Shown here piece after piece: positions 1 through 64,000 of a stretch of DNA of 64,000 nt. The stretch spans positions 1,088,001 through 1,152,000 of the forward strand of contig OZ241855.1 in the NCBI GenBank assembly GCA_965202785.1, in the 5' to 3' direction. The stretch comes from Thermodesulfobacteriota bacterium (GTDB lineage Bacteria; Desulfobacterota_D; UBA1144; Nemesobacterales; Nemesobacteraceae). The notes below the pieces were generated by a model, which saw nothing but the letters and a program-made list of their open reading frames with translations, was not told the DNA's origin and did no database searches. Position numbers and translations under genes: made by a program. Every line of letters begins with the position of its first letter. Position 1 is the stretch's first letter.

Positions 1-440
1 TCGAGGCTGCAGTTTCTGCTGATGATGGACATCATGTTCATTTTTTCAGTGTTTCTTATCTGTATTACGAGTCCGCTCATTTTCCCGTCGTTTCCGTGTA
101 TGGGAGATGCCGTGCATTCCACGTTGATCGACGAGTCCTTTGATATGCGGAAAAGCAGGTCGTTTTCCTGCACAACCCTTTCCTCGTCCACCGCCCTTGA
201 GCAGAGGTTGGTTATTTCTTCAGGCAAAAACCTGGAAATATGCTCTCCGACGGTTTTTCGCCTTGAGATATTGAGTATGGTCTCAGAAGGCTCGTTAACG
301 GAGATTATATTGAGATCCCCGTCGGCTATTATCACTCCCTCGGGAAGGGAATCCAGAAGATTCCTGTAGAACATTAGATGTTTCTGCAGTTCTATATCCG
401 TAACTATCTTTCTCGCGGTTGCGGTCGCCTGTTCTCTCAT
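1..440 (-). CDS. PAS-domain protein, probable NtrB-like sensor histidine kinase (5' part; runs off the window)
   Basis: Manual translation MREQATATARKIVTDIELQKHLMFYRNLLDSLPEGVIIADGDLNIISVNEPSETILNISRRKTVGEHISRFL... is a typical PAS N-terminus. Its ATG overlaps the hom stop (ATGA). Confidence 0.7.
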   Translation of the reverse strand, partial: MREQATATARKIVTDIELQKHLMFYRNLLDSLPEGVIIADGDLNIISVNEPSETILNISRRKTVGEHISRFLPEEITNLCSRAVDEERVVQENDLLFRISKDSSINVECTASPIHGNDGKMSGLVIQIRNTEKMNMMSIISRNCSL

Positions 441-1738
441 ATCTCCTCTATCCTTATAAAGATCGCGTCGGCAACGGATGTCATGGATTTTTCTATCCTC
501 CCAAGCGCTTTTCTGAGGCTTTTCTCCACCGACTCGTGGGTCATTATTATGATGGGAACCTCCCCGCCGTTTGTTTCCCTTGTCTGCTGAATTATGGACT
601 CTATGCTTATTCCGCACTTCCCGAGAATCGTGGTTATTTTCCCGAGCGTGCCCGGCTTGTCCTCGACCTGAAATCTGAGGTAGTAGCGTCCCGAAAGACT
701 ATCGGTGCCGACAAGAGACCTGTGCCCGGCGTCTTCCGCGTAAAGCATGGGAGGAGCAGGCTGCGAACCATTTTGGGCAGTTTTCGCGATTGAAACCAGA
801 TCGCCCACAACGGCGCTTGCTGTCGGGAGCATCCCGGCCCCCATTCCATATAGCATCGTCGGACCTACTTTGTCTCCCACGATATGGATTGCGTTAAAAG
901 CGTCTTTCACATCGGCAAGCTGAGTATTTTTTCTTATAAGGGCCGGATAAACCCCGGCCTGTATGCCCGAGTCGGTTAACTTGGCGATGGCGAGCAGTTT
1001 GATCTTGTAGCCGAGTTGCTCGGCGAAGCTTATATCGGTCGAGGAGATGTTTCTTATCCCTTCGACGTATATGTTCTCGAATTTCGGAAAGAATCCGTAG
1101 GCAAGCATTATCAGGATCGACAGCTTGTGCGCGGCGTCAATGCCGTCTATGTCAAACGAGGGGTCAGCTTCTGCGTATCCCTCTTTCTGGGCGCGCTGCA
1201 GCATTTCGTCAAACCCTTTTTTCTGCTCCGACATGTTGTGGAGTATGTAGTTGCACGTCCCGTTCATTATTCCGTGTATGGACAGAATGTTGTTCGCGAC
1301 ATAGCTTTCGTGCGTCGCCTTGATTATGGGTATTCCCCCTCCGACGCTTGCTTCAAACGCCACGTGAACTCCGTTTGCGGCCGCTTCCCTGAAAATTTCG
1401 CCGCCGTGGTGGGCCAGAAGGGCCTTGTTCGCGGTTACGACGTTTTTTCCGCTCCGTATCGCGGCCAAGACCAGTTCTCGCGCTGCCGTGGTTCCGCCGA
1501 TAAGCTCGATTATTATCGAGATGCTCTCGTCGTCTATGAGCTCGCGAGCGTCGACGGTGAAAAGTTTTTTCGGGATTCTTACCGGGCGTTTTCTCTTTAT
1601 ATCGATATCGGCTACTTTCTTAATCCCGAGCCTTATCCCGGTCCTTTTTTCTATTATGTCTGTGTTTTCGCTTATCGTTTTATAAACTCCGCAACCTATG
1701 GTTCCGGCGCCTATAAGACCTATGTCTACGGAATTCAT
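437..1738 (-). CDS. hom: Homoserine dehydrogenase with C-terminal ACT domain
   Basis: GAGTIG, VVTANKA, EASVGGGIP, NGTCNYIL, GYAEADPSFDIDG, ACT motif DKPGTLGKI. Confidence 0.97.
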   Translation of the reverse strand: MNSVDIGLIGAGTIGCGVYKTISENTDIIEKRTGIRLGIKKVADIDIKRKRPVRIPKKLFTVDARELIDDESISIIIELIGGTTAARELVLAAIRSGKNVVTANKALLAHHGGEIFREAAANGVHVAFEASVGGGIPIIKATHESYVANNILSIHGIMNGTCNYILHNMSEQKKGFDEMLQRAQKEGYAEADPSFDIDGIDAAHKLSILIMLAYGFFPKFENIYVEGIRNISSTDISFAEQLGYKIKLLAIAKLTDSGIQAGVYPALIRKNTQLADVKDAFNAIHIVGDKVGPTMLYGMGAGMLPTASAVVGDLVSIAKTAQNGSQPAPPMLYAEDAGHRSLVGTDSLSGRYYLRFQVEDKPGTLGKITTILGKCGISIESIIQQTRETNGGEVPIIIMTHESVEKSLRKALGRIEKSMTSVADAIFIRIEEI

Positions 1739-1867
1739 CCGGCAATCTCCTTTTCCCTAACGCGTAAAAATAATGCGTAAAAATAAGATTATACATAATT
1801 CGCTCTACTAATGGCAGAAGGGCCGCTTTCATATAACGCACTCTCCGCGGACCGGAAACTCTTCGGA

Positions 1868-1930
1868 TTGATTTTCTCTCATAATAAATTATAGTACAGA
1901 CTGGTTCTTTTTAACCGACTGGTCGTATCT
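1868..1930 (+). promoter_or_regulatory. Putative sigma70 promoter and CGACTGGTCG-type operator-like boxes upstream of adhesin 1
   Basis: TTGATT-16nt-TATAGT, followed by GTACAGACTGGTT and AACCGACTGGTCGTA; similar motifs occur upstream of adhesin 2. Confidence 0.45.
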
Positions 1931-1961
1931 TTATCGGCGTCACCGCGAAGGAGGAAGGTGG

Positions 1962-2039
1962 GTGAAGTCCTTAAGCGAAGTTAACGGAATTTGCGGGCGT
2001 TGTGCCCCGTGCCCCGAAAAATCGGGGGGGGGGGTATGA
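1962..2039 (+). CDS. 25-aa leader ORF through a G11 tract, with its stop overlapping the adhesin ATG
   Basis: AAGGAGG SD then GTG; VKSLSEVNGICGRCAPCPEKSGGGV*; TGA at 2037-2039 overlaps ATG at 2036. Confidence 0.6.
   Translation: MKSLSEVNGICGRCAPCPEKSGGGV
2024..2034 (+). repeat. G11 homopolymer (candidate phase-variation tract)
   Basis: atcGGGGGGGGGGGtATG. Confidence 0.9.
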
Positions 2040-5000
2040 GAACCCGCGGACCGTTTCCGCCGTTTTCTTCCCCGGCCGCATCCTTCGGGGACCGCGGGCG
2101 GCCTGACTCTTCCTACCGGCCCGGGCGGCCGGGTCTTTCGAAATTCTTATCTTTCCCCCCACAGCATTTCGCGGCGGCGCTTCTCGTTCTGCTCGCCCTT
2201 TTTGTGGGCGCGCAGCCTGAAACTGCGCGCGCCCAGTCAAGCGTGCTGGTGAGCAACATCGCTCAGACGGGAGAAGTCGGTATACGTAACGTGGGGAGCG
2301 GCGGAGGCCTTGCCCAGGCTTTCACGACCGGCGACAACGCCGCGGGATACGCCCTGGAAAGCATCCAGGCTGGGGTAATGGCGGCAGAGCACGTAGCCCA
2401 GCTTACAGTAAGCCTCTACTCCGAGAGCTCGGACGTGCCGGGGTCCTCCCTCCAGACCCTGACGAATCCGACCCCGTCTTCGACCGGGGAGCAGACGCTT
2501 GAATTCACGTCGCCCGGGGGAAGGATGCTTGCGGCCAACACGACATATTTCGTGGTCTTCGAATGCGGACACCAAACCTCCTTCTGCGCCAAGATGCGGC
2601 GAACCAGCTCTGACGCGGAAGACGCGGGCGCGGCGTCGGGATGGAGCATAGGCGACGGAGGTCATTCATACAGCGGCACTCGATGGAACTTGTTTACCCA
2701 CGCGATCAGGATCGGGGTGAAGGGCAGCGCTAAGACTGCGGCGGCCAACACCGCGGCCATGGGAACGCCGACGATTTCGGGGACGACGCAGGTGGGAAAA
2801 ACGCTTACGGCGGTTACAACCGGGATTTCAGACACCGACGGGCTGGACACTGTCGCCTGGATGTACCAGTGGATGCGCGTGGACTCGGACGGCACGTCGA
2901 ACCCCGTGAACGTCGGGACTGACTCCGAGACCTATGAGATCCAGTCTGCCGACCTGGGCAAGAGGCTCAAGGTGCGGGTGAGTTTCAGCGACGATGTCGG
3001 CAACCAGGAGACGCTGACCAGCGCCGCGACCGGCACGGTGACGGCACCCGTCCCTGAAATCACCATCGCGCGGCAGGCGGCGTCGGTGACCGAGGGAACC
3101 GCGGCGCGATTCACGGTGAGCGCGTCTCCGGCGCCCGTGGTCAACCTGGACGTGAGCCTTGGCGTCGCCGACGCGGCCGGCCTCGGGGACTTCGTCGCGT
3201 CGGGAGACGAGGGCTCGAAGATGGTTACGATCAGCGCCGGAGCCGCGAGCGCGACCTACAGCGTCCCCACGGTCGGCGACGCCGTGGACGAACCCAACGG
3301 CAGCGTGACGGTCTCTTTAGGTACGGGTACGGGGTACACGCTGGGTACGGCCGCCAGCGCTTCGGTGACTGTGAACGACAACGACGCGGAACCGTCCGTG
3401 AGCGTAACGCGGCCGTCGGTGACTGAGGGGAACATGGGCACGGTGACGCTTGACTTCGTGGTGAGTCTGAGCGGGCTGAGCGCCTATCCCTACCGCTGCA
3501 ACACTCTGGATGAGGACAGCCGGACCACGGCGACGCCCAGCACGGACACCGTGACCGGGGACTACGAGCCGAAGGATGACAATACCCTGTCCTTTCTTAC
3601 ATCCCAGACGCTTACCTTTTCGGTGACGGTGAACGGAGACACCGTGAGCGAGAGGAACGAGAAGGTACTGGTTCGGTGCCGGCGGGGCACCCTGGCCGGC
3701 GTCACGATCTCGGGCACGATCACGGACGACGAACCGATAACGGCGAGCATAACGGCGGGCACTTCCCCGGTAACCGAGGGGACGGCGGCGGAGTTCACGA
3801 TAAAGCTTTCGAAGGGACCGCCTGGCGCGGTCATGGTGAAGTACACGGTAGCGGAGGCTTCAGGCAGCGATTTCGTGGCGACGGTGAATGAAGGGGAAAA
3901 GATGGTTAGCTTCACCGCCGCACCGGGGGACACCAGTCCCCAGAAGACGGTCAACGTCCCCACGGTGAACGACAGGCAGGTAGAGGATCCCGCCGCGGTA
4001 ACGGCGACTCTGGCCGCGGGCACGGGCTACACAGTCGCTTCGGCTCCGAACAACGCCGCTTCCGTAACTGTAAACAGCGAAGACACCAACGCCTCGCCCG
4101 TGATCGGCGGTTCGAGTGCGTTTAGCGTGGATGAGAACGATACCTCCGTGACTAGGATCACCGCCACGGACGCGGATTCGGACGACACGGCAAGGGCGTA
4201 CTCCGTCAGCGGCGGGGCGGACGCGTCGAAGTTCGAGATTTCAAGCTCCGGGGCGCTCGCGTTCAAAACGGCGCCCGACTGGGAGAATCCGACCGACGTT
4301 GCGAGTATGAGTCCCCAGGACGGCGCGGGCAACAACGTGTACGTGGTGACGGTAAGGGTGACGAGCGGGACGGGAGGGCGCTCTCTCTCGACCGACAAGA
4401 CGCTCAAGGTAACGGTGGATGACGTGGATGAGCCGCCGGGGGCGCCGTCGCCGATGATCACGACTTCGACACCGAGAACTCTCGCCGTGGAGTGGACGGC
4501 GCCGACTAACACGGGGCCGGCGATAACGGATTACGGCGTGCGGTACAGGAAAGGGTCAAGCGGCAGTTTCACCGACCATTCCCACAGCGGGACGGGCCTT
4601 ACAACGACTATCACGGGTCTTGATCCGAACTCGAGCTACCAGGTGCAGGTGCGGGCGACCAACGCGGAGGGCAGCAGCGCTTGGGCCTCTGGCCAGGTAA
4701 CGGGCATGACGGCCATGGACCGCCCTCCTGTCCTGACGGTGACGGATACGACACCCTCGGTGGCGGAAAACGAGACTGCCGTGCCGACTACGCTTTCCGC
4801 GGCCGACCCGGACATGGGGGACGGGATAACGGGCTGGAGCCTCGGCGGGGCGGACGCGTCGAAGTTCAGTATCTCAGACTCCGGGGCTCTCACGTTCAGC
4901 CCGGCGCCCGACTACGACAGGCCCGCGGACGTTTCGAGCACGAACCCGCAAAACAATGCGGCCAACAACGAGTACATAGTCACTGTTATCGTGAAAAGCG

Positions 5001-8000
5001 GCGTTACGGGGCGGGAACTCTCCGACAGCGAGACTCTCACGGTGACGGTGACGAACGTGCCCGAGGCGCCGGGAACGCCTTCGCCGACGGTCACGGCCTC
5101 CACCCCCACCACCCTTGATATTGCGTGGGCCAAACCCGCCAACAATGGACCGGAGATCGATGATTACGACGTGAGGTACAAGCTCGCCTCGGCCGACGAC
5201 AGCGCCTTCGTGAACCTTGCGAGCCACGCGGGGACGACCAAGGTGACCACGAGGACGGCGACGATTACGGGTCTTACCCCGAGCATGGAGTACGTGGTGG
5301 AAGTGCGGGCGAGGAACCCGGAGGGGGACGGCGCGTGGGGCTCCGTTACGCGCGCGACGCTTGAGGACAACGCTCCGACCTTCGCCGCCGGAACCCCCAC
5401 GGCATTTACCGTGAATGAGAACGATACCGAGGTGCATGAGTTTGAGGCAAGCGACGGCGACCCCGGGGACATGGTGCTCAGCTACGGGGTCAGCGGGCCT
5501 GACGGGGAGAAGTTCGATATCACTGACCAGGGGGCGCTTACGTTCAAAACGGCGCCCGACTACGAAAATCCGACTGACGATGGGAGGAACAGGGTGTACA
5601 ACGTCACGGTTACGGTGAACAGCGGCGTTACGGGCCGGACGCTCGCCGCGAACCGGCCGATCACCGTCAGGGTGAGGGACGTGGCCGAGGCGCCGGGCGT
5701 TCCGTCGCCGACGGTCACGCAGCGCAGACCCAAGACTCTCACGGTTGCGTGGGATGAGCCCGCGAACACGGGTCCCCCGATAAATGATTACGACGTGCGG
5801 TACAGGAAAGGGAGCGGCGGCGGCTACACCACCCTGACCCACAACGGGACGGCGAGGGAGGCTCTGATCACGGGGCTTGAGAAGGGGACGAGCTACGAGG
5901 TGGAGGTGCGGGCCAGGAGCCTCGAGGGCAGCAGCGACTGGGGTTCCGTGACAGTCGACACGGATGGCTTTGAGATAACGGTGACGGCCGGAGTGGAATC
6001 CCTGGAAGTAAGCTGGCCCGGGGTTACGGGCGGCAATTTCCAGAGGGTAAGGTGGAAGGTGCAAGGCGCGTCAGACCAGACAAGGACTACTGAGATTTTT
6101 TATGACACCACCACCCGTTCCTACACAATCCCCTCCCTGAGTCCTGGCACTGCGTACGAAGTGGAAGTGTCGATCCGCAGAACACCGCCCCTTGTCGTTC
6201 TCGGCGAGGATGTGGCGACGGGGACGCCTCTCTCGCCCCCCGTAGCGGAAAACAACCTGGCCATGGGAACGCCGACGATCACGGGGACCGCGCGGGCCGG
6301 GGAGACGCTTACGGCGGATACCTCAGGGATCATGGACACAGACGGACTTACGCTCGTAAGCTACACGTACCAGTGGCTTCGCGGGGATCCCGGGACATCG
6401 AATCATGCGAACATCTCGGGCGCCTCGGGCTTTCAATACCTGGTAGGGGCCAACGACGTGGGCAAGACGCTCCGTGTTCGCGTAAACTTCACGGACGATC
6501 TCGGAAATCCCGAGACGCTTACAAGCGGTCCGACCGCGACTGTGACTCTCGCGCCCGGGGTGACGGTAGACCCGCCCTCCCTGAACGTGGATGAGGACGG
6601 CGGCATGGGGACTTTCACCGTGGTTCTCAACACGAACCCCGGCGCAAGCGTAACGGTATCCCTCTCTTCCTCCGCCCCGGCGGCGGCACGGGTATCTCAC
6701 TCCCAGCTTATCTTCACCTCCTCTAACTGGAGCAGTCCTCGGACGGTTACCGTGACCGGCGTTGACGACAGCGTCGACAATCCCGGCAACCGGCGCGTAG
6801 CGAAGATTCGGATGACTTACAGCTCGTCAAGCAGTGATTATAGCCAGTCCGCGGTGCAGGACAGGGTGACGGTGAACGTGATTGACGACGAAACCGGCGG
6901 TGGGGGCGGCGGCTCGTCTCCCAACCGCCCGCCGGTCTTCCCGTCAGGTGCCACGGCGCAGACGGCGTATGTGGATCAGGAGTTCATCTACACCGCCCCG
7001 GAGGCGACCGACCCCGATGAGGACCCGATAGACTATGCGGCGGCGCTTCGGGACGGGAGCGCTCTGCCCGGGTGGCTTTCCTTCGACGAAGCGACGCGGA
7101 CATTCTCCGGCACGCCGGAGGCGGGAGACGCTCCCGCCCTTTTTGACATCGAGGTGACGGCCTCTGACGACGGTAGTCCCGCGCTCAGCGCGGCCACCGC
7201 CTTCACCCTTACGGTGGAAGAGTGCAGGGTTTCCGACGTGAGCGGAGAAGACGAGAGCAGCTTGGTGGAATTTGTGGAATGCGCCGCGCGGAGAATCGCG
7301 GCCTCTGACGCTCTGGGGGGGACCCTTGCCCTGCTTGAGCGGTTTCGGGACCCGGAAGGAAACTGGAATGACGGAAGAACCTATCTCGTGTTGCTCACCG
7401 AAGAAGGCGGGGTGTACTTCCACGCGGCCCGGAGGGAGTCTGAAGACCGGGACTGGTCTGCTCTTCCGTGTGCGGAGGGAGGGGGCGTGACTGATATTGA
7501 GGTCGGGGAGGGATGCCCGGTCGGCGGCGGAGGCTACGCTCACCGGTTTTCGGCTTCCCATGTTCCGCTGGCCAACGGAGAGAAGGAGTTTCTGCTGCTG
7601 GGCGGCTTCGGCGGATCTTCTGGAAGGGAAACTCTCTCGGGAGACATAGCAGACCCGTCAACGGAAGCCGGGGATGTGGCGAGCGACGGAGAACTGATGG
7701 AGTTTGTCGAGGACGCTAAAGAGTCTTTAGAGATGGCGATTGGAGATGATGCGGACCCCTCAGGGATTCGGGCGACGCTTCGGGACGGGGAAGGACCGTG
7801 GAAGGCCGGGGAGGTCTACGTCTACATCATGGATGAGGAGACTGGGAGAGTGATATTCGACGGAGGAGACAGGGAGAAGGAACAGACGGAGGCCCTCTAC
7901 AGGCTTGCCGCGCTCGGCAGGGTCGCTCAGTACAGAGAGGGTTCTTCGCTCCTTAGGGGTTACGCCGTCAGGGTGAACGCGGGCGAGGATGAAGCAAGCC

Positions 8001-8236
8001 GCGAGTACGTGGTGGGTTCGGGCTACCTGGGTCCGGGCGGAGGGGGAGAGATGCCGCCGGAAGAAAGACCGCCGGGAGAAGTCGAGGGAGAAGTCGGGGG
8101 AGATGAAAGCGCCGGAGGCGGCTGCGCCGTTGGAGCAGACTCTGGCGGAAGGGTTTTCCCGCTGCTGCTCCTTGGACTCGCGCTTTTTTTCTTGCTGCCC
8201 CTTGGAAGATTCCCGGCGGAAGACGGGGCAGGCTGA
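2036..8236 (+). CDS. Giant surface protein/adhesin: choice-of-anchor-R-like, Calx-beta, 3x(cadherin+FnIII), He_PIG/Ig, tandem Cache-like domains, GGC-CTERM anchor
   Basis: Extended signal peptide ending ARA-Q; LVSNIAQ..AQAFTTG..GYALESI; cadherin (APDYENPTD, VYNVTVTV); FnIII (W..P.NTGP.I.DYDVRY, YEVEVRA); LPGWLSFD...RTFSGTP; C-terminal GGCAVG plus TM helix. ATG 2036 preferred over TTG 1991. Confidence 0.9.
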   Translation: MRTRGPFPPFSSPAASFGDRGRPDSSYRPGRPGLSKFLSFPPQHFAAALLVLLALFVGAQPETARAQSSVLVSNIAQTGEVGIRNVGSGGGLAQAFTTGDNAAGYALESIQAGVMAAEHVAQLTVSLYSESSDVPGSSLQTLTNPTPSSTGEQTLEFTSPGGRMLAANTTYFVVFECGHQTSFCAKMRRTSSDAEDAGAASGWSIGDGGHSYSGTRWNLFTHAIRIGVKGSAKTAAANTAAMGTPTISGTTQVGKTLTAVTTGISDTDGLDTVAWMYQWMRVDSDGTSNPVNVGTDSETYEIQSADLGKRLKVRVSFSDDVGNQETLTSAATGTVTAPVPEITIARQAASVTEGTAARFTVSASPAPVVNLDVSLGVADAAGLGDFVASGDEGSKMVTISAGAASATYSVPTVGDAVDEPNGSVTVSLGTGTGYTLGTAASASVTVNDNDAEPSVSVTRPSVTEGNMGTVTLDFVVSLSGLSAYPYRCNTLDEDSRTTATPSTDTVTGDYEPKDDNTLSFLTSQTLTFSVTVNGDTVSERNEKVLVRCRRGTLAGVTISGTITDDEPITASITAGTSPVTEGTAAEFTIKLSKGPPGAVMVKYTVAEASGSDFVATVNEGEKMVSFTAAPGDTSPQKTVNVPTVNDRQVEDPAAVTATLAAGTGYTVASAPNNAASVTVNSEDTNASPVIGGSSAFSVDENDTSVTRITATDADSDDTARAYSVSGGADASKFEISSSGALAFKTAPDWENPTDVASMSPQDGAGNNVYVVTVRVTSGTGGRSLSTDKTLKVTVDDVDEPPGAPSPMITTSTPRTLAVEWTAPTNTGPAITDYGVRYRKGSSGSFTDHSHSGTGLTTTITGLDPNSSYQVQVRATNAEGSSAWASGQVTGMTAMDRPPVLTVTDTTPSVAENETAVPTTLSAADPDMGDGITGWSLGGADASKFSISDSGALTFSPAPDYDRPADVSSTNPQNNAANNEYIVTVIVKSGVTGRELSDSETLTVTVTNVPEAPGTPSPTVTASTPTTLDIAWAKPANNGPEIDDYDVRYKLASADDSAFVNLASHAGTTKVTTRTATITGLTPSMEYVVEVRARNPEGDGAWGSVTRATLEDNAPTFAAGTPTAFTVNENDTEVHEFEASDGDPGDMVLSYGVSGPDGEKFDITDQGALTFKTAPDYENPTDDGRNRVYNVTVTVNSGVTGRTLAANRPITVRVRDVAEAPGVPSPTVTQRRPKTLTVAWDEPANTGPPINDYDVRYRKGSGGGYTTLTHNGTAREALITGLEKGTSYEVEVRARSLEGSSDWGSVTVDTDGFEITVTAGVESLEVSWPGVTGGNFQRVRWKVQGASDQTRTTEIFYDTTTRSYTIPSLSPGTAYEVEVSIRRTPPLVVLGEDVATGTPLSPPVAENNLAMGTPTITGTARAGETLTADTSGIMDTDGLTLVSYTYQWLRGDPGTSNHANISGASGFQYLVGANDVGKTLRVRVNFTDDLGNPETLTSGPTATVTLAPGVTVDPPSLNVDEDGGMGTFTVVLNTNPGASVTVSLSSSAPAAARVSHSQLIFTSSNWSSPRTVTVTGVDDSVDNPGNRRVAKIRMTYSSSSSDYSQSAVQDRVTVNVIDDETGGGGGGSSPNRPPVFPSGATAQTAYVDQEFIYTAPEATDPDEDPIDYAAALRDGSALPGWLSFDEATRTFSGTPEAGDAPALFDIEVTASDDGSPALSAATAFTLTVEECRVSDVSGEDESSLVEFVECAARRIAASDALGGTLALLERFRDPEGNWNDGRTYLVLLTEEGGVYFHAARRESEDRDWSALPCAEGGGVTDIEVGEGCPVGGGGYAHRFSASHVPLANGEKEFLLLGGFGGSSGRETLSGDIADPSTEAGDVASDGELMEFVEDAKESLEMAIGDDADPSGIRATLRDGEGPWKAGEVYVYIMDEETGRVIFDGGDREKEQTEALYRLAALGRVAQYREGSSLLRGYAVRVNAGEDEASREYVVGSGYLGPGGGGEMPPEERPPGEVEGEVGGDESAGGGCAVGADSGGRVFPLLLLGLALFFLLPLGRFPAEDGAG

Positions 8237-8389
8237 GGCGGCGGACGGAACATACTGGAGAACCGGCCCTTGGAGCGGCACGTCTCCGTGTGCCTTTTCC
8301 ATGCCGCGCAAAAAATCCATGCGCCAGCCTGGCACTGAGGGTTTGACAGTCATGTTTCCTGAAATAGACTAATTACTCCTGTTTTTCGT

Positions 8390-8466
8390 GGGGCCGTAGC
8401 TCAGACTGGGAGAGCGCATGAATCGCACTCATGAGGTCGCGGGTTCAAATCCCGTCGGCTCCACCA
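8390..8466 (+). tRNA. tRNA-Ala(CGC)
   Basis: Cloverleaf GGGGCCG...CGGCTCC-A-CCA, G3:U70 pair, anticodon arm CATGA-ATCGCAC-TCATG. Confidence 0.95.
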
Positions 8467-8525
8467 CTCTTTCAGGGTTTGACATGCGCTCGCCTAGAAA
8501 CTAGATTTATAATCCTGTTTTATGC

Positions 8526-8601
8526 GGGGCCGTAGCTCAGCTGGGAGAGCGCATGAATGGCATTCATGAGGTCGCGGGTTCGACTCCCGTCGGCTCCACC
8601 A
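8526..8601 (+). tRNA. tRNA-Ala(GGC)
   Basis: Cloverleaf, G3:U70 pair, anticodon loop ATGGCAT, CCA end; own promoter TTGACA-17-TAGATT at 8479-8507. Confidence 0.97.
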
Positions 8602-8606
8602 CCCCC

Positions 8607-9731
8607 TCAGGTTATTAACTTGGAATTTGAATATTCCTGCGGAAAAACTATTTTTTTCTCCCCGCCCTGCCACTGGGTTACCAGCATGCGGTGTCCTATC
8701 TGGCGCAGGGTCTTGGGGTCGACGCGGAAATCTCCGTAAAAAGTCATGAACCGGGAGCGCAGGGCTTGGCGCAGAAGCGCCTGTTCGTCCGTTTTGCCTG
8801 TTTTCTCGATGAGTTTCTGAATTATTAGTCCCATGTTGTAGGACTGTGCGGCGGTGTAGTCGGGCGTGTATCCGTAGGCGCGGGCGAACCTGTCTGAAAA
8901 CTCCTCGGGACTCGGGCCGAAATCCGGGGATAAAGAAAGCGTCGGTTCCCACTGGCTTGTCGAGACAAAACCGTCTGCCTCCTGCCCGAGACGTTTTTCA
9001 AACTCGTTTACCGCCGCCGCAAGCGTCGCCACTACCCCGAAGTCAAAGCCTGAGTTCCTTCTTATCCACTTGGCGAGATTTATGTCGTCTTCCATGCCCC
9101 CGCAGCAGAGAACGCAGGAAGCGCCACGGCTTTTTGCGCGGGAGAGTACAGCGGAGAAATCTTCTTTGCCGGAAGGAAAATCATAAACGGCTGCCGAAAT
9201 ACCTAGTGTCTCCGCGCGAAGCAGGGCCCCTTCGCACACAGTTTGGGAGAACCTGCTTCCCTCGAGGCGCAGAACGGAGATCTCCACAGCCTCGGCATAA
9301 CAGCCGTGGATCATATCCACAACCGCCTGGAAGTAAGAAGACGCCCCGGTTATTGCGCTTACCGTTTTGCCTCGGGCGCGAGAAGGAATGTCGTCAAGCG
9401 AACCGCCGTAATTCCACACTACTCTTTGGGCTTTCGCCGCGGTCTCAACGCACGCGAGCGTGAGGCTGCTTGAATACGGCCCCAGCAGTATGTCTGCCCT
9501 GTCTTTTTCTATAAGGCGGAGGGTGTTCTCCTTTGTTTTTTCAGGGATACTCTCGTCATCGTAGAAAACGAGTTCCGGAACCAGGGATTTTCCATCCCGC
9601 GTCTCTATTCCGCCTCTAGCGCGCAGTTCCTCGATAAAAAGTTTTATTCCCCGGAGGCTTTCCCTGCCCTGGATTGCGTGGCGTCCTGAGAGCGTTGCGG
9701 GAAGGCCGATTTTAAAGGGAATCACGTGCAT
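8607..9731 (-). CDS. Branched-chain amino acid ABC-type (LivJ-like) substrate-binding protein
   Basis: KIG...LSG, YDDES.P, LGPYSS, YG..PDYTAAQSY, TFYGDF, QWQGG motifs. Confidence 0.85.
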   Translation of the reverse strand: MHVIPFKIGLPATLSGRHAIQGRESLRGIKLFIEELRARGGIETRDGKSLVPELVFYDDESIPEKTKENTLRLIEKDRADILLGPYSSSLTLACVETAAKAQRVVWNYGGSLDDIPSRARGKTVSAITGASSYFQAVVDMIHGCYAEAVEISVLRLEGSRFSQTVCEGALLRAETLGISAAVYDFPSGKEDFSAVLSRAKSRGASCVLCCGGMEDDINLAKWIRRNSGFDFGVVATLAAAVNEFEKRLGQEADGFVSTSQWEPTLSLSPDFGPSPEEFSDRFARAYGYTPDYTAAQSYNMGLIIQKLIEKTGKTDEQALLRQALRSRFMTFYGDFRVDPKTLRQIGHRMLVTQWQGGEKKIVFPQEYSNSKLIT

Positions 9732-9836
9732 TTTCTTTTGCTGCGTTACTCAGGATGCTGCGTTCCATGCCCAACTGCTGCCGCAGGAACAGAAGTTTCG
9801 TGGACTGCTGGTTAAGTCGCCGGGATATCGCGGGCG

Positions 9837-10295
9837 TCATGCTTTGAACAATGCCGCTAAACGAACCGCGGCACCCTCGGAGAACGGGTTGATGAACTCG
9901 ACGCCTCCCAGTCGTCGGCCGTCCTGCATGTCTTCGCTGAGAATCGCGGAACATCCGTTCCGCCGCGCCGCTGCCCAGAGCATCGCGTCCCAGAACGAGA
10001 GCAAGTGTTCATTTACCGCTTCCATGGCGTCGACAAGGGCCGCGTTGTCCGCGCGGATGACTTGGAACACATCCAGCCAATCGAGTACGAAAGCACTCGC
10101 GCGAGACGATTCAAGCAGTTTTTTGCGTGTCGTCACGTGAAAAAACTCGGCCAGCGCCTGAACCGTAAGCAAACAGTCAAGCCGGGCTACGCGTCCGATG
10201 AGTTCCTTTGACCGTTCATGAAGTTCTCCGGCATCGCGGTCAACCGCGTAGACTAAAATGTTGGTATCAACCGAGAAGCGTCCTTTAACGATCAT
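9837..10295 (-). CDS. vapC: PIN-domain toxin (VapC)
   Basis: VDTNILVYA, QALAEF, SFWDAML, SEDMQDG, INPF. Confidence 0.92.
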   Translation of the reverse strand: MIVKGRFSVDTNILVYAVDRDAGELHERSKELIGRVARLDCLLTVQALAEFFHVTTRKKLLESSRASAFVLDWLDVFQVIRADNAALVDAMEAVNEHLLSFWDAMLWAAARRNGCSAILSEDMQDGRRLGGVEFINPFSEGAAVRLAALFKA

Positions 10296-10530
10296 AGATG
10301 TCTTCCCGCTTTACCTTGAGACCGCCGAGAGAAGCGCCTTCGTCCAATCGTGCCATCATCCTCCGGTAAGCTGATGTCCAGACGGCATCGGCCGCTTTGT
10401 CGGCGGTGTGGGGTACAAGCCTGGCGACCGGGCGACCGCGTCGGGTGATCAGAAAATCCTCTCCGCGCTCAACTTCCTTTACCAGTCTTGAGAACTCCTG
10501 ATTAGCCGTTTTCAGGGAAACGGTGCGCAT
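10285..10530 (-). CDS. Phd/YefM-family antitoxin
   Basis: FSRLVKEVERGEDFLITRRGRPVARLVP; overlaps the PIN gene. Confidence 0.92.
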   Translation of the reverse strand: MRTVSLKTANQEFSRLVKEVERGEDFLITRRGRPVARLVPHTADKAADAVWTSAYRRMMARLDEGASLGGLKVKREDIYDR

Positions 10531-10546
10531 TGAATTCCTCCAAATT

Positions 10547-10562
10547 TGTAGTATATACTACA
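10547..10562. promoter_or_regulatory. Perfect palindrome, likely TA autoregulatory operator
   Basis: TGTAGTATATACTACA, 16 bp upstream of the antitoxin start. Confidence 0.7.
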
Positions 10563-10819
10563 TTCTAACGGACATCAATTTTCTCGTCAAACAACGAAAA
10601 GGGTAGATGCAGGAGTAAGAATATCCGGGTTTTTACCCGCTGGAAGCATTATTGCCGTGTCATCTCTTCGGGTGCTGATCAAACGGTGGACAAGGGATAA
10701 AACGGTGGTATATGGCAAGCTGTGCTTTTGTCCGGCGAGGGCCGGCATGGCATAACCTTATAAAAGCGGGGGGAACAATATGGACATTGCCCGTTGTTGT
10801 CGTTTGCGGGGGGTGGAGG

Positions 10820-12013
10820 TCAGAGCAGGGTTTTTACCGCCTCTTCGATTCTGTTTAAGCCTTCTTCTATGTTCTCCATGGATGTCGCGTAGGATATCCT
10901 TAGGTAGTTTTCTTTTCCGAAGGCTATGCCGGGAACGACGGCCACTTTCGCTTTTTCGAGCAGGAATTCGGTAAACGAAACTGATCCGTCGATCTTCTTG
11001 TCTCCGTATGCTTTCCCCACAAAACCGCTTATGCTCGGGAACACGTAGAACGCTCCCATGGGGTCAAAACACGTAAATCCCGGGATTTCATTAAGCCTCT
11101 TTACTATAAAATTCTTTCTTCTCTCAAATTCCCTTGCCCTTTTACCGAGCAGTTCCTGCGGTCCTTTAAGCGCCTCAAGGGCTGCCATCTGCGAGATTGA
11201 TGAGGGGTTTGAAGTTGACTGGCCTTGTAGCTTCGCCATCGCGCTTATCACTCTTTTGTCTCCGGCGGCGTATCCTATGCGCCACCCGGTCATCGAGTAG
11301 GATTTGGATACTCCGTTTACGAGTATAGTGGATTTCTTAGCCTTGTCGCTTAGAGAGCAGACAGATACGTGTTCAGTATCTGCGTAGATTATTTTTTCGT
11401 ATATTTCATCTGAAATTATGATCAGGTCGGCGTCCAGGGCGACTTTTACTATCTCCTCAAGCTCTCCGCGCGGATAAGTGGTCCCCGTTGGATTCGAAGG
11501 ATAGTTAAGAATAAGGGCCCGCGTCCTTTCGTTTATCTCCGCCTGAAGCTGCTCCGGGGTGATTTTGAAAAGCCCTTGTTCGTCTGTGTCCATAATCACC
11601 GGAGTCGCGCCCGTAAGCGCCACCTGGTCGGGATAGGAAACCCAGTAGGGGGCTGGAATTATGACCTCGTCTCCAGGTTCGAAAAGTGCCTGGGTGATGT
11701 TGTATATCGAGTGTTTTGCCCCGCAGGAAACCAGTATTTCGTCCCTTGAGTACTCAAGGCCGTGATCTTTTTTCAAAGACTCCGCTATCGCGTCTTTGAG
11801 CTCGTCGATTCCACCCACGGCGGTGTATTTAGTAAAACCGCTTTTAATCGCGGCCACGCCTTCTTTTTTCACGTTCTCCGGGGTATCGAAATCGGGTTCC
11901 CCCGCTCCGAACCCTATGATGTCGACCCCCTGGGCGCGAAGCGACTTGGCTTTTGCCGTTATGGTCAGGGTCGCCGATGGCTTAAGATTGGTTACTCTTT
12001 CTGTAAGTCTCAC
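10820..12013 (-). CDS. aspC: Aspartate aminotransferase (class I PLP)
   Basis: GEPDFDTP, PSNPTG, DEIY, SKSYSMTGWRIGY. Confidence 0.93.
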   Translation of the reverse strand: MRLTERVTNLKPSATLTITAKAKSLRAQGVDIIGFGAGEPDFDTPENVKKEGVAAIKSGFTKYTAVGGIDELKDAIAESLKKDHGLEYSRDEILVSCGAKHSIYNITQALFEPGDEVIIPAPYWVSYPDQVALTGATPVIMDTDEQGLFKITPEQLQAEINERTRALILNYPSNPTGTTYPRGELEEIVKVALDADLIIISDEIYEKIIYADTEHVSVCSLSDKAKKSTILVNGVSKSYSMTGWRIGYAAGDKRVISAMAKLQGQSTSNPSSISQMAALEALKGPQELLGKRAREFERRKNFIVKRLNEIPGFTCFDPMGAFYVFPSISGFVGKAYGDKKIDGSVSFTEFLLEKAKVAVVPGIAFGKENYLRISYATSMENIEEGLNRIEEAVKTLL

Positions 12014-12014
12014 T

Positions 12015-12521
12015 TTATTTCTTCCTCCGCTTTTTTGCCGGGCGGAGTTTCTCGATCAGTTTTTCCTCAACCGCAGCCGGCACGAAACCCTTTGCGGAAC
12101 CTCCCAGGGAAATGATTTCCTTTATAAGAGATGAGCTTATGTGAGAGAACTGGCTTTCGGTCACCATAAACAGCGTTTCCACCTCTTCGTTCATAAGCTT
12201 GTTCGCTGTGGCCATCTGAAGTTCGTATTCAAAGTCCGAGTGGCATCTCATTCCGCGCAGTATGGTGTTTGTCTCTTTTTCTCTTATATAGTCGGCCAGC
12301 AGTCCCTCGAAGCTTTCAACCTCGACATTGGGGAAATCCTTGGTCACCTCGGCAATGAGAGACACTCTTTCTTCGGTCGAGAGCGTTGTTTTCTTTGAAG
12401 TATTGTGTCCGACCGAGATTATGATTTTCTCGAATATCCCCGCGGCCCGGGCGATTATGTTAAGGTGCCCGTTTGTGAAAGGGTCAAAGGAACCCGGGTA
12501 AATTACCGTCTTGCCGTTCAA
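12015..12521 (-). CDS. coaD: Phosphopantetheine adenylyltransferase
   Basis: YPGSFDPFTNGH, DFEYE, ISSSLIKE. Confidence 0.97.
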   Translation of the reverse strand: MNGKTVIYPGSFDPFTNGHLNIIARAAGIFEKIIISVGHNTSKKTTLSTEERVSLIAEVTKDFPNVEVESFEGLLADYIREKETNTILRGMRCHSDFEYELQMATANKLMNEEVETLFMVTESQFSHISSSLIKEIISLGGSAKGFVPAAVEEKLIEKLRPAKKRRKK

Positions 12522-13066
12522 TCTAGCCTCCTTAGAAAACTTACGGATGTGCCTCCGTATTTTCTGGTTCTCACGTCAAGTCCTTCAGAATTAATAACGT
12601 TTCCAGATGGATGTTCAATAACCATCACTCCTTTCTCTCCAGTGACGCTTCGTATATCGCGGGCAAGCTCATGAGGCCCCGTCTTTTCGTAAAGCTCATA
12701 CGGGGGATCGACGAAAACAAGATCAAACCCGCAATTTTCCGCACTTAACATACTCAATGCTTTTCTGAAATCAAAATTGAGTATCTTTGATTGTTCAGTG
12801 TATCCCAAGGAACGCAGATTCTGGGCGATTATTCCCGCCGTGGCGGGGTTTTTCTCAACGAAGACACAAAATGCGGCTCCCAGACTCAGAGCCTCGATTC
12901 CCAGATTCCCCGAGCCTGAGAAAAGATCAAGCACCCTTGTTCCCGCCACTTCGGGACCCAGTATGTCGAAAATGGATTTTTTTATTTTGGATGTCGTGGG
13001 TCTAAGCGATTTTCCCCTTGGGACCTTCAGTCTTTTTCCCTTGGATTGTCCTGTAAGTACGCGCAT
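12518..13066 (-). CDS. rsmD: 16S rRNA m2G966 methyltransferase
   Basis: LRPT, LDLFSGSG..GIEALS.GA, DPPY; adjacent to coaD. Confidence 0.93.
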   Translation of the reverse strand: MRVLTGQSKGKRLKVPRGKSLRPTTSKIKKSIFDILGPEVAGTRVLDLFSGSGNLGIEALSLGAAFCVFVEKNPATAGIIAQNLRSLGYTEQSKILNFDFRKALSMLSAENCGFDLVFVDPPYELYEKTGPHELARDIRSVTGEKGVMVIEHPSGNVINSEGLDVRTRKYGGTSVSFLRRLD

Positions 13067-13426
13067 GTTGATTATGCCGATTTTCTCGATCAAGCCGGAC
13101 TTGCTCCAGACCCGTAATCAAATTGCAGTATTTATGCATTTTAATTAGCTTCTTGCTTTTTCCCCCTGATTATATCACGAATTACGTCTGTTGAAGTTGA
13201 TAGGCTGATGCGTCTTTACTTAAAACGTTTCAGAACCTTGATGCTCTACTTAAAATTCGGGGTCACTGATCGATCGAACTTGATCGCCGTTTTTTGAAAA
13301 ATGGTATGGGCTGACAGGTAAGGGTTGCTCCTTTGTGAATTTACTCGTTCTCCAAGGCCATGCACGTGCGCATAGGGATCCCTCTATATTTTGTCTCAAG
13401 AACTGTTAACGAGTAGAAACCGGTAT

Positions 13427-14575
13427 TCATTTCTTCCTTTCTAGCCAATTGAGTATTATCTCCTGATGACCGATAATGGGGCTTTCTCCGACAGACGCCG
13501 GGCCAACTTCAAAATAAGGGCTCTGGAGTGATTTCTGCTGCTGCTCGCATGCGTAAACATCTTCAGCGACGAAATCGCCACTGGTCATAGGGTCGTCTTT
13601 GTTCTCTGGATCAGGTTTGTATTTGCCACCAAAACTGCTGGACCAAAACGAGCTGGATCGTAGTGCCTGCTTCCCAAATTCCCAGATCGAAGCACTTGCG
13701 ACCCGAACTCGATTTTCAACCCTAGTAAGGTCCGGAGCGAGCGGCTTTACGATGAATGTTGTCCAAGTACTTTCTGTTTCTGCTAACCCGATGCCGGGAA
13801 ACAACATTGGAACCCACGCACCCGCCTGTTCGCTGGGTATAACTAGCGGGTAAGGTGCGTTAGCCTTAATATCCGTGCCATATCGCTCGGAAAGAGGCTC
13901 CCAGAAGGCGTAGTGAGGACCGACAAACCCGTACTTTGCTTTGGCGTGGTCATACATGCTAAGGGTTCCGGAGTGCAGGTGTGACAGGTGATACACGTCG
14001 ATGTAGTTCTCAACCACAATCTTCCAGTTCGCTTTGATTTCATAGCTGGTGCGCGCATCTTTATACTCAGGAAGTTCTTCTACGGCATGTGGCCCGAGTT
14101 TAGGTTCAAGATCGCCAACCCACTCCGTAATAGATCCGGCATCCGGGTCCGGATGGATAAATATCATGCCTCGCCAGACATCGACGGCAGCTGGCTTAAG
14201 TCCTAGGCATGACTTGTCTATTCCTTCGAATTCCCGTTTTTCATCGGGCACCGAAATAAGGTTGCCATCTAGATCATATGTCCAGTCATGGTACGGACAA
14301 GTCAATACTTTTTTGGTTTTACCGACTGCTCTAATCAGTTGCGTTCCGCGGTGACGACAAATATTATGAAACGCGCGCAGGCGCCGGTCGTGCCCCATTA
14401 CGATAAAAATATTGTTAAGACCGGCTTGCACGGAGATATAATTGCCAGGCTCCGCAACATCCTCAATAAAGCCGGCATATCGCCATGTTTTGGAGAATAT
14501 CTCTTTCTGTTCTCGATCAAACCAGACCTGACTCGTATATGCGGATACAGGTAGCTTGTGCATCATTCTGGTCAT
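13427..14575 (-). CDS. Rieske non-heme iron oxygenase alpha subunit (choline monooxygenase/GbcA/CntA-like)
   Basis: Rieske CRH...CPYH; NWK...EN..D.YH...LH; C-terminal ED..ACE..Q. Confidence 0.9.
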   Translation of the reverse strand: MTRMMHKLPVSAYTSQVWFDREQKEIFSKTWRYAGFIEDVAEPGNYISVQAGLNNIFIVMGHDRRLRAFHNICRHRGTQLIRAVGKTKKVLTCPYHDWTYDLDGNLISVPDEKREFEGIDKSCLGLKPAAVDVWRGMIFIHPDPDAGSITEWVGDLEPKLGPHAVEELPEYKDARTSYEIKANWKIVVENYIDVYHLSHLHSGTLSMYDHAKAKYGFVGPHYAFWEPLSERYGTDIKANAPYPLVIPSEQAGAWVPMLFPGIGLAETESTWTTFIVKPLAPDLTRVENRVRVASASIWEFGKQALRSSSFWSSSFGGKYKPDPENKDDPMTSGDFVAEDVYACEQQQKSLQSPYFEVGPASVGESPIIGHQEIILNWLERKK

Positions 14576-14594
14576 ATCTGTCCCTCATTTGAAG

Positions 14595-14834
14595 CTAGGA
14601 AAAATCCTCGGCAATCATTATTAGACCTAAAGTCACCCAAGCGATTTGAATGATCCAAAAGAGAAAAGGGTCGGTCTTGCGAGTAACGTAGGTTAGCAGC
14701 AAAGTATTTCCTGAACGGAAACTAGAAATCGTCCAGAACAGGAACAACATTCCCCAGAACAATTGATATCCCAAAGCGGTGGATATCATCAGGATTGCAA
14801 AGGTTACATAGTTTAAGGTGCGTGAATTATTCAT
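14595..14834 (-). CDS. Small membrane protein
   Basis: 79 aa with hydrophobic helices; overlaps the TetR stop. Confidence 0.7.
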   Translation of the reverse strand: MNNSRTLNYVTFAILMISTALGYQLFWGMLFLFWTISSFRSGNTLLLTYVTRKTDPFLFWIIQIAWVTLGLIMIAEDFS

Positions 14835-15429
14835 ATTTCGTTGTTTCCTTTAACGAATTAACAAGCTTCTCCATTGCAAAGCGTGAACGCTGATAGAAGT
14901 TTTTTGAAAAGGACAATGATTCAAGTGACGCTACATTGAAGTAGATAGATACTAACCCGTTTGAAACGGCTTCAATGCTTTTTTTGTCATTTTCGGGATA
15001 TTCGGTCTTGATGAGCTGGCAGAGCGCATGCTCAAATCTTTCAATTGATGATCTAATCCTTTCAGCCAGCTTAGGGTCGTTGGTGCATTTCATCGTTAGC
15101 GCTGCAAAAGCAAGAATAAGTTCTGGGTCGGAATCTTCATGAGGCGTCGTCATAAACTTAATCAATGTTTTTAAGTCACCCTTCTCGGGTAAAGATGTAA
15201 GTAATTGCGAAGTCGCTTCGTCAAACTCACTCAACACATGAGACGTTAACATCTCACTCATCTCAGCCTTGTTGCCGAGGTGATGCCGAATAAGCGATCG
15301 AGAAAGCCCGGCTGTTTTCGCGATAATTTCCAGTGTTGTCCCGTCGAGACCGTACTTAGCGATAGCCGAAACGTAGGCCTTCATCACTTCTGACTGTCGT
15401 TGATCTTTGTTAGACGGTCGTCCGGCCAT
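14827..15429 (-). CDS. TetR-family regulator (BetI-like)
   Basis: MAGRPS...GLDGTTLEIIAKTAGLSRSLIRHHLGNK HTH. Confidence 0.9.
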   Translation of the reverse strand: MAGRPSNKDQRQSEVMKAYVSAIAKYGLDGTTLEIIAKTAGLSRSLIRHHLGNKAEMSEMLTSHVLSEFDEATSQLLTSLPEKGDLKTLIKFMTTPHEDSDPELILAFAALTMKCTNDPKLAERIRSSIERFEHALCQLIKTEYPENDKKSIEAVSNGLVSIYFNVASLESLSFSKNFYQRSRFAMEKLVNSLKETTKYE

Positions 15430-15467
15430 GATTCCTCTGGTTATTGCTCGGGGGGTACAATACATAA

Positions 15468-15505
15468 GCCTGAATATATTGTCAATTATGACAATATATT
15501 CAGGC
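15468..15505. promoter_or_regulatory. Perfect inverted repeat with 17-bp arms, likely TetR operator
   Basis: GCCTGAATATATTGTCA-atta-TGACAATATATTCAGGC, 38 bp upstream of the TetR start. Confidence 0.75.
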
Positions 15506-15762
15506 CATCTGCCAAAATGTTTGAGCGGGTGGTCGTGCACTGAGCCTCGAAATCTATTCATCGATGTATTTAAGCTCTGTCACATATTGTCGATACGGCA
15601 ATTCAATTACGTCTTTTCACGACTTTCTCTATAACCTGAGCAATTTACCGATAAAGTCCGCGTTTTGTTCTGGAAGACATGGATTTATTCATGTAAAATA
15701 CTGATCTAACCGGTTTATCCTGCAAGTATTCTTTTTCTTTCCTCCGGAGGGTTTTTTCAGGA

Positions 15763-18195
15763 ATGGACACTTCATCCAGAGTGCAGACTGTAAACATTGA
15801 AGATGAGATGAAGGAGTCCTATCTCAGCTACTCAATGAGCGTGATAGTCGGAAGGGCTCTTCCCGACGTACGCGACGGACTCAAGCCCGTTCACAGGAGA
15901 ATTCTCTACGGGATGAACGAGGTCGGAAACGTTTGGAATCGACCCTACAAGAAATCCGCCAGAGTGGTTGGGGACGTCATGGGTAAATACCATCCTCACG
16001 GGGACTCTGCGATCTACGACTCCCTTGTCCGGATGGCCCAGGATTTCTCGATGAGGATTCCGCTTGTCGACGGACAGGGCAACTTCGGTTCCGTTGACGG
16101 GGACAGTCCGGCGGCCATGCGCTACACGGAAGTAAGGCTCTCTAGGATCTCTTCAGAGATGCTTGAGGATCTGGATAAGGAAACAGTCGAGTTTTATCCC
16201 AACTACGACGGGGGAGAACTTGAGCCAAGCGTACTGCCGACCAAGGTGCCCAACCTGCTTCTAAACGGTTCTTCGGGAATCGCGGTGGGCATGGCGACCA
16301 ATATTCCTCCTCATAACTTGGGGGAGCTTCTTGACGCCGTGGTGGCCCAGATACGCGACCCCCAAATCACCGTGGACAGGCTTATTGAAATCATGCCGGG
16401 ACCGGATTTTCCCACGGGGGGATTCGTAAGCGGCAGGGACGACATCCGCACCGCCTACGCCACCGGCCGCGGAATAGTCAGGATGAGGGCCAGGGTTCGC
16501 ATAGAGAAGCAGAAAAAAGGGGACAGGGATGTGATAATCGTCACTGAGCTTCCCTACCAGGTTAACAAGGCGCGGCTGGCCCAGAAAATCGCCGAACTTG
16601 TGAGGGAGGAAAAGATAAAGGGCATTTCCGACATAAGGGATGAATCCGACAGGGAGGGAATAAGGCTTGTTATCGACGTGAAAAGCGGAGAACACGCCCA
16701 GGTGGTTTTAAACCAGCTCTACAAGCATACTCAGATGTACACTTCTTTCGGCATCATAATGCTCGCGCTTGTGAGAAACCAGCCAAAGGTTCTTAGCCTA
16801 AAGGAACTCCTTGCCCACTTCGTAGAGCACAGAAAGGAAGTTATTACCCGCAGAACCCAGTACGAGCTTAGAAAGGCCGAAGAGCGCCTCCATATCCTTG
16901 AAGGGTTCAAGATCGCTCTTGATAACCTCGATGAGATCGTGGAACTCATAAAGGGTTCCGAGAGCCCCGCGGCCGCGAAAGCTGGTCTTGTGCGGACGTT
17001 TGCGCTTTCTGAGCGCCAGGCCCAAGCCATTCTGGAGATGCGTCTTCAGAGACTCACGGCGCTTGAGAGGGACAAGATACTTGAAGAAAGACGAGAGCTT
17101 ATAGCAACCGTGGCGAAGCTTAAGGAGATACTGGGGAGCGAGAAGCTAATACTCGATCTTGCGGTGGAGGAACTCACCGAGCTTAGAGAGAAATTCGGGG
17201 ATGAGAGAAGAACTGAAATTGTCGAGGATGTGGGAGAGATATCTATCGAGGACCTTATAACTGACGAGGAGATGGTGGTTACCACCACCTACGGGGGTTA
17301 CATAAAGAGCATCCCGCTTAGCGTTTACAGGAACCAGAGAAGGGGAGGCAGGGGAAGAACCGGAATGAGCACAAGGGATACCGATTTCGTTAACGACCTG
17401 TTCACGGCGTCAAGACACAACAGCATTCTGTTTTTCTCAAGCTTCGGAAGATGCTACTGGCTTAAGGTTTATCAGGTGCCGGAGTCTTCCCCGGCGGCGC
17501 GCGGAAGAGCCATGGTGAACCTGCTCAACCTTGACAAGGGGGAGAAGGTGGCGGCCGTGCTGCCCGTAAAGGACTTCTCGGACGATGTCTCCATAGTCAT
17601 GGCTACTCGAAACGGAATCGTCAAGAAAACGAAGCTCAAGGCGTATTCAAATCCCCGCGTGGGGGGAATAATCGCCCTTAACATACTCAAGGGAGATGAG
17701 CTTGTGGGGGCAGAGCTTGCGTCTGAAGAAGACGAGGTACTTCTCACGTCAAGGGGCGGGCAGGCGATCAGGTTCAAGGGCACTGACGTAAGGAACATGG
17801 GCAGGGTCTCGACTGGAGTCAAGGGCATAAATCTCAGAAAAGGTGACGAGGTAGTGAGCCTTGAGGTCATAAAGAACCAGAATGCGCAGATACTTACCAT
17901 AACGGAAATGGGCTACGGCAAGCGCACCAGCATCTCCGAGTACAGACTTACGAGGAGAGGAGGAGTGGGGGTAAAGACCGTCAATATAACCGAGAAAAAC
18001 GGAGATGTAGTCGGAGCGTTTCAGGTGGATGACGACACGGAAATCATGATTATAAGCGACCAGGCGGGGAAACTTATAAGAACGAGCGTTTCCGAGATAC
18101 GCAACACGGGGCGGGCCGCCGTTGGGGTAAAAGTCATAAACCTTGAGCCTGACGAACTCGTGGCCGCGGTCGCAAAGGTCGCGGAGGGGGACTGA
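15763..18195 (+). CDS. gyrA: DNA gyrase subunit A
   Basis: [22 protein letters not shown], GyrA box QRRGGRG. Confidence 0.99.
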
Positions 18196-18689
18196 TGATA
18201 AAGGAAGTCGAAAATGTGTTCTCCGGTTTTCCGGGTTATAACTGCTTTGCCTGCGCTCCGCACAACGAGTACGGTCTCCGCCTTAAGTTTTTTCATGATC
18301 AGGAAACCGGCGAGGTGTTCACTACCGTCTCTGCCGAAGAGCACTTCTGCGGCTGGCCGGGGATAGTGCACGGGGGAGTGCAGTGCGCCCTTGTCGACGA
18401 GGTTTCTTTCTGGGCAATGTTCAATGAAACCCGTAAGATTGCCCTTACGGCGAGAATAGACATGGTTTATATGAAGAAGGTCCCAAGCGGCACAACGCTT
18501 GACGTGAGAGCCAAGATAAGGGAAATAAGAGGAAGGTGGATCGAGGTCGATTCGGTCATAAAGGATGAGGACGGAACCGAACTGGCAAGCGCCACAGTGA
18601 CCTACGTCTCTCCCCGAAAGGAAGTTCTGCGTGAGATATTCGGCCTCGAGTGCCTGAGCGAAGAATTCCTGCAATACGTGATGGATTAA
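18195..18689 (+). CDS. PaaI-family thioesterase
   Basis: CFAC..N..GL.L.F, GWPGIVHGG..ALVDE. Confidence 0.88.
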   Translation: MIKEVENVFSGFPGYNCFACAPHNEYGLRLKFFHDQETGEVFTTVSAEEHFCGWPGIVHGGVQCALVDEVSFWAMFNETRKIALTARIDMVYMKKVPSGTTLDVRAKIREIRGRWIEVDSVIKDEDGTELASATVTYVSPRKEVLREIFGLECLSEEFLQYVMD

Positions 18690-18691
18690 AG

Positions 18692-19297
18692 ATGATAAAA
18701 CTGTATGAACATCCGCTTTCTGGAAACGCTTACAAGGCGAAGCTTCTCCTGCACCAGCTCTCAGTCGAATATGAGGGAGTAACGGTGGACATATTCGCGG
18801 GAGAACATAAGAAGGAGGAATTCTCCGCGCTTAATCCTAACTGCAAGATCCCGGTTCTTGCGGACGGGAATTTCGTCATGTGGGAATCAAACGCGATACT
18901 TTTCTATCTGGCAAAAAAGTTCTCTCCGAACCCCTACCTGTCAGACGATCCGGAGACCTACGGTCGGATTGCGCAGTGGACTTTTTTCGGAAAGACAACT
19001 ATAGATCCAAACTTGGCGCTCGCGAGGTACTTCGCGAAGTTTCTGCCCCCAGACCAGGTGCCGCCGGGGACGATGGAAAAGCTTCACGCGCAGGGAAACG
19101 TAGCGCTCTCAATTCTTGAAGACCACCTTTCCCGAACCGAGTTTCTCTGCGGGAGCTACTCAATAGCCGACATCGCGTGCTATCCCTACACGATGCTTTG
19201 CGGCGAAGGAGGGTTTGACCTCGAGATTTATCCGTCGGTCAGAAGATGGTGCAAGAGCGTCGAGGAAACTCCGAACTTCATTGCTTTTGCCGGTTAG
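18692..19297 (+). CDS. Glutathione S-transferase
   Basis: SGNAYK, NPNCKIPVL, WESNAILFYLA, SIADIA. Confidence 0.92.
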   Translation: MIKLYEHPLSGNAYKAKLLLHQLSVEYEGVTVDIFAGEHKKEEFSALNPNCKIPVLADGNFVMWESNAILFYLAKKFSPNPYLSDDPETYGRIAQWTFFGKTTIDPNLALARYFAKFLPPDQVPPGTMEKLHAQGNVALSILEDHLSRTEFLCGSYSIADIACYPYTMLCGEGGFDLEIYPSVRRWCKSVEETPNFIAFAG

Positions 19298-19312
19298 TGC
19301 CGGGCGTATTTT

Positions 19313-29495: not shown

Positions 29496-29873
29496 ATGAA
29501 ATCTACACGAATAAAAATAAGCATAAGTCAAGACGGTTCGCTCTCCAAAGAATCCGTCGAGACCGTTGATTTTCAGTTTCCACTCATTCCGAGGAAGCTT
29601 CTGAAATCCATGGGATTTGAAAAAGTGGATGACACGACTTACGTGGGTATCGTGTCAGTTTTTCTGAACCTTCAGGACAAGGAGCAGGAGATAGAGATTG
29701 AACTAGGGGTGGAGGCTTCCGACGCGAGAAAGAAAATCCTGGATCTTTTCTCCAAGGGTTTTCAGAGTATGAGCGGGAGCGAGGCTCCTGATGCTCAAGC
29801 AAAACCAAGACCCGCCCCGAAAACAAGAAAACCGAGGGCAAGGAAGGTTTCCGCCGCGAAGAAGGCCGGCTAG
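29496..29873 (+). CDS. Hypothetical protein with basic C-terminal tail
   Basis: Clean ORF directly upstream of and co-oriented with guaB. Confidence 0.65.
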
Positions 29874-29878
29874 CTGCT

Positions 29879-31348
29879 ATGCAGGATTTTGTTTTTGAAG
29901 AAGCGCTTACCTTTGACGACGTAATACTATCCCCATGCTACTCCGAAGTTCTGCCGAGCGAAGTTGATGTTTCGGTAAGGCTTACCCGGCGCATAAACCT
30001 TAATATTCCCATACTGAGCGCGGCCATGGATACCGTAACGGAATTCCGCACGTCAATTGCCATGGCACAGGAAGGCGGTATAGGAATAATCCACAGAAAC
30101 CTCTCCATACCGGCACAGGCGGGCGAAGTCGAGAGGGTAAAGAAATACGAAAGCGGAATGATAGTTAATCCACTGACCGTACGTCCCGGAACCCGGGTTA
30201 GCGAAGCCCTAGAGATAATGGTTGAAAACGACATCTCGGGTCTTCCCGTCGTAAAGTCCGATAACACGCTTCACGGAATAATCACTAACAGGGACATAAG
30301 ATTCGAAAAGAACATGGACCTTAAGATCGACAAGGTCATGACTCCCAAAAAGGAGCTTGTTACCGTCAAGGAAGGCACAACTCTTCTTGAAGCCAAGGAA
30401 CTTCTTCACAAGTTCAAGATAGAGAAACTCCCGGTCGTTGATGACAGCTTCAAGCTTCGCGGCCTCATAACCATGAAGGATATAGAGAAGATAGAGAAGT
30501 TTCCCAAGGCATCTAAGGACGCGATGGGAAGGCTTCTCGTGGGAGCCGCGGTCGGGGTTGACAAGCACAGCCAGGAGCGGGTGGACGAACTTGTTGCAGC
30601 AGGTTGTGACGTAATAGTGGTCGATACCGCACACGGACATTCGAAAAGGGTGCTCGACAGCTTGGCCCGTATAAGAAAAAAGTACCCGGATATAGCTCTG
30701 GTGGCCGGCAACATAGCCACCTCCGAAGCGGCCGAGGATCTTATAAAAGTCGGTGCGGATTGTCTCAAAGTGGGGGTCGGTCCCGGATCGATATGCACGA
30801 CGCGCGTGATAGCCGGCATAGGGGTGCCGCAGATAACCGCCATAAGAAAAGTCTGTTCCGTGGCGAAAAAGCACGACATACCCGTAATAGCCGACGGAGG
30901 GATAAAGTACTCGGGGGATATAACAAAGGCACTTGCCGCCGGAGCAGATTCTGTGATGATAGGAAACCTGCTCGCCGGGTCGGACGAAGCCCCTGGGGAG
31001 GTTGTTCTCTATCAGGGGAGAACCTACAAAGTTTACCGCGGCATGGGTTCCATTGAAGCGATGAGGGCCGGGAGCAGGGACCGCTACGCTCAGGATGATG
31101 AGATGATGGAGGCCAAGCTTGTTCCCGAAGGAATAGAGGGAAGGGTTCCTTACAGGGGCAATATAGGGGCCATAATTTACCAGCTTGTCGGGGGACTTCG
31201 CGCGGGAATGGGTTACACCGGTTCCGCGACTCTAAAACAACTTCAGGAAAACGCGAAGTTCGTAAAGATTACCAATGCCGGGCTTCAGGAAAGTCACGTT
31301 CACGATATTGTAATTACCAAGGAATCTCCCAACTACAGGATCGGGTGA
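29879..31348 (+). CDS. guaB: IMP dehydrogenase
   Basis: [11 protein letters not shown] pair, [20 protein letters not shown]. Confidence 0.99.
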
Positions 31349-31444
31349 TAACGGTTTTCTTATCTCGTAAAGTCAGCCTCAGGAAGCGCAGTTTACCTTT
31401 CAGGGTTCTTCGGATTTTATCGCAACGGGGGAGGGGGTCGTAAA

Positions 31445-32977
31445 ATGCGGGAAAAAGTTCTTGTTCTTGATTTCGGTTCCCAGTATACGCAGCTTATCGC
31501 TAGGCGCACGAGGGAACTCGGGGTTTATTCCGAAATAAAACCCTACAACACTGCCACAGACGAAATAAAGAAAGAGCCTCCGGGGGCCATAATACTCTCC
31601 GGGGGGCCCTCAAGCGTCTGGGAGGATGGTTCTCCTAGGGTGGATGGGAAAATACTGTCTTTGGGAATACCGGTTTTGGGTATCTGTTACGGGCTCCAGG
31701 TGCTGGTTTTCCAGCTAGGCGGGGAAGTCGAACGCTCCGAGAAGAGGGAATACGGTCCCGCCGTCTTGAACTCGGTAACGGAAGACCCGCTTTTCTCGGG
31801 CGTGGAGAAGACCTCGGGAGTATGGATGTCTCACGGCGACAGGGTTTTGAGGGTGCCCGAGGGATTTACAGCGATAGCCGATACCGAGAACACGGAGTGC
31901 GCGGCGGTAAGAAACGCGGGCGGAACCATCTACGGGGTGCAATTCCACCCGGAGGTCGTGCATACGGAATTCGGATCCCGGATACTTTCCAATTTCCTTT
32001 TTCAGGTGGCGGGGCTTGACGGGAACTGGACGGCAGGCTCATTCATAGAGCATTCAATACACGATATAAGGGAAAGGGTCGGGAACGACAAGATCATATG
32101 CGGGCTCTCGGGGGGAGTGGACTCTTCTGTCGCGGCGGCTCTTATTAACGAGGCGGTGGGCCGCAGGCTTTACTGTATTTTTGTTGATACGGGGTGCATG
32201 AGGCTTGATGAGGCTCAGGAGGTTTGTGACGCTTTTTCCGAATTTGAAATGAATTTCATTCACGTGGATGCTTCTGAGAGATTTCTCTCTCATCTTGAGG
32301 GTGTTGAGGATCCCGAAACGAAAAGAAAGATTATGGGCGAGCAGTTCGTGAGGGTCTTTGAGGAAGAGGCTGAGAGGATATCCGATGTCCGTTTTCTCGC
32401 TCAGGGAACACTCTATCCCGATGTTATCGAGAGCGTGAGCGTCAAGGGTCCTTCGGCCGTCATAAAGTCCCACCACAACGTCGGAGGGCTGCCGGAAAAA
32501 ATGAACCTAGAGATAGTAGAGCCTCTTCGGGAACTTTTCAAAGACGAGGTGAGAAGCGTTGGCAAGGCTCTCGGGCTTCCTTCCTCTCTCATAGGCCGCC
32601 ATCCCTTTCCCGGTCCGGGTCTTGCGATCAGGATAATGGGAGAAGTCACGCGCGAGAGACTCTCCATACTGAGACACGCGGACAGCATTTTTATAGACGA
32701 GCTTAAAAAATCGGAGGCCTATGATGAGATATGGCAGGCCTTCTGCGTTTTTATCCCGGTAAAGACGGTGGGAGTGATGGGCGATGAGCGCACCTATGAA
32801 AACGTCTGTGCCCTGAGGGCTGTGAGCAGCACGGATGGAATGACCGCCGACTGGTCGAAGATATCCTATGATCTGCTCGGAAAAATCTCAGTAAGGATCA
32901 TAAACGAGGTAAAGGGAATAAACCGGGTCGTATACGATATATCCACAAAACCTCCCGGCACCATAGAGTGGCAGTGA
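31445..32977 (+). CDS. guaA: GMP synthase
   Basis: DFGSQY, GICYG, QFHPEV, SGGVDS, IKSHHNVGG, KPPGTIEW. Confidence 0.99.
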   Translation: MREKVLVLDFGSQYTQLIARRTRELGVYSEIKPYNTATDEIKKEPPGAIILSGGPSSVWEDGSPRVDGKILSLGIPVLGICYGLQVLVFQLGGEVERSEKREYGPAVLNSVTEDPLFSGVEKTSGVWMSHGDRVLRVPEGFTAIADTENTECAAVRNAGGTIYGVQFHPEVVHTEFGSRILSNFLFQVAGLDGNWTAGSFIEHSIHDIRERVGNDKIICGLSGGVDSSVAAALINEAVGRRLYCIFVDTGCMRLDEAQEVCDAFSEFEMNFIHVDASERFLSHLEGVEDPETKRKIMGEQFVRVFEEEAERISDVRFLAQGTLYPDVIESVSVKGPSAVIKSHHNVGGLPEKMNLEIVEPLRELFKDEVRSVGKALGLPSSLIGRHPFPGPGLAIRIMGEVTRERLSILRHADSIFIDELKKSEAYDEIWQAFCVFIPVKTVGVMGDERTYENVCALRAVSSTDGMTADWSKISYDLLGKISVRIINEVKGINRVVYDISTKPPGTIEWQ

Positions 32978-32980
32978 AAT

Positions 32981-33193
32981 CTAGCTGACTCTTTTTTTGA
33001 ATATGGCGAATTCGCCCGTGATGGTGGCAAGTTCCCAGCCGTCGTTACCAAGCGAGACAAGAGAATCCTCAAGGCTTCCCCTGGTATTCTCCCTTCTTGA
33101 GTCAACCTCTTCCTTGTAGACCGCTATATCATGGTCCTGAGGTCTTTTAACAAGCACATCAGTCGAGACTACCTTGTATTCCCAGCGCTCCAT
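32981..33193 (-). CDS. Small DUF4177-like protein
   Basis: WEYKVV...LG.DGWEL..I...IFKK. Confidence 0.75.
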   Translation of the reverse strand: MERWEYKVVSTDVLVKRPQDHDIAVYKEEVDSRRENTRGSLEDSLVSLGNDGWELATITGEFAIFKKRVS

Positions 33194-33366
33194 TATTCTT
33201 CCTGGTCTCCGGCTTCCTCTTCTTCGTCGATGACAAGGGATGTTGCCTTGTCACTTACGTCGGGCAGGGATTTTACGTGTTTTTCGTAATCCTTCCGGGT
33301 AATATGCCCTTCTTCTATATATCTTTTGTAAATCCGTACATCAAAAAATTCTTCGTTATCCTGCAT
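33193..33366 (-). CDS. 57-aa small protein absent from the ORF track
   Basis: GGAGG SD; MQDNEEFFDVRIYKRYIEEGHITRKDYEKHVKSLPDVSDKATSLVIDEEEEAGDQEE; stop overlaps the next ATG (TAATG). Confidence 0.75.
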   Translation of the reverse strand: MQDNEEFFDVRIYKRYIEEGHITRKDYEKHVKSLPDVSDKATSLVIDEEEEAGDQEE

Positions 33367-33440
33367 TATCCATCCTCCGAAGGAAAAACAATTCTAACCA
33401 CGAGCGAGGTTTTTTCAAAGACAGAGACTTCAGGCTCCCG

Positions 33441-34367
33441 TTAATTTCTTCCCTGCAAGAACCAGTTCCATGTTCTAAAAAGGCCTTCGCGCAAGGTCAC
33501 CTGCGCGTTCCATCCGAACCTCTCTTTTGCCAGGGAGCAGTCAAGACTTATCCTTCTTACTTCTCCTGGGCGCTCTTTTTCGTGAACAGTCGTGAATTCG
33601 GTTTTAGTTACCTCCCCCAGTATGCGCACTATGTCGTTTACAGAGATCTCGATCGAGGTTCCTATGTTAAAAGTTCCTTCTTCTTTGAGGGTTGCGGCGA
33701 GCAGGTTTGCCCGCGAGACATCGGAGACGTGCACGTAATCCCTTGTCTGTTCTCCGTCTCCGAATATGATGCAGGTTTTTCCGCTGATTATTTTCTCACA
33801 GAAAATCCCTATCACACCGGCTTCTCCCTCGGGGTTCTGCCTTTCTCCGTAAACGTTTGAGTATCTCAGAATCACATGTCCGAAACCATGGTTCCTTGAA
33901 TGGTATCTTACGTAATTTTCCGTTGAGAGTTTCGAGATTCCATAGGGGGAAAGAGGAAGAGCGGGGGTTGTCTCACTGGCTGGAAGTTTCTTTGGTTCTC
34001 CGTAGAGAGCGCCGCCTGTGGATGAAAAAATAAACTTCCTGGTTTTGTGTTCCGCGCAGAGTCTAAGAACGTTAAGGGAACCGCCTATGTTTACATCGGC
34101 GTCAAAGCTGGGATTTTCAACGGAATCTCTTACGTTTATCTGCGCTGCGTGGTGGTTGACGATTTGGGGGCGGAATCGGCGAAACGCTTTTTCGAGTCCT
34201 GTAAAATCCCTTACGTCGCATTCGATGAATTCGGCTTCTGTGGGGATATTGCTTTCAGATCCGGTGGAGAGGTTGTCAATCACGAGAACCTCGTGGCCCT
34301 CGGAGATATACGCTTCGCATACCCAGGAGCCTATGAAACCCGCTCCGCCTGTAACTATTATTCTCAC
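33441..34367 (-). CDS. NAD-dependent epimerase (UDP-glucose 4-epimerase-like)
   Basis: TGGAGFIG, SSTGGALYG, YGISK, RYSNVYG, RDYVHV. Confidence 0.92.
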   Translation of the reverse strand: MRIIVTGGAGFIGSWVCEAYISEGHEVLVIDNLSTGSESNIPTEAEFIECDVRDFTGLEKAFRRFRPQIVNHHAAQINVRDSVENPSFDADVNIGGSLNVLRLCAEHKTRKFIFSSTGGALYGEPKKLPASETTPALPLSPYGISKLSTENYVRYHSRNHGFGHVILRYSNVYGERQNPEGEAGVIGIFCEKIISGKTCIIFGDGEQTRDYVHVSDVSRANLLAATLKEEGTFNIGTSIEISVNDIVRILGEVTKTEFTTVHEKERPGEVRRISLDCSLAKERFGWNAQVTLREGLFRTWNWFLQGRN

Positions 34368-34473
34368 TTTTTTTCCTTCCGGATGCCGTGAAATAATAGT
34401 TTTCCCCTAGGGTTTTGTCAAAGAGTAGCTTAGTGCGAAGCTCAGAACTGGTTTAATAGTCTAGAAGACCAGA

Positions 34474-34515
34474 GAGCGGACATGCCAAGTCTGATTGTTG
34501 ACCGCATGTCCGCTC
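34474..34515. terminator. 12-bp inverted repeat, possible terminator or stem-loop
   Basis: GAGCGGACATGC-18nt-GCATGTCCGCTC downstream of the lipoprotein gene; no clear U tract. Confidence 0.4.
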
Positions 34516-34577
34516 CTGATCTGTTTCCCGCCATTTAGCGGAGTTCCAGTTATTAATTCGAGATAGAACTGGATTGG

Positions 34578-35306
34578 TTAAGGAAGATCCAAAACGCCAT
34601 CTCCATCCGCTTCCAAAAGTATGTGGCAATCCTTGAGACTGCCATCCTCCTTTTCTAGGTATTTTGCCAATGCGGAGTGTGGAGTGTTTTGGTCCTCTGG
34701 TCCACAGTTGCCGTCTTCTATGTTGTTTGAAACATCAGTACTTGCCGGTATCAGCACGTATGGGCAGACCACCGCAGGTTTGAGTGCATCTTCTCCTCCC
34801 GGGCGGTAAGCATAGCCGGTCCAGTAACCGGTATATATCGTTTCCCCATCGGCAACGGGAATATCATCGTCGGCCCTTGCGGCAAGAAAGTATGCTCCGG
34901 GCCTGTCAAAAACCTCTCCTGTCTGACTTACATAGACGGATACGATAGTCTTCGGATTATAAGCACTCTCGCCGACCTCTATACCAATTTGCGGGAAGTA
35001 CGCATCTCCAAAAAGGGTGCCGCGGGCGACGAGCGTGACGTTAGATTCCCTCTCAGCCACCTCTTTTCCTTCCGAAAAAATTTGCACTCTCTCACTTGTA
35101 CAATCCGTATTGTTGTTCGCGTCAATACTTGTATAGAATCCTCTCATTTCTATTGGCTCTACTTCATCCTCATCGTCATCTAGAAGATCACAAGATGAGA
35201 GCGCAAGCAATCCGGCAAGGCAAAATACTGCCGAAAGAACAAAAATCCCAAGACCGCGCAACCCTCGTATACGGCGCCACGCTGAATTGCTATAAAATTT
35301 CTCCAT
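34578..35306 (-). CDS. Putative lipoprotein
   Basis: Hydrophobic signal and lipobox LSSC, acidic linker, several Cys residues. Confidence 0.7.
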   Translation of the reverse strand: MEKFYSNSAWRRIRGLRGLGIFVLSAVFCLAGLLALSSCDLLDDDEDEVEPIEMRGFYTSIDANNNTDCTSERVQIFSEGKEVAERESNVTLVARGTLFGDAYFPQIGIEVGESAYNPKTIVSVYVSQTGEVFDRPGAYFLAARADDDIPVADGETIYTGYWTGYAYRPGGEDALKPAVVCPYVLIPASTDVSNNIEDGNCGPEDQNTPHSALAKYLEKEDGSLKDCHILLEADGDGVLDLP

Positions 35307-35567
35307 GATCGAAAACCCCCTCAAATAATAAGATATCAAATTATTGCACAATCCGGGTAGAAAAGTCTATATTTTTTTAACCTGTCCAGAGCATTATTCT
35401 CGTGTCGGTACACATGAAGACTTTGCGCTTCGGTTTGTCCGGTTTTTAAGTTATACTCTCCCTTCAAAACCGGTTTTTTTTCCGCCGGAATAGATGTATC
35501 AATCGTTCCGAGAGTGTCTGTACTTTTATTCAAAGGGCAAAATCATAAAGACCGGGCTTAATTCGCT

Positions 35568-36344
35568 ATGCTTCTCACAATTGACGTTGGCAACACGAGT
35601 ATAATGGTCGGAATATTTTCCGGAGAGGATCTCGTATACAGTTTCAGAATTGATACCGACAGAACCAAAAGTCCTGATGACTACGGAATTATCTTATTCG
35701 GGAAGATGGACGAGAAAGACATATCTCCCTCTTCGTTCAGCGGTTCCATACTCTCCTGCGTGGTCGCCGAGATGGAAGAGGGGGTGGCGAAACTGGTAGA
35801 GAAATATTTCGGTCACCGGCCCATAATAGTGGGTCCTGAGACAAGAACGGGAATGCCGATTCGGATTTATAGTCCCGAAGAGCTCGGGGCCGATAGAATA
35901 GCAAACGCCGTTGCGGCTTACCACCGTTTCGGTGGAAGCGTGATAGTGGTTGATCTCGGCACGGCGACCACCTTTGACTGTGTTTCCGAAAAAGGAGAGT
36001 ATCTGGGCGGAATCATAGTTCCCGGGATCGAGCTTTCCACGGTGGCGCTTTACCACGGAACTTCCAAGCTTCCGAAGGTTGATCCCGAGAAACCCGAGCA
36101 GGTGATAGGCAAAGACACCGTCGAGTGCATACAGTCGGGGCTGTTTTACGGTTACGCCTCGATGATTGACGGGCTTTGCGCGAAACTCAAAGAGGAGATG
36201 GGTTCTTCTCCCGAAATCGTAATTACCGGAGGGTTTGCCGAAGCGATCTCTGAGGAGTGCGCCTGCGTGAACCGGGTCGACAAGGACCTTGCTCTCCACG
36301 GCCTGAGACTGCTCCATGAACTCAACTCTCAGATACTCTGTTAG
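35568..36344 (+). CDS. coaX: Type III pantothenate kinase
   Basis: IDVGNT, LGADR, DLGTATT, ITGG. Confidence 0.95.
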   Translation: MLLTIDVGNTSIMVGIFSGEDLVYSFRIDTDRTKSPDDYGIILFGKMDEKDISPSSFSGSILSCVVAEMEEGVAKLVEKYFGHRPIIVGPETRTGMPIRIYSPEELGADRIANAVAAYHRFGGSVIVVDLGTATTFDCVSEKGEYLGGIIVPGIELSTVALYHGTSKLPKVDPEKPEQVIGKDTVECIQSGLFYGYASMIDGLCAKLKEEMGSSPEIVITGGFAEAISEECACVNRVDKDLALHGLRLLHELNSQILC

Positions 36345-36720
36345 GAAAATCGTCTCGGAAACCACCTGTTTTGTTCTCTCACTCGAACTCTCAGACGGTC
36401 ATCGCCACTGGGTTTTTCCAAACGCGGAATGGATGGACAAGAGAGAAAAGGCTATCGGGATCGAGTTTGAAGAAAATGACCTTTGGACCTTTCTCTGTGG
36501 GCAGTGCTACTCGGCGAAAGCTGATTTTTCAGTTTCCGGAAGGTACGTTCCGAGTCACGAAGGACTCTCCAAACTCTCTTTTAATCTCGATGGTTCGCCG
36601 CTACTTTGGGGTAATTACGTTCTGCTCTCTCCCAGTTGGGGACGTCACTCGAAAAAAAAGATGTGGCTTCTAATCCCCTCTTCGGGGCGGGAGCGCGGTC
36701 GGCAATAGGGGGGGGCTATT

Positions 36721-39447
36721 TCAAGTCAGGTCGGAGGGTGCTTGCGTATGGGTTTCTGTTTCCGGGAGCATTTTTACCCGCCCTTTAAATTCCTCGGATC
36801 CGGGATCGTAAAAAATTTCCTTTTCGTTTGCTAAAAACAGTCCTTTCCATAACGCATATCCTTTTCTGTTCATGTGAAGGCCGTCTTCAGTGAACAGCTC
36901 CTCTCTTATATCTCCATTCTCATTTAGCATGTAGTCGTAGACATTCAGATAAAAGGTGTTGGGCTCTCTTGACAGAAACTGCCTTACGAGATCGTTTGAC
37001 GCCTTGATTCTGTCAAGAAAATGGAACCTTACGGGACTCGGTTTTATTGAGACGAAGGTAAATTTCGTATGGGGGTAGGATTCTCTGAAGCGGTAGTAGA
37101 AATCCACAAAGAAATTCAGCACCTGCCTAGGAATACAGCCATCCCCTATGTCGTTATCGCCTGCATAGAAGACTAGGGATTTAACGTCATTAGGCTTTAT
37201 AAGCCGCTCGAAATAGTGCAGGCAGTAGGCTATCCTGGCGCCTCCGAAACCGAGATTCAAGGCGTTGTAATCGGAGAAATCCCTTGCCATGCCCCTCCAG
37301 AGGCGGAAACTTGAACTGCCGTAAAATACCGTCGCGTCATTCTTTTTCCCGACATGACGTCTCTCAAGGATTCTTATGTCCTGTTCAAACAGGTTTTTAT
37401 CGATTGCTGGGAACTCTTTCTCAACCTGCTCAAAGGTTTTTAAATTTATCTTGGTGGATTCCGCCCGTTTTGCGAGTCCTGCTGCCTCTTCCACATATTT
37501 CCTGTACTCGTTTCCGTATTCCCTGACGAACTCAAAGAGCCTGTCTTTGTTCTCTCCCGGATTTTTTACGTGATCGGAGACCCTGAAGGGCTTTTTTATC
37601 ACTAGGGAGAACACGTTCTGGTTTATCCTTTTGTCAAAGTTCGCCACCGCTACGGGAACGATGTAGGGCTCAGGTAAAACGGACGCGGCCAGAAGAAAAG
37701 CACCGAGTTTGAACGGACCGGGAGATTCCTCTGTCGTCATGCTGGTCCCCTCTGGACTTATTACTATGTTAAATCCTTTTCCTAGATGCTCCTTGGCCAT
37801 CTCATAGAACTTTTTCCTCCAAGCTTTTCTCCGCTCGGGGGTTCCTTGGGAGAGATCGGATTCGTCGGTGTAAACATTTATGTGCCCGAGCCTCTCATAG
37901 TAATATTCATGTCCGTATTCTTCCGCCCTTGGAACGCGTACGACGCGGATCCCGGCCTCGCCGTACTTGGCGTAGAGAACCATCGAACTTATGAAGTGGG
38001 AATCGAGCGTAATCTGAAAATGGTTGGGAAGGGTGTTATAGGGATGGTTCAGCAGATGATTGTATATGAAGATGTGTCCCGGCTCATCTGGCAGGTTCTC
38101 CCAGCCTTCAATTACGTAAGGAGTGCTATTGAAGACTCCAGCGAACTGCTTGGCCGCCATGGTTCTTATTTCGCTTGGAGAAAGTGACTTGGGCGCTACG
38201 GTCACGGACTGATAGACATTTTTTAAACCCTCGAAAAAATTGTATTCCTTGTAGATTTTTCCGAGAATATCAAGGCTGAGACGGGACAGTTCCCTCTCAA
38301 GGCTCTCGCCTTCTTTTTCCAGTCTGAACAGAAGCCGGAAAGCGTCATCTAGCGTAAGCGGGCTGTTTAGCAGATGGGGAAGTTTATGAATGGGGGAGTT
38401 TACACTTAGCTGCATGGAGTTTTGCTCGATAAGGTTGCTTATAGCCAGTATTTCTCGCTCGTATCTTTGCGATATTAGCCCCGCGCGGGCATTTCGAAGC
38501 CGGATTGACACCAGCCACAAAAGCCTTCTGGCCAGAGCCAGAGCCGAGTGGGAATCCTGATTCAGGATTTTGTGAAGATTGCGGGAGCTTATGTGATAGA
38601 TAACCGAGTTTCTGCTCGCAACTGCGGTGACATCGTTTGATCCGGCGGGAGCGGCGCCCATCCATCCGACCATGTATCCCGGGAGGTTGATCAGGTGAAG
38701 CGCGGCGGATTCCTCGATCCCTCCCTGCGCCCCGTCGGGAGAGAAGCACAGTGCCGCCTTTCCGTAAGCCAGTATGTCCATTCCTTTTGAGGCATCCCCT
38801 TGGTTGAATATGGGCTCGTTGTTCAGATAGTATTTTTTCTGGGTCGCTTTTGCCAGCTGGCGCAGTGTCTTATCAGGGAAAACCTCGAAAAAAGGAGATT
38901 GCCTCAAAAGCTGAAGCGGGTTGGGTACGGATATGTATTTCCCTTCCTGGGAAAAATCGCCCGTTTTCCCCGTCTCAATGTCCCAGTTGACGTTGTTGTA
39001 TTCTGCAAGCTCGGTTCTGACATGTTTTAGAAGGTTTATGCTTTTGCCGAGAACGAAAAGCAGGAATTCGCATCCCAGAAGGGGTTCCTGGTCAAAGAAT
39101 TTTTCAAGATTCTGGTGACTCCACTTTAGCAGGACGCAGGGCCTCTCGCATGTAATTGTTGTGTAGTAGCGTTTGGGAGAGCGAAAGCCCGACCAGCCTA
39201 CGGGAGTGAATTTTTCGTCGCTTTTTCCTACCGAGAATTCATCGGTTCTGTCTTCGACGCTGATTGAGAAATTCACCAGGCCCTCTACGAGAAAGTAGAA
39301 AGAATGGCTGGGTTCGAACTGCTTGGTGAGAACATAGCGTTCCGGCACTTCTATCAGTTCGCCTATCTTAAGCAGGAAATCGGTCTTGTCTTTCTCGAAA
39401 TTCGAAACGAACGGAAGTTCGCTGAATATCTCTTTTTTTTCCCACAT
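36721..39447 (-). CDS. Fusion protein: 2x cNMP-binding + PlsC-like acyltransferase + SGNH/GDSL hydrolase
   Basis: Two CAP_ED-like domains (VGWSG/VGWMG); IFIYNH and SPEGTS; SGNH blocks FYGSSS, GFGG, YAGDND, DGLH. Confidence 0.8.
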   Translation of the reverse strand: MWEKKEIFSELPFVSNFEKDKTDFLLKIGELIEVPERYVLTKQFEPSHSFYFLVEGLVNFSISVEDRTDEFSVGKSDEKFTPVGWSGFRSPKRYYTTITCERPCVLLKWSHQNLEKFFDQEPLLGCEFLLFVLGKSINLLKHVRTELAEYNNVNWDIETGKTGDFSQEGKYISVPNPLQLLRQSPFFEVFPDKTLRQLAKATQKKYYLNNEPIFNQGDASKGMDILAYGKAALCFSPDGAQGGIEESAALHLINLPGYMVGWMGAAPAGSNDVTAVASRNSVIYHISSRNLHKILNQDSHSALALARRLLWLVSIRLRNARAGLISQRYEREILAISNLIEQNSMQLSVNSPIHKLPHLLNSPLTLDDAFRLLFRLEKEGESLERELSRLSLDILGKIYKEYNFFEGLKNVYQSVTVAPKSLSPSEIRTMAAKQFAGVFNSTPYVIEGWENLPDEPGHIFIYNHLLNHPYNTLPNHFQITLDSHFISSMVLYAKYGEAGIRVVRVPRAEEYGHEYYYERLGHINVYTDESDLSQGTPERRKAWRKKFYEMAKEHLGKGFNIVISPEGTSMTTEESPGPFKLGAFLLAASVLPEPYIVPVAVANFDKRINQNVFSLVIKKPFRVSDHVKNPGENKDRLFEFVREYGNEYRKYVEEAAGLAKRAESTKINLKTFEQVEKEFPAIDKNLFEQDIRILERRHVGKKNDATVFYGSSSFRLWRGMARDFSDYNALNLGFGGARIAYCLHYFERLIKPNDVKSLVFYAGDNDIGDGCIPRQVLNFFVDFYYRFRESYPHTKFTFVSIKPSPVRFHFLDRIKASNDLVRQFLSREPNTFYLNVYDYMLNENGDIREELFTEDGLHMNRKGYALWKGLFLANEKEIFYDPGSEEFKGRVKMLPETETHTQAPSDLT

Positions 39448-39602
39448 AAAAATAAAATCATACCTTTTTTGCTGGCATAATATACTTTATCGCCGGAAGT
39501 CAGCTGACCGTTCGGACAAGACCAAGGGCTTTTTCGCAATTTTGTTGAAAACAGTTTACATTGATTTGAAAAAACTACGGAAACTTTTCCCAAGGAGACT
39601 CA

Positions 39603-39905
39603 ATGATAAAACGTATGGTGATGTGGAAACTGAAGGATTCACACGAAGGAATGAGCAAGGATGAGCTCATTGCCAATTTCAAACAGGAAATAGAGGGACT
39701 GAAAAGCGCCGTTCCGGAGATAAAGACTATGGAACTTGGCAAGAGTTTTAGTGAGCTTCCCGTCACGTACGATGTAGCCCTCTATTCTGAGTTCGACTCG
39801 AAGGAAGATTACGAAGTTTTCCTGAAGCATCCCGAGCACTTAAAGGTCGGGAAGTTCATCCGGCAGATAAGAACGGACGTGGCTCTTGTCGAATACGAAA
39901 CGTGA
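39603..39905 (+). CDS. Dabb (stress-responsive alpha/beta barrel) protein, copy 1
   Basis: MIKRMVMWKLK...YDVALYSEFDS...HPEH. Confidence 0.9.
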   Translation: MIKRMVMWKLKDSHEGMSKDELIANFKQEIEGLKSAVPEIKTMELGKSFSELPVTYDVALYSEFDSKEDYEVFLKHPEHLKVGKFIRQIRTDVALVEYET

Positions 39906-40101
39906 TTTCTCTGGTTCCGCCCTTGCTAGTTGAATAAGGGGATATATCAAGCACGGATACACTGTTATCCGCTTTTATCGGCATAATATACTTGTTGTCA
40001 AAAGCCGGATAACTGTCTGGATAGAGGATTTTTCGCAATTCTGCGAGAAATAATTTATACTGCTTTGGAAAGGTACAGACACTTTTCCCAAGGAGACCCA
40101 A

Positions 40102-40404
40102 GTGTTAAAGCATATAGTGATGTGGAAAATCAAGGAGTCGCACGAAGGGACGGACAAGGATGAGATTATGGACAGGATTAAGGAGGAGCTCGAAGGCCTC
40201 AAAAGTTCCATTCCTGAGATAAAGACCATGGAGATCGGCAGGAATTCTAACGAACTTCCCACATCGTTTGATGTTGCTCTTTATTCCGAGTTCGAATCCA
40301 AGGAAGATCTTGAGATCTACAAGGAGCACCCCGAGCACGTAAAGGTCGCACAGTTCATCCGGCAGGTAACGATAGATGCGGTTGTTGTCGACTACGAAAC
40401 GTGA
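40102..40404 (+). CDS. Dabb protein, copy 2
   Basis: LKHIVMWKIK...FDVALYSEFES...Y.EHPEH...VVDYE. Confidence 0.92.
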   Translation: MLKHIVMWKIKESHEGTDKDEIMDRIKEELEGLKSSIPEIKTMEIGRNSNELPTSFDVALYSEFESKEDLEIYKEHPEHVKVAQFIRQVTIDAVVVDYET

Positions 40405-41411
40405 TTTTTTTGGTTCCTTCTAGTGGTTGAATAAGGGGATATATCAAGCGCAGACACCCTGTTATCCGCGTACATGTGGTAACCGAGCGTGGCTATCATG
40501 GCTGCGTTATCAGTGCAAAGAGCAGGCGAGGGGATAAAAACATTTATTCCTCCGCTTCTTATTCTTTCTTCGCTTAGCTGCCTTAGCCTTGAGTTGCAGG
40601 CTACCCCGCCCGCTAAAACAACGCTTCCCACTCCATTTTTCCTCGCAGCGTTAAGCGTCTTGTCAATAAGTGTTTCCACTATGGCTTCCTGATACCCTGC
40701 GCATACGTCAAAGAGATTCTCTTCGCTTTTAACCGGGTTTTTCCTTATGTGGTTAAGAAGAGCGGTTTTAAGCCCGCTGAAACTGAAATCAGGGGATTCA
40801 TTATTAAACGGTCTTGGGAAACTGATGGCGTCGGGGTCGCCGTTTTTTGAAAGCCTGTCTATTTCGACTCCTCCGGGATACCCGAGCCCGAGGGCCTTTG
40901 CTCCTTTGTCAAAAGCCTCCCCCGCGGCATCGTCTCTCGTACTTCCGAGCAGTTCGAAGTCAAGAAAGCCCCTTACCATGTAAAGGTTCGTGTGTCCCCC
41001 GGAAACTATGAGTGCGACAAACGGAAAATCGATTTCGTTCTCCAGATGCGCCACTGCTATGTGCGATTCCAAATGGTTTACTCCCACAAGAGGTTTTCCG
41101 TGGGAGAACGCAAGTGCCTTCGCGGTTGAAATCCCGACCATAAGCGAGCCTATGAGTCCGGGCCCCTGGGTTACCGCTACGGCATCCACTTCCCCGACGG
41201 AAGCCTCGGCGTTCTCAAGAGCCTGGTTGATTACCTGGAGGATTATTTCGGTGTGCATGCGCGAAGCTATCTCCGGGACGACGCCGCCGAAGGCGTTATG
41301 AACGTCAATCTGCGAGGAAACCACGTTTGAGAGCATATGTTTTCCGTCTCTTATAACTGCCGCGGAAGTCTCGTCGCATGATGTTTCAATACCCAGAATC
41401 AGAGAAGACAT
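40392..41411 (-). CDS. tsaD: tRNA N6-adenosine threonylcarbamoyltransferase
   Basis: GIETSCDET, GGVVPE, NHLESH, SGGHT, FSFSGLKT, TDNAAMIA. Confidence 0.98.
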   Translation of the reverse strand: MSSLILGIETSCDETSAAVIRDGKHMLSNVVSSQIDVHNAFGGVVPEIASRMHTEIILQVINQALENAEASVGEVDAVAVTQGPGLIGSLMVGISTAKALAFSHGKPLVGVNHLESHIAVAHLENEIDFPFVALIVSGGHTNLYMVRGFLDFELLGSTRDDAAGEAFDKGAKALGLGYPGGVEIDRLSKNGDPDAISFPRPFNNESPDFSFSGLKTALLNHIRKNPVKSEENLFDVCAGYQEAIVETLIDKTLNAARKNGVGSVVLAGGVACNSRLRQLSEERIRSGGINVFIPSPALCTDNAAMIATLGYHMYADNRVSALDISPYSTTRRNQKNHVS

Positions 41412-41576
41412 AAACCGAACCTTTTTCTAGAAATAATGGAGTAATAACTTTACCTAAGTGCCAGATTTAGTGAACCACGCGCGGAGAAAAGTTTTCGCTC
41501 TTACCTTGTTTCGTGCTAACATGTACCGATTGACATTGGCCCGGTTTAAAGCTGTTTTTATCTCAGAGAATTTATA

Positions 41577-42791
41577 ATGCAGAGAATTTTGAAGTTGCTG
41601 ATTCCGTGTTTTCTTGTTTTCCTATTATTTGGCTGCGGTTGCGGGGGAAAAGACGCTACAGACGGACAGGGTGAAGATCCTTTGGAACCGGAGTCACCGG
41701 AAGTTCCAGCTGCACCTTCGCCGCCTGAAGTTCCTACAGACCCAATGCTCTCGCACATATCTCTCCCTGAAGGCTTCTCCATTTCACTCTATTCAAACGA
41801 AGTACCCGGCGCGCGTTCGCTTGCACTTGGCGCCAAGGGCACATTGTTTGTCGGCACCAGGTCGAGGACCGTGTACGCCCTTAGCGATACAGACGGTGAT
41901 AATTATGCCGAAACCGTTCGTATAATCGCGGACAACCTCAATACTCCAAACGGCGTTGCGTTTCGAGACGGAGACCTTTACGTCGCGGAAATAAGCCGAA
42001 TTCTCCGCTATGACGATATCGAGGAACATCTCTCTTCCCCTCCGGACCCCGTAGTTATAATTGACACGCTTCCGAGGGATACACATCACGGGTGGAAGTT
42101 CATCCGATTCGGACCGGACGGAAAACTCTACGTTCCGGTCGGAGCGCCGTGCAACGTCTGCAAAAGAGACGACAGGCGCTACGCGGCGATCTCGAGAATT
42201 GATCCCGACGGGAGGAATCTTGAGGTTTTCGCCCATGGAGTGAGAAACACCGTGGGTTTTGACTGGCACCCGGAATCTGATGTGCTCTGGTTTACGGATA
42301 ACGGAAGGGATAACATCAGCAGAGACACGCAAATTAATGATAACAGCCCCCCGGACGAACTTAACCGTGCCGGGGAATCCGGACTTCATTTCGGTTTTCC
42401 TTACTGCCACGGGGCGAATGTTCAGGACCCGCGGTTCGGTTCGGAGCGCAGCTGTGAAGAGTTTACTCCTCCCCAGTGGGAACTTCCCGCGCACGTCGCG
42501 GCGCTCGGCATGCGGTTTTACACGGGTTCCATGTTCCCCGCGTCCTGGAGAAACGCGATTTTCATCGCGGAGCACGGTTCTTGGAACAGAAGCGTGCCCA
42601 CAGGTTACAGGGTGACCGCGGTACGCCTCAACGAATCGGGGAACGCGGCTTCATACGACGTGTTTGCGCAGGGGTGGCTCGGAAGCGACGGGACCGCCTG
42701 GGGAAGGCCGGTTGACGTACTCGTCACCCCGGATGGAGCTTTGCTTGTATCCGATGACCGCAGGGACGCTGTCTACAGGATTTCCCGCTGA
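41577..42791 (+). CDS. PQQ-dependent glucose/sorbosone dehydrogenase family lipoprotein
   Basis: Lipobox, HGWKFIRFGPDG, G.RN.VGFDW, HGSWNRS, GRPVDV. Confidence 0.9.
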   Translation: MQRILKLLIPCFLVFLLFGCGCGGKDATDGQGEDPLEPESPEVPAAPSPPEVPTDPMLSHISLPEGFSISLYSNEVPGARSLALGAKGTLFVGTRSRTVYALSDTDGDNYAETVRIIADNLNTPNGVAFRDGDLYVAEISRILRYDDIEEHLSSPPDPVVIIDTLPRDTHHGWKFIRFGPDGKLYVPVGAPCNVCKRDDRRYAAISRIDPDGRNLEVFAHGVRNTVGFDWHPESDVLWFTDNGRDNISRDTQINDNSPPDELNRAGESGLHFGFPYCHGANVQDPRFGSERSCEEFTPPQWELPAHVAALGMRFYTGSMFPASWRNAIFIAEHGSWNRSVPTGYRVTAVRLNESGNAASYDVFAQGWLGSDGTAWGRPVDVLVTPDGALLVSDDRRDAVYRISR

Positions 42792-42864
42792 CATTTCCAC
42801 TGCATAACCGGAGTTTTTTGTCGTCTGAATTATTTGTAAAGGGGCTTATAATCCCCTAAACTAA

Positions 42865-44784
<1,920 letters not shown>

Positions 44785-44852
44785 GTTGGCGAACGGCAGC
44801 GGATGATATTGACGAAACAGCCCCTTTTTTAATAATACGCCTGTAGCGATTC

Positions 44853-45458
44853 TCAAGCAGACTCTTTCTTGAAATAAGCAATCCGCTGTTCCTTGGCGGT
44901 ATACGCTTTATCTATCAACTGCTCTTCGGTGAGGAACAGGTCTCGATGGCCTCCCATTCCCAATTGCTCTAACAAGCGCTTCATCGCAACGTCGTGCCGT
45001 TCCACCCGTCCATCTGCCAGAATATGCGCGATATCTAATCCTGCTTTCACTAATTCACGTGCTACAAGAATCGCCCTGTGACAGTCAAGCGGGTCTTTCT
45101 CCGCGCACATTAAAGCAATCTTCTTGTGTTTGCTGTCTTTACGGACCCACTCTATTCCTTCCCTGAACAGCTTGGTTTTGGCGAGCAATCGGTACTTTAC
45201 TCTTCCATTTTCGTAACATTCAGGATTATCGGTTCGCGCGCCAAGCTCCTTGCCAAGAAAAACATATTCGATGCTGTGCACACGAAGGGAGTCAATCAGA
45301 TTTTCGCGATTGAATTGCGGGTAATAGCGACTATACGGCACTGACCTCACATCCGCAACTGCCTTTATCCGGTGTTGCTTTAAAAGCGAAATGTAATTTC
45401 CGATCTCATGAGTCGAGTGACCTATTGTGTAAATTGTCCTTTCTTTCACTGATTCCAT
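44853..45458 (-). CDS. DUF488-family protein
   Basis: IYTIGHS, DVRS.PYSR, LG.R, LMCAEKDP..CHR. Confidence 0.9.
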   Translation of the reverse strand: MESVKERTIYTIGHSTHEIGNYISLLKQHRIKAVADVRSVPYSRYYPQFNRENLIDSLRVHSIEYVFLGKELGARTDNPECYENGRVKYRLLAKTKLFREGIEWVRKDSKHKKIALMCAEKDPLDCHRAILVARELVKAGLDIAHILADGRVERHDVAMKRLLEQLGMGGHRDLFLTEEQLIDKAYTAKEQRIAYFKKESA

Positions 45459-45533
45459 AATCGCGGACCCTGAGATAGCGTTCACGTCGACAAAGCCGAA
45501 TTCAGAACTGAGTCGAGTAATTCTGTAAATTCG

Positions 45534-46148
45534 TCAAGGTTGTCGCTTAATTTCACGTTCCACGTCCGAAATAGTCTTCTTCAGGTTCGCGTAGCTGCAC
45601 TCGCGCGGCGAGAGTTTCTTCAGGGAACCTAGGCGAATGGTTTTTTGCTCCGGGCATCTTTGGTCAAGAACCTTAGTTGAAAGAACGTAAAAATCCCAGG
45701 CAGCAGTGTCAAGCGGGTTAAAAGGGGGCTTTTTCTTCGTAAAGACGCAGAATACGTACATGTCTGCCCAGCGCTGCTTAACGTCTCCTCCGGTACTCTC
45801 TCCGGTTGCGGGGTCCCAGCTCCAAAAGCGAGGAGCGATGGTGAATTCGATAGGGAAGTATTCTTTCTGCTTCCATGACTGCACGTACGCGGAGCTTTTG
45901 ACTTCAATTGTCGTGTCTGATTCCATGCGCAGGTCATACCCTCCCCATTCCACTCTAGGTTCTTTGTGAAGGTTGAGCGCCGTTGCGACGAGGAACTCCG
46001 CCAGAATCCCGCGGGTGGTATTGTCCAGAAGATTGGAACCTGACCATCTCCAGTAGTCAGACAGCTTCAGGGCGGGTGCACCCCCTCCCTGGAACGGTTC
46101 GTCGCCATCCAGCAGTTCGGTTTTCTGTTGAGACAGTCCGTCGTTCAT
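45534..46148 (-). CDS. Hypothetical protein with PD-(D/E)XK nuclease-like motif
   Basis: RGILAEFLV...YDL......IEVKSSAY.QSW. Confidence 0.65.
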   Translation of the reverse strand: MNDGLSQQKTELLDGDEPFQGGGAPALKLSDYWRWSGSNLLDNTTRGILAEFLVATALNLHKEPRVEWGGYDLRMESDTTIEVKSSAYVQSWKQKEYFPIEFTIAPRFWSWDPATGESTGGDVKQRWADMYVFCVFTKKKPPFNPLDTAAWDFYVLSTKVLDQRCPEQKTIRLGSLKKLSPRECSYANLKKTISDVEREIKRQP

Positions 46149-46467
46149 GAATACAGCATACATTGTGAGGCCGTATTCGGAAAACATGGTGCTTAATGTC
46201 TTTACCGGTGCGCTTGCCAAGACTATAACAGAAATTTTTACGCAGAAAGCAGGAAGTTTTCCATGCTGCCTGATATGTGAAAACTGCCCGGATTCTTCCT
46301 GAGCATTCGTGGTGCTTTGACGGTTGGAACAAGTCTTCCCTCTTGGTGTATTTTTGCCGTAATCTTCCGTATAATTTATTGTAGGTAGCGAGAAAGAGGA
46401 TTAAGCTGTGCGGAATTGGCTCAGTTGCTATGTGTAAAGTTTCTCTGAACCTTAATGCCATGAACAA

Positions 46468-46770
46468 ATGAGTGTGCAAATAGATATACCAAAAGAGATG
46501 GTTGCGGAATTCTGTCGCCGTAACCGCATAACGCGGCTGTCGCTTTTCGGTTCAGCGATCAGGGATGATTTTGGCCCCGACAGCGATATAGATGTACTGG
46601 TGGAATTCGAGCGGGACACTCGAATCGGTTTTATTACGCTTGCGGGATTGGAAATTGAACTGACCGAAATCCTGGGTCGCAACGCGGAACTGCACACCGT
46701 GAAAGGACTTCATCCCAGATTTCGAGATGAAGTGTTGCGGTTGGCAGAGGTGCAGTATGAGCAGGCGTGA
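46468..46770 (+). CDS. MntA-type minimal nucleotidyltransferase antitoxin
   Basis: LFGS..RDDF.PDSDIDVLVEF. Confidence 0.9.
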   Translation: MSVQIDIPKEMVAEFCRRNRITRLSLFGSAIRDDFGPDSDIDVLVEFERDTRIGFITLAGLEIELTEILGRNAELHTVKGLHPRFRDEVLRLAEVQYEQA

Positions 46771-46868
46771 TGATCATACGAGCATCTGGGATAGGCTCAG
46801 TCATGCGAGAGAAGAAATTTCCAGACCTCTGGACTGCATAAGAACTCTTTATGTTTCAGTAGTTTGAT
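46757..46868 (+). pseudogene. Truncated HepT/DUF86 (HEPN) toxin remnant
   Basis: Start overlaps the MntA end; MSRRDDHTSIWDRLSHARE resembles a DUF86 N-terminus, then diverges and stops. Confidence 0.5.
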
Positions 46869-47069
46869 CTTGTTTTGGAACGGGCTATTGCTCGTGAATA
46901 CAGAACACATTGGAAGCTGTATACGGAAAACTTGGTATACGTACCCTAGCTAACTCGGTCATCAAGGTCACGACGCAAAATTCTATTCGGAAATCCATAG
47001 TCTCTCCATGTTGCCTGTCAGCTTGTTATTAAGTATATACTTGCAACCTGTTACAAGCTTTTCCGTTCC

Positions 47070-50000
47070 ATGCCCAAGCGAACTGACATAAAAACCATAA
47101 TGGTCATCGGCTCCGGTCCGATAGTCATAGGACAGGCCTGCGAGTTTGACTATTCAGGCACCCAGGCGTGCAAGGTGCTTAAGGAAGAAGGCTACAGGGT
47201 GGTTCTGGTGAACAGCAACCCGGCCACCATAATGACCGACCCGGATTTTGCCGATAGCACTTACGTGGAACCGCTCGTTCCCGAAATACTGGAAAAAATA
47301 ATAGAGAAGGAAAAGCCCGATGCCCTTCTGCCCACGATAGGCGGACAAACAGCTCTTAACCTTGCCGTTTCGCTTGCCGAATCAGGCGCGCTTGAGCGCC
47401 ACAACGTGGAACTCATAGGCGCGAAAATCCCGGCGATAAAAAAAGCCGAGAACAGGGATCTTTTTAAAAAAGCCATAGCGGACATAGGCCTTGAGGTGCC
47501 TAGAAGCGGCATCGCGCATAATATGGAAGAGGCTTGGGACGTCGTGGAGGAAATAGGGTTTCCGGTCATCATACGGCCTTCTTTTACCCTTGGAGGAACC
47601 GGCGGAAGCGTCGCCTACAACAAAGAGGAATTCCAGGAGTTCGCCAAGGCGGGAATCGAAAGCTCTCCGGCAAGCGAGATACTCATAGAGGAATCCATAG
47701 TGGGGTGGAAGGAATTTGAATACGAGGTAATGCGGGATCACATGGATAACGTCGTCATAATCTGCTCCATAGAGAATTTCGATGCCATGGGCGTTCACAC
47801 GGGAGACAGCATAACGGTAGCTCCCGCACAGACTCTTACCGACAAGGAATACCAGCATATGCGCGACGCGTCCATAGCGATAATAAGGGAAATCGGCGTT
47901 GAAACAGGCGGCTCGAACATCCAGTTCGCGGTTAACCCCAAAGACGGGCGGATGATGGTGATAGAGATGAATCCGAGGGTTTCGCGAAGCTCCGCGCTTG
48001 CCTCAAAAGCCACCGGGTTTCCGATCGCCAAGATAGCCGCGAAGCTTGCAGTCGGCTATTCTCTCGATGAGATCTCAAACGATATAACGAAGTACACCCC
48101 CGCGTCTTTTGAACCGACGATAGATTACGTTGTGGTGAAAATACCGAGGTTCGCGTTTGAGAAGTTTCCGAAGACGAGCCCGACTCTCACCACGCAGATG
48201 AAATCAGTGGGGGAAGCCATGTCCATGGGAAGGACTTTCAAGGAGTCTCTGCAGAAGGCGATGAGATCTCTTGAAATAGATTCCTACGGTTTTGAGAAGG
48301 TGTCTGATGACCCCGAAGAGGTAAGGGAAGAACTCAGGGTTCCCTCCCCTCGTCGGCTCTGGTACATAGCCGACGCATTTCGTCTGGGCATGGACTTGGA
48401 GGAAATCTACTCGATCTCTCACGTGGACCCGTGGTTTCTTAGGAATATAAAGCAGATCGTCGATTTCGAATCGGATATTGCTAAGGACGGGTTTAACCGC
48501 GAGACCATACTCGAGGCCAAGCGCCACGGTTTTTCCGACATTGAGATCGCAAGGATTCTTTCCACGGAAGAAGGGGAAGTGAGGGATTTCCGTCTGCGCG
48601 AGGGAATTGAGCCTGCTTTTAAGATGGTTGATACCTGCGCCGCCGAATTCGAGGCTTACACACCTTATCTCTACTCGACTTTCGAGAGCGAAAGCGAAGC
48701 GTTTCCCACGGACAGAAAAAAAGTTGTGATACTTGGCGGGGGACCGAACCGCATAGGTCAGGGCATAGAGTTTGACTATTGTTGCGTGCACGCGTCTTTT
48801 GCGCTCCGGGAAGAAGGGTACGAGGCCGTTATGGTTAACTGCAATCCCGAGACCGTGAGCACGGATTACGACACCTCGGACAGGCTTTATTTTGAACCGC
48901 TTACGCTTGAAGACACCTTGGCCCTTATAAGAAGGGAAGACCCATGGGGAGTCATAGTTCACCTTGGGGGCCAGACCCCACTTCGCCTAGCCCTCGCGCT
49001 TGAGGAGGAGGGGGCGAAAATAATAGGAACTTCCCCCGAGAGCATAGATCTTGCCGAGGACAGGGACAGATTCAGAAAGCTCGTTTCGGATCTGGAACTC
49101 CTCCAGCCCCAAAGCGATACCGCGAGAAGCGAAGGGGAAGCCATTGGCATAGCTCGCGAAATAGGATATCCGGTCATGGTCCGCCCGTCTTACGTTCTGG
49201 GCGGTCGTGCCATGGAGGTAGTTTACGACGAGGAGTCTCTTCGGACTTACATACGGGAAGCCGCGAGCGTTTCGCCGAACCACCCGATATTGATAGACAA
49301 GTTCCTGAAGGACGCAAAGGAAGTCGACGTGGACGCGGTCTGCGACGGGAAAACCGTTGTTGTGGGCGGGGTGCTCGAGCACATCGAGGAAGCAGGGGTT
49401 CATTCCGGAGACAGTGCGGCGATTCTGCCCCCGTTTTCGATGGAACCTGAGATTATCGAGGAAATAAAATCCCAGACCAAAAAACTTGCGCTTTCCCTGA
49501 ATGTGAAAGGGCTTGTTAACATCCAGTTTGCCGTAAAGGACGGAAAGGTTTACATAATCGAGGTAAATCCCAGAGCGAGCCGCACCGTTCCTTTCGTGAG
49601 TAAGGCCATAGGGGTTCAGTTAGCTAAAATAGGGACCAAGGTGATGACTGGAAAATCTCTTGAGGAACTTGGCTACACGGAGGAAATCGTCCCGGAGCAC
49701 TACTGCGTAAAGGAATCAGTCTTTCCTTTCGTCAAGTTCCCGGAAGTTGATACGATTCTGGGCCCGGAAATGAAATCCACCGGCGAGGTCATGGGAATTG
49801 CTCCCGACCTTGACCAGGCGTTTGCCAAATCCCAGATTGCGGCCGGCAACAGCCTTCCCTCCAGCGGAGTGGCCTTCATAAGCGTAAAAGACGAGGACAA
49901 GTCCGACAAGATGCTTGATATAGCCCAGAGGCTAAGTGATACCGGTTTTGATATAATGGCTACCGGGGGCACATCTGAATTTCTCAATAAAAATGGTATA

Positions 50001-50258
50001 TTTTCCCGAACGGTGAAAAAGGTTAAGCAGGGCCGTCCCCACATAGTCGATCACCTTAAAAACGGTGAGGTGCAGTTGGTTATAAATACCACTTTCGGGA
50101 AAAAGGAGATCGCGCAGTCATATTCGATAAGAAGGACCGCGCTTATAAACAATGTTCCTTACTTTACCACTCTCGCTGGCGCGGTCGCCGGAGTCAGTGC
50201 TATCGAGGCCTTGGTGAGAATCGGTCTCGACGTAAAGGCTCTGCAAAGCTACTATTAA
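47070..50258 (+). CDS. carB: Carbamoyl-phosphate synthase large subunit
   Basis: [30 protein letters not shown] domain. Confidence 0.99.
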
Positions 50259-50296
50259 CACGGCTGGGGTATGATTGAGGCGAGGAGGAGATATTG

Positions 50297-50773
50297 ATGA
50301 GTGTCCAAAGAGTTCTAATTACTCCTGATGGCTGGAAAAAGCTTCGGGACGAACTGCACAGGTTAAAAACCGTCGAAAGACAGGAAGTAATCAAGCTTAT
50401 AGAATATGCGAGGTCCCTCGGGGATCTTTCCGAAAACGCCGAGTACGAGACTGCCAAGCAGAGACAGTCGTTCATAGAGGGAAGGATACAGGAAATAGAA
50501 GATCGCCTTGGCCGCGCGGAAGTAATTGACCCCGAAAAAATCACTGCCCGGGACAGGGTGGTTTTCGGTCTTACGGTTACGGTGGAGGATATCGATTCCG
50601 GGGACATAAAAAAGTACAAGCTTGTGGGAGAGGATGAATCCGAGCCCGAAGATGGCTTTATATCGGTTACCTCTCCGGTCGGCAGTGCGCTTATCGGGAA
50701 GAGAGTCGATGACGAGATACAGGTCAGGGTTCCCGGGGGAATTAAGGAATTTCTGGTTATTAATATAGAATAA
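50297..50773 (+). CDS. greA: Transcription elongation factor GreA
   Basis: GDLSENAEY, ISV.SP.G.ALIG. Confidence 0.96.
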   Translation: MSVQRVLITPDGWKKLRDELHRLKTVERQEVIKLIEYARSLGDLSENAEYETAKQRQSFIEGRIQEIEDRLGRAEVIDPEKITARDRVVFGLTVTVEDIDSGDIKKYKLVGEDESEPEDGFISVTSPVGSALIGKRVDDEIQVRVPGGIKEFLVINIE

Positions 50774-50782
50774 TCTTTTGGT

Positions 50783-51364
50783 ATGGGCAGGCCGGTTGAC
50801 AATCTCAAGAAATTCATACTGTTTTCAATCGTCTTCCATGTTCTTATATCTATTGCTTGGGGGAAGATTGTCGTGCAGAAGAGTGTTCCCGTGTACGGCG
50901 ATCACATAGAGGTTTCCCTGAGGCATTTTGAATTCAAAAAACCCGCACCCGCAAAAAAAGTCGTAAAGAAAAAAAAGGTTGTTAAGAAGAAAAAAGAAAA
51001 AGCCGTAAAGGAAGTGAAAAAGCGGGATGATTCCATAGCGCTTAAAAAGGAAGCAAAACCCGCCCCGGAGGAGCAATCCGAAGAGAGTTATGCCATCGCG
51101 AGGCCATCTTACGGTTTCACCCCCAGACCTGGCTATCCCGCGGTTGCCATAAGGCGCGGTTACGAGGGCAGCGTGTTGCTTAATGTGCATGTGCTTCCGA
51201 ACGGGAAGCCCGAGGAAGTAACCGTCTTCAGGTCCTCCGGTCACAAGGTTCTTGATAATGCTGCTTTGAAGGCTGTAAGAAAGTGGAAATTCGTACCGGC
51301 GCAAAGAGGCTTCAAGGCAGTTTCAAGCTGGGTCAAGGTTCCGATAGAGTTTCGGCTGGAATGA
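50783..51364 (+). CDS. TonB-family energy transducer
   Basis: TM helix with S..H, Lys-rich linker, YP..A...G.EG.V, SSG...LD.AAL.AV. Confidence 0.88.
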   Translation: MGRPVDNLKKFILFSIVFHVLISIAWGKIVVQKSVPVYGDHIEVSLRHFEFKKPAPAKKVVKKKKVVKKKKEKAVKEVKKRDDSIALKKEAKPAPEEQSEESYAIARPSYGFTPRPGYPAVAIRRGYEGSVLLNVHVLPNGKPEEVTVFRSSGHKVLDNAALKAVRKWKFVPAQRGFKAVSSWVKVPIEFRLE

Positions 51365-51428
51365 GGCTTAACCATCTGCCGGGAGTTTCCGGGATTTTCT
51401 TTCGGGGTCGGGGTCTCCTGTTTTTTTC

Positions 51429-51917
51429 ATGAGAAATTATCTAAGCGTGTTCGTTATATCTTTTCTGGTAGTATTGCTTGACCAGCTGACCAAGTGGCTC
51501 GTTAAGGCCCACGTGCCGTTTCTATCGAGGGTAAACGTGTTTTCATGGTTCGATATAACGCATTTGCGAAATCCGGGAATCGCGTTTGGCATGTTAAGGA
51601 ACATGTCTGAAGATATAAGGCTTTATTTTTATATAGTTGTTTTCGTTTTGGTGCTGATCGTGATTTTTTTCTTTCTTCGCAGACTTGAAGAGGAGCAGAG
51701 AGTTTTTCGATATGCGCTTGCCTTTGTGCTGGGGGGAGCTATCGGAAACTCAATAGACAGGTTTACCTACGGATACGTGACCGATTTTATCGCGGTCTAC
51801 TGGCCAGGGAACCCGGACCTGCTCTGGCCTCCTTTTAACGTGGCCGACTCTGCGATCACGGTCGGAGCGATTTCGATCCTGATTTCCGGAGTCGTGTGGC
51901 GGGGCAAGGAGAATTGA
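51429..51917 (+). CDS. lspA: Lipoprotein signal peptidase
   Basis: DQLTK, N.G.AFG, GAIGN.IDR, FNVADS. Confidence 0.96.
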   Translation: MRNYLSVFVISFLVVLLDQLTKWLVKAHVPFLSRVNVFSWFDITHLRNPGIAFGMLRNMSEDIRLYFYIVVFVLVLIVIFFFLRRLEEEQRVFRYALAFVLGGAIGNSIDRFTYGYVTDFIAVYWPGNPDLLWPPFNVADSAITVGAISILISGVVWRGKEN

Positions 51918-52550
51918 ATGTTTAGCGGTATAGTTGAAGACATTGGAACAGTCCAGGCGCTTGAGGAAAAGGACAAGGGCGTTCTTTTAAGAATCGGGAT
52001 TCGGAAGATCGATGCCGGGGAACTGGATCTGGGGGAGAGCGTGGCCGTAAACGGTATATGCCTTACGGTAGTTTCTGCAGGAGACGGTAGTTTTTCCGTT
52101 GACGCGTCCCACGAAACGCTTTCCAGAACAAACCTTTCCGGCCTCCGGGCGGGGAGCGGAGTGAATCTCGAGAGATCTCTTCGGGTCGGAGACAGGATGG
52201 GTGGACATATCGTCACGGGCCACGTGGACGGAGTCGGGGTCGTTCAGTCCATTACTCCGGTAGGAGAATCCAAGGTTTTTTCCTTCTCGATTCCCGCAGC
52301 CCTTGCGAAATATGTGGTCGAGAAAGGATCGGTCGCTGTTGACGGCGTAAGTCTCACCGTCAATTCGGTAAAAGACACTGAGTTTTCGGTAAACATAATT
52401 CCCTACACGCTTCGGGAGACGACTTTTTCCGAATTTCGCCGGGGTAGGGAAGTCAATGTAGAGTGCGACATAATAGGTAAGTATGTTGAGAAAATGCTCT
52501 CCGGCACAAAACCCCCTGCCGAGGGTTCTCCCGTCGGAAGAAAGTTGTAG
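51918..52550 (+). CDS. ribE: Riboflavin synthase (alpha chain)
   Basis: MFSGIVE, NGICLTV, GGHIVTGHVD, DGVSLTV. Confidence 0.96.
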   Translation: MFSGIVEDIGTVQALEEKDKGVLLRIGIRKIDAGELDLGESVAVNGICLTVVSAGDGSFSVDASHETLSRTNLSGLRAGSGVNLERSLRVGDRMGGHIVTGHVDGVGVVQSITPVGESKVFSFSIPAALAKYVVEKGSVAVDGVSLTVNSVKDTEFSVNIIPYTLRETTFSEFRRGREVNVECDIIGKYVEKMLSGTKPPAEGSPVGRKL

Positions 52551-52556
52551 GTTGAT

Positions 52557-53069
52557 TTGAGCGAGAAACGACATATTTTTCTTACGGGGTTTATGGGAGC
52601 GGGCAAAACAAGCGTCGGCAGGGAGCTTTCCGGAAAACTGCGAATGGATTTCTACGATCTTGACAGTGAAGTGGAGCGGGCCGAAGGTCTCTCTGTAACC
52701 GAGATTTTTGAAGCGGAGGGAGAAGAGAGCTTCAGGCGGAAGGAAACTGAGATGCTCGCCATCTTTTCGCAGAAAACATCCCCGGCCGTGATCTCAACGG
52801 GGGGAGGTGCGGTTCTGCGAGAGCAGAATCGCGAAATAATGGAGGCCTCAGGTGAGATTTTCTATCTGCGGGCGGATATCGATACCCTCTGGAACAGGGT
52901 GAGGAGCAAGGAGGGGAGGCCCCTTCTTCATGTCAAGGACCCTAGGGCCGAGTTCTATGAGCTTTTCATGAAAAGAAAGGACATTTACGAACTCTCGCCG
53001 CATATTGTTTTTACGGATGATATGAGCATCTCCGAAGTTGCTGATAAAATAATCGGGATGCTCGAATGA
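52557..53069 (+). CDS. aroK: Shikimate kinase
   Basis: GFMGAGKT, GEESFR..E, STGGG, RPLL. Confidence 0.95.
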   Translation: MSEKRHIFLTGFMGAGKTSVGRELSGKLRMDFYDLDSEVERAEGLSVTEIFEAEGEESFRRKETEMLAIFSQKTSPAVISTGGGAVLREQNREIMEASGEIFYLRADIDTLWNRVRSKEGRPLLHVKDPRAEFYELFMKRKDIYELSPHIVFTDDMSISEVADKIIGMLE

Positions 53070-53086
53070 AACTGGAGGCTTTAACT

Positions 53087-54535
53087 ATGAAAAAAACCGT
53101 TTTCCTGTTTTTTGCTGTTTGTCTTTTGCTTTTGGGTTCTCTTTCGTGCGCTAAAGTAGAGGAAGACGAAGAAAGCTCTGGATCCCTGTCGCGCGAAAAC
53201 ATACCGGAACTTCTCTCTTCTTCCGGCTCTTCTGAAAAGTTTCCCTCCCTTGCAGGTCTTGTCGAAAAACAAAAGCATTCTGTCGTGAACATAAGCACCA
53301 CGAGTGTCGTAAAGCGGGGAAAGGCAGTCCCTGATTTCGGCGAAGGAGACCCTTTCGAGGAATTTTTCAAAAGATTTTTTCCGAATGACCGGGAACGAGA
53401 GTTCAGGAAAAAGGGCCTGGGCTCCGGGTTCATAGTCAGCAAAGACGGCTACATAGTTACCAACAACCATGTGATCAGCAGAGCAGAAGATATACAGGTC
53501 GTTCTCTACGACGGGTCGAGGTATACGGCCGAGATTGTGGGACAGGACGCGAAAACGGACCTTGCGGTTCTAAAGATAAAGGCTGAAAAAAAGTTAAAGC
53601 CAGTTGTTTTCGGAGATTCGGACAAGCTTAGAATCGGCGACTGGGTCATGGCGATTGGAAATCCCTTCGGACTCGGCTACACCGTGACGGTCGGAATAGT
53701 GAGCGCGAAAGGAAGGTCTCTGGGTCTCGGGGCCTACGATGATTTTATTCAGACCGATGCGTCTCTCAACCCCGGAAACAGCGGAGGTCCGCTTTTTAGC
53801 CTTGGAGGGGATGTGGTCGGTGTTAACACCGCGATAGCGTCTAGAGGACAAGGAATAGGTTTTTCTATCCCAACCAACATGGCCAAGGGGGTCATATCCC
53901 AGCTCATGGAAAAGGGCAAGGTGGTCAGGGGGTGGCTGGGAGTCATTATTCAGCCTATAACGCAGGAGATAGCCGAGAGCATAGGGCATAAGAGCACCGA
54001 CGGAGCTCTTATATCCGATATAAGCCCGGGAAGCCCCGCGGAGAAAGCGGGTCTGCGGAGAGGGGACGTGGTAGTGAAATTTGACGGAGAGCCTATAAGA
54101 GAGTTTACGTCTTTATCCAAGCTCGTGGGAATGAAAGCTCCCGGCACTTCTTCTGAAATCACGATTCTCCGCGACGGGGAGCGCAAGGAGATTTCCGTTG
54201 TTCTCGGCAAGATGCCGGATGAAGAGGCTCCTGCGGAGTCCCGGCGGGACGAAGATATTGAATTAAGCGATATTACCCCGGATATTGCCGCACGGTTCGG
54301 CGTTGAGGATAAGGCCGGAGTGCTGGTTACGAACGTAAACCGTGGCAGCTCGGCTTGGGAGGCGGGATTTCGTTCCGGGGATGTGATACTGGAGGTTAAC
54401 AAGAGCGCCGTGGCGAACCTTGAAGACTACAACAAGATCATAAGCGGCCTGAAACCCGGAAAGCAGTATCTTTTTCTGGTAAAAAAAGGTAAAAACACGA
54501 TTTACATCGGCTATGCTCCCAAAAATAAACAGTAG
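53087..54535 (+). CDS. degP: HtrA/DegP-family serine protease with two PDZ domains
   Basis: TNNHV, DLAVL, QTDASLNPGNSGGPL; lipobox-like LSC. Confidence 0.9.
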   Translation: MKKTVFLFFAVCLLLLGSLSCAKVEEDEESSGSLSRENIPELLSSSGSSEKFPSLAGLVEKQKHSVVNISTTSVVKRGKAVPDFGEGDPFEEFFKRFFPNDREREFRKKGLGSGFIVSKDGYIVTNNHVISRAEDIQVVLYDGSRYTAEIVGQDAKTDLAVLKIKAEKKLKPVVFGDSDKLRIGDWVMAIGNPFGLGYTVTVGIVSAKGRSLGLGAYDDFIQTDASLNPGNSGGPLFSLGGDVVGVNTAIASRGQGIGFSIPTNMAKGVISQLMEKGKVVRGWLGVIIQPITQEIAESIGHKSTDGALISDISPGSPAEKAGLRRGDVVVKFDGEPIREFTSLSKLVGMKAPGTSSEITILRDGERKEISVVLGKMPDEEAPAESRRDEDIELSDITPDIAARFGVEDKAGVLVTNVNRGSSAWEAGFRSGDVILEVNKSAVANLEDYNKIISGLKPGKQYLFLVKKGKNTIYIGYAPKNKQ

Positions 54536-54552
54536 CGGGAGACTTTCGCTGA

Positions 54553-54984
54553 TTACTCTTCAGAGATGATCTTCCTTCGGAACTCTTCCGGCATCCGCAC
54601 GGTTTTTCTCTCTTTGTAGTCAAAAAACACGAGAGAGGTTTTGACTCTGGCAACCTCTTTGCCGTTTTTTCCATTAATGAGTACGTAGATAAGCTCTAGA
54701 AAATGGTTGCCGTACTCGCCGACGCCGATGCTTATCTCCATTACGTCTCCGTAAAACGCTTCGGAACTGTAGGTGATTCCGACGTCTCCCATTATGATTC
54801 CCACTCCCTCTATATCGGCTTCGGTGTAGCCGTGTGTTGCGAGGAACCTTACACGGGCCTCGTGCGCGAGGGTTAACACCGAGTCGTGTCCGAGATGAGC
54901 ACCGTAATTTATGTCGTCTATTCTTATCGGAATTTGTGTTGAAAAGACGAATCTGCTCGGCAGGTCTATTTTTATTCTTGCCAT
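54553..54984 (-). CDS. 4HBT-like thioesterase
   Basis: IRIDDINYGAHLGHD...HEARVRF. Confidence 0.85.
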   Translation of the reverse strand: MARIKIDLPSRFVFSTQIPIRIDDINYGAHLGHDSVLTLAHEARVRFLATHGYTEADIEGVGIIMGDVGITYSSEAFYGDVMEISIGVGEYGNHFLELIYVLINGKNGKEVARVKTSLVFFDYKERKTVRMPEEFRRKIISEE

Positions 54985-55116
54985 TTTCGCGGGTTTTCTA
55001 CCTGAATATATCCGTATTTGAGGGGCTATAAAAGAATTGTTTGCTTTTTAGTTTTCAGGGGTTATAGTCATGCCTCAATAATTGTTCCAACAAATTTTTC
55101 TAGGAGGCAGGATCAG

Positions 55117-55338
55117 ATGGAAGAAAGGACAGAAAAGGAGCATGTAAGTAACCACGTTGATATTGAATCCAAAAGGTTTTTCTTTGACGTCAAGGAAAAC
55201 CACAAGGGTCAGTACCTTAGGATTACCGAACTAAGCGGCGGCCGCTCAAGCATAGTTGTTCCCTTTGAAGGAATAGAGCAGTTCAGGGACAAGCTGGTCG
55301 AAACCATAAAAGAATCCCTCGAACTGGTGGAAGGCTAG
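55117..55338 (+). CDS. PUR-family (DUF3276) single-stranded nucleic-acid-binding protein
   Basis: SKRFFFDVKEN.KG.YLRITE...RSSIVVP; AGGAGG SD. Confidence 0.85.
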   Translation: MEERTEKEHVSNHVDIESKRFFFDVKENHKGQYLRITELSGGRSSIVVPFEGIEQFRDKLVETIKESLELVEG

Positions 55339-55392
55339 AGAAGTTCCCAGGAGTTTTAACCCCTCCCCATCCCGGCACAAGCTTTAAGCTCT

Positions 55393-56673
55393 CTACATGA
55401 TCGCTTTTGCTTTTATCACTCTGAGTTTTATATGATTCGGGTCGGGAAGCTTGCTTATAAATCCGACCTGAACATTCCTGAGCCACATCACCTGTTTCGG
55501 AGCCAGCACCTCTTTTATCTTGAAGCGGTTTGATCCGAAAGGGGTGTTCGAGGATTTGAAAAACTCTATTTCAAGCACTATTTTCTCGTAAGCGATGTCG
55601 CTTATGTTCTCGATGACCAGCTTGCTGAGCGTTGCGGTTGCCCCGGGGATTCCGCTTCCCCATTCAAACTCCCTTATTACTATATCGTGTTTTGGGAAGG
55701 CTTCTCTGGGTTGTTCTTCGGAAAGTTCCGTGCTCTTGTCCGCAACCGAACCGGCAGAGTCGACCGAGCTGGCCGGAGGAGAGACGCTCTCGGTTCCTTC
55801 GTCGTAAGCGCTTTCGGATTCATCCGGGGATGGTGCTTCCTGGCGCCGTTCGGCTTTTTTCTCCCCGTCTTTTTTCCTGAGTATGCTGACGGAGCTGATT
55901 TTTTTCTTTATCCTCTCCCCGAGGCTTCCCCCGCCGGAAAGAATGTAATTGAGTTCCTTTGTTGTTATCACCTCGGCTCCAGAGACGGCGATGGACCTTT
56001 CAACGGCTTTCGGACTCGAGAAACCGACGTTTATTCCCGTAAAGGTTCTTTCCTCTCCGGCGGGAAGTACGTTGTGTATAGTCACCGAGGACAGGTGAGT
56101 ACTGCCCGATCCGGTTCCGCCGTCTTTTTCCGTTAAAAGCAGCCTTATGTTCTTAAAGTGGTTTTGTCCTGTGTTCTCAAGGGTGATTTCCGTTATGAAA
56201 CCCTCCGTTCCAAAGCTCGCGCCTTCAAACTCCCAGTTTTTTATGAAAATCGCGTTCTCGGCACCTGCGGACAAAGAACTTCCCGACACCTCGGCGCCGG
56301 TTACCATCGCCTCGGAGTTCTCGAGGTCCGAGTTCATTAGCCCCAGGTCCAGATTGAAGAAGGTTTTCTGGCTTCCTGCGGGCAGTTCCTCGGGTATTTT
56401 TCCTTGAAGCGAACCCAGAAGCTTGCCGGTTCTTGTAAACAGATCAACCCTGATTTTAATGTTCTTGTAGCTGGTTTTGCCGGAGTTTGCGATGGTTATT
56501 TCTCCGAGCGTTGCCATGCGCCCCACTCCGTAGGATTTCCACGAGTAGTCCGTTACAGTAAGATCTTCCCGCGGATTTGACTGCGCATAAGCGACCTCCG
56601 CTTGCGGAGAGAGAAGAAGCGGAAAAAGCAGGAGAACAAGTGTGGCTGTAGCGACGCGGATTATGCTTTTCAT
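55393..56673 (-). CDS. Exported hypothetical protein with three internal repeats (FxLYD-like)
   Basis: Signal peptide AYA-Q; 3x W......A.L.E.TI.N.....YKNI...LPAG..TF. Confidence 0.75.
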   Translation of the reverse strand: MKSIIRVATATLVLLLFPLLLSPQAEVAYAQSNPREDLTVTDYSWKSYGVGRMATLGEITIANSGKTSYKNIKIRVDLFTRTGKLLGSLQGKIPEELPAGSQKTFFNLDLGLMNSDLENSEAMVTGAEVSGSSLSAGAENAIFIKNWEFEGASFGTEGFITEITLENTGQNHFKNIRLLLTEKDGGTGSGSTHLSSVTIHNVLPAGEERTFTGINVGFSSPKAVERSIAVSGAEVITTKELNYILSGGGSLGERIKKKISSVSILRKKDGEKKAERRQEAPSPDESESAYDEGTESVSPPASSVDSAGSVADKSTELSEEQPREAFPKHDIVIREFEWGSGIPGATATLSKLVIENISDIAYEKIVLEIEFFKSSNTPFGSNRFKIKEVLAPKQVMWLRNVQVGFISKLPDPNHIKLRVIKAKAIM

Positions 56674-56856
56674 CAGGTCTTAAAGAATGGTTTGTAGTAG
56701 TATACCGGAGAGTTTTTGTTATGGAAGTTCCGGGAGAAGGCTTTTTTGCTTGAGATATCTTCTAAAAAGGTTATAAATCTAGAGCAGCCAGCCGGCAACT
56801 AAAGATTTTCTCGGCGCGCGATTCGCCGCAACTCATGGAAACAGCGGGTTTTTTCA

Positions 56857-57195
56857 ATGGCAATTTACATATTACTCAGCAGGCTTACTCCCGAGGGCAG
56901 AAAAACCGTAAAGGAACGGCCCGGGAGAATAAAGGAAGTCGACAAGGAGCTTGAGGACATAGGCGTCAGGGTTCTCGAGCAGTATGCGACCCTTGGCAGA
57001 TACGATTTTGTAAACATAGTGGAGGCCCCCGATAACGAGACAATAGGCAAGGTTTCGGTTGACCTCTGCTCAAGGGGAACGGTCGAGCTGGTAACTCTTC
57101 CGGCGGTCTCGGTCGAATCTCTGGTTGAATCCCTTAACAGGGCTAGAGCGGAGAAGATGCCCCCACCGCCATCCGGGGAAGACAAGGATGTTTAA
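56857..57195 (+). CDS. GYD-domain protein
   Basis: YATLGRYDFVNIVEAPD. Confidence 0.88.
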   Translation: MAIYILLSRLTPEGRKTVKERPGRIKEVDKELEDIGVRVLEQYATLGRYDFVNIVEAPDNETIGKVSVDLCSRGTVELVTLPAVSVESLVESLNRARAEKMPPPPSGEDKDV

Positions 57196-57346
57196 AAAAT
57201 ATTTCGGCGTAGTGGAAGAACAGTCGCGGGACGTTTTCGGGACACACCCGAAGAAAACCCTCTCGGCTTTTTCCTTTTTCTCGGTCGCCGCGGTCATTTT
57301 ACCCTTGGCCATACTCATCCTGTTCATTCTGCTCAAGTTTTTCTAA
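57188..57346 (+). CDS. Small membrane protein
   Basis: 52 aa, C-terminal TM helix, overlaps the GYD stop and ends just before mutL. Confidence 0.55.
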   Translation: MFKKYFGVVEEQSRDVFGTHPKKTLSAFSFFSVAAVILPLAILILFILLKFF

Positions 57347-57353
57347 AGTATTA

Positions 57354-59156
57354 ATGGCCAAAATCAGAACACTTCCGGATGTACTTGTCTCTAAGATAGC
57401 TGCCGGAGAAATAGTCGAAAGACCCGCCTCCGTAGTAAAAGAACTTCTTGAAAACTCAATTGACGCTGGGGCGACCAGAATATCCATACACCTTGAAGCT
57501 GGAGGTAAACGGCTTGTAAGAGTGGTTGACAACGGCCACGGAATGTCCCGTGACGATGCTCTCATGAGCATTGAACGCCATGCTACGAGCAAAATAAGGG
57601 ATATCGAGGATCTTTTCTCGATAGAGACCCTTGGTTTTCGCGGCGAGGCGCTTCCGAGCATAGCCAGCGTTTCAAGGTTCAGAATGATAACCGTCGCCGA
57701 GGGTTCGAAATCCGGCACCGAAATCTACATTGAAGGCGGAGTAGTAAGGAAGATAAAGGAGACGGCGTCTCCGGTGGGTTCATCAATTGAGGTTAAGAAC
57801 CTGTTTTTCAACACCCCGCCGCGGCTTAAGTTTCTTAGGAAGCCGGAGACCGAGTTTGGCAGGGTTCTTGAGGTTATCCAGCGCGAAGCTCTTTCACGAC
57901 CCGGAGTGTCTTTTGAGGTTTCCTCAGATGGAAGAACCATCCATCGCTACGGCGCAAGCGAGTCGCTTGCCCAACGCGTAACACAGATAATTCCCGGCAC
58001 GTCGCTTTACCCTGTGGACTTTGAAGACGAGACGCTGGCACTGCACGGCTTCCTGGGAAGTCCTCTGGACCCACGCTCCTCGATGCGCAGGCTCTTTACT
58101 TACGTAAATGCAAGACCCGTAAGGGACCGTTTTATAAACAGGGTTATAATGGAATGTTACGGAAGGATGGTTGAAAAGGGGAAATATCCCCAAGGGGCGG
58201 TCTTTATTGAAAGAGATCCCGCCTTGGTGGACGTGAACGTACATCCGACCAAAAGCGAGGTGATGTTCGAGAACCGGTACAAGGTTGGCCAGAGCATCCG
58301 CCGCGCGATAGGCGGCATGCTTGCCGATGCACCCTGGATGAAGGGTTACAGGGAAAGAACCCAGAAGGCTCTTGAAGATTTCTACGAGAAGCAAAAAGAT
58401 CCCGGACTTTCTGAGAACAGGGGTTACTCCACAAAAGGGCCTTCACCAGAAGCAGCTTCCACCCAGGCCGCCCACAAGACTGAGTCGGGGTCTCTACGCC
58501 CTAACAACGGTGACTCCTCTATATCTGAGAAATCTCCAGAGGCCGCAGGAGAGGATATGTTCTCCGAAGGCTTTTATTCAAACCTCAGGTTCCTCGGACA
58601 GGTAGGAAAGCTTTATCTTGTATGCGAGGATCCGGACGGCATCATTCTTATTGATCAGCACGCGGCCCATGAGCGGGTTAACTTCGAGAGGATAAGAAAA
58701 TCCTATCTCCAAGAAGCTTTTTCCTGCTCCCAGAAACTTCTCATCCCCGAAGTCGTCGAACTTACGGTCCGGGAAATCAATGCGGCGCAGCAGTTTGCAG
58801 ACGAAATGGAGAAACTCGGCTTTGATTTCGAAGTTTTCGGGGAAAACGCGGTGAGAGTGAAATCCGTCCCGGGGTTTTTAAGGGACTCCGATTACGCCCG
58901 GGTTTTTGGCGACCTGTTTGATGAGCTTGATGGTCTGGGCGACCCCAAGAGTTTGGAGCAGCATCTTGATGCCGTGTGCGCGACCATGGCGTGCCACAGT
59001 TCAATAACCGCGAACCGAACGCTCTCGGAGCAGGAAGCGCGGACTCTTTTTGCGGATATGGATGCTTCTCAGAATCCGCACGCCTGCCCTCACGGCCGAC
59101 CGGTTGCGACCCGGATATCGTACAATATGCTTGAAAAGATGTTTAAGAGAACTTGA
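57354..59156 (+). CDS. mutL: DNA mismatch repair protein MutL
   Basis: IAAGE.VERP, GFRGEAL, DVNVHP.K, DQHAAHER, CPHGRP. Confidence 0.98.
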   Translation: MAKIRTLPDVLVSKIAAGEIVERPASVVKELLENSIDAGATRISIHLEAGGKRLVRVVDNGHGMSRDDALMSIERHATSKIRDIEDLFSIETLGFRGEALPSIASVSRFRMITVAEGSKSGTEIYIEGGVVRKIKETASPVGSSIEVKNLFFNTPPRLKFLRKPETEFGRVLEVIQREALSRPGVSFEVSSDGRTIHRYGASESLAQRVTQIIPGTSLYPVDFEDETLALHGFLGSPLDPRSSMRRLFTYVNARPVRDRFINRVIMECYGRMVEKGKYPQGAVFIERDPALVDVNVHPTKSEVMFENRYKVGQSIRRAIGGMLADAPWMKGYRERTQKALEDFYEKQKDPGLSENRGYSTKGPSPEAASTQAAHKTESGSLRPNNGDSSISEKSPEAAGEDMFSEGFYSNLRFLGQVGKLYLVCEDPDGIILIDQHAAHERVNFERIRKSYLQEAFSCSQKLLIPEVVELTVREINAAQQFADEMEKLGFDFEVFGENAVRVKSVPGFLRDSDYARVFGDLFDELDGLGDPKSLEQHLDAVCATMACHSSITANRTLSEQEARTLFADMDASQNPHACPHGRPVATRISYNMLEKMFKRT

Positions 59157-59243
59157 TTCTCGGGGTTGATACATGGTGACGGCAAGCAAGAATTTCCAAG
59201 AAAAATTACTTTTTACAATTCATAAAGGAGGATCGAATCCGAA

Positions 59244-59813
59244 ATGGCTGTTGTTGACACGAGTGGTTTTCACAAGGGCATGAAGATTGAGACTGAAGGG
59301 GCGATCTGGGAGATAGTTGAGTACAAGCATTCAAAGATGGCGCAGAGAAGCCCGATAGTTACGGCGAGGCTTAAGAATATCGCCACGGGAGCCGTGCGGG
59401 AAATGAAATTCCGCGCGGGAGACACGTTTAATGTTCCCGATATCCAGAAAAGAACCATGCAGTATCTCTACAGGGACGATGAAATGTTTTACTTCATGGA
59501 TTCCGAGACTTTTGACCAGTTCCCCTTCAGGGCGGATGCAATAGGGGATGCGACGAAGTTTCTCAAGGAACAGCAGGAAGTCACGGTGCAGATGCATGAA
59601 GGAGAACTCATAGGGGTGGAGCTTCCCACAGCCGTTGTTTTCGAGGTTACCCACACGGAACCTGGAGTGAAGGGAGATACAGTTTCAAGCACCACGAAAC
59701 CGGCGACTATAGAAACCGGAGCGGTGGTGGCCGTCCCTCTTTTTATCAACATCGGGGACATGATAAAAGTTGATACGAGAAACGGGAACTACCTCGAAAG
59801 GGCGAAATCCTGA
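59244..59813 (+). CDS. efp: Elongation factor P
   Basis: MQYLY, PGVKGDT, KPATIETG, VPLFI, DTR.G.Y..R. Confidence 0.96.
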   Translation: MAVVDTSGFHKGMKIETEGAIWEIVEYKHSKMAQRSPIVTARLKNIATGAVREMKFRAGDTFNVPDIQKRTMQYLYRDDEMFYFMDSETFDQFPFRADAIGDATKFLKEQQEVTVQMHEGELIGVELPTAVVFEVTHTEPGVKGDTVSSTTKPATIETGAVVAVPLFINIGDMIKVDTRNGNYLERAKS

Positions 59814-59852
59814 GTTAACCCGATTCTTCTATGAAAAATGACTAGTTGGTTA

Positions 59853-59875
59853 AACCGACTCATAATAAGTCGGTT
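59853..59875. terminator. Hairpin between convergent efp and adhesin 2
   Basis: AACCGACT-cataata-AGTCGGTT. Confidence 0.4.
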
Positions 59876-59938
59876 AAGGTCGGAGACCCTGTCGATTTTT
59901 CCCCGCAAAATGGTAAGTCAGCTTGTGTTTTTGGTAAG

Positions 59939-61582
59939 TTACTTAGTCCCTCTCCGCAACTGATCTGATACTGGGGTAAAACTCCTGGTTTTATGAAAAT
60001 TCTGAGGTAAGAAGCTTTCTACCCCTTGACCTATATGCGCATCCTTTAAAGAGCGTCTTTTAATCAAGAGGGCCCCAAGCAACGCGAACGCCGCGATAAG
60101 CAGTCCGAACGCTCCTCCGCCCGGATCTCCTCCGACGGCGCAGCCTCCTCCGCCGCTGTCACTTCGCTCCGGCTGTTCTTCAACCCTATAGCCGGAACCC
60201 ACTATGTACAGGATGTCTCCATCATCCGAAAGAATCCGCACGGCGTAACCCATTATGAGCAAGGAATCCTCCGTGTATTCTTCGGGTCCATCCACCGCGA
60301 CAAGCCTGTAGCCGGTCTCTGTGTGTTCCTTCTCCCTGTCCCCTCCGTCGAATATCACTCTTCCCATCTCATCCATGATGTAGATGTAGACGTCCCCCTC
60401 TCTCCACGGCTCCATCCTCAGTATCCCCCGCAGCTGCGCGGGGTCCGTATCATCCCCGATGGCTTGCTCAATAAACATTTTGGCCGACCCGACAAAACCC
60501 TTCAGTTCTTCGTCGGTATCCACATCCCCGGCTTCGGGAGTAGGAACTCCGATATTCGGGTCCCCAGGGAAATCACTGCCCCCGGGAGACTCGTCGAAGC
60601 CTCCAAGCAGTATGAACTCTTTCTCTCCATGCGTCAGGGGAAAATGGGAAGAGGTGAACGGATGCGCGTAACCGCTTCTCTCTCCGTCGTACTCAATGAA
60701 GCATCCCTCCGTCTCAAGCACGGACCCCCCTCCTTCACATCTGAGAGCGGACCAGTTGAGGTCTTCTTTCGTCCTGTCTTCGGCGTGGAAGTACACCCCT
60801 CCTTGTCCGGTGAGAAGCACGAGGTAGGTTTCGCCGTCATTCCATCTCTCCTCCCTGAAATCCTCAAGGAGCGAAAGGGTGCCCGCGAAGCCCTCCTTGC
60901 CGGCGATTTCCCCCGCGGCGCACTCAACCACGAATTCCATGAGACTGTCATCGTCATTTTCGCTCACGTCGGAAACCGAACACATCTCTTCCTGCGTTTC
61001 TTCTTCCGGTTCCTGCGGAGCCGACCCGCCGCCTCCGCCACCGCCGCCTCCCGGCCCAGGTCCGGTCGGGCCCGTCGGCTCGTCTTCGTCATCGTCGTCG
61101 GTCACCGTCACCGTCACCACGTCCTCTCCTACCGAAGTGTTGTAATCGTTGTCAGCCGAGAGGACCGTCATCTGGATGGTCGTCATGCGCTCATCGCCGG
61201 GGTTGTCTTCGTCGTCGTTCACACCCCTCACCGTCACCGTCTGCGGTATGTTCCAGTTGCCGGTCGTGAACATAACCTCCCTGATGTTCGTCGGCGGGGT
61301 CGTGCCGTCGAGCGTCACGACCGTCCGGTCGGAGGAGGTGATGTGGAGCCTAACGTCGGCGCTCGGCTGCGTTTTCAGAACAACATTGAACGTCCCCGTG
61401 CCGCCGGCCTCCGCCACCGTCAAAACCATGGGCGTTACCGTGATCCCGGCTGTCGCCACTTGCCCCGTCCCCGTGCCCCGGACGGCGAAGTTATAGGGGT
61501 TCTCGTTCGAGTCGTTGTTATCGATCAAGACCGTGGCCTGCCGCCCCCCTGACCCCGACGGGTCGAATTTCAGGGTGGTCAT
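59939..61582 (-). CDS. C-terminal part of split adhesin 2 (Ig/Calx-like domain, tandem Cache-like domains, GGC-CTERM)
   Basis: Begins mid choice-of-anchor-D repeat; homologous to the adhesin 1 C-terminus. Confidence 0.75.
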   Translation of the reverse strand: MTTLKFDPSGSGGRQATVLIDNNDSNENPYNFAVRGTGTGQVATAGITVTPMVLTVAEAGGTGTFNVVLKTQPSADVRLHITSSDRTVVTLDGTTPPTNIREVMFTTGNWNIPQTVTVRGVNDDEDNPGDERMTTIQMTVLSADNDYNTSVGEDVVTVTVTDDDDEDEPTGPTGPGPGGGGGGGGGSAPQEPEEETQEEMCSVSDVSENDDDSLMEFVVECAAGEIAGKEGFAGTLSLLEDFREERWNDGETYLVLLTGQGGVYFHAEDRTKEDLNWSALRCEGGGSVLETEGCFIEYDGERSGYAHPFTSSHFPLTHGEKEFILLGGFDESPGGSDFPGDPNIGVPTPEAGDVDTDEELKGFVGSAKMFIEQAIGDDTDPAQLRGILRMEPWREGDVYIYIMDEMGRVIFDGGDREKEHTETGYRLVAVDGPEEYTEDSLLIMGYAVRILSDDGDILYIVGSGYRVEEQPERSDSGGGGCAVGGDPGGGAFGLLIAAFALLGALLIKRRSLKDAHIGQGVESFLPQNFHKTRSFTPVSDQLRRGTK

Positions 61583-63344
61583 CCTTAAACATCGTCGAGC
61601 CGCCCGCCGCCACTGACGAAGCGGGCGACATGGTCACCGTGAAATCAGCCGCGTGCGGGCCGCTCACCGATATCCTCGTCAGCGACAGTGCCGCGAGCCC
61701 CGTGTTGCGGATCGTGAAGGTCCGCGTCAGCATGCCGCCTGCCGCCGCCAACGACCCGAAGTTGGTGCCGTCGGCAGTACTCGGAGAAATGTCTTCGTCG
61801 GGGATGCTCATATTCTTGCCCAGGACGTCAATCTCCGGGACGCCCGTGCCCGTGCCCTTGACCGCGAAGGTGTACGGGGTGCGGCTGCCCGTGGTCGCGC
61901 TGGTGGAGCTGTCGAGCCCGTTGTGCGCGATCGACAGCGTGGCCCTGCGCTCCCCCGTCGCCGACGGCTGGAACCGCACCGTGAACCGCCTCAATCCGCT
62001 GGCACTTACCGTCGCCCCCGCCGGCTGCCGCGTTACCGTGAAGTCTCCCGCGTGCCGGCCGCTCACCGCCACCCGGGGATTCCCCGTCAGCCCCAGACTA
62101 TCGCTCCCCGCGTTGAAGATCGTGAAGGTCCGCGTCGTAAAGCTGCCCGGCACCCCGATCGAGCCGAAGTCGGTGTGGTCGGTGTGAGTCGGCGTCGTGT
62201 CGTCGTGCGCGATCCTCCTGTTGTTGCCCTGCAACTCGATTCGCCGGTGCGTCCCTGTGCCCTTGATGGTGAAGTTGTAGGGGTTCTCGTTCGGGTCGTT
62301 GTTCGCGATCGACAGTGTGGCGGCGTGCAGCCCTCGCCTCGACGGGTTGAACCTCACCACGGCCCTCGTAACGCCGCCGGGTTCCACCGTCGCGTCCGGC
62401 TGGGTGATCACCGTGAAGTCTCCCGAGTCCGTGCCGCTCACAGCCACCCGGGGGTTCCCCGTCAGCTCCAGCGTATCCCTCCCCGTGTTGTGGATCAGGT
62501 ACAGCCCTGTGGCATAGCCCGTGCTCGCCTGCCAATCCGCTTCTCCGATGTCCGTGTTGTCGGCGCGCCTCGGCGTCGTGTCGCCGTCTTCGATGCCTAC
62601 GTTGTTGAACTCGACGTACATTTCAGGGGCTGTTCGGCTGATGCGGATTCTTATTGCATTTGAGGACCCGGTCCATTGTGTGTCTGCATTGCTGAGGGAG
62701 GTACGAAGTCCGTCTGCAATGCTCCATCCCGTTATCGCGCCCGCGTCGTGCCCGTTGGAGTTTGTAACAGCCGCGTTGCCGCAGCTGACAATACCGCTGG
62801 AGGTGTTGCAGTCAAGAACCAGGTAATAGACCGTGTTGGCGGTAAGCTGCGTATTATCGGGCGCCGTGAAGCGAAGCGTCGTCGCGGCCGTCGAACTCGG
62901 TCTCTCCGGTAGGGTCAGGTCGGCCACCTTGGCTCCCGGATTGCTCCCGCTTGCGGAGTGAAGCGTTACCGTCAATAAGTTATAGTTTTCGCGATTTATC
63001 CTAGCGAACGCGACCTCGATGCTATCGAGGGTGTAGCCCCCGCCCGCGCCCCCGGTCGTGAAACCCTGAGCTATGGCCGTAAGGTCCACGTTAGTGTTAC
63101 CAGACGCATTCTGATTGATGTTGCTTATCATTACCTGGCGGGCGGAGGCGGCGCCCGGAACCGCGACGAGAGCGGCTATCGCCAGCATGAGGGCGGCCAG
63201 GACGCGGACATGCCGCCCGGCAAAACTATGAAAGCGGGACGGGGGACCCGGGCGGCCGTCCTGCTCCCCGGGCGCCGGCCGTCTCCAGGCCGGAAAACTC
63301 CTTAACCCTGCCGCGAGAAAGGAGAGGAGCCACCAAACCCTCAT
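61518..63344 (-). CDS. N-terminal part of split adhesin 2 (signal peptide, choice-of-anchor-R-like domain, choice-of-anchor-D repeats)
   Basis: MISNINQ..AQGFTTG..GYTLDSI; repeats I.D.DTTP...D.T.FG...TRTFTI.N.G...ENPY.F...G.G. Confidence 0.8.
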   Translation of the reverse strand: MRVWWLLSFLAAGLRSFPAWRRPAPGEQDGRPGPPSRFHSFAGRHVRVLAALMLAIAALVAVPGAASARQVMISNINQNASGNTNVDLTAIAQGFTTGGAGGGYTLDSIEVAFARINRENYNLLTVTLHSASGSNPGAKVADLTLPERPSSTAATTLRFTAPDNTQLTANTVYYLVLDCNTSSGIVSCGNAAVTNSNGHDAGAITGWSIADGLRTSLSNADTQWTGSSNAIRIRISRTAPEMYVEFNNVGIEDGDTTPRRADNTDIGEADWQASTGYATGLYLIHNTGRDTLELTGNPRVAVSGTDSGDFTVITQPDATVEPGGVTRAVVRFNPSRRGLHAATLSIANNDPNENPYNFTIKGTGTHRRIELQGNNRRIAHDDTTPTHTDHTDFGSIGVPGSFTTRTFTIFNAGSDSLGLTGNPRVAVSGRHAGDFTVTRQPAGATVSASGLRRFTVRFQPSATGERRATLSIAHNGLDSSTSATTGSRTPYTFAVKGTGTGVPEIDVLGKNMSIPDEDISPSTADGTNFGSLAAAGGMLTRTFTIRNTGLAALSLTRISVSGPHAADFTVTMSPASSVAAGGSTMFKDDHPEIRPVGVRGAAGHGLDR

Positions 63345-63388
63345 ACCCCCCCCCCCATTTTGCTCATGGAGATATCTGCAAGTTTCAT
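63341..63388 (-). CDS. 15-aa leader ORF through a G11 tract, with its stop overlapping the adhesin 2 ATG
   Basis: AGGGGG SD-like, MKLADISMSKMGGGV*; same GGG GTA TGA junction as at 2024-2039. Confidence 0.6.
   Translation of the reverse strand: MKLADISMSKMGGGV
63346..63356 (-). repeat. G11 homopolymer (C11 on the + strand)
   Basis: aaatGGGGGGGGGGGtATG on the minus strand. Confidence 0.9.
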
Positions 63389-63833
63389 GGTTTAAGCCCC
63401 CTGTTTTTCAGATGATTTAAGTGTAGCGACAAATAGTCGGTACTATATTATTATGTTCGGACCGGTCGTTGTCAATATAAAAGGTCGCGTCATGACGGCT
63501 GACGCGGAAACCGGAACATCCGCCGATGAATTCAGGCATAGAAAAAATCTATGATGCCTCCGGGGGTGGTTGTCCCGGATGACGGGCAATCCTGTCTCAC
63601 GCTTTAGAGGTAACGATATGTAAGTGAATGTGAAGGGGAAAAAGAAAGCCGGAATGGCATTGAAACGGAGAGGATGGGCTTGAGACGACAACAAAAAAAG
63701 GAGCAGGAAAATTCTGCATGGCAAAAACAGTCCGGATTCAGATTTTACAGATGCCCGGAGTTAAGCATGAGAAGCGAGAGCTGCCTGGAAAGGGCAAAAT
63801 CTTGAATGAAGGCTGTCTGGCGTTAATCGCGGC

Positions 63834-64000
63834 CTATTCCCCGAACGGGTCCTCAATTTCCGGGTGCCAGAGCTTGAAGTGTTCTTTGTGCAGGTCGTGG
63901 TATGAATCTTTCTCGAAATACTTGTCGTAGAATTCAAGATCGAGGTGGTGGGCCTGAAATACCAGCCGAACGAACATCGGGTCAAGGAAAGCCGGGAATC
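63834..64000 (-). CDS. C-terminal end of an unidentified protein entering from beyond the window
   Basis: ...FPAFLDPMFVRLVFQAHHLDLEFYDKYFEKDSYHDLHKEHFKLWHPEIEDPFGE*. Confidence 0.55.
   Translation of the reverse strand, partial: FPAFLDPMFVRLVFQAHHLDLEFYDKYFEKDSYHDLHKEHFKLWHPEIEDPFGE

What the first reader, a model, noticed from the sequence alone, without database searches (positions are those of the whole stretch)
1948..2039. Poly-G leader-ORF switch coupled to the start of giant adhesin 1
Seen: a strong SD (AAGGAGG) serves a 25-codon leader, not the adhesin. The leader reads through G11 and stops at TGA overlapping the adhesin ATG (GTATGA). Inference: tract length gives three states. G11 gives translational coupling, G12 or G9 gives an in-frame N-terminal fusion, and G10 lets the leader run about 70 nt past the ATG and likely switches the gene off. 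This differs from classic in-CDS or promoter-spacer slipped-strand phase variation.
Basis: partly seen in the sequence, partly recalled or inferred. Interest (0 to 1): 0.85.

Follow-up and report, generated by a model that had tools for sequence, protein, structure and literature searches.

The report
Poly-G frame switch heading adhesin genes
A run of eleven G's sits between a well-served short reading frame and the start of a giant surface-protein gene, and it is most likely a slippage-driven on/off switch of a familiar kind in a slightly unusual layout.

Summary
AAGGAGG (1948-1954) serves a 25-codon GTG frame (1962-2039) that reads through G11 (2024-2034) and stops at a TGA overlapping ATG 2036 of a 2066-aa surface protein. 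It is not unique. The 1.64-Mb genome (a Ca. Dadabacteria MAG) has seven G/C runs of 9 or more, all exactly 11 and all at exported-protein genes. Five are followed by TATGA plus a long frame, one of them at window 63356-63346 (-). At G11 the overlapping stop holds in only 3 of these 5 loci; in 2 the leader overruns the ATG. In congeners, 10 of 14 homologous adhesin genes carry C8-C11 at the same place. In at least two of them no start codon follows the run, so fusion to the upstream start is the only way to make the protein, which is the classical in-frame switch. One decayed run shows leader and body in one frame. Congeners hold dozens of such runs. Switching was not shown: contigs from three runs all carry G11, and no raw reads were available. 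Coupling at ATGA remains a plausible second route, supported by a sixth cassette where an interrupted G-run is a plain ribosome-binding site. This scan found similar switches before on other DNA. Verdict: partly supported, moderate interest.

The parts
1868..1895 (+). sigma-70-like promoter (TTGATT, 16 nt, TATAGT) of the adhesin-1 transcript
   Evidence: 9 of 12 matches; 2 sites found against 0.4 expected. The TATAGTAC-GACT box aligns with the -10 region of the other cassettes. This is a consensus match only.
1948..1954 (+). Shine-Dalgarno AAGGAGG, 7 nt before GTG 1962
   Evidence: The 16S tail ends in CCTCC, and GGAGG is 5.7-fold enriched upstream of starts, mostly at 5-10 nt.
1962..2039 (+). 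leader ORF of 25 codons, GTG start, reads through the G-run, TGA stop overlaps ATG 2036
2024..2034 (+). G11 homopolymer, a candidate slipped-strand tract that also sits where the SD of ATG 2036 would be
   Evidence: G11 is confirmed in contigs of runs X1, X2 and X3.
2036..8236 (+). 2066-aa surface protein. It has a 45-aa R/P/G/S-rich N-extension and a signal-peptide h-region at about 2168-2236. A choice-of-anchor R domain covers aa 73-230, followed by FN3, cadherin and He_PIG/Ig repeats. The C-terminus has a Cys/Gly motif, a hydrophobic helix and a basic tail.
1990..2058 (+). predicted RNA helix that pairs the G-run with upstream CCCCGUGCCCC and encloses AUG 2036
   Evidence: whole 141-nt fold -65.1 kcal/mol, z -2.43, 4 of 200 shuffles as good. 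There is no equivalent in the second cassette (z 0.16), so it is not a conserved feature.
63447..63475 (-). promoter-like site (TTGACA, 17 nt, AATAAT) of the second cassette
   Evidence: 11 of 12 matches. It is shared by four cassettes.
63341..63388 (-). second leader ORF (ATG 63388, 15 codons, MKLADISMSKMGGGV), TGA 63343-63341 overlaps ATG 63344
63346..63356 (-). second G11 run (C11 on the + strand), followed by TATGA
61518..63344 (-). 608-aa paralogous surface protein (choice-of-anchor R and choice-of-anchor D / HYDIN-type Ig domains)

Best explanation
The G11 run is a slipped-strand (contingency) tract acting on translation of a surface adhesin. It belongs to a genus-wide repertoire of G/C10-12 runs in these Ca. 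Dadabacteria. Transcription starts about 120 nt upstream. Ribosomes load mainly at the AAGGAGG-served GTG 1962. The run length sets the frame in which they leave the run. With G12 or G9 they read straight into the adhesin frame and make the full pre-protein with a longer N-terminal region. This is the classical ON configuration, and the only possible one in several homologs of congeners. With the assembled G11 they stop at the UGA overlapping AUG 2036. The adhesin can then be made only from that AUG, either by reinitiation or by direct loading on the G-run as a weak SD, which probably gives a lower or alternative level. With G10 they overrun the AUG and stop 68 nt later, which is the most repressed state. 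Shown here: the anatomy, the frame relations, the repetition at 5 loci, the homologous C-runs in relatives, and the existence of out-of-frame and in-frame runs in this genome. Inferred: that the run length changes within populations, and the expression level of each state.
For: (1) There are seven G/C11 runs and none of 9, 10 or 12+ in 1.64 Mb, and all seven lie at exported-protein genes. Five are G11-TATGA loci (four choice-of-anchor R adhesins and a 408-aa protein with a signal peptide). One is a lipoprotein with C11 in frame. One is a lipoprotein split mid-gene by C11. (2) Homologs were found in 9 of 35 congeners, at 14 loci. Ten of the 14 have C8-C11 between an upstream start and the signal peptide; the other four have C6, C5 or none. 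The run at this position is therefore evolutionarily labile. (3) In L015 and L017 the signal-peptide frame has no ATG/GTG/TTG after the run. The only start is an upstream ATG in another frame, SD-served in L015. (4) L016 is over 90% identical in DNA to the leaders of L022/L024/L028/L030 but has a decayed run (CTCTCCCCCA). There the leader frame MPDFTLSSGCDIPGRAMDS... runs on into the post-tract frame and the signal peptide. (5) G027 has 27 runs, 24 of 10 and 3 of 11, in mixed states by my reading. About 5 are obligate-fusion loci out of frame, about 5 are in frame, 5 lie at an RBS or 5'UTR, and the rest are intergenic or unclear. (6) The organism uses canonical SDs, so the SD-served leader start is very likely used. 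(7) Published precedent: Bifidobacterium breve pilin genes are split by a G-run that is annotated G11 but measured as G11 about 37% and G12 about 60% in culture (PMC9187656, passages read).
Against: No length heterogeneity was seen. Only assembled contigs could be laid, and all carry G11, including a 3.4% diverged strain from another host. All seven runs of the genome are exactly 11, which is odd for hypermutable tracts unless 11 is the mutational mode. MutS and MutL are present, unlike in Campylobacter or Helicobacter (recalled). No G000-type cassette with a fused leader was found: 0 of 35 congeners with cassette DNA, one chance hit in metagenome contigs, and no extended homolog among 9 protein hits. 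An ATG abuts the run at 5 of 5 loci. A sixth cassette uses an interrupted G-run (GGGAGGAGGGGG) as a plain SD for a cytoplasmic Rieske oxygenase, with the uORF stopping upstream. The AUG after the run may therefore be the principal start rather than a leak.
Confidence: 0.6

Rival explanations
1. AUG 2036 is the true adhesin start and G11 is the main ON state. Ribosomes finishing the leader at UGA reinitiate at the overlapping AUG, helped by the G-run as an SD and by melting of the hairpin. G12/G9 gives a fusion and G10 an overrun that shuts the gene off.
For: TATGA follows the run at 5 of 5 loci, including the otherwise diverged gene 1. The 408-aa protein has a canonical signal peptide starting at that ATG. 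The sixth cassette shows that the same position is a working RBS plus start. A G10 run directly abuts the start in G027 at L110 (G10-AA-ATG) and lies 7 nt before it at L090. The consensus is G11 everywhere, including a diverged strain. A hairpin is predicted to enclose the AUG of gene 1.
Against: At G11 only 3 of 5 loci are in the coupled state, and 2 are in the overrun state. Four of the five cassettes are recent copies, so the conservation amounts to one or two independent observations. The hairpin is absent from cassette 2. Apart from these five loci, GGGGG is hardly used as an SD (21 of 1232 starts against 1.3% background). Homologs in congeners need the fusion.
Confidence: 0.25
2. The run is not a switch. 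It is a fixed, G-rich ribosome-binding element of AUG 2036 held at 11, and the upstream short frame is a relic or an ordinary regulatory uORF.
For: The length is identical at 7 of 7 runs and in three sequencing runs. The mismatch-repair genes are intact. The sixth cassette has an SD in place of the run.
Against: Two of the seven G/C11 runs lie inside lipoprotein genes, where an RBS role is impossible, and one of them breaks the frame. Run length at the homologous position ranges from 5 to 11 among congeners. Congeners carry dozens of runs in many contexts.
Confidence: 0.08
3. The fusion is made without any DNA change, by -1 ribosomal frameshifting on G GGG GGG or by RNA-polymerase slippage on the run, giving a fixed ratio of leader peptide to extended adhesin.
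For: The run is a perfect X XXY YYZ site in the leader frame. A 10-bp GC-rich inverted repeat (2043-2052 / 2089-2098) starts 9 nt after it. The length is uniform at 11.
Against: Two loci would need +1 and three would need -1. No conserved downstream structure exists in cassette 2. Polymerase slippage is documented mainly for A/T runs (PMC3711429, passage read).
Confidence: 0.05
4. The run length is an assembly or sequencing artefact, and the frames are really continuous.
For: Homopolymers are error-prone, and the published B. breve reference length was not the majority length (PMC9187656, passages read).
Against: Independent contigs of three runs give G11 at this locus, one run showing an Illumina adaptor. 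A/T runs of the genome show a natural decay.
Confidence: 0.02

Closest known systems
Homopolymeric-tract contingency loci in the leader/signal-peptide coding region of surface proteins: Bifidobacterium breve UCC2003 pilin genes bbr_0113 and bbr_1889 (PMC9187656, passages read), and Neisseria pilC poly-G (recalled, not read here)
   Same: A G10-12 run lies between an SD-served start and the body of an exported adhesin-type protein. The reference sequence shows two ORFs. Several loci occur per genome. The organism is host-associated.
   Different: Here a start codon abuts the run and overlaps the leader stop, and the run itself lies in SD position. In B. breve the authors argue that the second ORF has no SD and is not initiated. 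Here the signal peptide lies after the run, not before it. Switching has not been measured.
Translational coupling by overlapping stop and start codons (AUGA/UGAUG) in operons, as treated in PMC3711429 (passages read)
   Same: The stop of an upstream frame overlaps the start of the downstream frame, and the downstream start has only a weak SD of its own.
   Different: The upstream frame is a 15-25-codon leader, not a gene. The overlap depends on the length of a mutable run and holds at only 3 of 5 loci.
Helicobacter pylori tlpB-hp0102 leader G-repeat targeted by the sRNA RepG (PMC8295292, abstract and passages read)
   Same: A variable G-run in an mRNA leader tunes expression of surface-related genes after transcription. 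Expression is graded rather than purely on/off.
   Different: That repeat acts through an antisense C/U-rich sRNA loop and is not translated. No sRNA partner was sought here, and the run here lies inside a translated uORF and abuts the start codon.
Mycobacterium tuberculosis espR 5'UTR 7G tract (PMC11898584, passages read)
   Same: A homopolymer in a 5'UTR changes translation efficiency through RNA folding around the RBS.
   Different: That tract lies 144 nt upstream at the transcription start and involves no frame logic.
Haemophilus influenzae lic1 CAAT-repeat switch with alternative start codons in different frames (recalled, not read here)
   Same: More than two expression states arise because two of the three frames reach a usable start.
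   Different: It uses a tetranucleotide repeat downstream of all starts. Here one start lies before the run and one after it.

Membership tests
Slipped-strand homopolymer contingency locus, translational type | Homopolymer far longer than base composition predicts | tested here: met
   G/C runs number 385, 45, 4, 0, 0 for lengths 6-10, then 7 of length 11; 5 hits against 0 in the control.
Slipped-strand homopolymer contingency locus, translational type | The run lies between a functional start and the body of the ORF, so +/-1 changes the frame | tested here: met
   for all 5 loci. Caveat: a second start follows the run.
Slipped-strand homopolymer contingency locus, translational type | Run length differs among cells, strains or homologs, with in-frame and out-of-frame lengths | tested here: inconclusive
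   Homologs in congeners have lengths 5, 6, 8, 9, 10 and 11. G000 has one in-frame and one frame-breaking C11. This locus itself is G11 in X1, X2 and X3, from contigs only.
Slipped-strand homopolymer contingency locus, translational type | The fused (in-frame) configuration is a real coding sequence | tested here: inconclusive
   Met for the G027/G034 subfamily (L016) and required in L015 and L017. No fused G000-type cassette was found.
Slipped-strand homopolymer contingency locus, translational type | The product is surface-exposed or secreted | tested here: met
   Signal peptide, choice-of-anchor R, FN3, cadherin and Ig domains, and a C-terminal sorting-like tail.
Translational coupling (termination-reinitiation at AUGA) | Stop of the upstream frame overlaps or abuts the downstream start | tested here: inconclusive
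   Met at gene 1 and in 3 of 5 loci at G11; in 2 of 5 the leader overruns.
Translational coupling (termination-reinitiation at AUGA) | The downstream start is masked or weak unless the upstream frame is translated | tested here: inconclusive
   A hairpin is predicted for gene 1 (z -2.43) but none for cassette 2 (z 0.16).
Translational coupling (termination-reinitiation at AUGA) | Downstream output depends on upstream translation | not testable with these tools
   This needs reporters.
Promoter-spacer or transcription-start homopolymer switches (Bordetella fim, Neisseria porA/opc, Treponema pallidum tpr; recalled) | The run lies between -35 and -10 or at the transcription start | tested here: not met
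   The promoter-like sites end at 1895 and 63447, which puts the runs about 130 and 90 nt downstream, behind an SD-served frame.
sRNA-targeted leader G-repeat (RepG type) | A C/U-rich sRNA pairs with the repeat | not tested
   No search for a partner RNA was made.

The most novel reading that the evidence does not exclude
A hypermutable G-run does two jobs at once. It is the ribosome-binding site of the adhesin AUG and also the 3' end of a strongly translated uORF. Single-base slippage then cycles each of five surface-protein genes through three heritable translation states: a fusion, stop-start coupling at AUGA, and an overrun that occludes the start. Two leader phases (32 and 34 nt before the run) set different genes to different states at the same modal length of 11. 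This would be a population-level rheostat for symbiont surface proteins rather than a binary switch.
Probability: 0.25. Interest if true: 0.7.

Novelty: new variant of a known kind. Interest (0 to 1): 0.42.

Why it matters
Phase-variable surface proteins are best known from pathogens. Here an uncultured, apparently host-associated lineage (Ca. Dadabacteria) carries from seven to dozens of G/C10-12 runs per genome. These concentrate on adhesin-like proteins with eukaryote-like FN3 and cadherin repeats, even though mismatch repair is intact. If the runs do slip, symbiont populations inside one host would be mosaics of surface types, which bears on how such symbionts avoid uptake or recognition by the host. 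The layout, with a start codon abutting the run and overlapping the leader stop, would add a graded third state to the usual on/off logic if it proves functional. It is easy to test with reporters. For annotation, gene callers will mis-start or split these genes.

Tried and rejected
- Read-level tract lengths could not be obtained. All runs served were Logan contigs, so no length distribution exists. Contig breaks at 2024/2045/2053/2074 are explained by a second co-occurring variant that shares 2024-2074 and diverges from 2075 (records 6 and 14), not by run-length bubbles.
- No RNA holder was listed.
- The metagenome pattern scan for cassette variants with any run length found one contig. It is a chance match (G8 then AG) in unrelated DNA.
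- A cassette DNA search found nothing in 35 congeners.
- A protein search with the first 240 residues of the 608-aa paralog gave 9 hits including the query, none with a G000-type leader.
- An orthologous adhesin beside homoserine dehydrogenase was absent in 48 of 48 relatives with enough flank. Five of 53 loci were too short to judge.
- No flanking inverted repeats of note were found, so an invertible element is unlikely.
- Loss of mismatch repair as the cause of the runs is rejected, because MutS and MutL are present.
- The alignment-based locus search failed because the alignment had no conserved stretch.
- dN/dS on the leaders was not attempted because there are too few sites.
- Supplementary tables of PMC9187656 were not seen.

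Full report
**What is there.** The window is G000:C1:1088001-1152000 of a single-contig 1.64-Mb genome with 50.6% G+C. At the finding's coordinates the sequence reads as follows:
- AAGGAGG at 1948-1954
- GTG at 1962
- G11 at 2024-2034
- T, then ATG at 2036-2038, with TGA at 2037-2039

The ORF listing gives a 25-aa GTG frame at 1962..2039 and a long frame to 8236. From ATG 2036 the product has 2066 residues:
- a 45-residue R/P/G/S-rich stretch
- a signal-peptide core (HFAAALLVLLALFVGAQPETARA)
- a choice-of-anchor R domain (NF041539, residues 73-230, E 1.5e-26)
- FN3, cadherin, He_PIG and other Ig-like repeats
- a C-terminal Gly/Cys motif followed by a hydrophobic helix

**It is a repeated module.** The window holds a second copy on the minus strand. 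ATG 63388 opens a 15-codon frame through G11 (63356-63346) to a TGA overlapping ATG 63344 of a 608-aa paralog.

Genome-wide, G/C runs number 385, 45, 4, 0, 0 for lengths 6 to 10, and then seven runs are exactly 11. Five of the seven are followed by TATGAG and a long frame:
- the four choice-of-anchor R paralogs of the genome, which are all four that it has
- an unrelated 408-aa protein whose canonical signal peptide (MRVWRLLLICIGITVIILIANEVKA) begins at that ATG

Four of these loci share one cassette running from a TTGACA/AATAAT promoter to about ten codons into the gene. Gene 1 shares only the core AAAAT(C)-G11-TATGAG and the -10 box.

The other two runs are C11 on the coding strand of lipoprotein genes. 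One is in frame near the 5' end. One lies mid-gene and splits the gene into frames of 233 and 175 codons. All seven runs thus sit at exported-protein genes, and this genome holds both an in-frame and a frame-breaking run.

**Frame logic.** The distance from leader start to main ATG is 74 nt in gene 1, 44 nt in two cassettes and 46 nt in the other two. At G11 no leader is in frame with its gene.
- In three loci, including gene 1, the leader stops at the TGA overlapping the ATG. Fusion needs G12 or G9.
- In two loci the leader overruns the ATG and stops at +98. Fusion needs G10 or G13, and G12 would give the overlap.

The "coupled" arrangement is not a conserved property of the module.

**Who it is, and what relatives show.** Homoserine dehydrogenase next door finds 53 loci, mostly titled Ca. 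Dadabacteria or Thermodesulfobacteriota MAGs. A sponge-metagenome run holds a relative's copy of that flank (X5).

The adhesin is not beside this gene in 48 of 48 relatives with enough flank, so it is accessory.

Homologs of the N-domain occur in 9 of 35 congeners, at 14 loci.
- Ten of the 14 carry C8 to C11 on the coding strand, between an upstream start and the signal peptide.
- The other four have C6, C5 or no run.
- In L015 and L017 the signal-peptide frame has no ATG, GTG or TTG after the run. The only start is an ATG in another frame upstream, SD-served in L015. These genes can be expressed only after a one-base change of the run.
- L016 aligns at over 90% identity with the leaders of four C10 paralogs but has a decayed run (CTCTCCCCCA). 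There the leader frame (MPDFTLSSGCDIPGRAMDS...) continues into the post-run frame and the signal peptide.

This is the classical in-CDS frame switch, and it is the ancestral or usual state of this gene family.

Congeners are full of such runs. G027 has 27, of which 24 are of length 10 and 3 of length 11. By my reading:
- about five are obligate-fusion loci out of frame
- about five are in frame
- five lie at an RBS or in a 5'UTR, including G10-AA-ATG at L110 and a uORF-plus-own-start layout at L112
- about ten are intergenic or unclear

G020 mixes lengths 10 and 11, and G028 mixes 11, 12 and 16 (that listing was truncated).

- A sixth copy of the cassette (genome 1267203-1267301, minus strand) drives a cytoplasmic Rieske/KshA-like oxygenase. 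Its uORF ends at a TAG before the G-rich stretch. The stretch is GGGAGGAGGGGG, a good SD six or so bases before the GTG start. The position of the run is therefore an RBS in at least one cassette.
- The ATG after the run can be a genuine start, as the 408-aa protein also suggests.
- The 16S tail is CCTCC. GGAGG is 5.7-fold enriched before starts, while GGGGG is barely enriched outside these five loci. The G-run is thus at best a weak SD, and the leader's SD is the stronger loading site.
- A stable helix is predicted to enclose the run and the AUG of gene 1 (z -2.43), but nothing comparable is predicted in the second cassette (z 0.16).

**Does the run vary?** This could not be tested at read level. 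Three runs hold the locus, all as assembled contigs.
- X1 and X2 are probably the source material. One shows an Illumina adaptor, and both carry G11 at depth 24-36.
- X3 comes from another host and has 13 mismatches in 384 nt, at depth 2. It also carries G11: its 16 gap letters are fully accounted for by a 13-nt deletion at 1762 and a GGC insertion at 1887.

The consensus is therefore stable, and assembly error is unlikely.

Together with "all seven are 11", this is the main evidence against a free-running switch. It is also what a large population at mutational equilibrium would give, since the mode is the same at every locus. It fits the sharply peaked but species-specific lengths in congeners.

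Mismatch repair is present. Searches for cassette variants elsewhere found nothing usable.

**Verdict.** The best reading, at 0.6, is a classical translational contingency locus. Its strong start is the leader's. The AUG that abuts the run gives a second, probably weaker route in the non-fused frames.

It is cheap to test. The other rivals are a fixed RBS element (0.08), recoding on the run (0.05) and an artefact (0.02).

**Known comparisons.**
- The closest published case I read is the G-run that splits Bifidobacterium breve pilin genes. It is annotated as G11 but was measured as a G11/G12 mixture (PMC9187656, passages).
- Leader G-repeats acting after transcription are known from H. pylori RepG/tlpB (PMC8295292, abstract and passages) and from M. 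tuberculosis espR (PMC11898584, passages).
- Stop-start coupling is standard (PMC3711429, passages).
- Searches for a run-dependent uORF/start overlap gave no such case. "Phase variation, homopolymeric, translational coupling" returned 4 papers. [quoted passage not shown] returned 1 unrelated paper. A third search returned 7 papers. The library lacks most subscription journals.
- Earlier notes of this scan list several poly-G/C runs between a start and the signal peptide of giant surface proteins in other uncultured bacteria. The general kind is therefore recurrent, and only the ATGA/RBS layout and the Dadabacteria setting are new here.

Noticed in passing
whole genome G000 (window 2024-2034 and 63346-63356 among them): All seven G/C runs of 9 or more are exactly 11, with none of 9, 10 or 12+. 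Congeners show equally sharp but different modes: G027 has 24 of length 10 and 3 of 11, G020 has 10-11, and G028 has 11-12 and one 16. This could be a mutational equilibrium length, but it is unexplained.
   Followed up: partly
window 2019-2039 and 63341-63361; loci L014, L015, L022-L030, L105-L108: The runs share flanks. G000 has AAAAT(N)-G11-TA on the coding strand. Many runs of congeners have the reverse complement, TA-C(n)-(N)ATTTT, on their coding strand. The run-plus-flank unit is thus inverted relative to the gene in G000.
   Followed up: partly
G000:C1:1267171-1267326 (-), locus L089 1469-1624: A sixth copy of the promoter/uORF cassette has the G-run interrupted (GGGAGGAGGGGG), and it serves as the SD for a Rieske/KshA_C oxygenase. 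It is either a stabilised derivative or the ancestor of the G11 cassettes.
   Followed up: partly
G000:C1:503938-503948 and 1338588-1338598 (outside the window): Two lipoprotein genes carry C11 runs. One is in frame before the lipobox. The other is split mid-gene into frames of 233 and 175 codons.
   Followed up: partly
window 2036-2170; proteins P0003, P0004, P0005: Choice-of-anchor R proteins from several sources have 45-170-residue R/P/G/S-rich stretches ahead of the signal peptide. These are either a real long n-region or systematic over-extension of gene calls.
   Followed up: no
window 2046-2069 (+): A terminator-like hairpin (GCGGA-CCGTT-TCCGC followed by CGTTTTCTTC) lies 10 nt after ATG 2036, within reach of a ribosome stopping at the leader UGA. 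It is weak: 5 pairs, with 2 sites found against 0.9 expected.
   Followed up: no
window 2024-2118, runs X1 and X2: A second co-occurring variant shares the run and the first 39 nt of the gene exactly, then diverges from 2075 (contig records 6 and 14). The same 5' module appears to sit on another gene body in a second strain.
   Followed up: no
loci L038, L040, L052, L054 (flank of homoserine dehydrogenase in relatives): The spot that holds adhesin 1 in G000 holds other G/C9-12 runs and other genes in 4 of 48 relatives. It appears to be a variable site for run-bearing accessory genes.
   Followed up: partly
G000:C1 leaders at 13453 and 358685 (loci L087, L088): These two cassettes are nearly identical in their flanks (4 differences in about 115 nt). 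They differ at 5 of the first 15 leader bases, including the ATG/GTG start itself.
   Followed up: no
window 36708-36715 (+): A G8 run lies just 3' of the stop of the 908-aa minus-strand frame 36721..39447.
   Followed up: no
window 57354-59156 (+): The MutL homolog (PF01119 match at genome 1146002-1146322) lies in this window. MutS is at genome 709092-709649.
   Followed up: partly

Follow-up and report, generated by a model that had tools for sequence, protein, structure and literature searches.

The junction described here lies near the end of the window, which is the whole stretch of 64,000 nucleotides analysed, at the start of an exported surface-protein gene (gene D, at locus D). The following features were assigned at locus D.

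63447..63475, minus strand, promoter-like TTGACA-17-AATAAT, a consensus match only (11 of 12 positions)
63397..63401, minus strand, Shine-Dalgarno (SD)-like GGGGG, 8 nt upstream of the leader ATG
63341..63388, minus strand, leader reading frame MKLADISMSKMGGGV, 15 codons plus TGA, with its own SD-like element
63346..63356, minus strand, G11 homopolymer covering -12 to -2 of the main ATG
63341..63344, minus strand, ATGA, main start codon (63344-63342) over leader stop codon (63343-63341)
59939..63344, minus strand, surface-protein gene D, split in the assembly into 63344-61518 and 61582-59939

The leader frame starts with the ATG at 63388, and its 3' end reads GGG GGG GGG GTA TGA, with the last four sense codons inside a G run of exactly 11 bases (63356-63346). 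Its TGA overlaps the main ATG, which starts a 608-codon frame. The 3' end of the 16S rRNA of this genome is of the CCUCC type, and GGAG peaks 6 to 11 nt upstream of start codons; the G run at -12 to -2 is SD-like and pairs with the CCUCC anti-SD using G-U pairs. The N-terminal part of protein D comprises a 45-residue extension, a signal peptide, and a choice-of-anchor R domain, followed by three choice-of-anchor D repeats, a Cache-like module, and a Cys-containing C-terminal sorting tail. The split of the gene is due to 10 extra bases near 61573-61582, which are absent from the contigs of two public sequencing runs. At locus D, the independently assembled contigs of these runs cover 62832-63390 and 62842-63390 and contain the same 11-base run, ungapped; both runs belong to one study, possibly including the source sample, and minority variants drop out of contigs.

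A second surface-protein gene with such a junction (gene C, at locus C) is encoded on the plus strand near the beginning of the window.

1868..1895, plus strand, promoter-like TTGATT-16-TATAGT (9 of 12 positions)
1962..2039, plus strand, leader frame of 25 codons, ending GGG GGG GGG GTA TGA
2024..2034, plus strand, G11 homopolymer
2036..8236, plus strand, surface-protein gene C (2066 aa)

At locus C, the G11 run is followed by a T, the ATG at 2036, and a TGA at 2037-2039, and the leader starts with a GTG (1962) located 7 nt downstream of GGAGG (1950-1954). The preliminary description had reported an identical G11-T-ATGA architecture at the two adhesin-like genes, which is confirmed at 63341-63356 (minus strand) and 2024-2039 (plus strand), and its statement that the two leaders are unrelated in sequence was borne out. 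RNA folding revealed that the G11 of locus C pairs with the upstream CCCCGUGCCCC (z = -3.9), the sole significant fold among four leaders; the other three had z values near 0, and no conserved RNA structure was found among them. An Rfam search with the leaders of loci C and D gave no match. Protein C contains an N-terminal extension, a signal peptide, and choice-of-anchor R, cadherin, FN3, and He_PIG domains, and its C-terminal module and Cys-containing tail are those seen in protein D. The choice-of-anchor R domain (NF041539) directly follows the signal peptide in both proteins and passes the cut-off of 30 (89.8 bits in D and 93.2 bits in C). The tails bear a mere resemblance to MYXO-CTERM (TIGR03901), with scores of 16.5 bits (E = 0.008) for D and 13.9 bits (E = 0.055) for C, below the cut-off of 20.

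Across the 1.64-Mb genome, G/C runs of 6, 7, and 8 bases occur 385, 45, and 4 times, respectively, and runs of 9 or 10 bases are absent. All of the runs of at least 9 bases, seven in total, are exactly 11 bases long, a repeat length far above the genome background (7 runs of 11 versus 4 of 8). Each of the seven is followed by TA, and five are followed by TATGAG. These five (loci A to E) have the form G11-T-ATGAG ahead of paralogous exported surface-protein (adhesin-like) genes. The other two are C11 runs within lipoprotein genes; one is in frame, between the ATG and the signal peptide, and the other splits its gene. All seven tracts are thus located at exported-protein genes; their genome positions are 13453, 358685, 503938, 1090024, 1151346, 1338588, and 1579713. 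Within the window, the two tracts correspond to 6 overlapping G9 matches; shuffled sequences average 1.35, and 6 is reached in 3 of 100 of them, so the excess inside the window is weak evidence by itself. The genome-wide counts support the view that the G11 junctions are a nonrandom, selected, and recurrent feature of this genome, as had been proposed from the two junctions in the window. Frame breaks were found at 2 of 156 A/T runs of at least 8 bases and at 41 of 2,000 random sites; they are not enriched at such runs, which makes a general homopolymer assembly artefact unlikely. Lost mismatch repair was rejected as the cause of the tracts, since mutS and mutL are intact, which means that slippage is not boosted by the loss of this system.

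Four of the five G11 loci have one duplicated promoter-leader cassette in common, and sequence similarity among the four copies starts at the promoter-like site (63447..63475 in locus D). The leader region of locus D is 93% identical over 152 nt to the cassette at genome position 1579713, and two further copies are about 81 to 82% identical to it. The leader of locus D (63341-63402) is a paralogous cassette copy and not an independent invention. Locus C (2024) shares the junction alone with the other four loci. All five leaders start with ATG or GTG 6 to 9 nt downstream of GGAGG or GGGGG. Between two near-identical copies, the leader start changed from ATG to GTG while neighbouring codons changed, which indicates that a start codon is kept at this position. 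A sixth, diverged cassette copy has an interrupted G/A-rich, SD-like run at the tract position, followed by the GTG start of a cytoplasmic Rieske-type protein. At loci A to D, no ATG, GTG, or TTG occurs from codon 1 to the signal-peptide core, the earliest one being at codon 53 to 73. For protein E (P0124, 408 aa, 2 contigs), gene callers place the start at the ATG after the tract.

The frame relation between leader and main gene is not conserved. With G11, the leader stops on the main ATG (ATGA) at loci C, D, and E, whereas at loci A and B the SD-led leader is in another frame, overruns the ATG, and stops 86 nt inside the gene. The check proposed was whether the upstream frames of paralogs preferentially end at ATGA or fuse in frame; three of the five show ATGA, two show overrun, and none is fused. 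A change of one G shifts the SD-led leader among stop-on-ATG, overrun, and in-frame fusion, with effects on expression that are inferred. Fusion needs one more base (G12) at C, D, and E but one fewer (G10) at A and B. The claim of a regulatory device across the gene family is at odds with another two proteins that share the C-terminal tail but have ordinary starts and no tract.

Long G/C runs are also prevalent among relatives. Runs of at least 9 bases were found in all 36 genomes of the genus, and the relatives hold hundreds of them, with paralogs varying from C9 to C14 or between G9 and G10. Among paralogous leaders of genome G049, run length is the main difference (10, 11, 11, 12, and 13 in family II), and one copy has C10 where another, identical in its 70-nt flanks, has C9. 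Among the 22 leader-tract loci of G049, the leader is in frame at 2; to bring the others into frame would take the loss of one base at 11 loci and the gain of one at 9. Some G049 tracts, as read by eye, lie between -35-like and -10-like hexamers. For the present loci, the tract was rejected as a promoter spacer, the promoter-like site being about 90 nt upstream. The G049 locus L122 (G11-T-ATG) was rejected as an analogue, since only a 61-codon frame lies downstream. Homologues of the N-terminal domain of protein D have C9 to C11 downstream of an SD-led ATG and ahead of the signal peptide, and all six loci (one each in G049, G023, and G051 and three in G047) are out of frame. A fourth G047 paralog, with a decayed tract, is in frame and resembles a form locked ON. 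The arrangement of an SD-led leader, G9 or G10, T, and the ATG of an exported protein is repeated in two species of the genus, G042 (five loci, four with G9 and one with G10) and G003 (one locus with G9), with leaders and proteins unrelated to those of loci A to E. The leaders of these six loci do not stop on the ATG because the sequence there is ATGT, which also speaks against the conserved frame relation that had been claimed. Altogether, among 11 loci with the G-run-then-ATG layout, ATGA overlap occurs at 3 and the fused state at none. Since the same kind of tract also occurs within coding regions of other exported-protein genes, both here and in relatives, the slippery run rather than ATGA coupling is the common element.

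Several explanations other than a switch were weighed against these data. The tract may be real but the figure of 11 bases an error of sequencing or consensus building, with true lengths varying by locus. It is odd that all seven tracts have a single length, the modal run length is particular to each related assembly (9 in G004, 9 to 10 in G012, 10 to 11 in G006, 11 in G049, and 12 or more in G016), and the window does carry 10 bases near 61573 that are missing from the contigs of both runs. Nevertheless, this is very improbable, given that the independent contigs of the two runs also have 11 bases, that frame breaks are not in excess at A/T runs of at least 8 bases, and that a single assembly can resolve lengths from 9 to 17, as seen in other single-contig genomes of the genus.

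Alternatively, an A/U-rich stretch and the G run could form a fixed, strong translation start region in which the run is the ribosome-binding site, the leader is an ordinary coupled frame, and nothing switches. This is rather unlikely. The runs on the opposite strand lie inside coding regions, where they are unable to be ribosome-binding sites, and one of them breaks a lipoprotein gene; run length varies among paralogs in G049 and G042; and ribosome binding needs no perfect 11-base homopolymer, which would decay without selection for the run itself. A fixed element would nonetheless agree with the exact length of 11 at all seven tracts (the same at locus D in both runs' contigs), the tract lying at the SD position of the sixth cassette copy, the CCUCC anti-SD, the start called after the tract in protein E, and the intact mismatch repair genes. 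No tract length variation was seen within the genome.

In programmed recoding, polymerase stuttering or ribosomal frameshifting would join the leader to the main frame at a fixed rate, and the out-of-frame DNA would be the working state. The rarity of fused DNA (0 of the 11 G-run-then-ATG loci and 2 of the 22 G049 loci) is in line with this, and homopolymer runs of 9 to 11 bases are sufficient for polymerase slippage. In the part of PMC3711429 that concerns polymerase slippage, only A or T runs are named. Multi-copy contingency families are also expected to be majority OFF, however, and the shift needed is inconstant, both in G049 (one fewer at 11 loci versus one more at 9) and here (one more at 3 loci and one fewer at 2). 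Nor was a conserved stimulatory RNA structure found, with one of four folded leaders significant, and recoding is thus judged distinctly unlikely.

The reading preferred here, with a probability of roughly 0.55, takes G11 for a slipped-strand contingency tract in the region where translation of an exported surface-protein family begins. As read from the sequence, the region consists of a sigma-70-like promoter, a 5' leader of roughly 100 nt, an SD-led short frame running into the G run, a single T, and then the main ATG as the sole start-type codon before the signal peptide. The G run is probably the ribosome-binding site of the main ATG, as the SD-like run in the sixth cassette copy suggests. 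As one G is gained or lost at replication, the leader frame would pass from one to another of three states. The first has the leader stopping on the ATG, which would allow termination and reinitiation (C, D, and E at G11). In the second, the leader overruns the ATG in the wrong frame and would occlude it (A and B at G11). In the third, in-frame fusion would add an N-terminal extension (at G12 for C, D, and E and at G10 for A and B). The longest possible spacing between the ribosome-binding site and the start codon would likewise depend on run length. By analogy with the relatives, the fused state would be full ON and the assembled consensus at each of the five loci OFF or low. For the G-run-then-ATG layout, an ON role of fusion is conjectural, since none of the 11 loci is fused. 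In addition, a change of leader frame cannot fully silence the main gene, because the gene has its own ATG beside an SD-like run, and the switch could be weak for this reason. The uniform length of 11 over unrelated loci is unexplained by simple slippage.

Sequence databases were also searched. When protein D was used to search a protein database for longer, N-terminally fused forms, proteins with choice-of-anchor D repeats dominated the matches (best identity, 52%); protein E retrieved the identical 408-aa form and a single homologue (48%), and nothing else. The four-cassette pattern with free tract length matched 0 stretches among JGI metagenome contigs, a set that near-identical sequences possibly fall outside. 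A scan of genome contigs for AAAT-G9+-TATGAG, leaving out the source genome, gave 31 unrelated matches (Campylobacter and others), a number near chance and uninformative on the spread of the junction.

Homopolymer contingency loci are well known in pathogens, such as Neisseria pilC, with poly-G in the signal-peptide coding region, and the poly-G genes of Campylobacter. Like these, the loci described here have G/C runs far beyond chance at the 5' end of multi-copy surface-protein genes, and the relatives' paralogs vary in run length, which sets the frame relative to an upstream start. Unlike in those loci, the run precedes an in-frame ATG able to start the protein alone and overlaps the probable ribosome-binding site as well as the last codons of a separate leader frame, and the host is an uncultured marine bacterium. 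In Haemophilus influenzae lic1A, a repeat tract and alternative start codons in different frames lead to strong, weak, or no expression. The three-state translational logic, with the repeat number picking the start codon in frame with the gene, is similar here. However, in lic1A the starts precede an intragenic tetranucleotide repeat, whereas here a homopolymer separates an upstream start from one that follows directly after it, and a stop-start overlap is among the states. Translational coupling by overlapping stop and start codons, a concept covered in part of PMC3711429, resembles the loci at which the upstream frame ends within the downstream start (ATGA at 3 of 5). An upstream SD and start are found at all five loci, but the overlap is absent at two of them and at all six in G042 and G003. 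Moreover, the upstream frame here is a leader of 15 to 25 codons, not a gene, and the downstream gene, whose G run is itself SD-like, probably does not depend on the upstream frame for its translation.

The tlpB-hp0102 leader of Helicobacter pylori contains a variable G-repeat with graded post-transcriptional effects mediated by the small RNA RepG, according to the part of PMC8295292 devoted to it, in which the run is also considered as a possible translational enhancer or ribosome standby site. By the same logic, a small RNA with a C/U-rich loop could target the G runs described here, with run length tuning repression, and a G run in the 5' leader near the start codon is the defining target feature given for RepG in that source. 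Such control is most improbable at these loci: Rfam had no match in the leaders of loci C and D, and the runs on the noncoding strand of other genes are unable to be such targets. The tlpB run, as described there, is also far upstream of the ribosome-binding site and works through the small RNA, whereas the runs here abut the start codon.

The G11 tract is most likely a mutation-prone expression switch of the kind familiar from pathogens, here wired unusually. It is tentatively suggested that the G run is at once ribosome-binding site, last leader codons, and slippage tract, giving a three-state, partly graded switch rather than a plain ON/OFF one, and that this wiring arose or spread on unrelated exported-protein genes in at least three species, with the consensus never fused. 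The literature search yielded no paper that connects this lineage with phase variation. If the tracts do switch, small-genome marine bacteria, whether free-living or host-associated, would vary their surface proteins stochastically as pathogens do, which would point to strong pressure by phages, grazers, or hosts. In practice, such tracts mislead gene callers, resulting in wrong starts or reported pseudogenes in metagenome-assembled genomes. The layout also provides a simple model, which could be rebuilt in the laboratory, of how one homopolymer couples a leader frame with a ribosome-binding site and a start codon.

The preliminary description had claimed that an identical G11-T-ATGA leader junction precedes two adhesin genes 61 kb apart and that this is a selected regulatory device. 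The junction itself is borne out, at D (63341) and at C (2024-2039), and the leaders, short reading frames with a Shine-Dalgarno (SD) element upstream of the main ATG, are unrelated in sequence yet end in the same 16 bases. In the whole genome, G11-T-ATG precedes five surface-protein genes, designated loci A to E.

Locus A, genome position 13453
Locus B, genome position 358685
Locus C, genome position 1090024 (window 2024)
Locus D, genome position 1151346 (window 63346)
Locus E, genome position 1579713
Locus C, 1868-1895: own promoter-like site
Locus C, GTG at 1962, plus strand: start of a 25-codon leader
Locus C, 2024-2039, plus strand: G11-T-ATGA junction, ahead of a 2066-codon frame
Locus D, 63475-63447: promoter-like site of the cassette, TTGACA-17-AATAAT, 11/12 positions matched
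Locus D, ATG at 63388 to end at 63341, minus strand: leader of 15 codons, MKLADISMSKMGGGV, last codons GGG GGG GGG GTA TGA
Locus D, 63356-63346, minus strand: tract, a run of exactly G11
Locus D, ATG at 63344, minus strand: main start, overlapped by the leader TGA, opening a 608-codon frame

A single shared cassette is present at loci A, B, D, and E. With a -35-like TTGACA at its 5' edge, it comprises, in order, a promoter-like site, an SD-led leader, the G run, and the main ATG with the 15 or so codons that follow. Identity to the D copy is 93% for E, 82% for A, and 81% for B, and locus C has only AAAAT(C)-G11-TATGAG in common with them. At all five loci the leader start codon lies 6 to 9 nt after GGAGG or GGGGG; the anti-SD of this genome is CCUCC, with a GGAG peak 6 to 11 nt upstream of starts. 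The frame relation to the ATG, thought to be common to the loci, holds at three of the five: with 11 Gs, the leader terminates on the main ATG (ATGA) at C, D, and E, whereas the leaders of A and B, which differ by two As ahead of the tract, are in the other frame and run past the ATG to a stop codon 86 nt inside the gene. In-frame fusion would need one more G at C, D, and E and one G fewer at A and B. This anatomy, with its three possible leader states, can be read directly from the DNA. Programmed recoding on the run is a quite improbable alternative. A sixth, diverged cassette copy (72% identity) lies at genome position 1267203 (G000:C1:1266101-1267301, minus strand), where the tract aligns to an interrupted purine run, G-rich with three As, followed by a GTG start. 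The leader frame of this copy is broken, and it drives a cytoplasmic Rieske-type protein of 365 aa.

The products of loci A to E are paralogous exported proteins. In A to D, a choice-of-anchor R domain (89.8 bits in D and 93.2 bits in C) comes after the signal peptide, and all five have a Cache-like module near the C-terminal end (sCache_2, 26.3 bits in E) and a Gly-Gly-Cys tail containing basic residues and a membrane helix, whose resemblance to MYXO-CTERM scores under the model cut-off. Two more proteins of this genome carry the same tail and have ordinary starts without a tract. In A to D the signal peptide begins only after about 45 residues, and since the stretch from codon 1 to the hydrophobic core contains no further ATG, GTG, or TTG, translation must start at the post-tract ATG or upstream. 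In A, B, and D (window 63344-63210 for D), the first 14 or so codons behind the ATG, encoding MRV and a hydrophobic stretch, are homologous to the start of the signal peptide of E itself, and about 30 further residues and then a second, real signal peptide follow. This arrangement suggests that genes which already bore export signals acquired the 5' cassette by grafting.

Within the window, the G9 word count was matched by 3 of 100 shuffles, which is weak evidence against chance; the genome-wide run counts are decisive. The genome, a single contig of 1,643,464 bases with a G+C content of 50.7%, contains 385 G/C runs of six bases, 45 of seven, 4 of eight, none of nine or ten, and 7 of exactly 11, followed by TA in all seven cases and by TATGAG in five. 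These seven, at loci A to E and at positions 503938 and 1338588, have the same length despite unrelated sequence contexts. That the stated length is wrong is very unlikely. Contigs from two public runs of one study, spanning 62832-63390 and 62842-63390, reproduce all 11 bases of the tract without gaps or mismatches. Frame breaks at A/T runs of at least 8 bases (2 of 156, versus 41 of 2000 random sites) show no excess, which makes an artefact affecting homopolymers in general unlikely. Ten bases at window 61573-61582 are absent from contigs of both runs (depth 21.6/21.6 and 75.6/75.6) and reflect an error of assembly or else a disruptive allele present in a minority; without them, frames 63344-61518 and 61582-59939 form one gene of about 1150 codons with its choice-of-anchor D repeat intact. 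According to the GC skew, the origin is at about 730 kb and the terminus at about 1,620 kb, with the G run on the leading strand in six of the seven tracts, the exception being that of locus D; tract strand choice also shifts along the chromosome in two relatives, G049 and G006.

At all five loci the G run spans -12 to -2 relative to the ATG, and the tract appears to sit where the ribosome-binding site belongs. A fixed start region would place the run there as well and is a rather unlikely explanation. At 503938, a C11 run on the coding strand lies in frame between the ATG and a lipoprotein signal peptide (G000:C1:503802-505670, plus strand), and at 1338588 C11 interrupts a lipoprotein gene, leaving frames of 224 and 170 codons that one more C would rejoin (G000:C1:1338073-1339241, minus strand). 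These C11 runs cannot be ribosome-binding sites; common to all seven tracts are a slippery run and an exported product. G049 leaders homologous to the 503802-505670 lipoprotein-like gene have C11 to C14.

All 36 genomes of the genus contain G/C runs of at least 9 bases, some of them at contig ends. Length spectra were taken from five single-contig relatives.

Numbers of G/C runs by length in five single-contig relatives
G004: 9-base 87, 10-base 35, 11-base 6
G012: 9-base 24, 10-base 22, 11-base 1
G006: 9-base 15, 10-base 22, 11-base 24
G049: 9-base 6, 10-base 3, 11-base 22
G016: 9-base 1, 10-base 10, 11-base 11, plus many 12- to 17-base runs

The modal length differs among related genomes, from 9 to at least 12. 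By hand count, T is the base 3' of the G run in 49 of the 64 G11 tracts of these relatives, and many tracts in them and in the genome studied here read TA-C(n)-ATTTT whatever the gene direction. In another species of the genus, a lipoprotein gene (G020:C1:831435) has G10 in frame directly after the lipobox cysteine.

Homologues of the N-terminal domain of D occur in 10 of the 36 genomes, that of D included. Those in G049, G023, G051, and at three G047 loci have a coding-strand run of C9 to C11 that separates the signal peptide from an SD-led ATG upstream, out of frame in all six cases. In the fourth G047 paralog the tract is decayed and the leader ATG is in frame with the signal peptide, as a copy locked ON would look. 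In G049, sampled at 40 loci with 41 tracts, run length is the main difference between paralogous leaders: it is 10, 11, 11, 12, and 13 bases in one family; in another it is 11 in seven copies and 12 in the eighth, with a following T run that also varies; and a pair with identical 70-nt flanks has C10 and C9. These differences, like the in-frame decayed copy, are direct observations. Four leader families of G049 comprise 22 loci, of which 2 are in frame, 11 require one base fewer, and 9 one base more (the main frame is uncertain for two), a distribution that is the signature of slipped-strand contingency families with most copies off in the population consensus.

G9 or longer followed by TATG occurs in 10 of the 36 genomes, again counting this one. 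Of eight matches in G042, six were examined, and five form a family with AGGAGG, ATG, a leader of 22 to 26 codons, a G run (G9 at four loci, G10 at one), T, and ATG, whose products combine a signal peptide with a long N-terminal extension; a further locus of this layout, with G9, is in G003. Neither their leaders nor their proteins are related to those of the genome studied here, and no Pfam or NCBIfam model matched the proteins. All six read ATGT, hence have no stop on the ATG, and none is fused. Thus, the proposal that architecture is kept while leader sequence is not stands for the layout of leader, G run, T, and ATG, and does not extend to the ATGA overlap, which is not constant.

Known systems for comparison are homopolymer contingency loci and the three-state switch lic1A. 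We consider the tract to be a slipped-strand contingency switch, with a probability of roughly 0.55. Run length would change in the organism, the G run would serve as the ribosome-binding site, and one leader state would yield most protein, although which one is a matter of inference. The main weaknesses of this reading are the uniform length of 11 in all seven tracts, the same length at D in two runs, the intact mutS and mutL, and the main gene's own start, because of which the switch may be weak. A gap of a few hundred bases separates mutL (window 57354-59156, plus strand) from the 3' end of gene D, a proximity that is probably coincidental. Literature searches on phase-variable homopolymer or poly-G tracts near start codons, SD elements, and translational coupling (as defined in PMC3711429) found no paper listed as describing the layout; for Dadabacteria, no paper on phase variation was found, and by title and abstract none of those retrieved for homopolymers concerns this subject. 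The G-repeat of tlpB with RepG, as presented in PMC8295292, is another comparison system, and there is only a slight chance that the tract is a RepG-like small-RNA target. What is distinctive here is a coding-strand poly-G run that both abuts the start codon and ends a leader frame.
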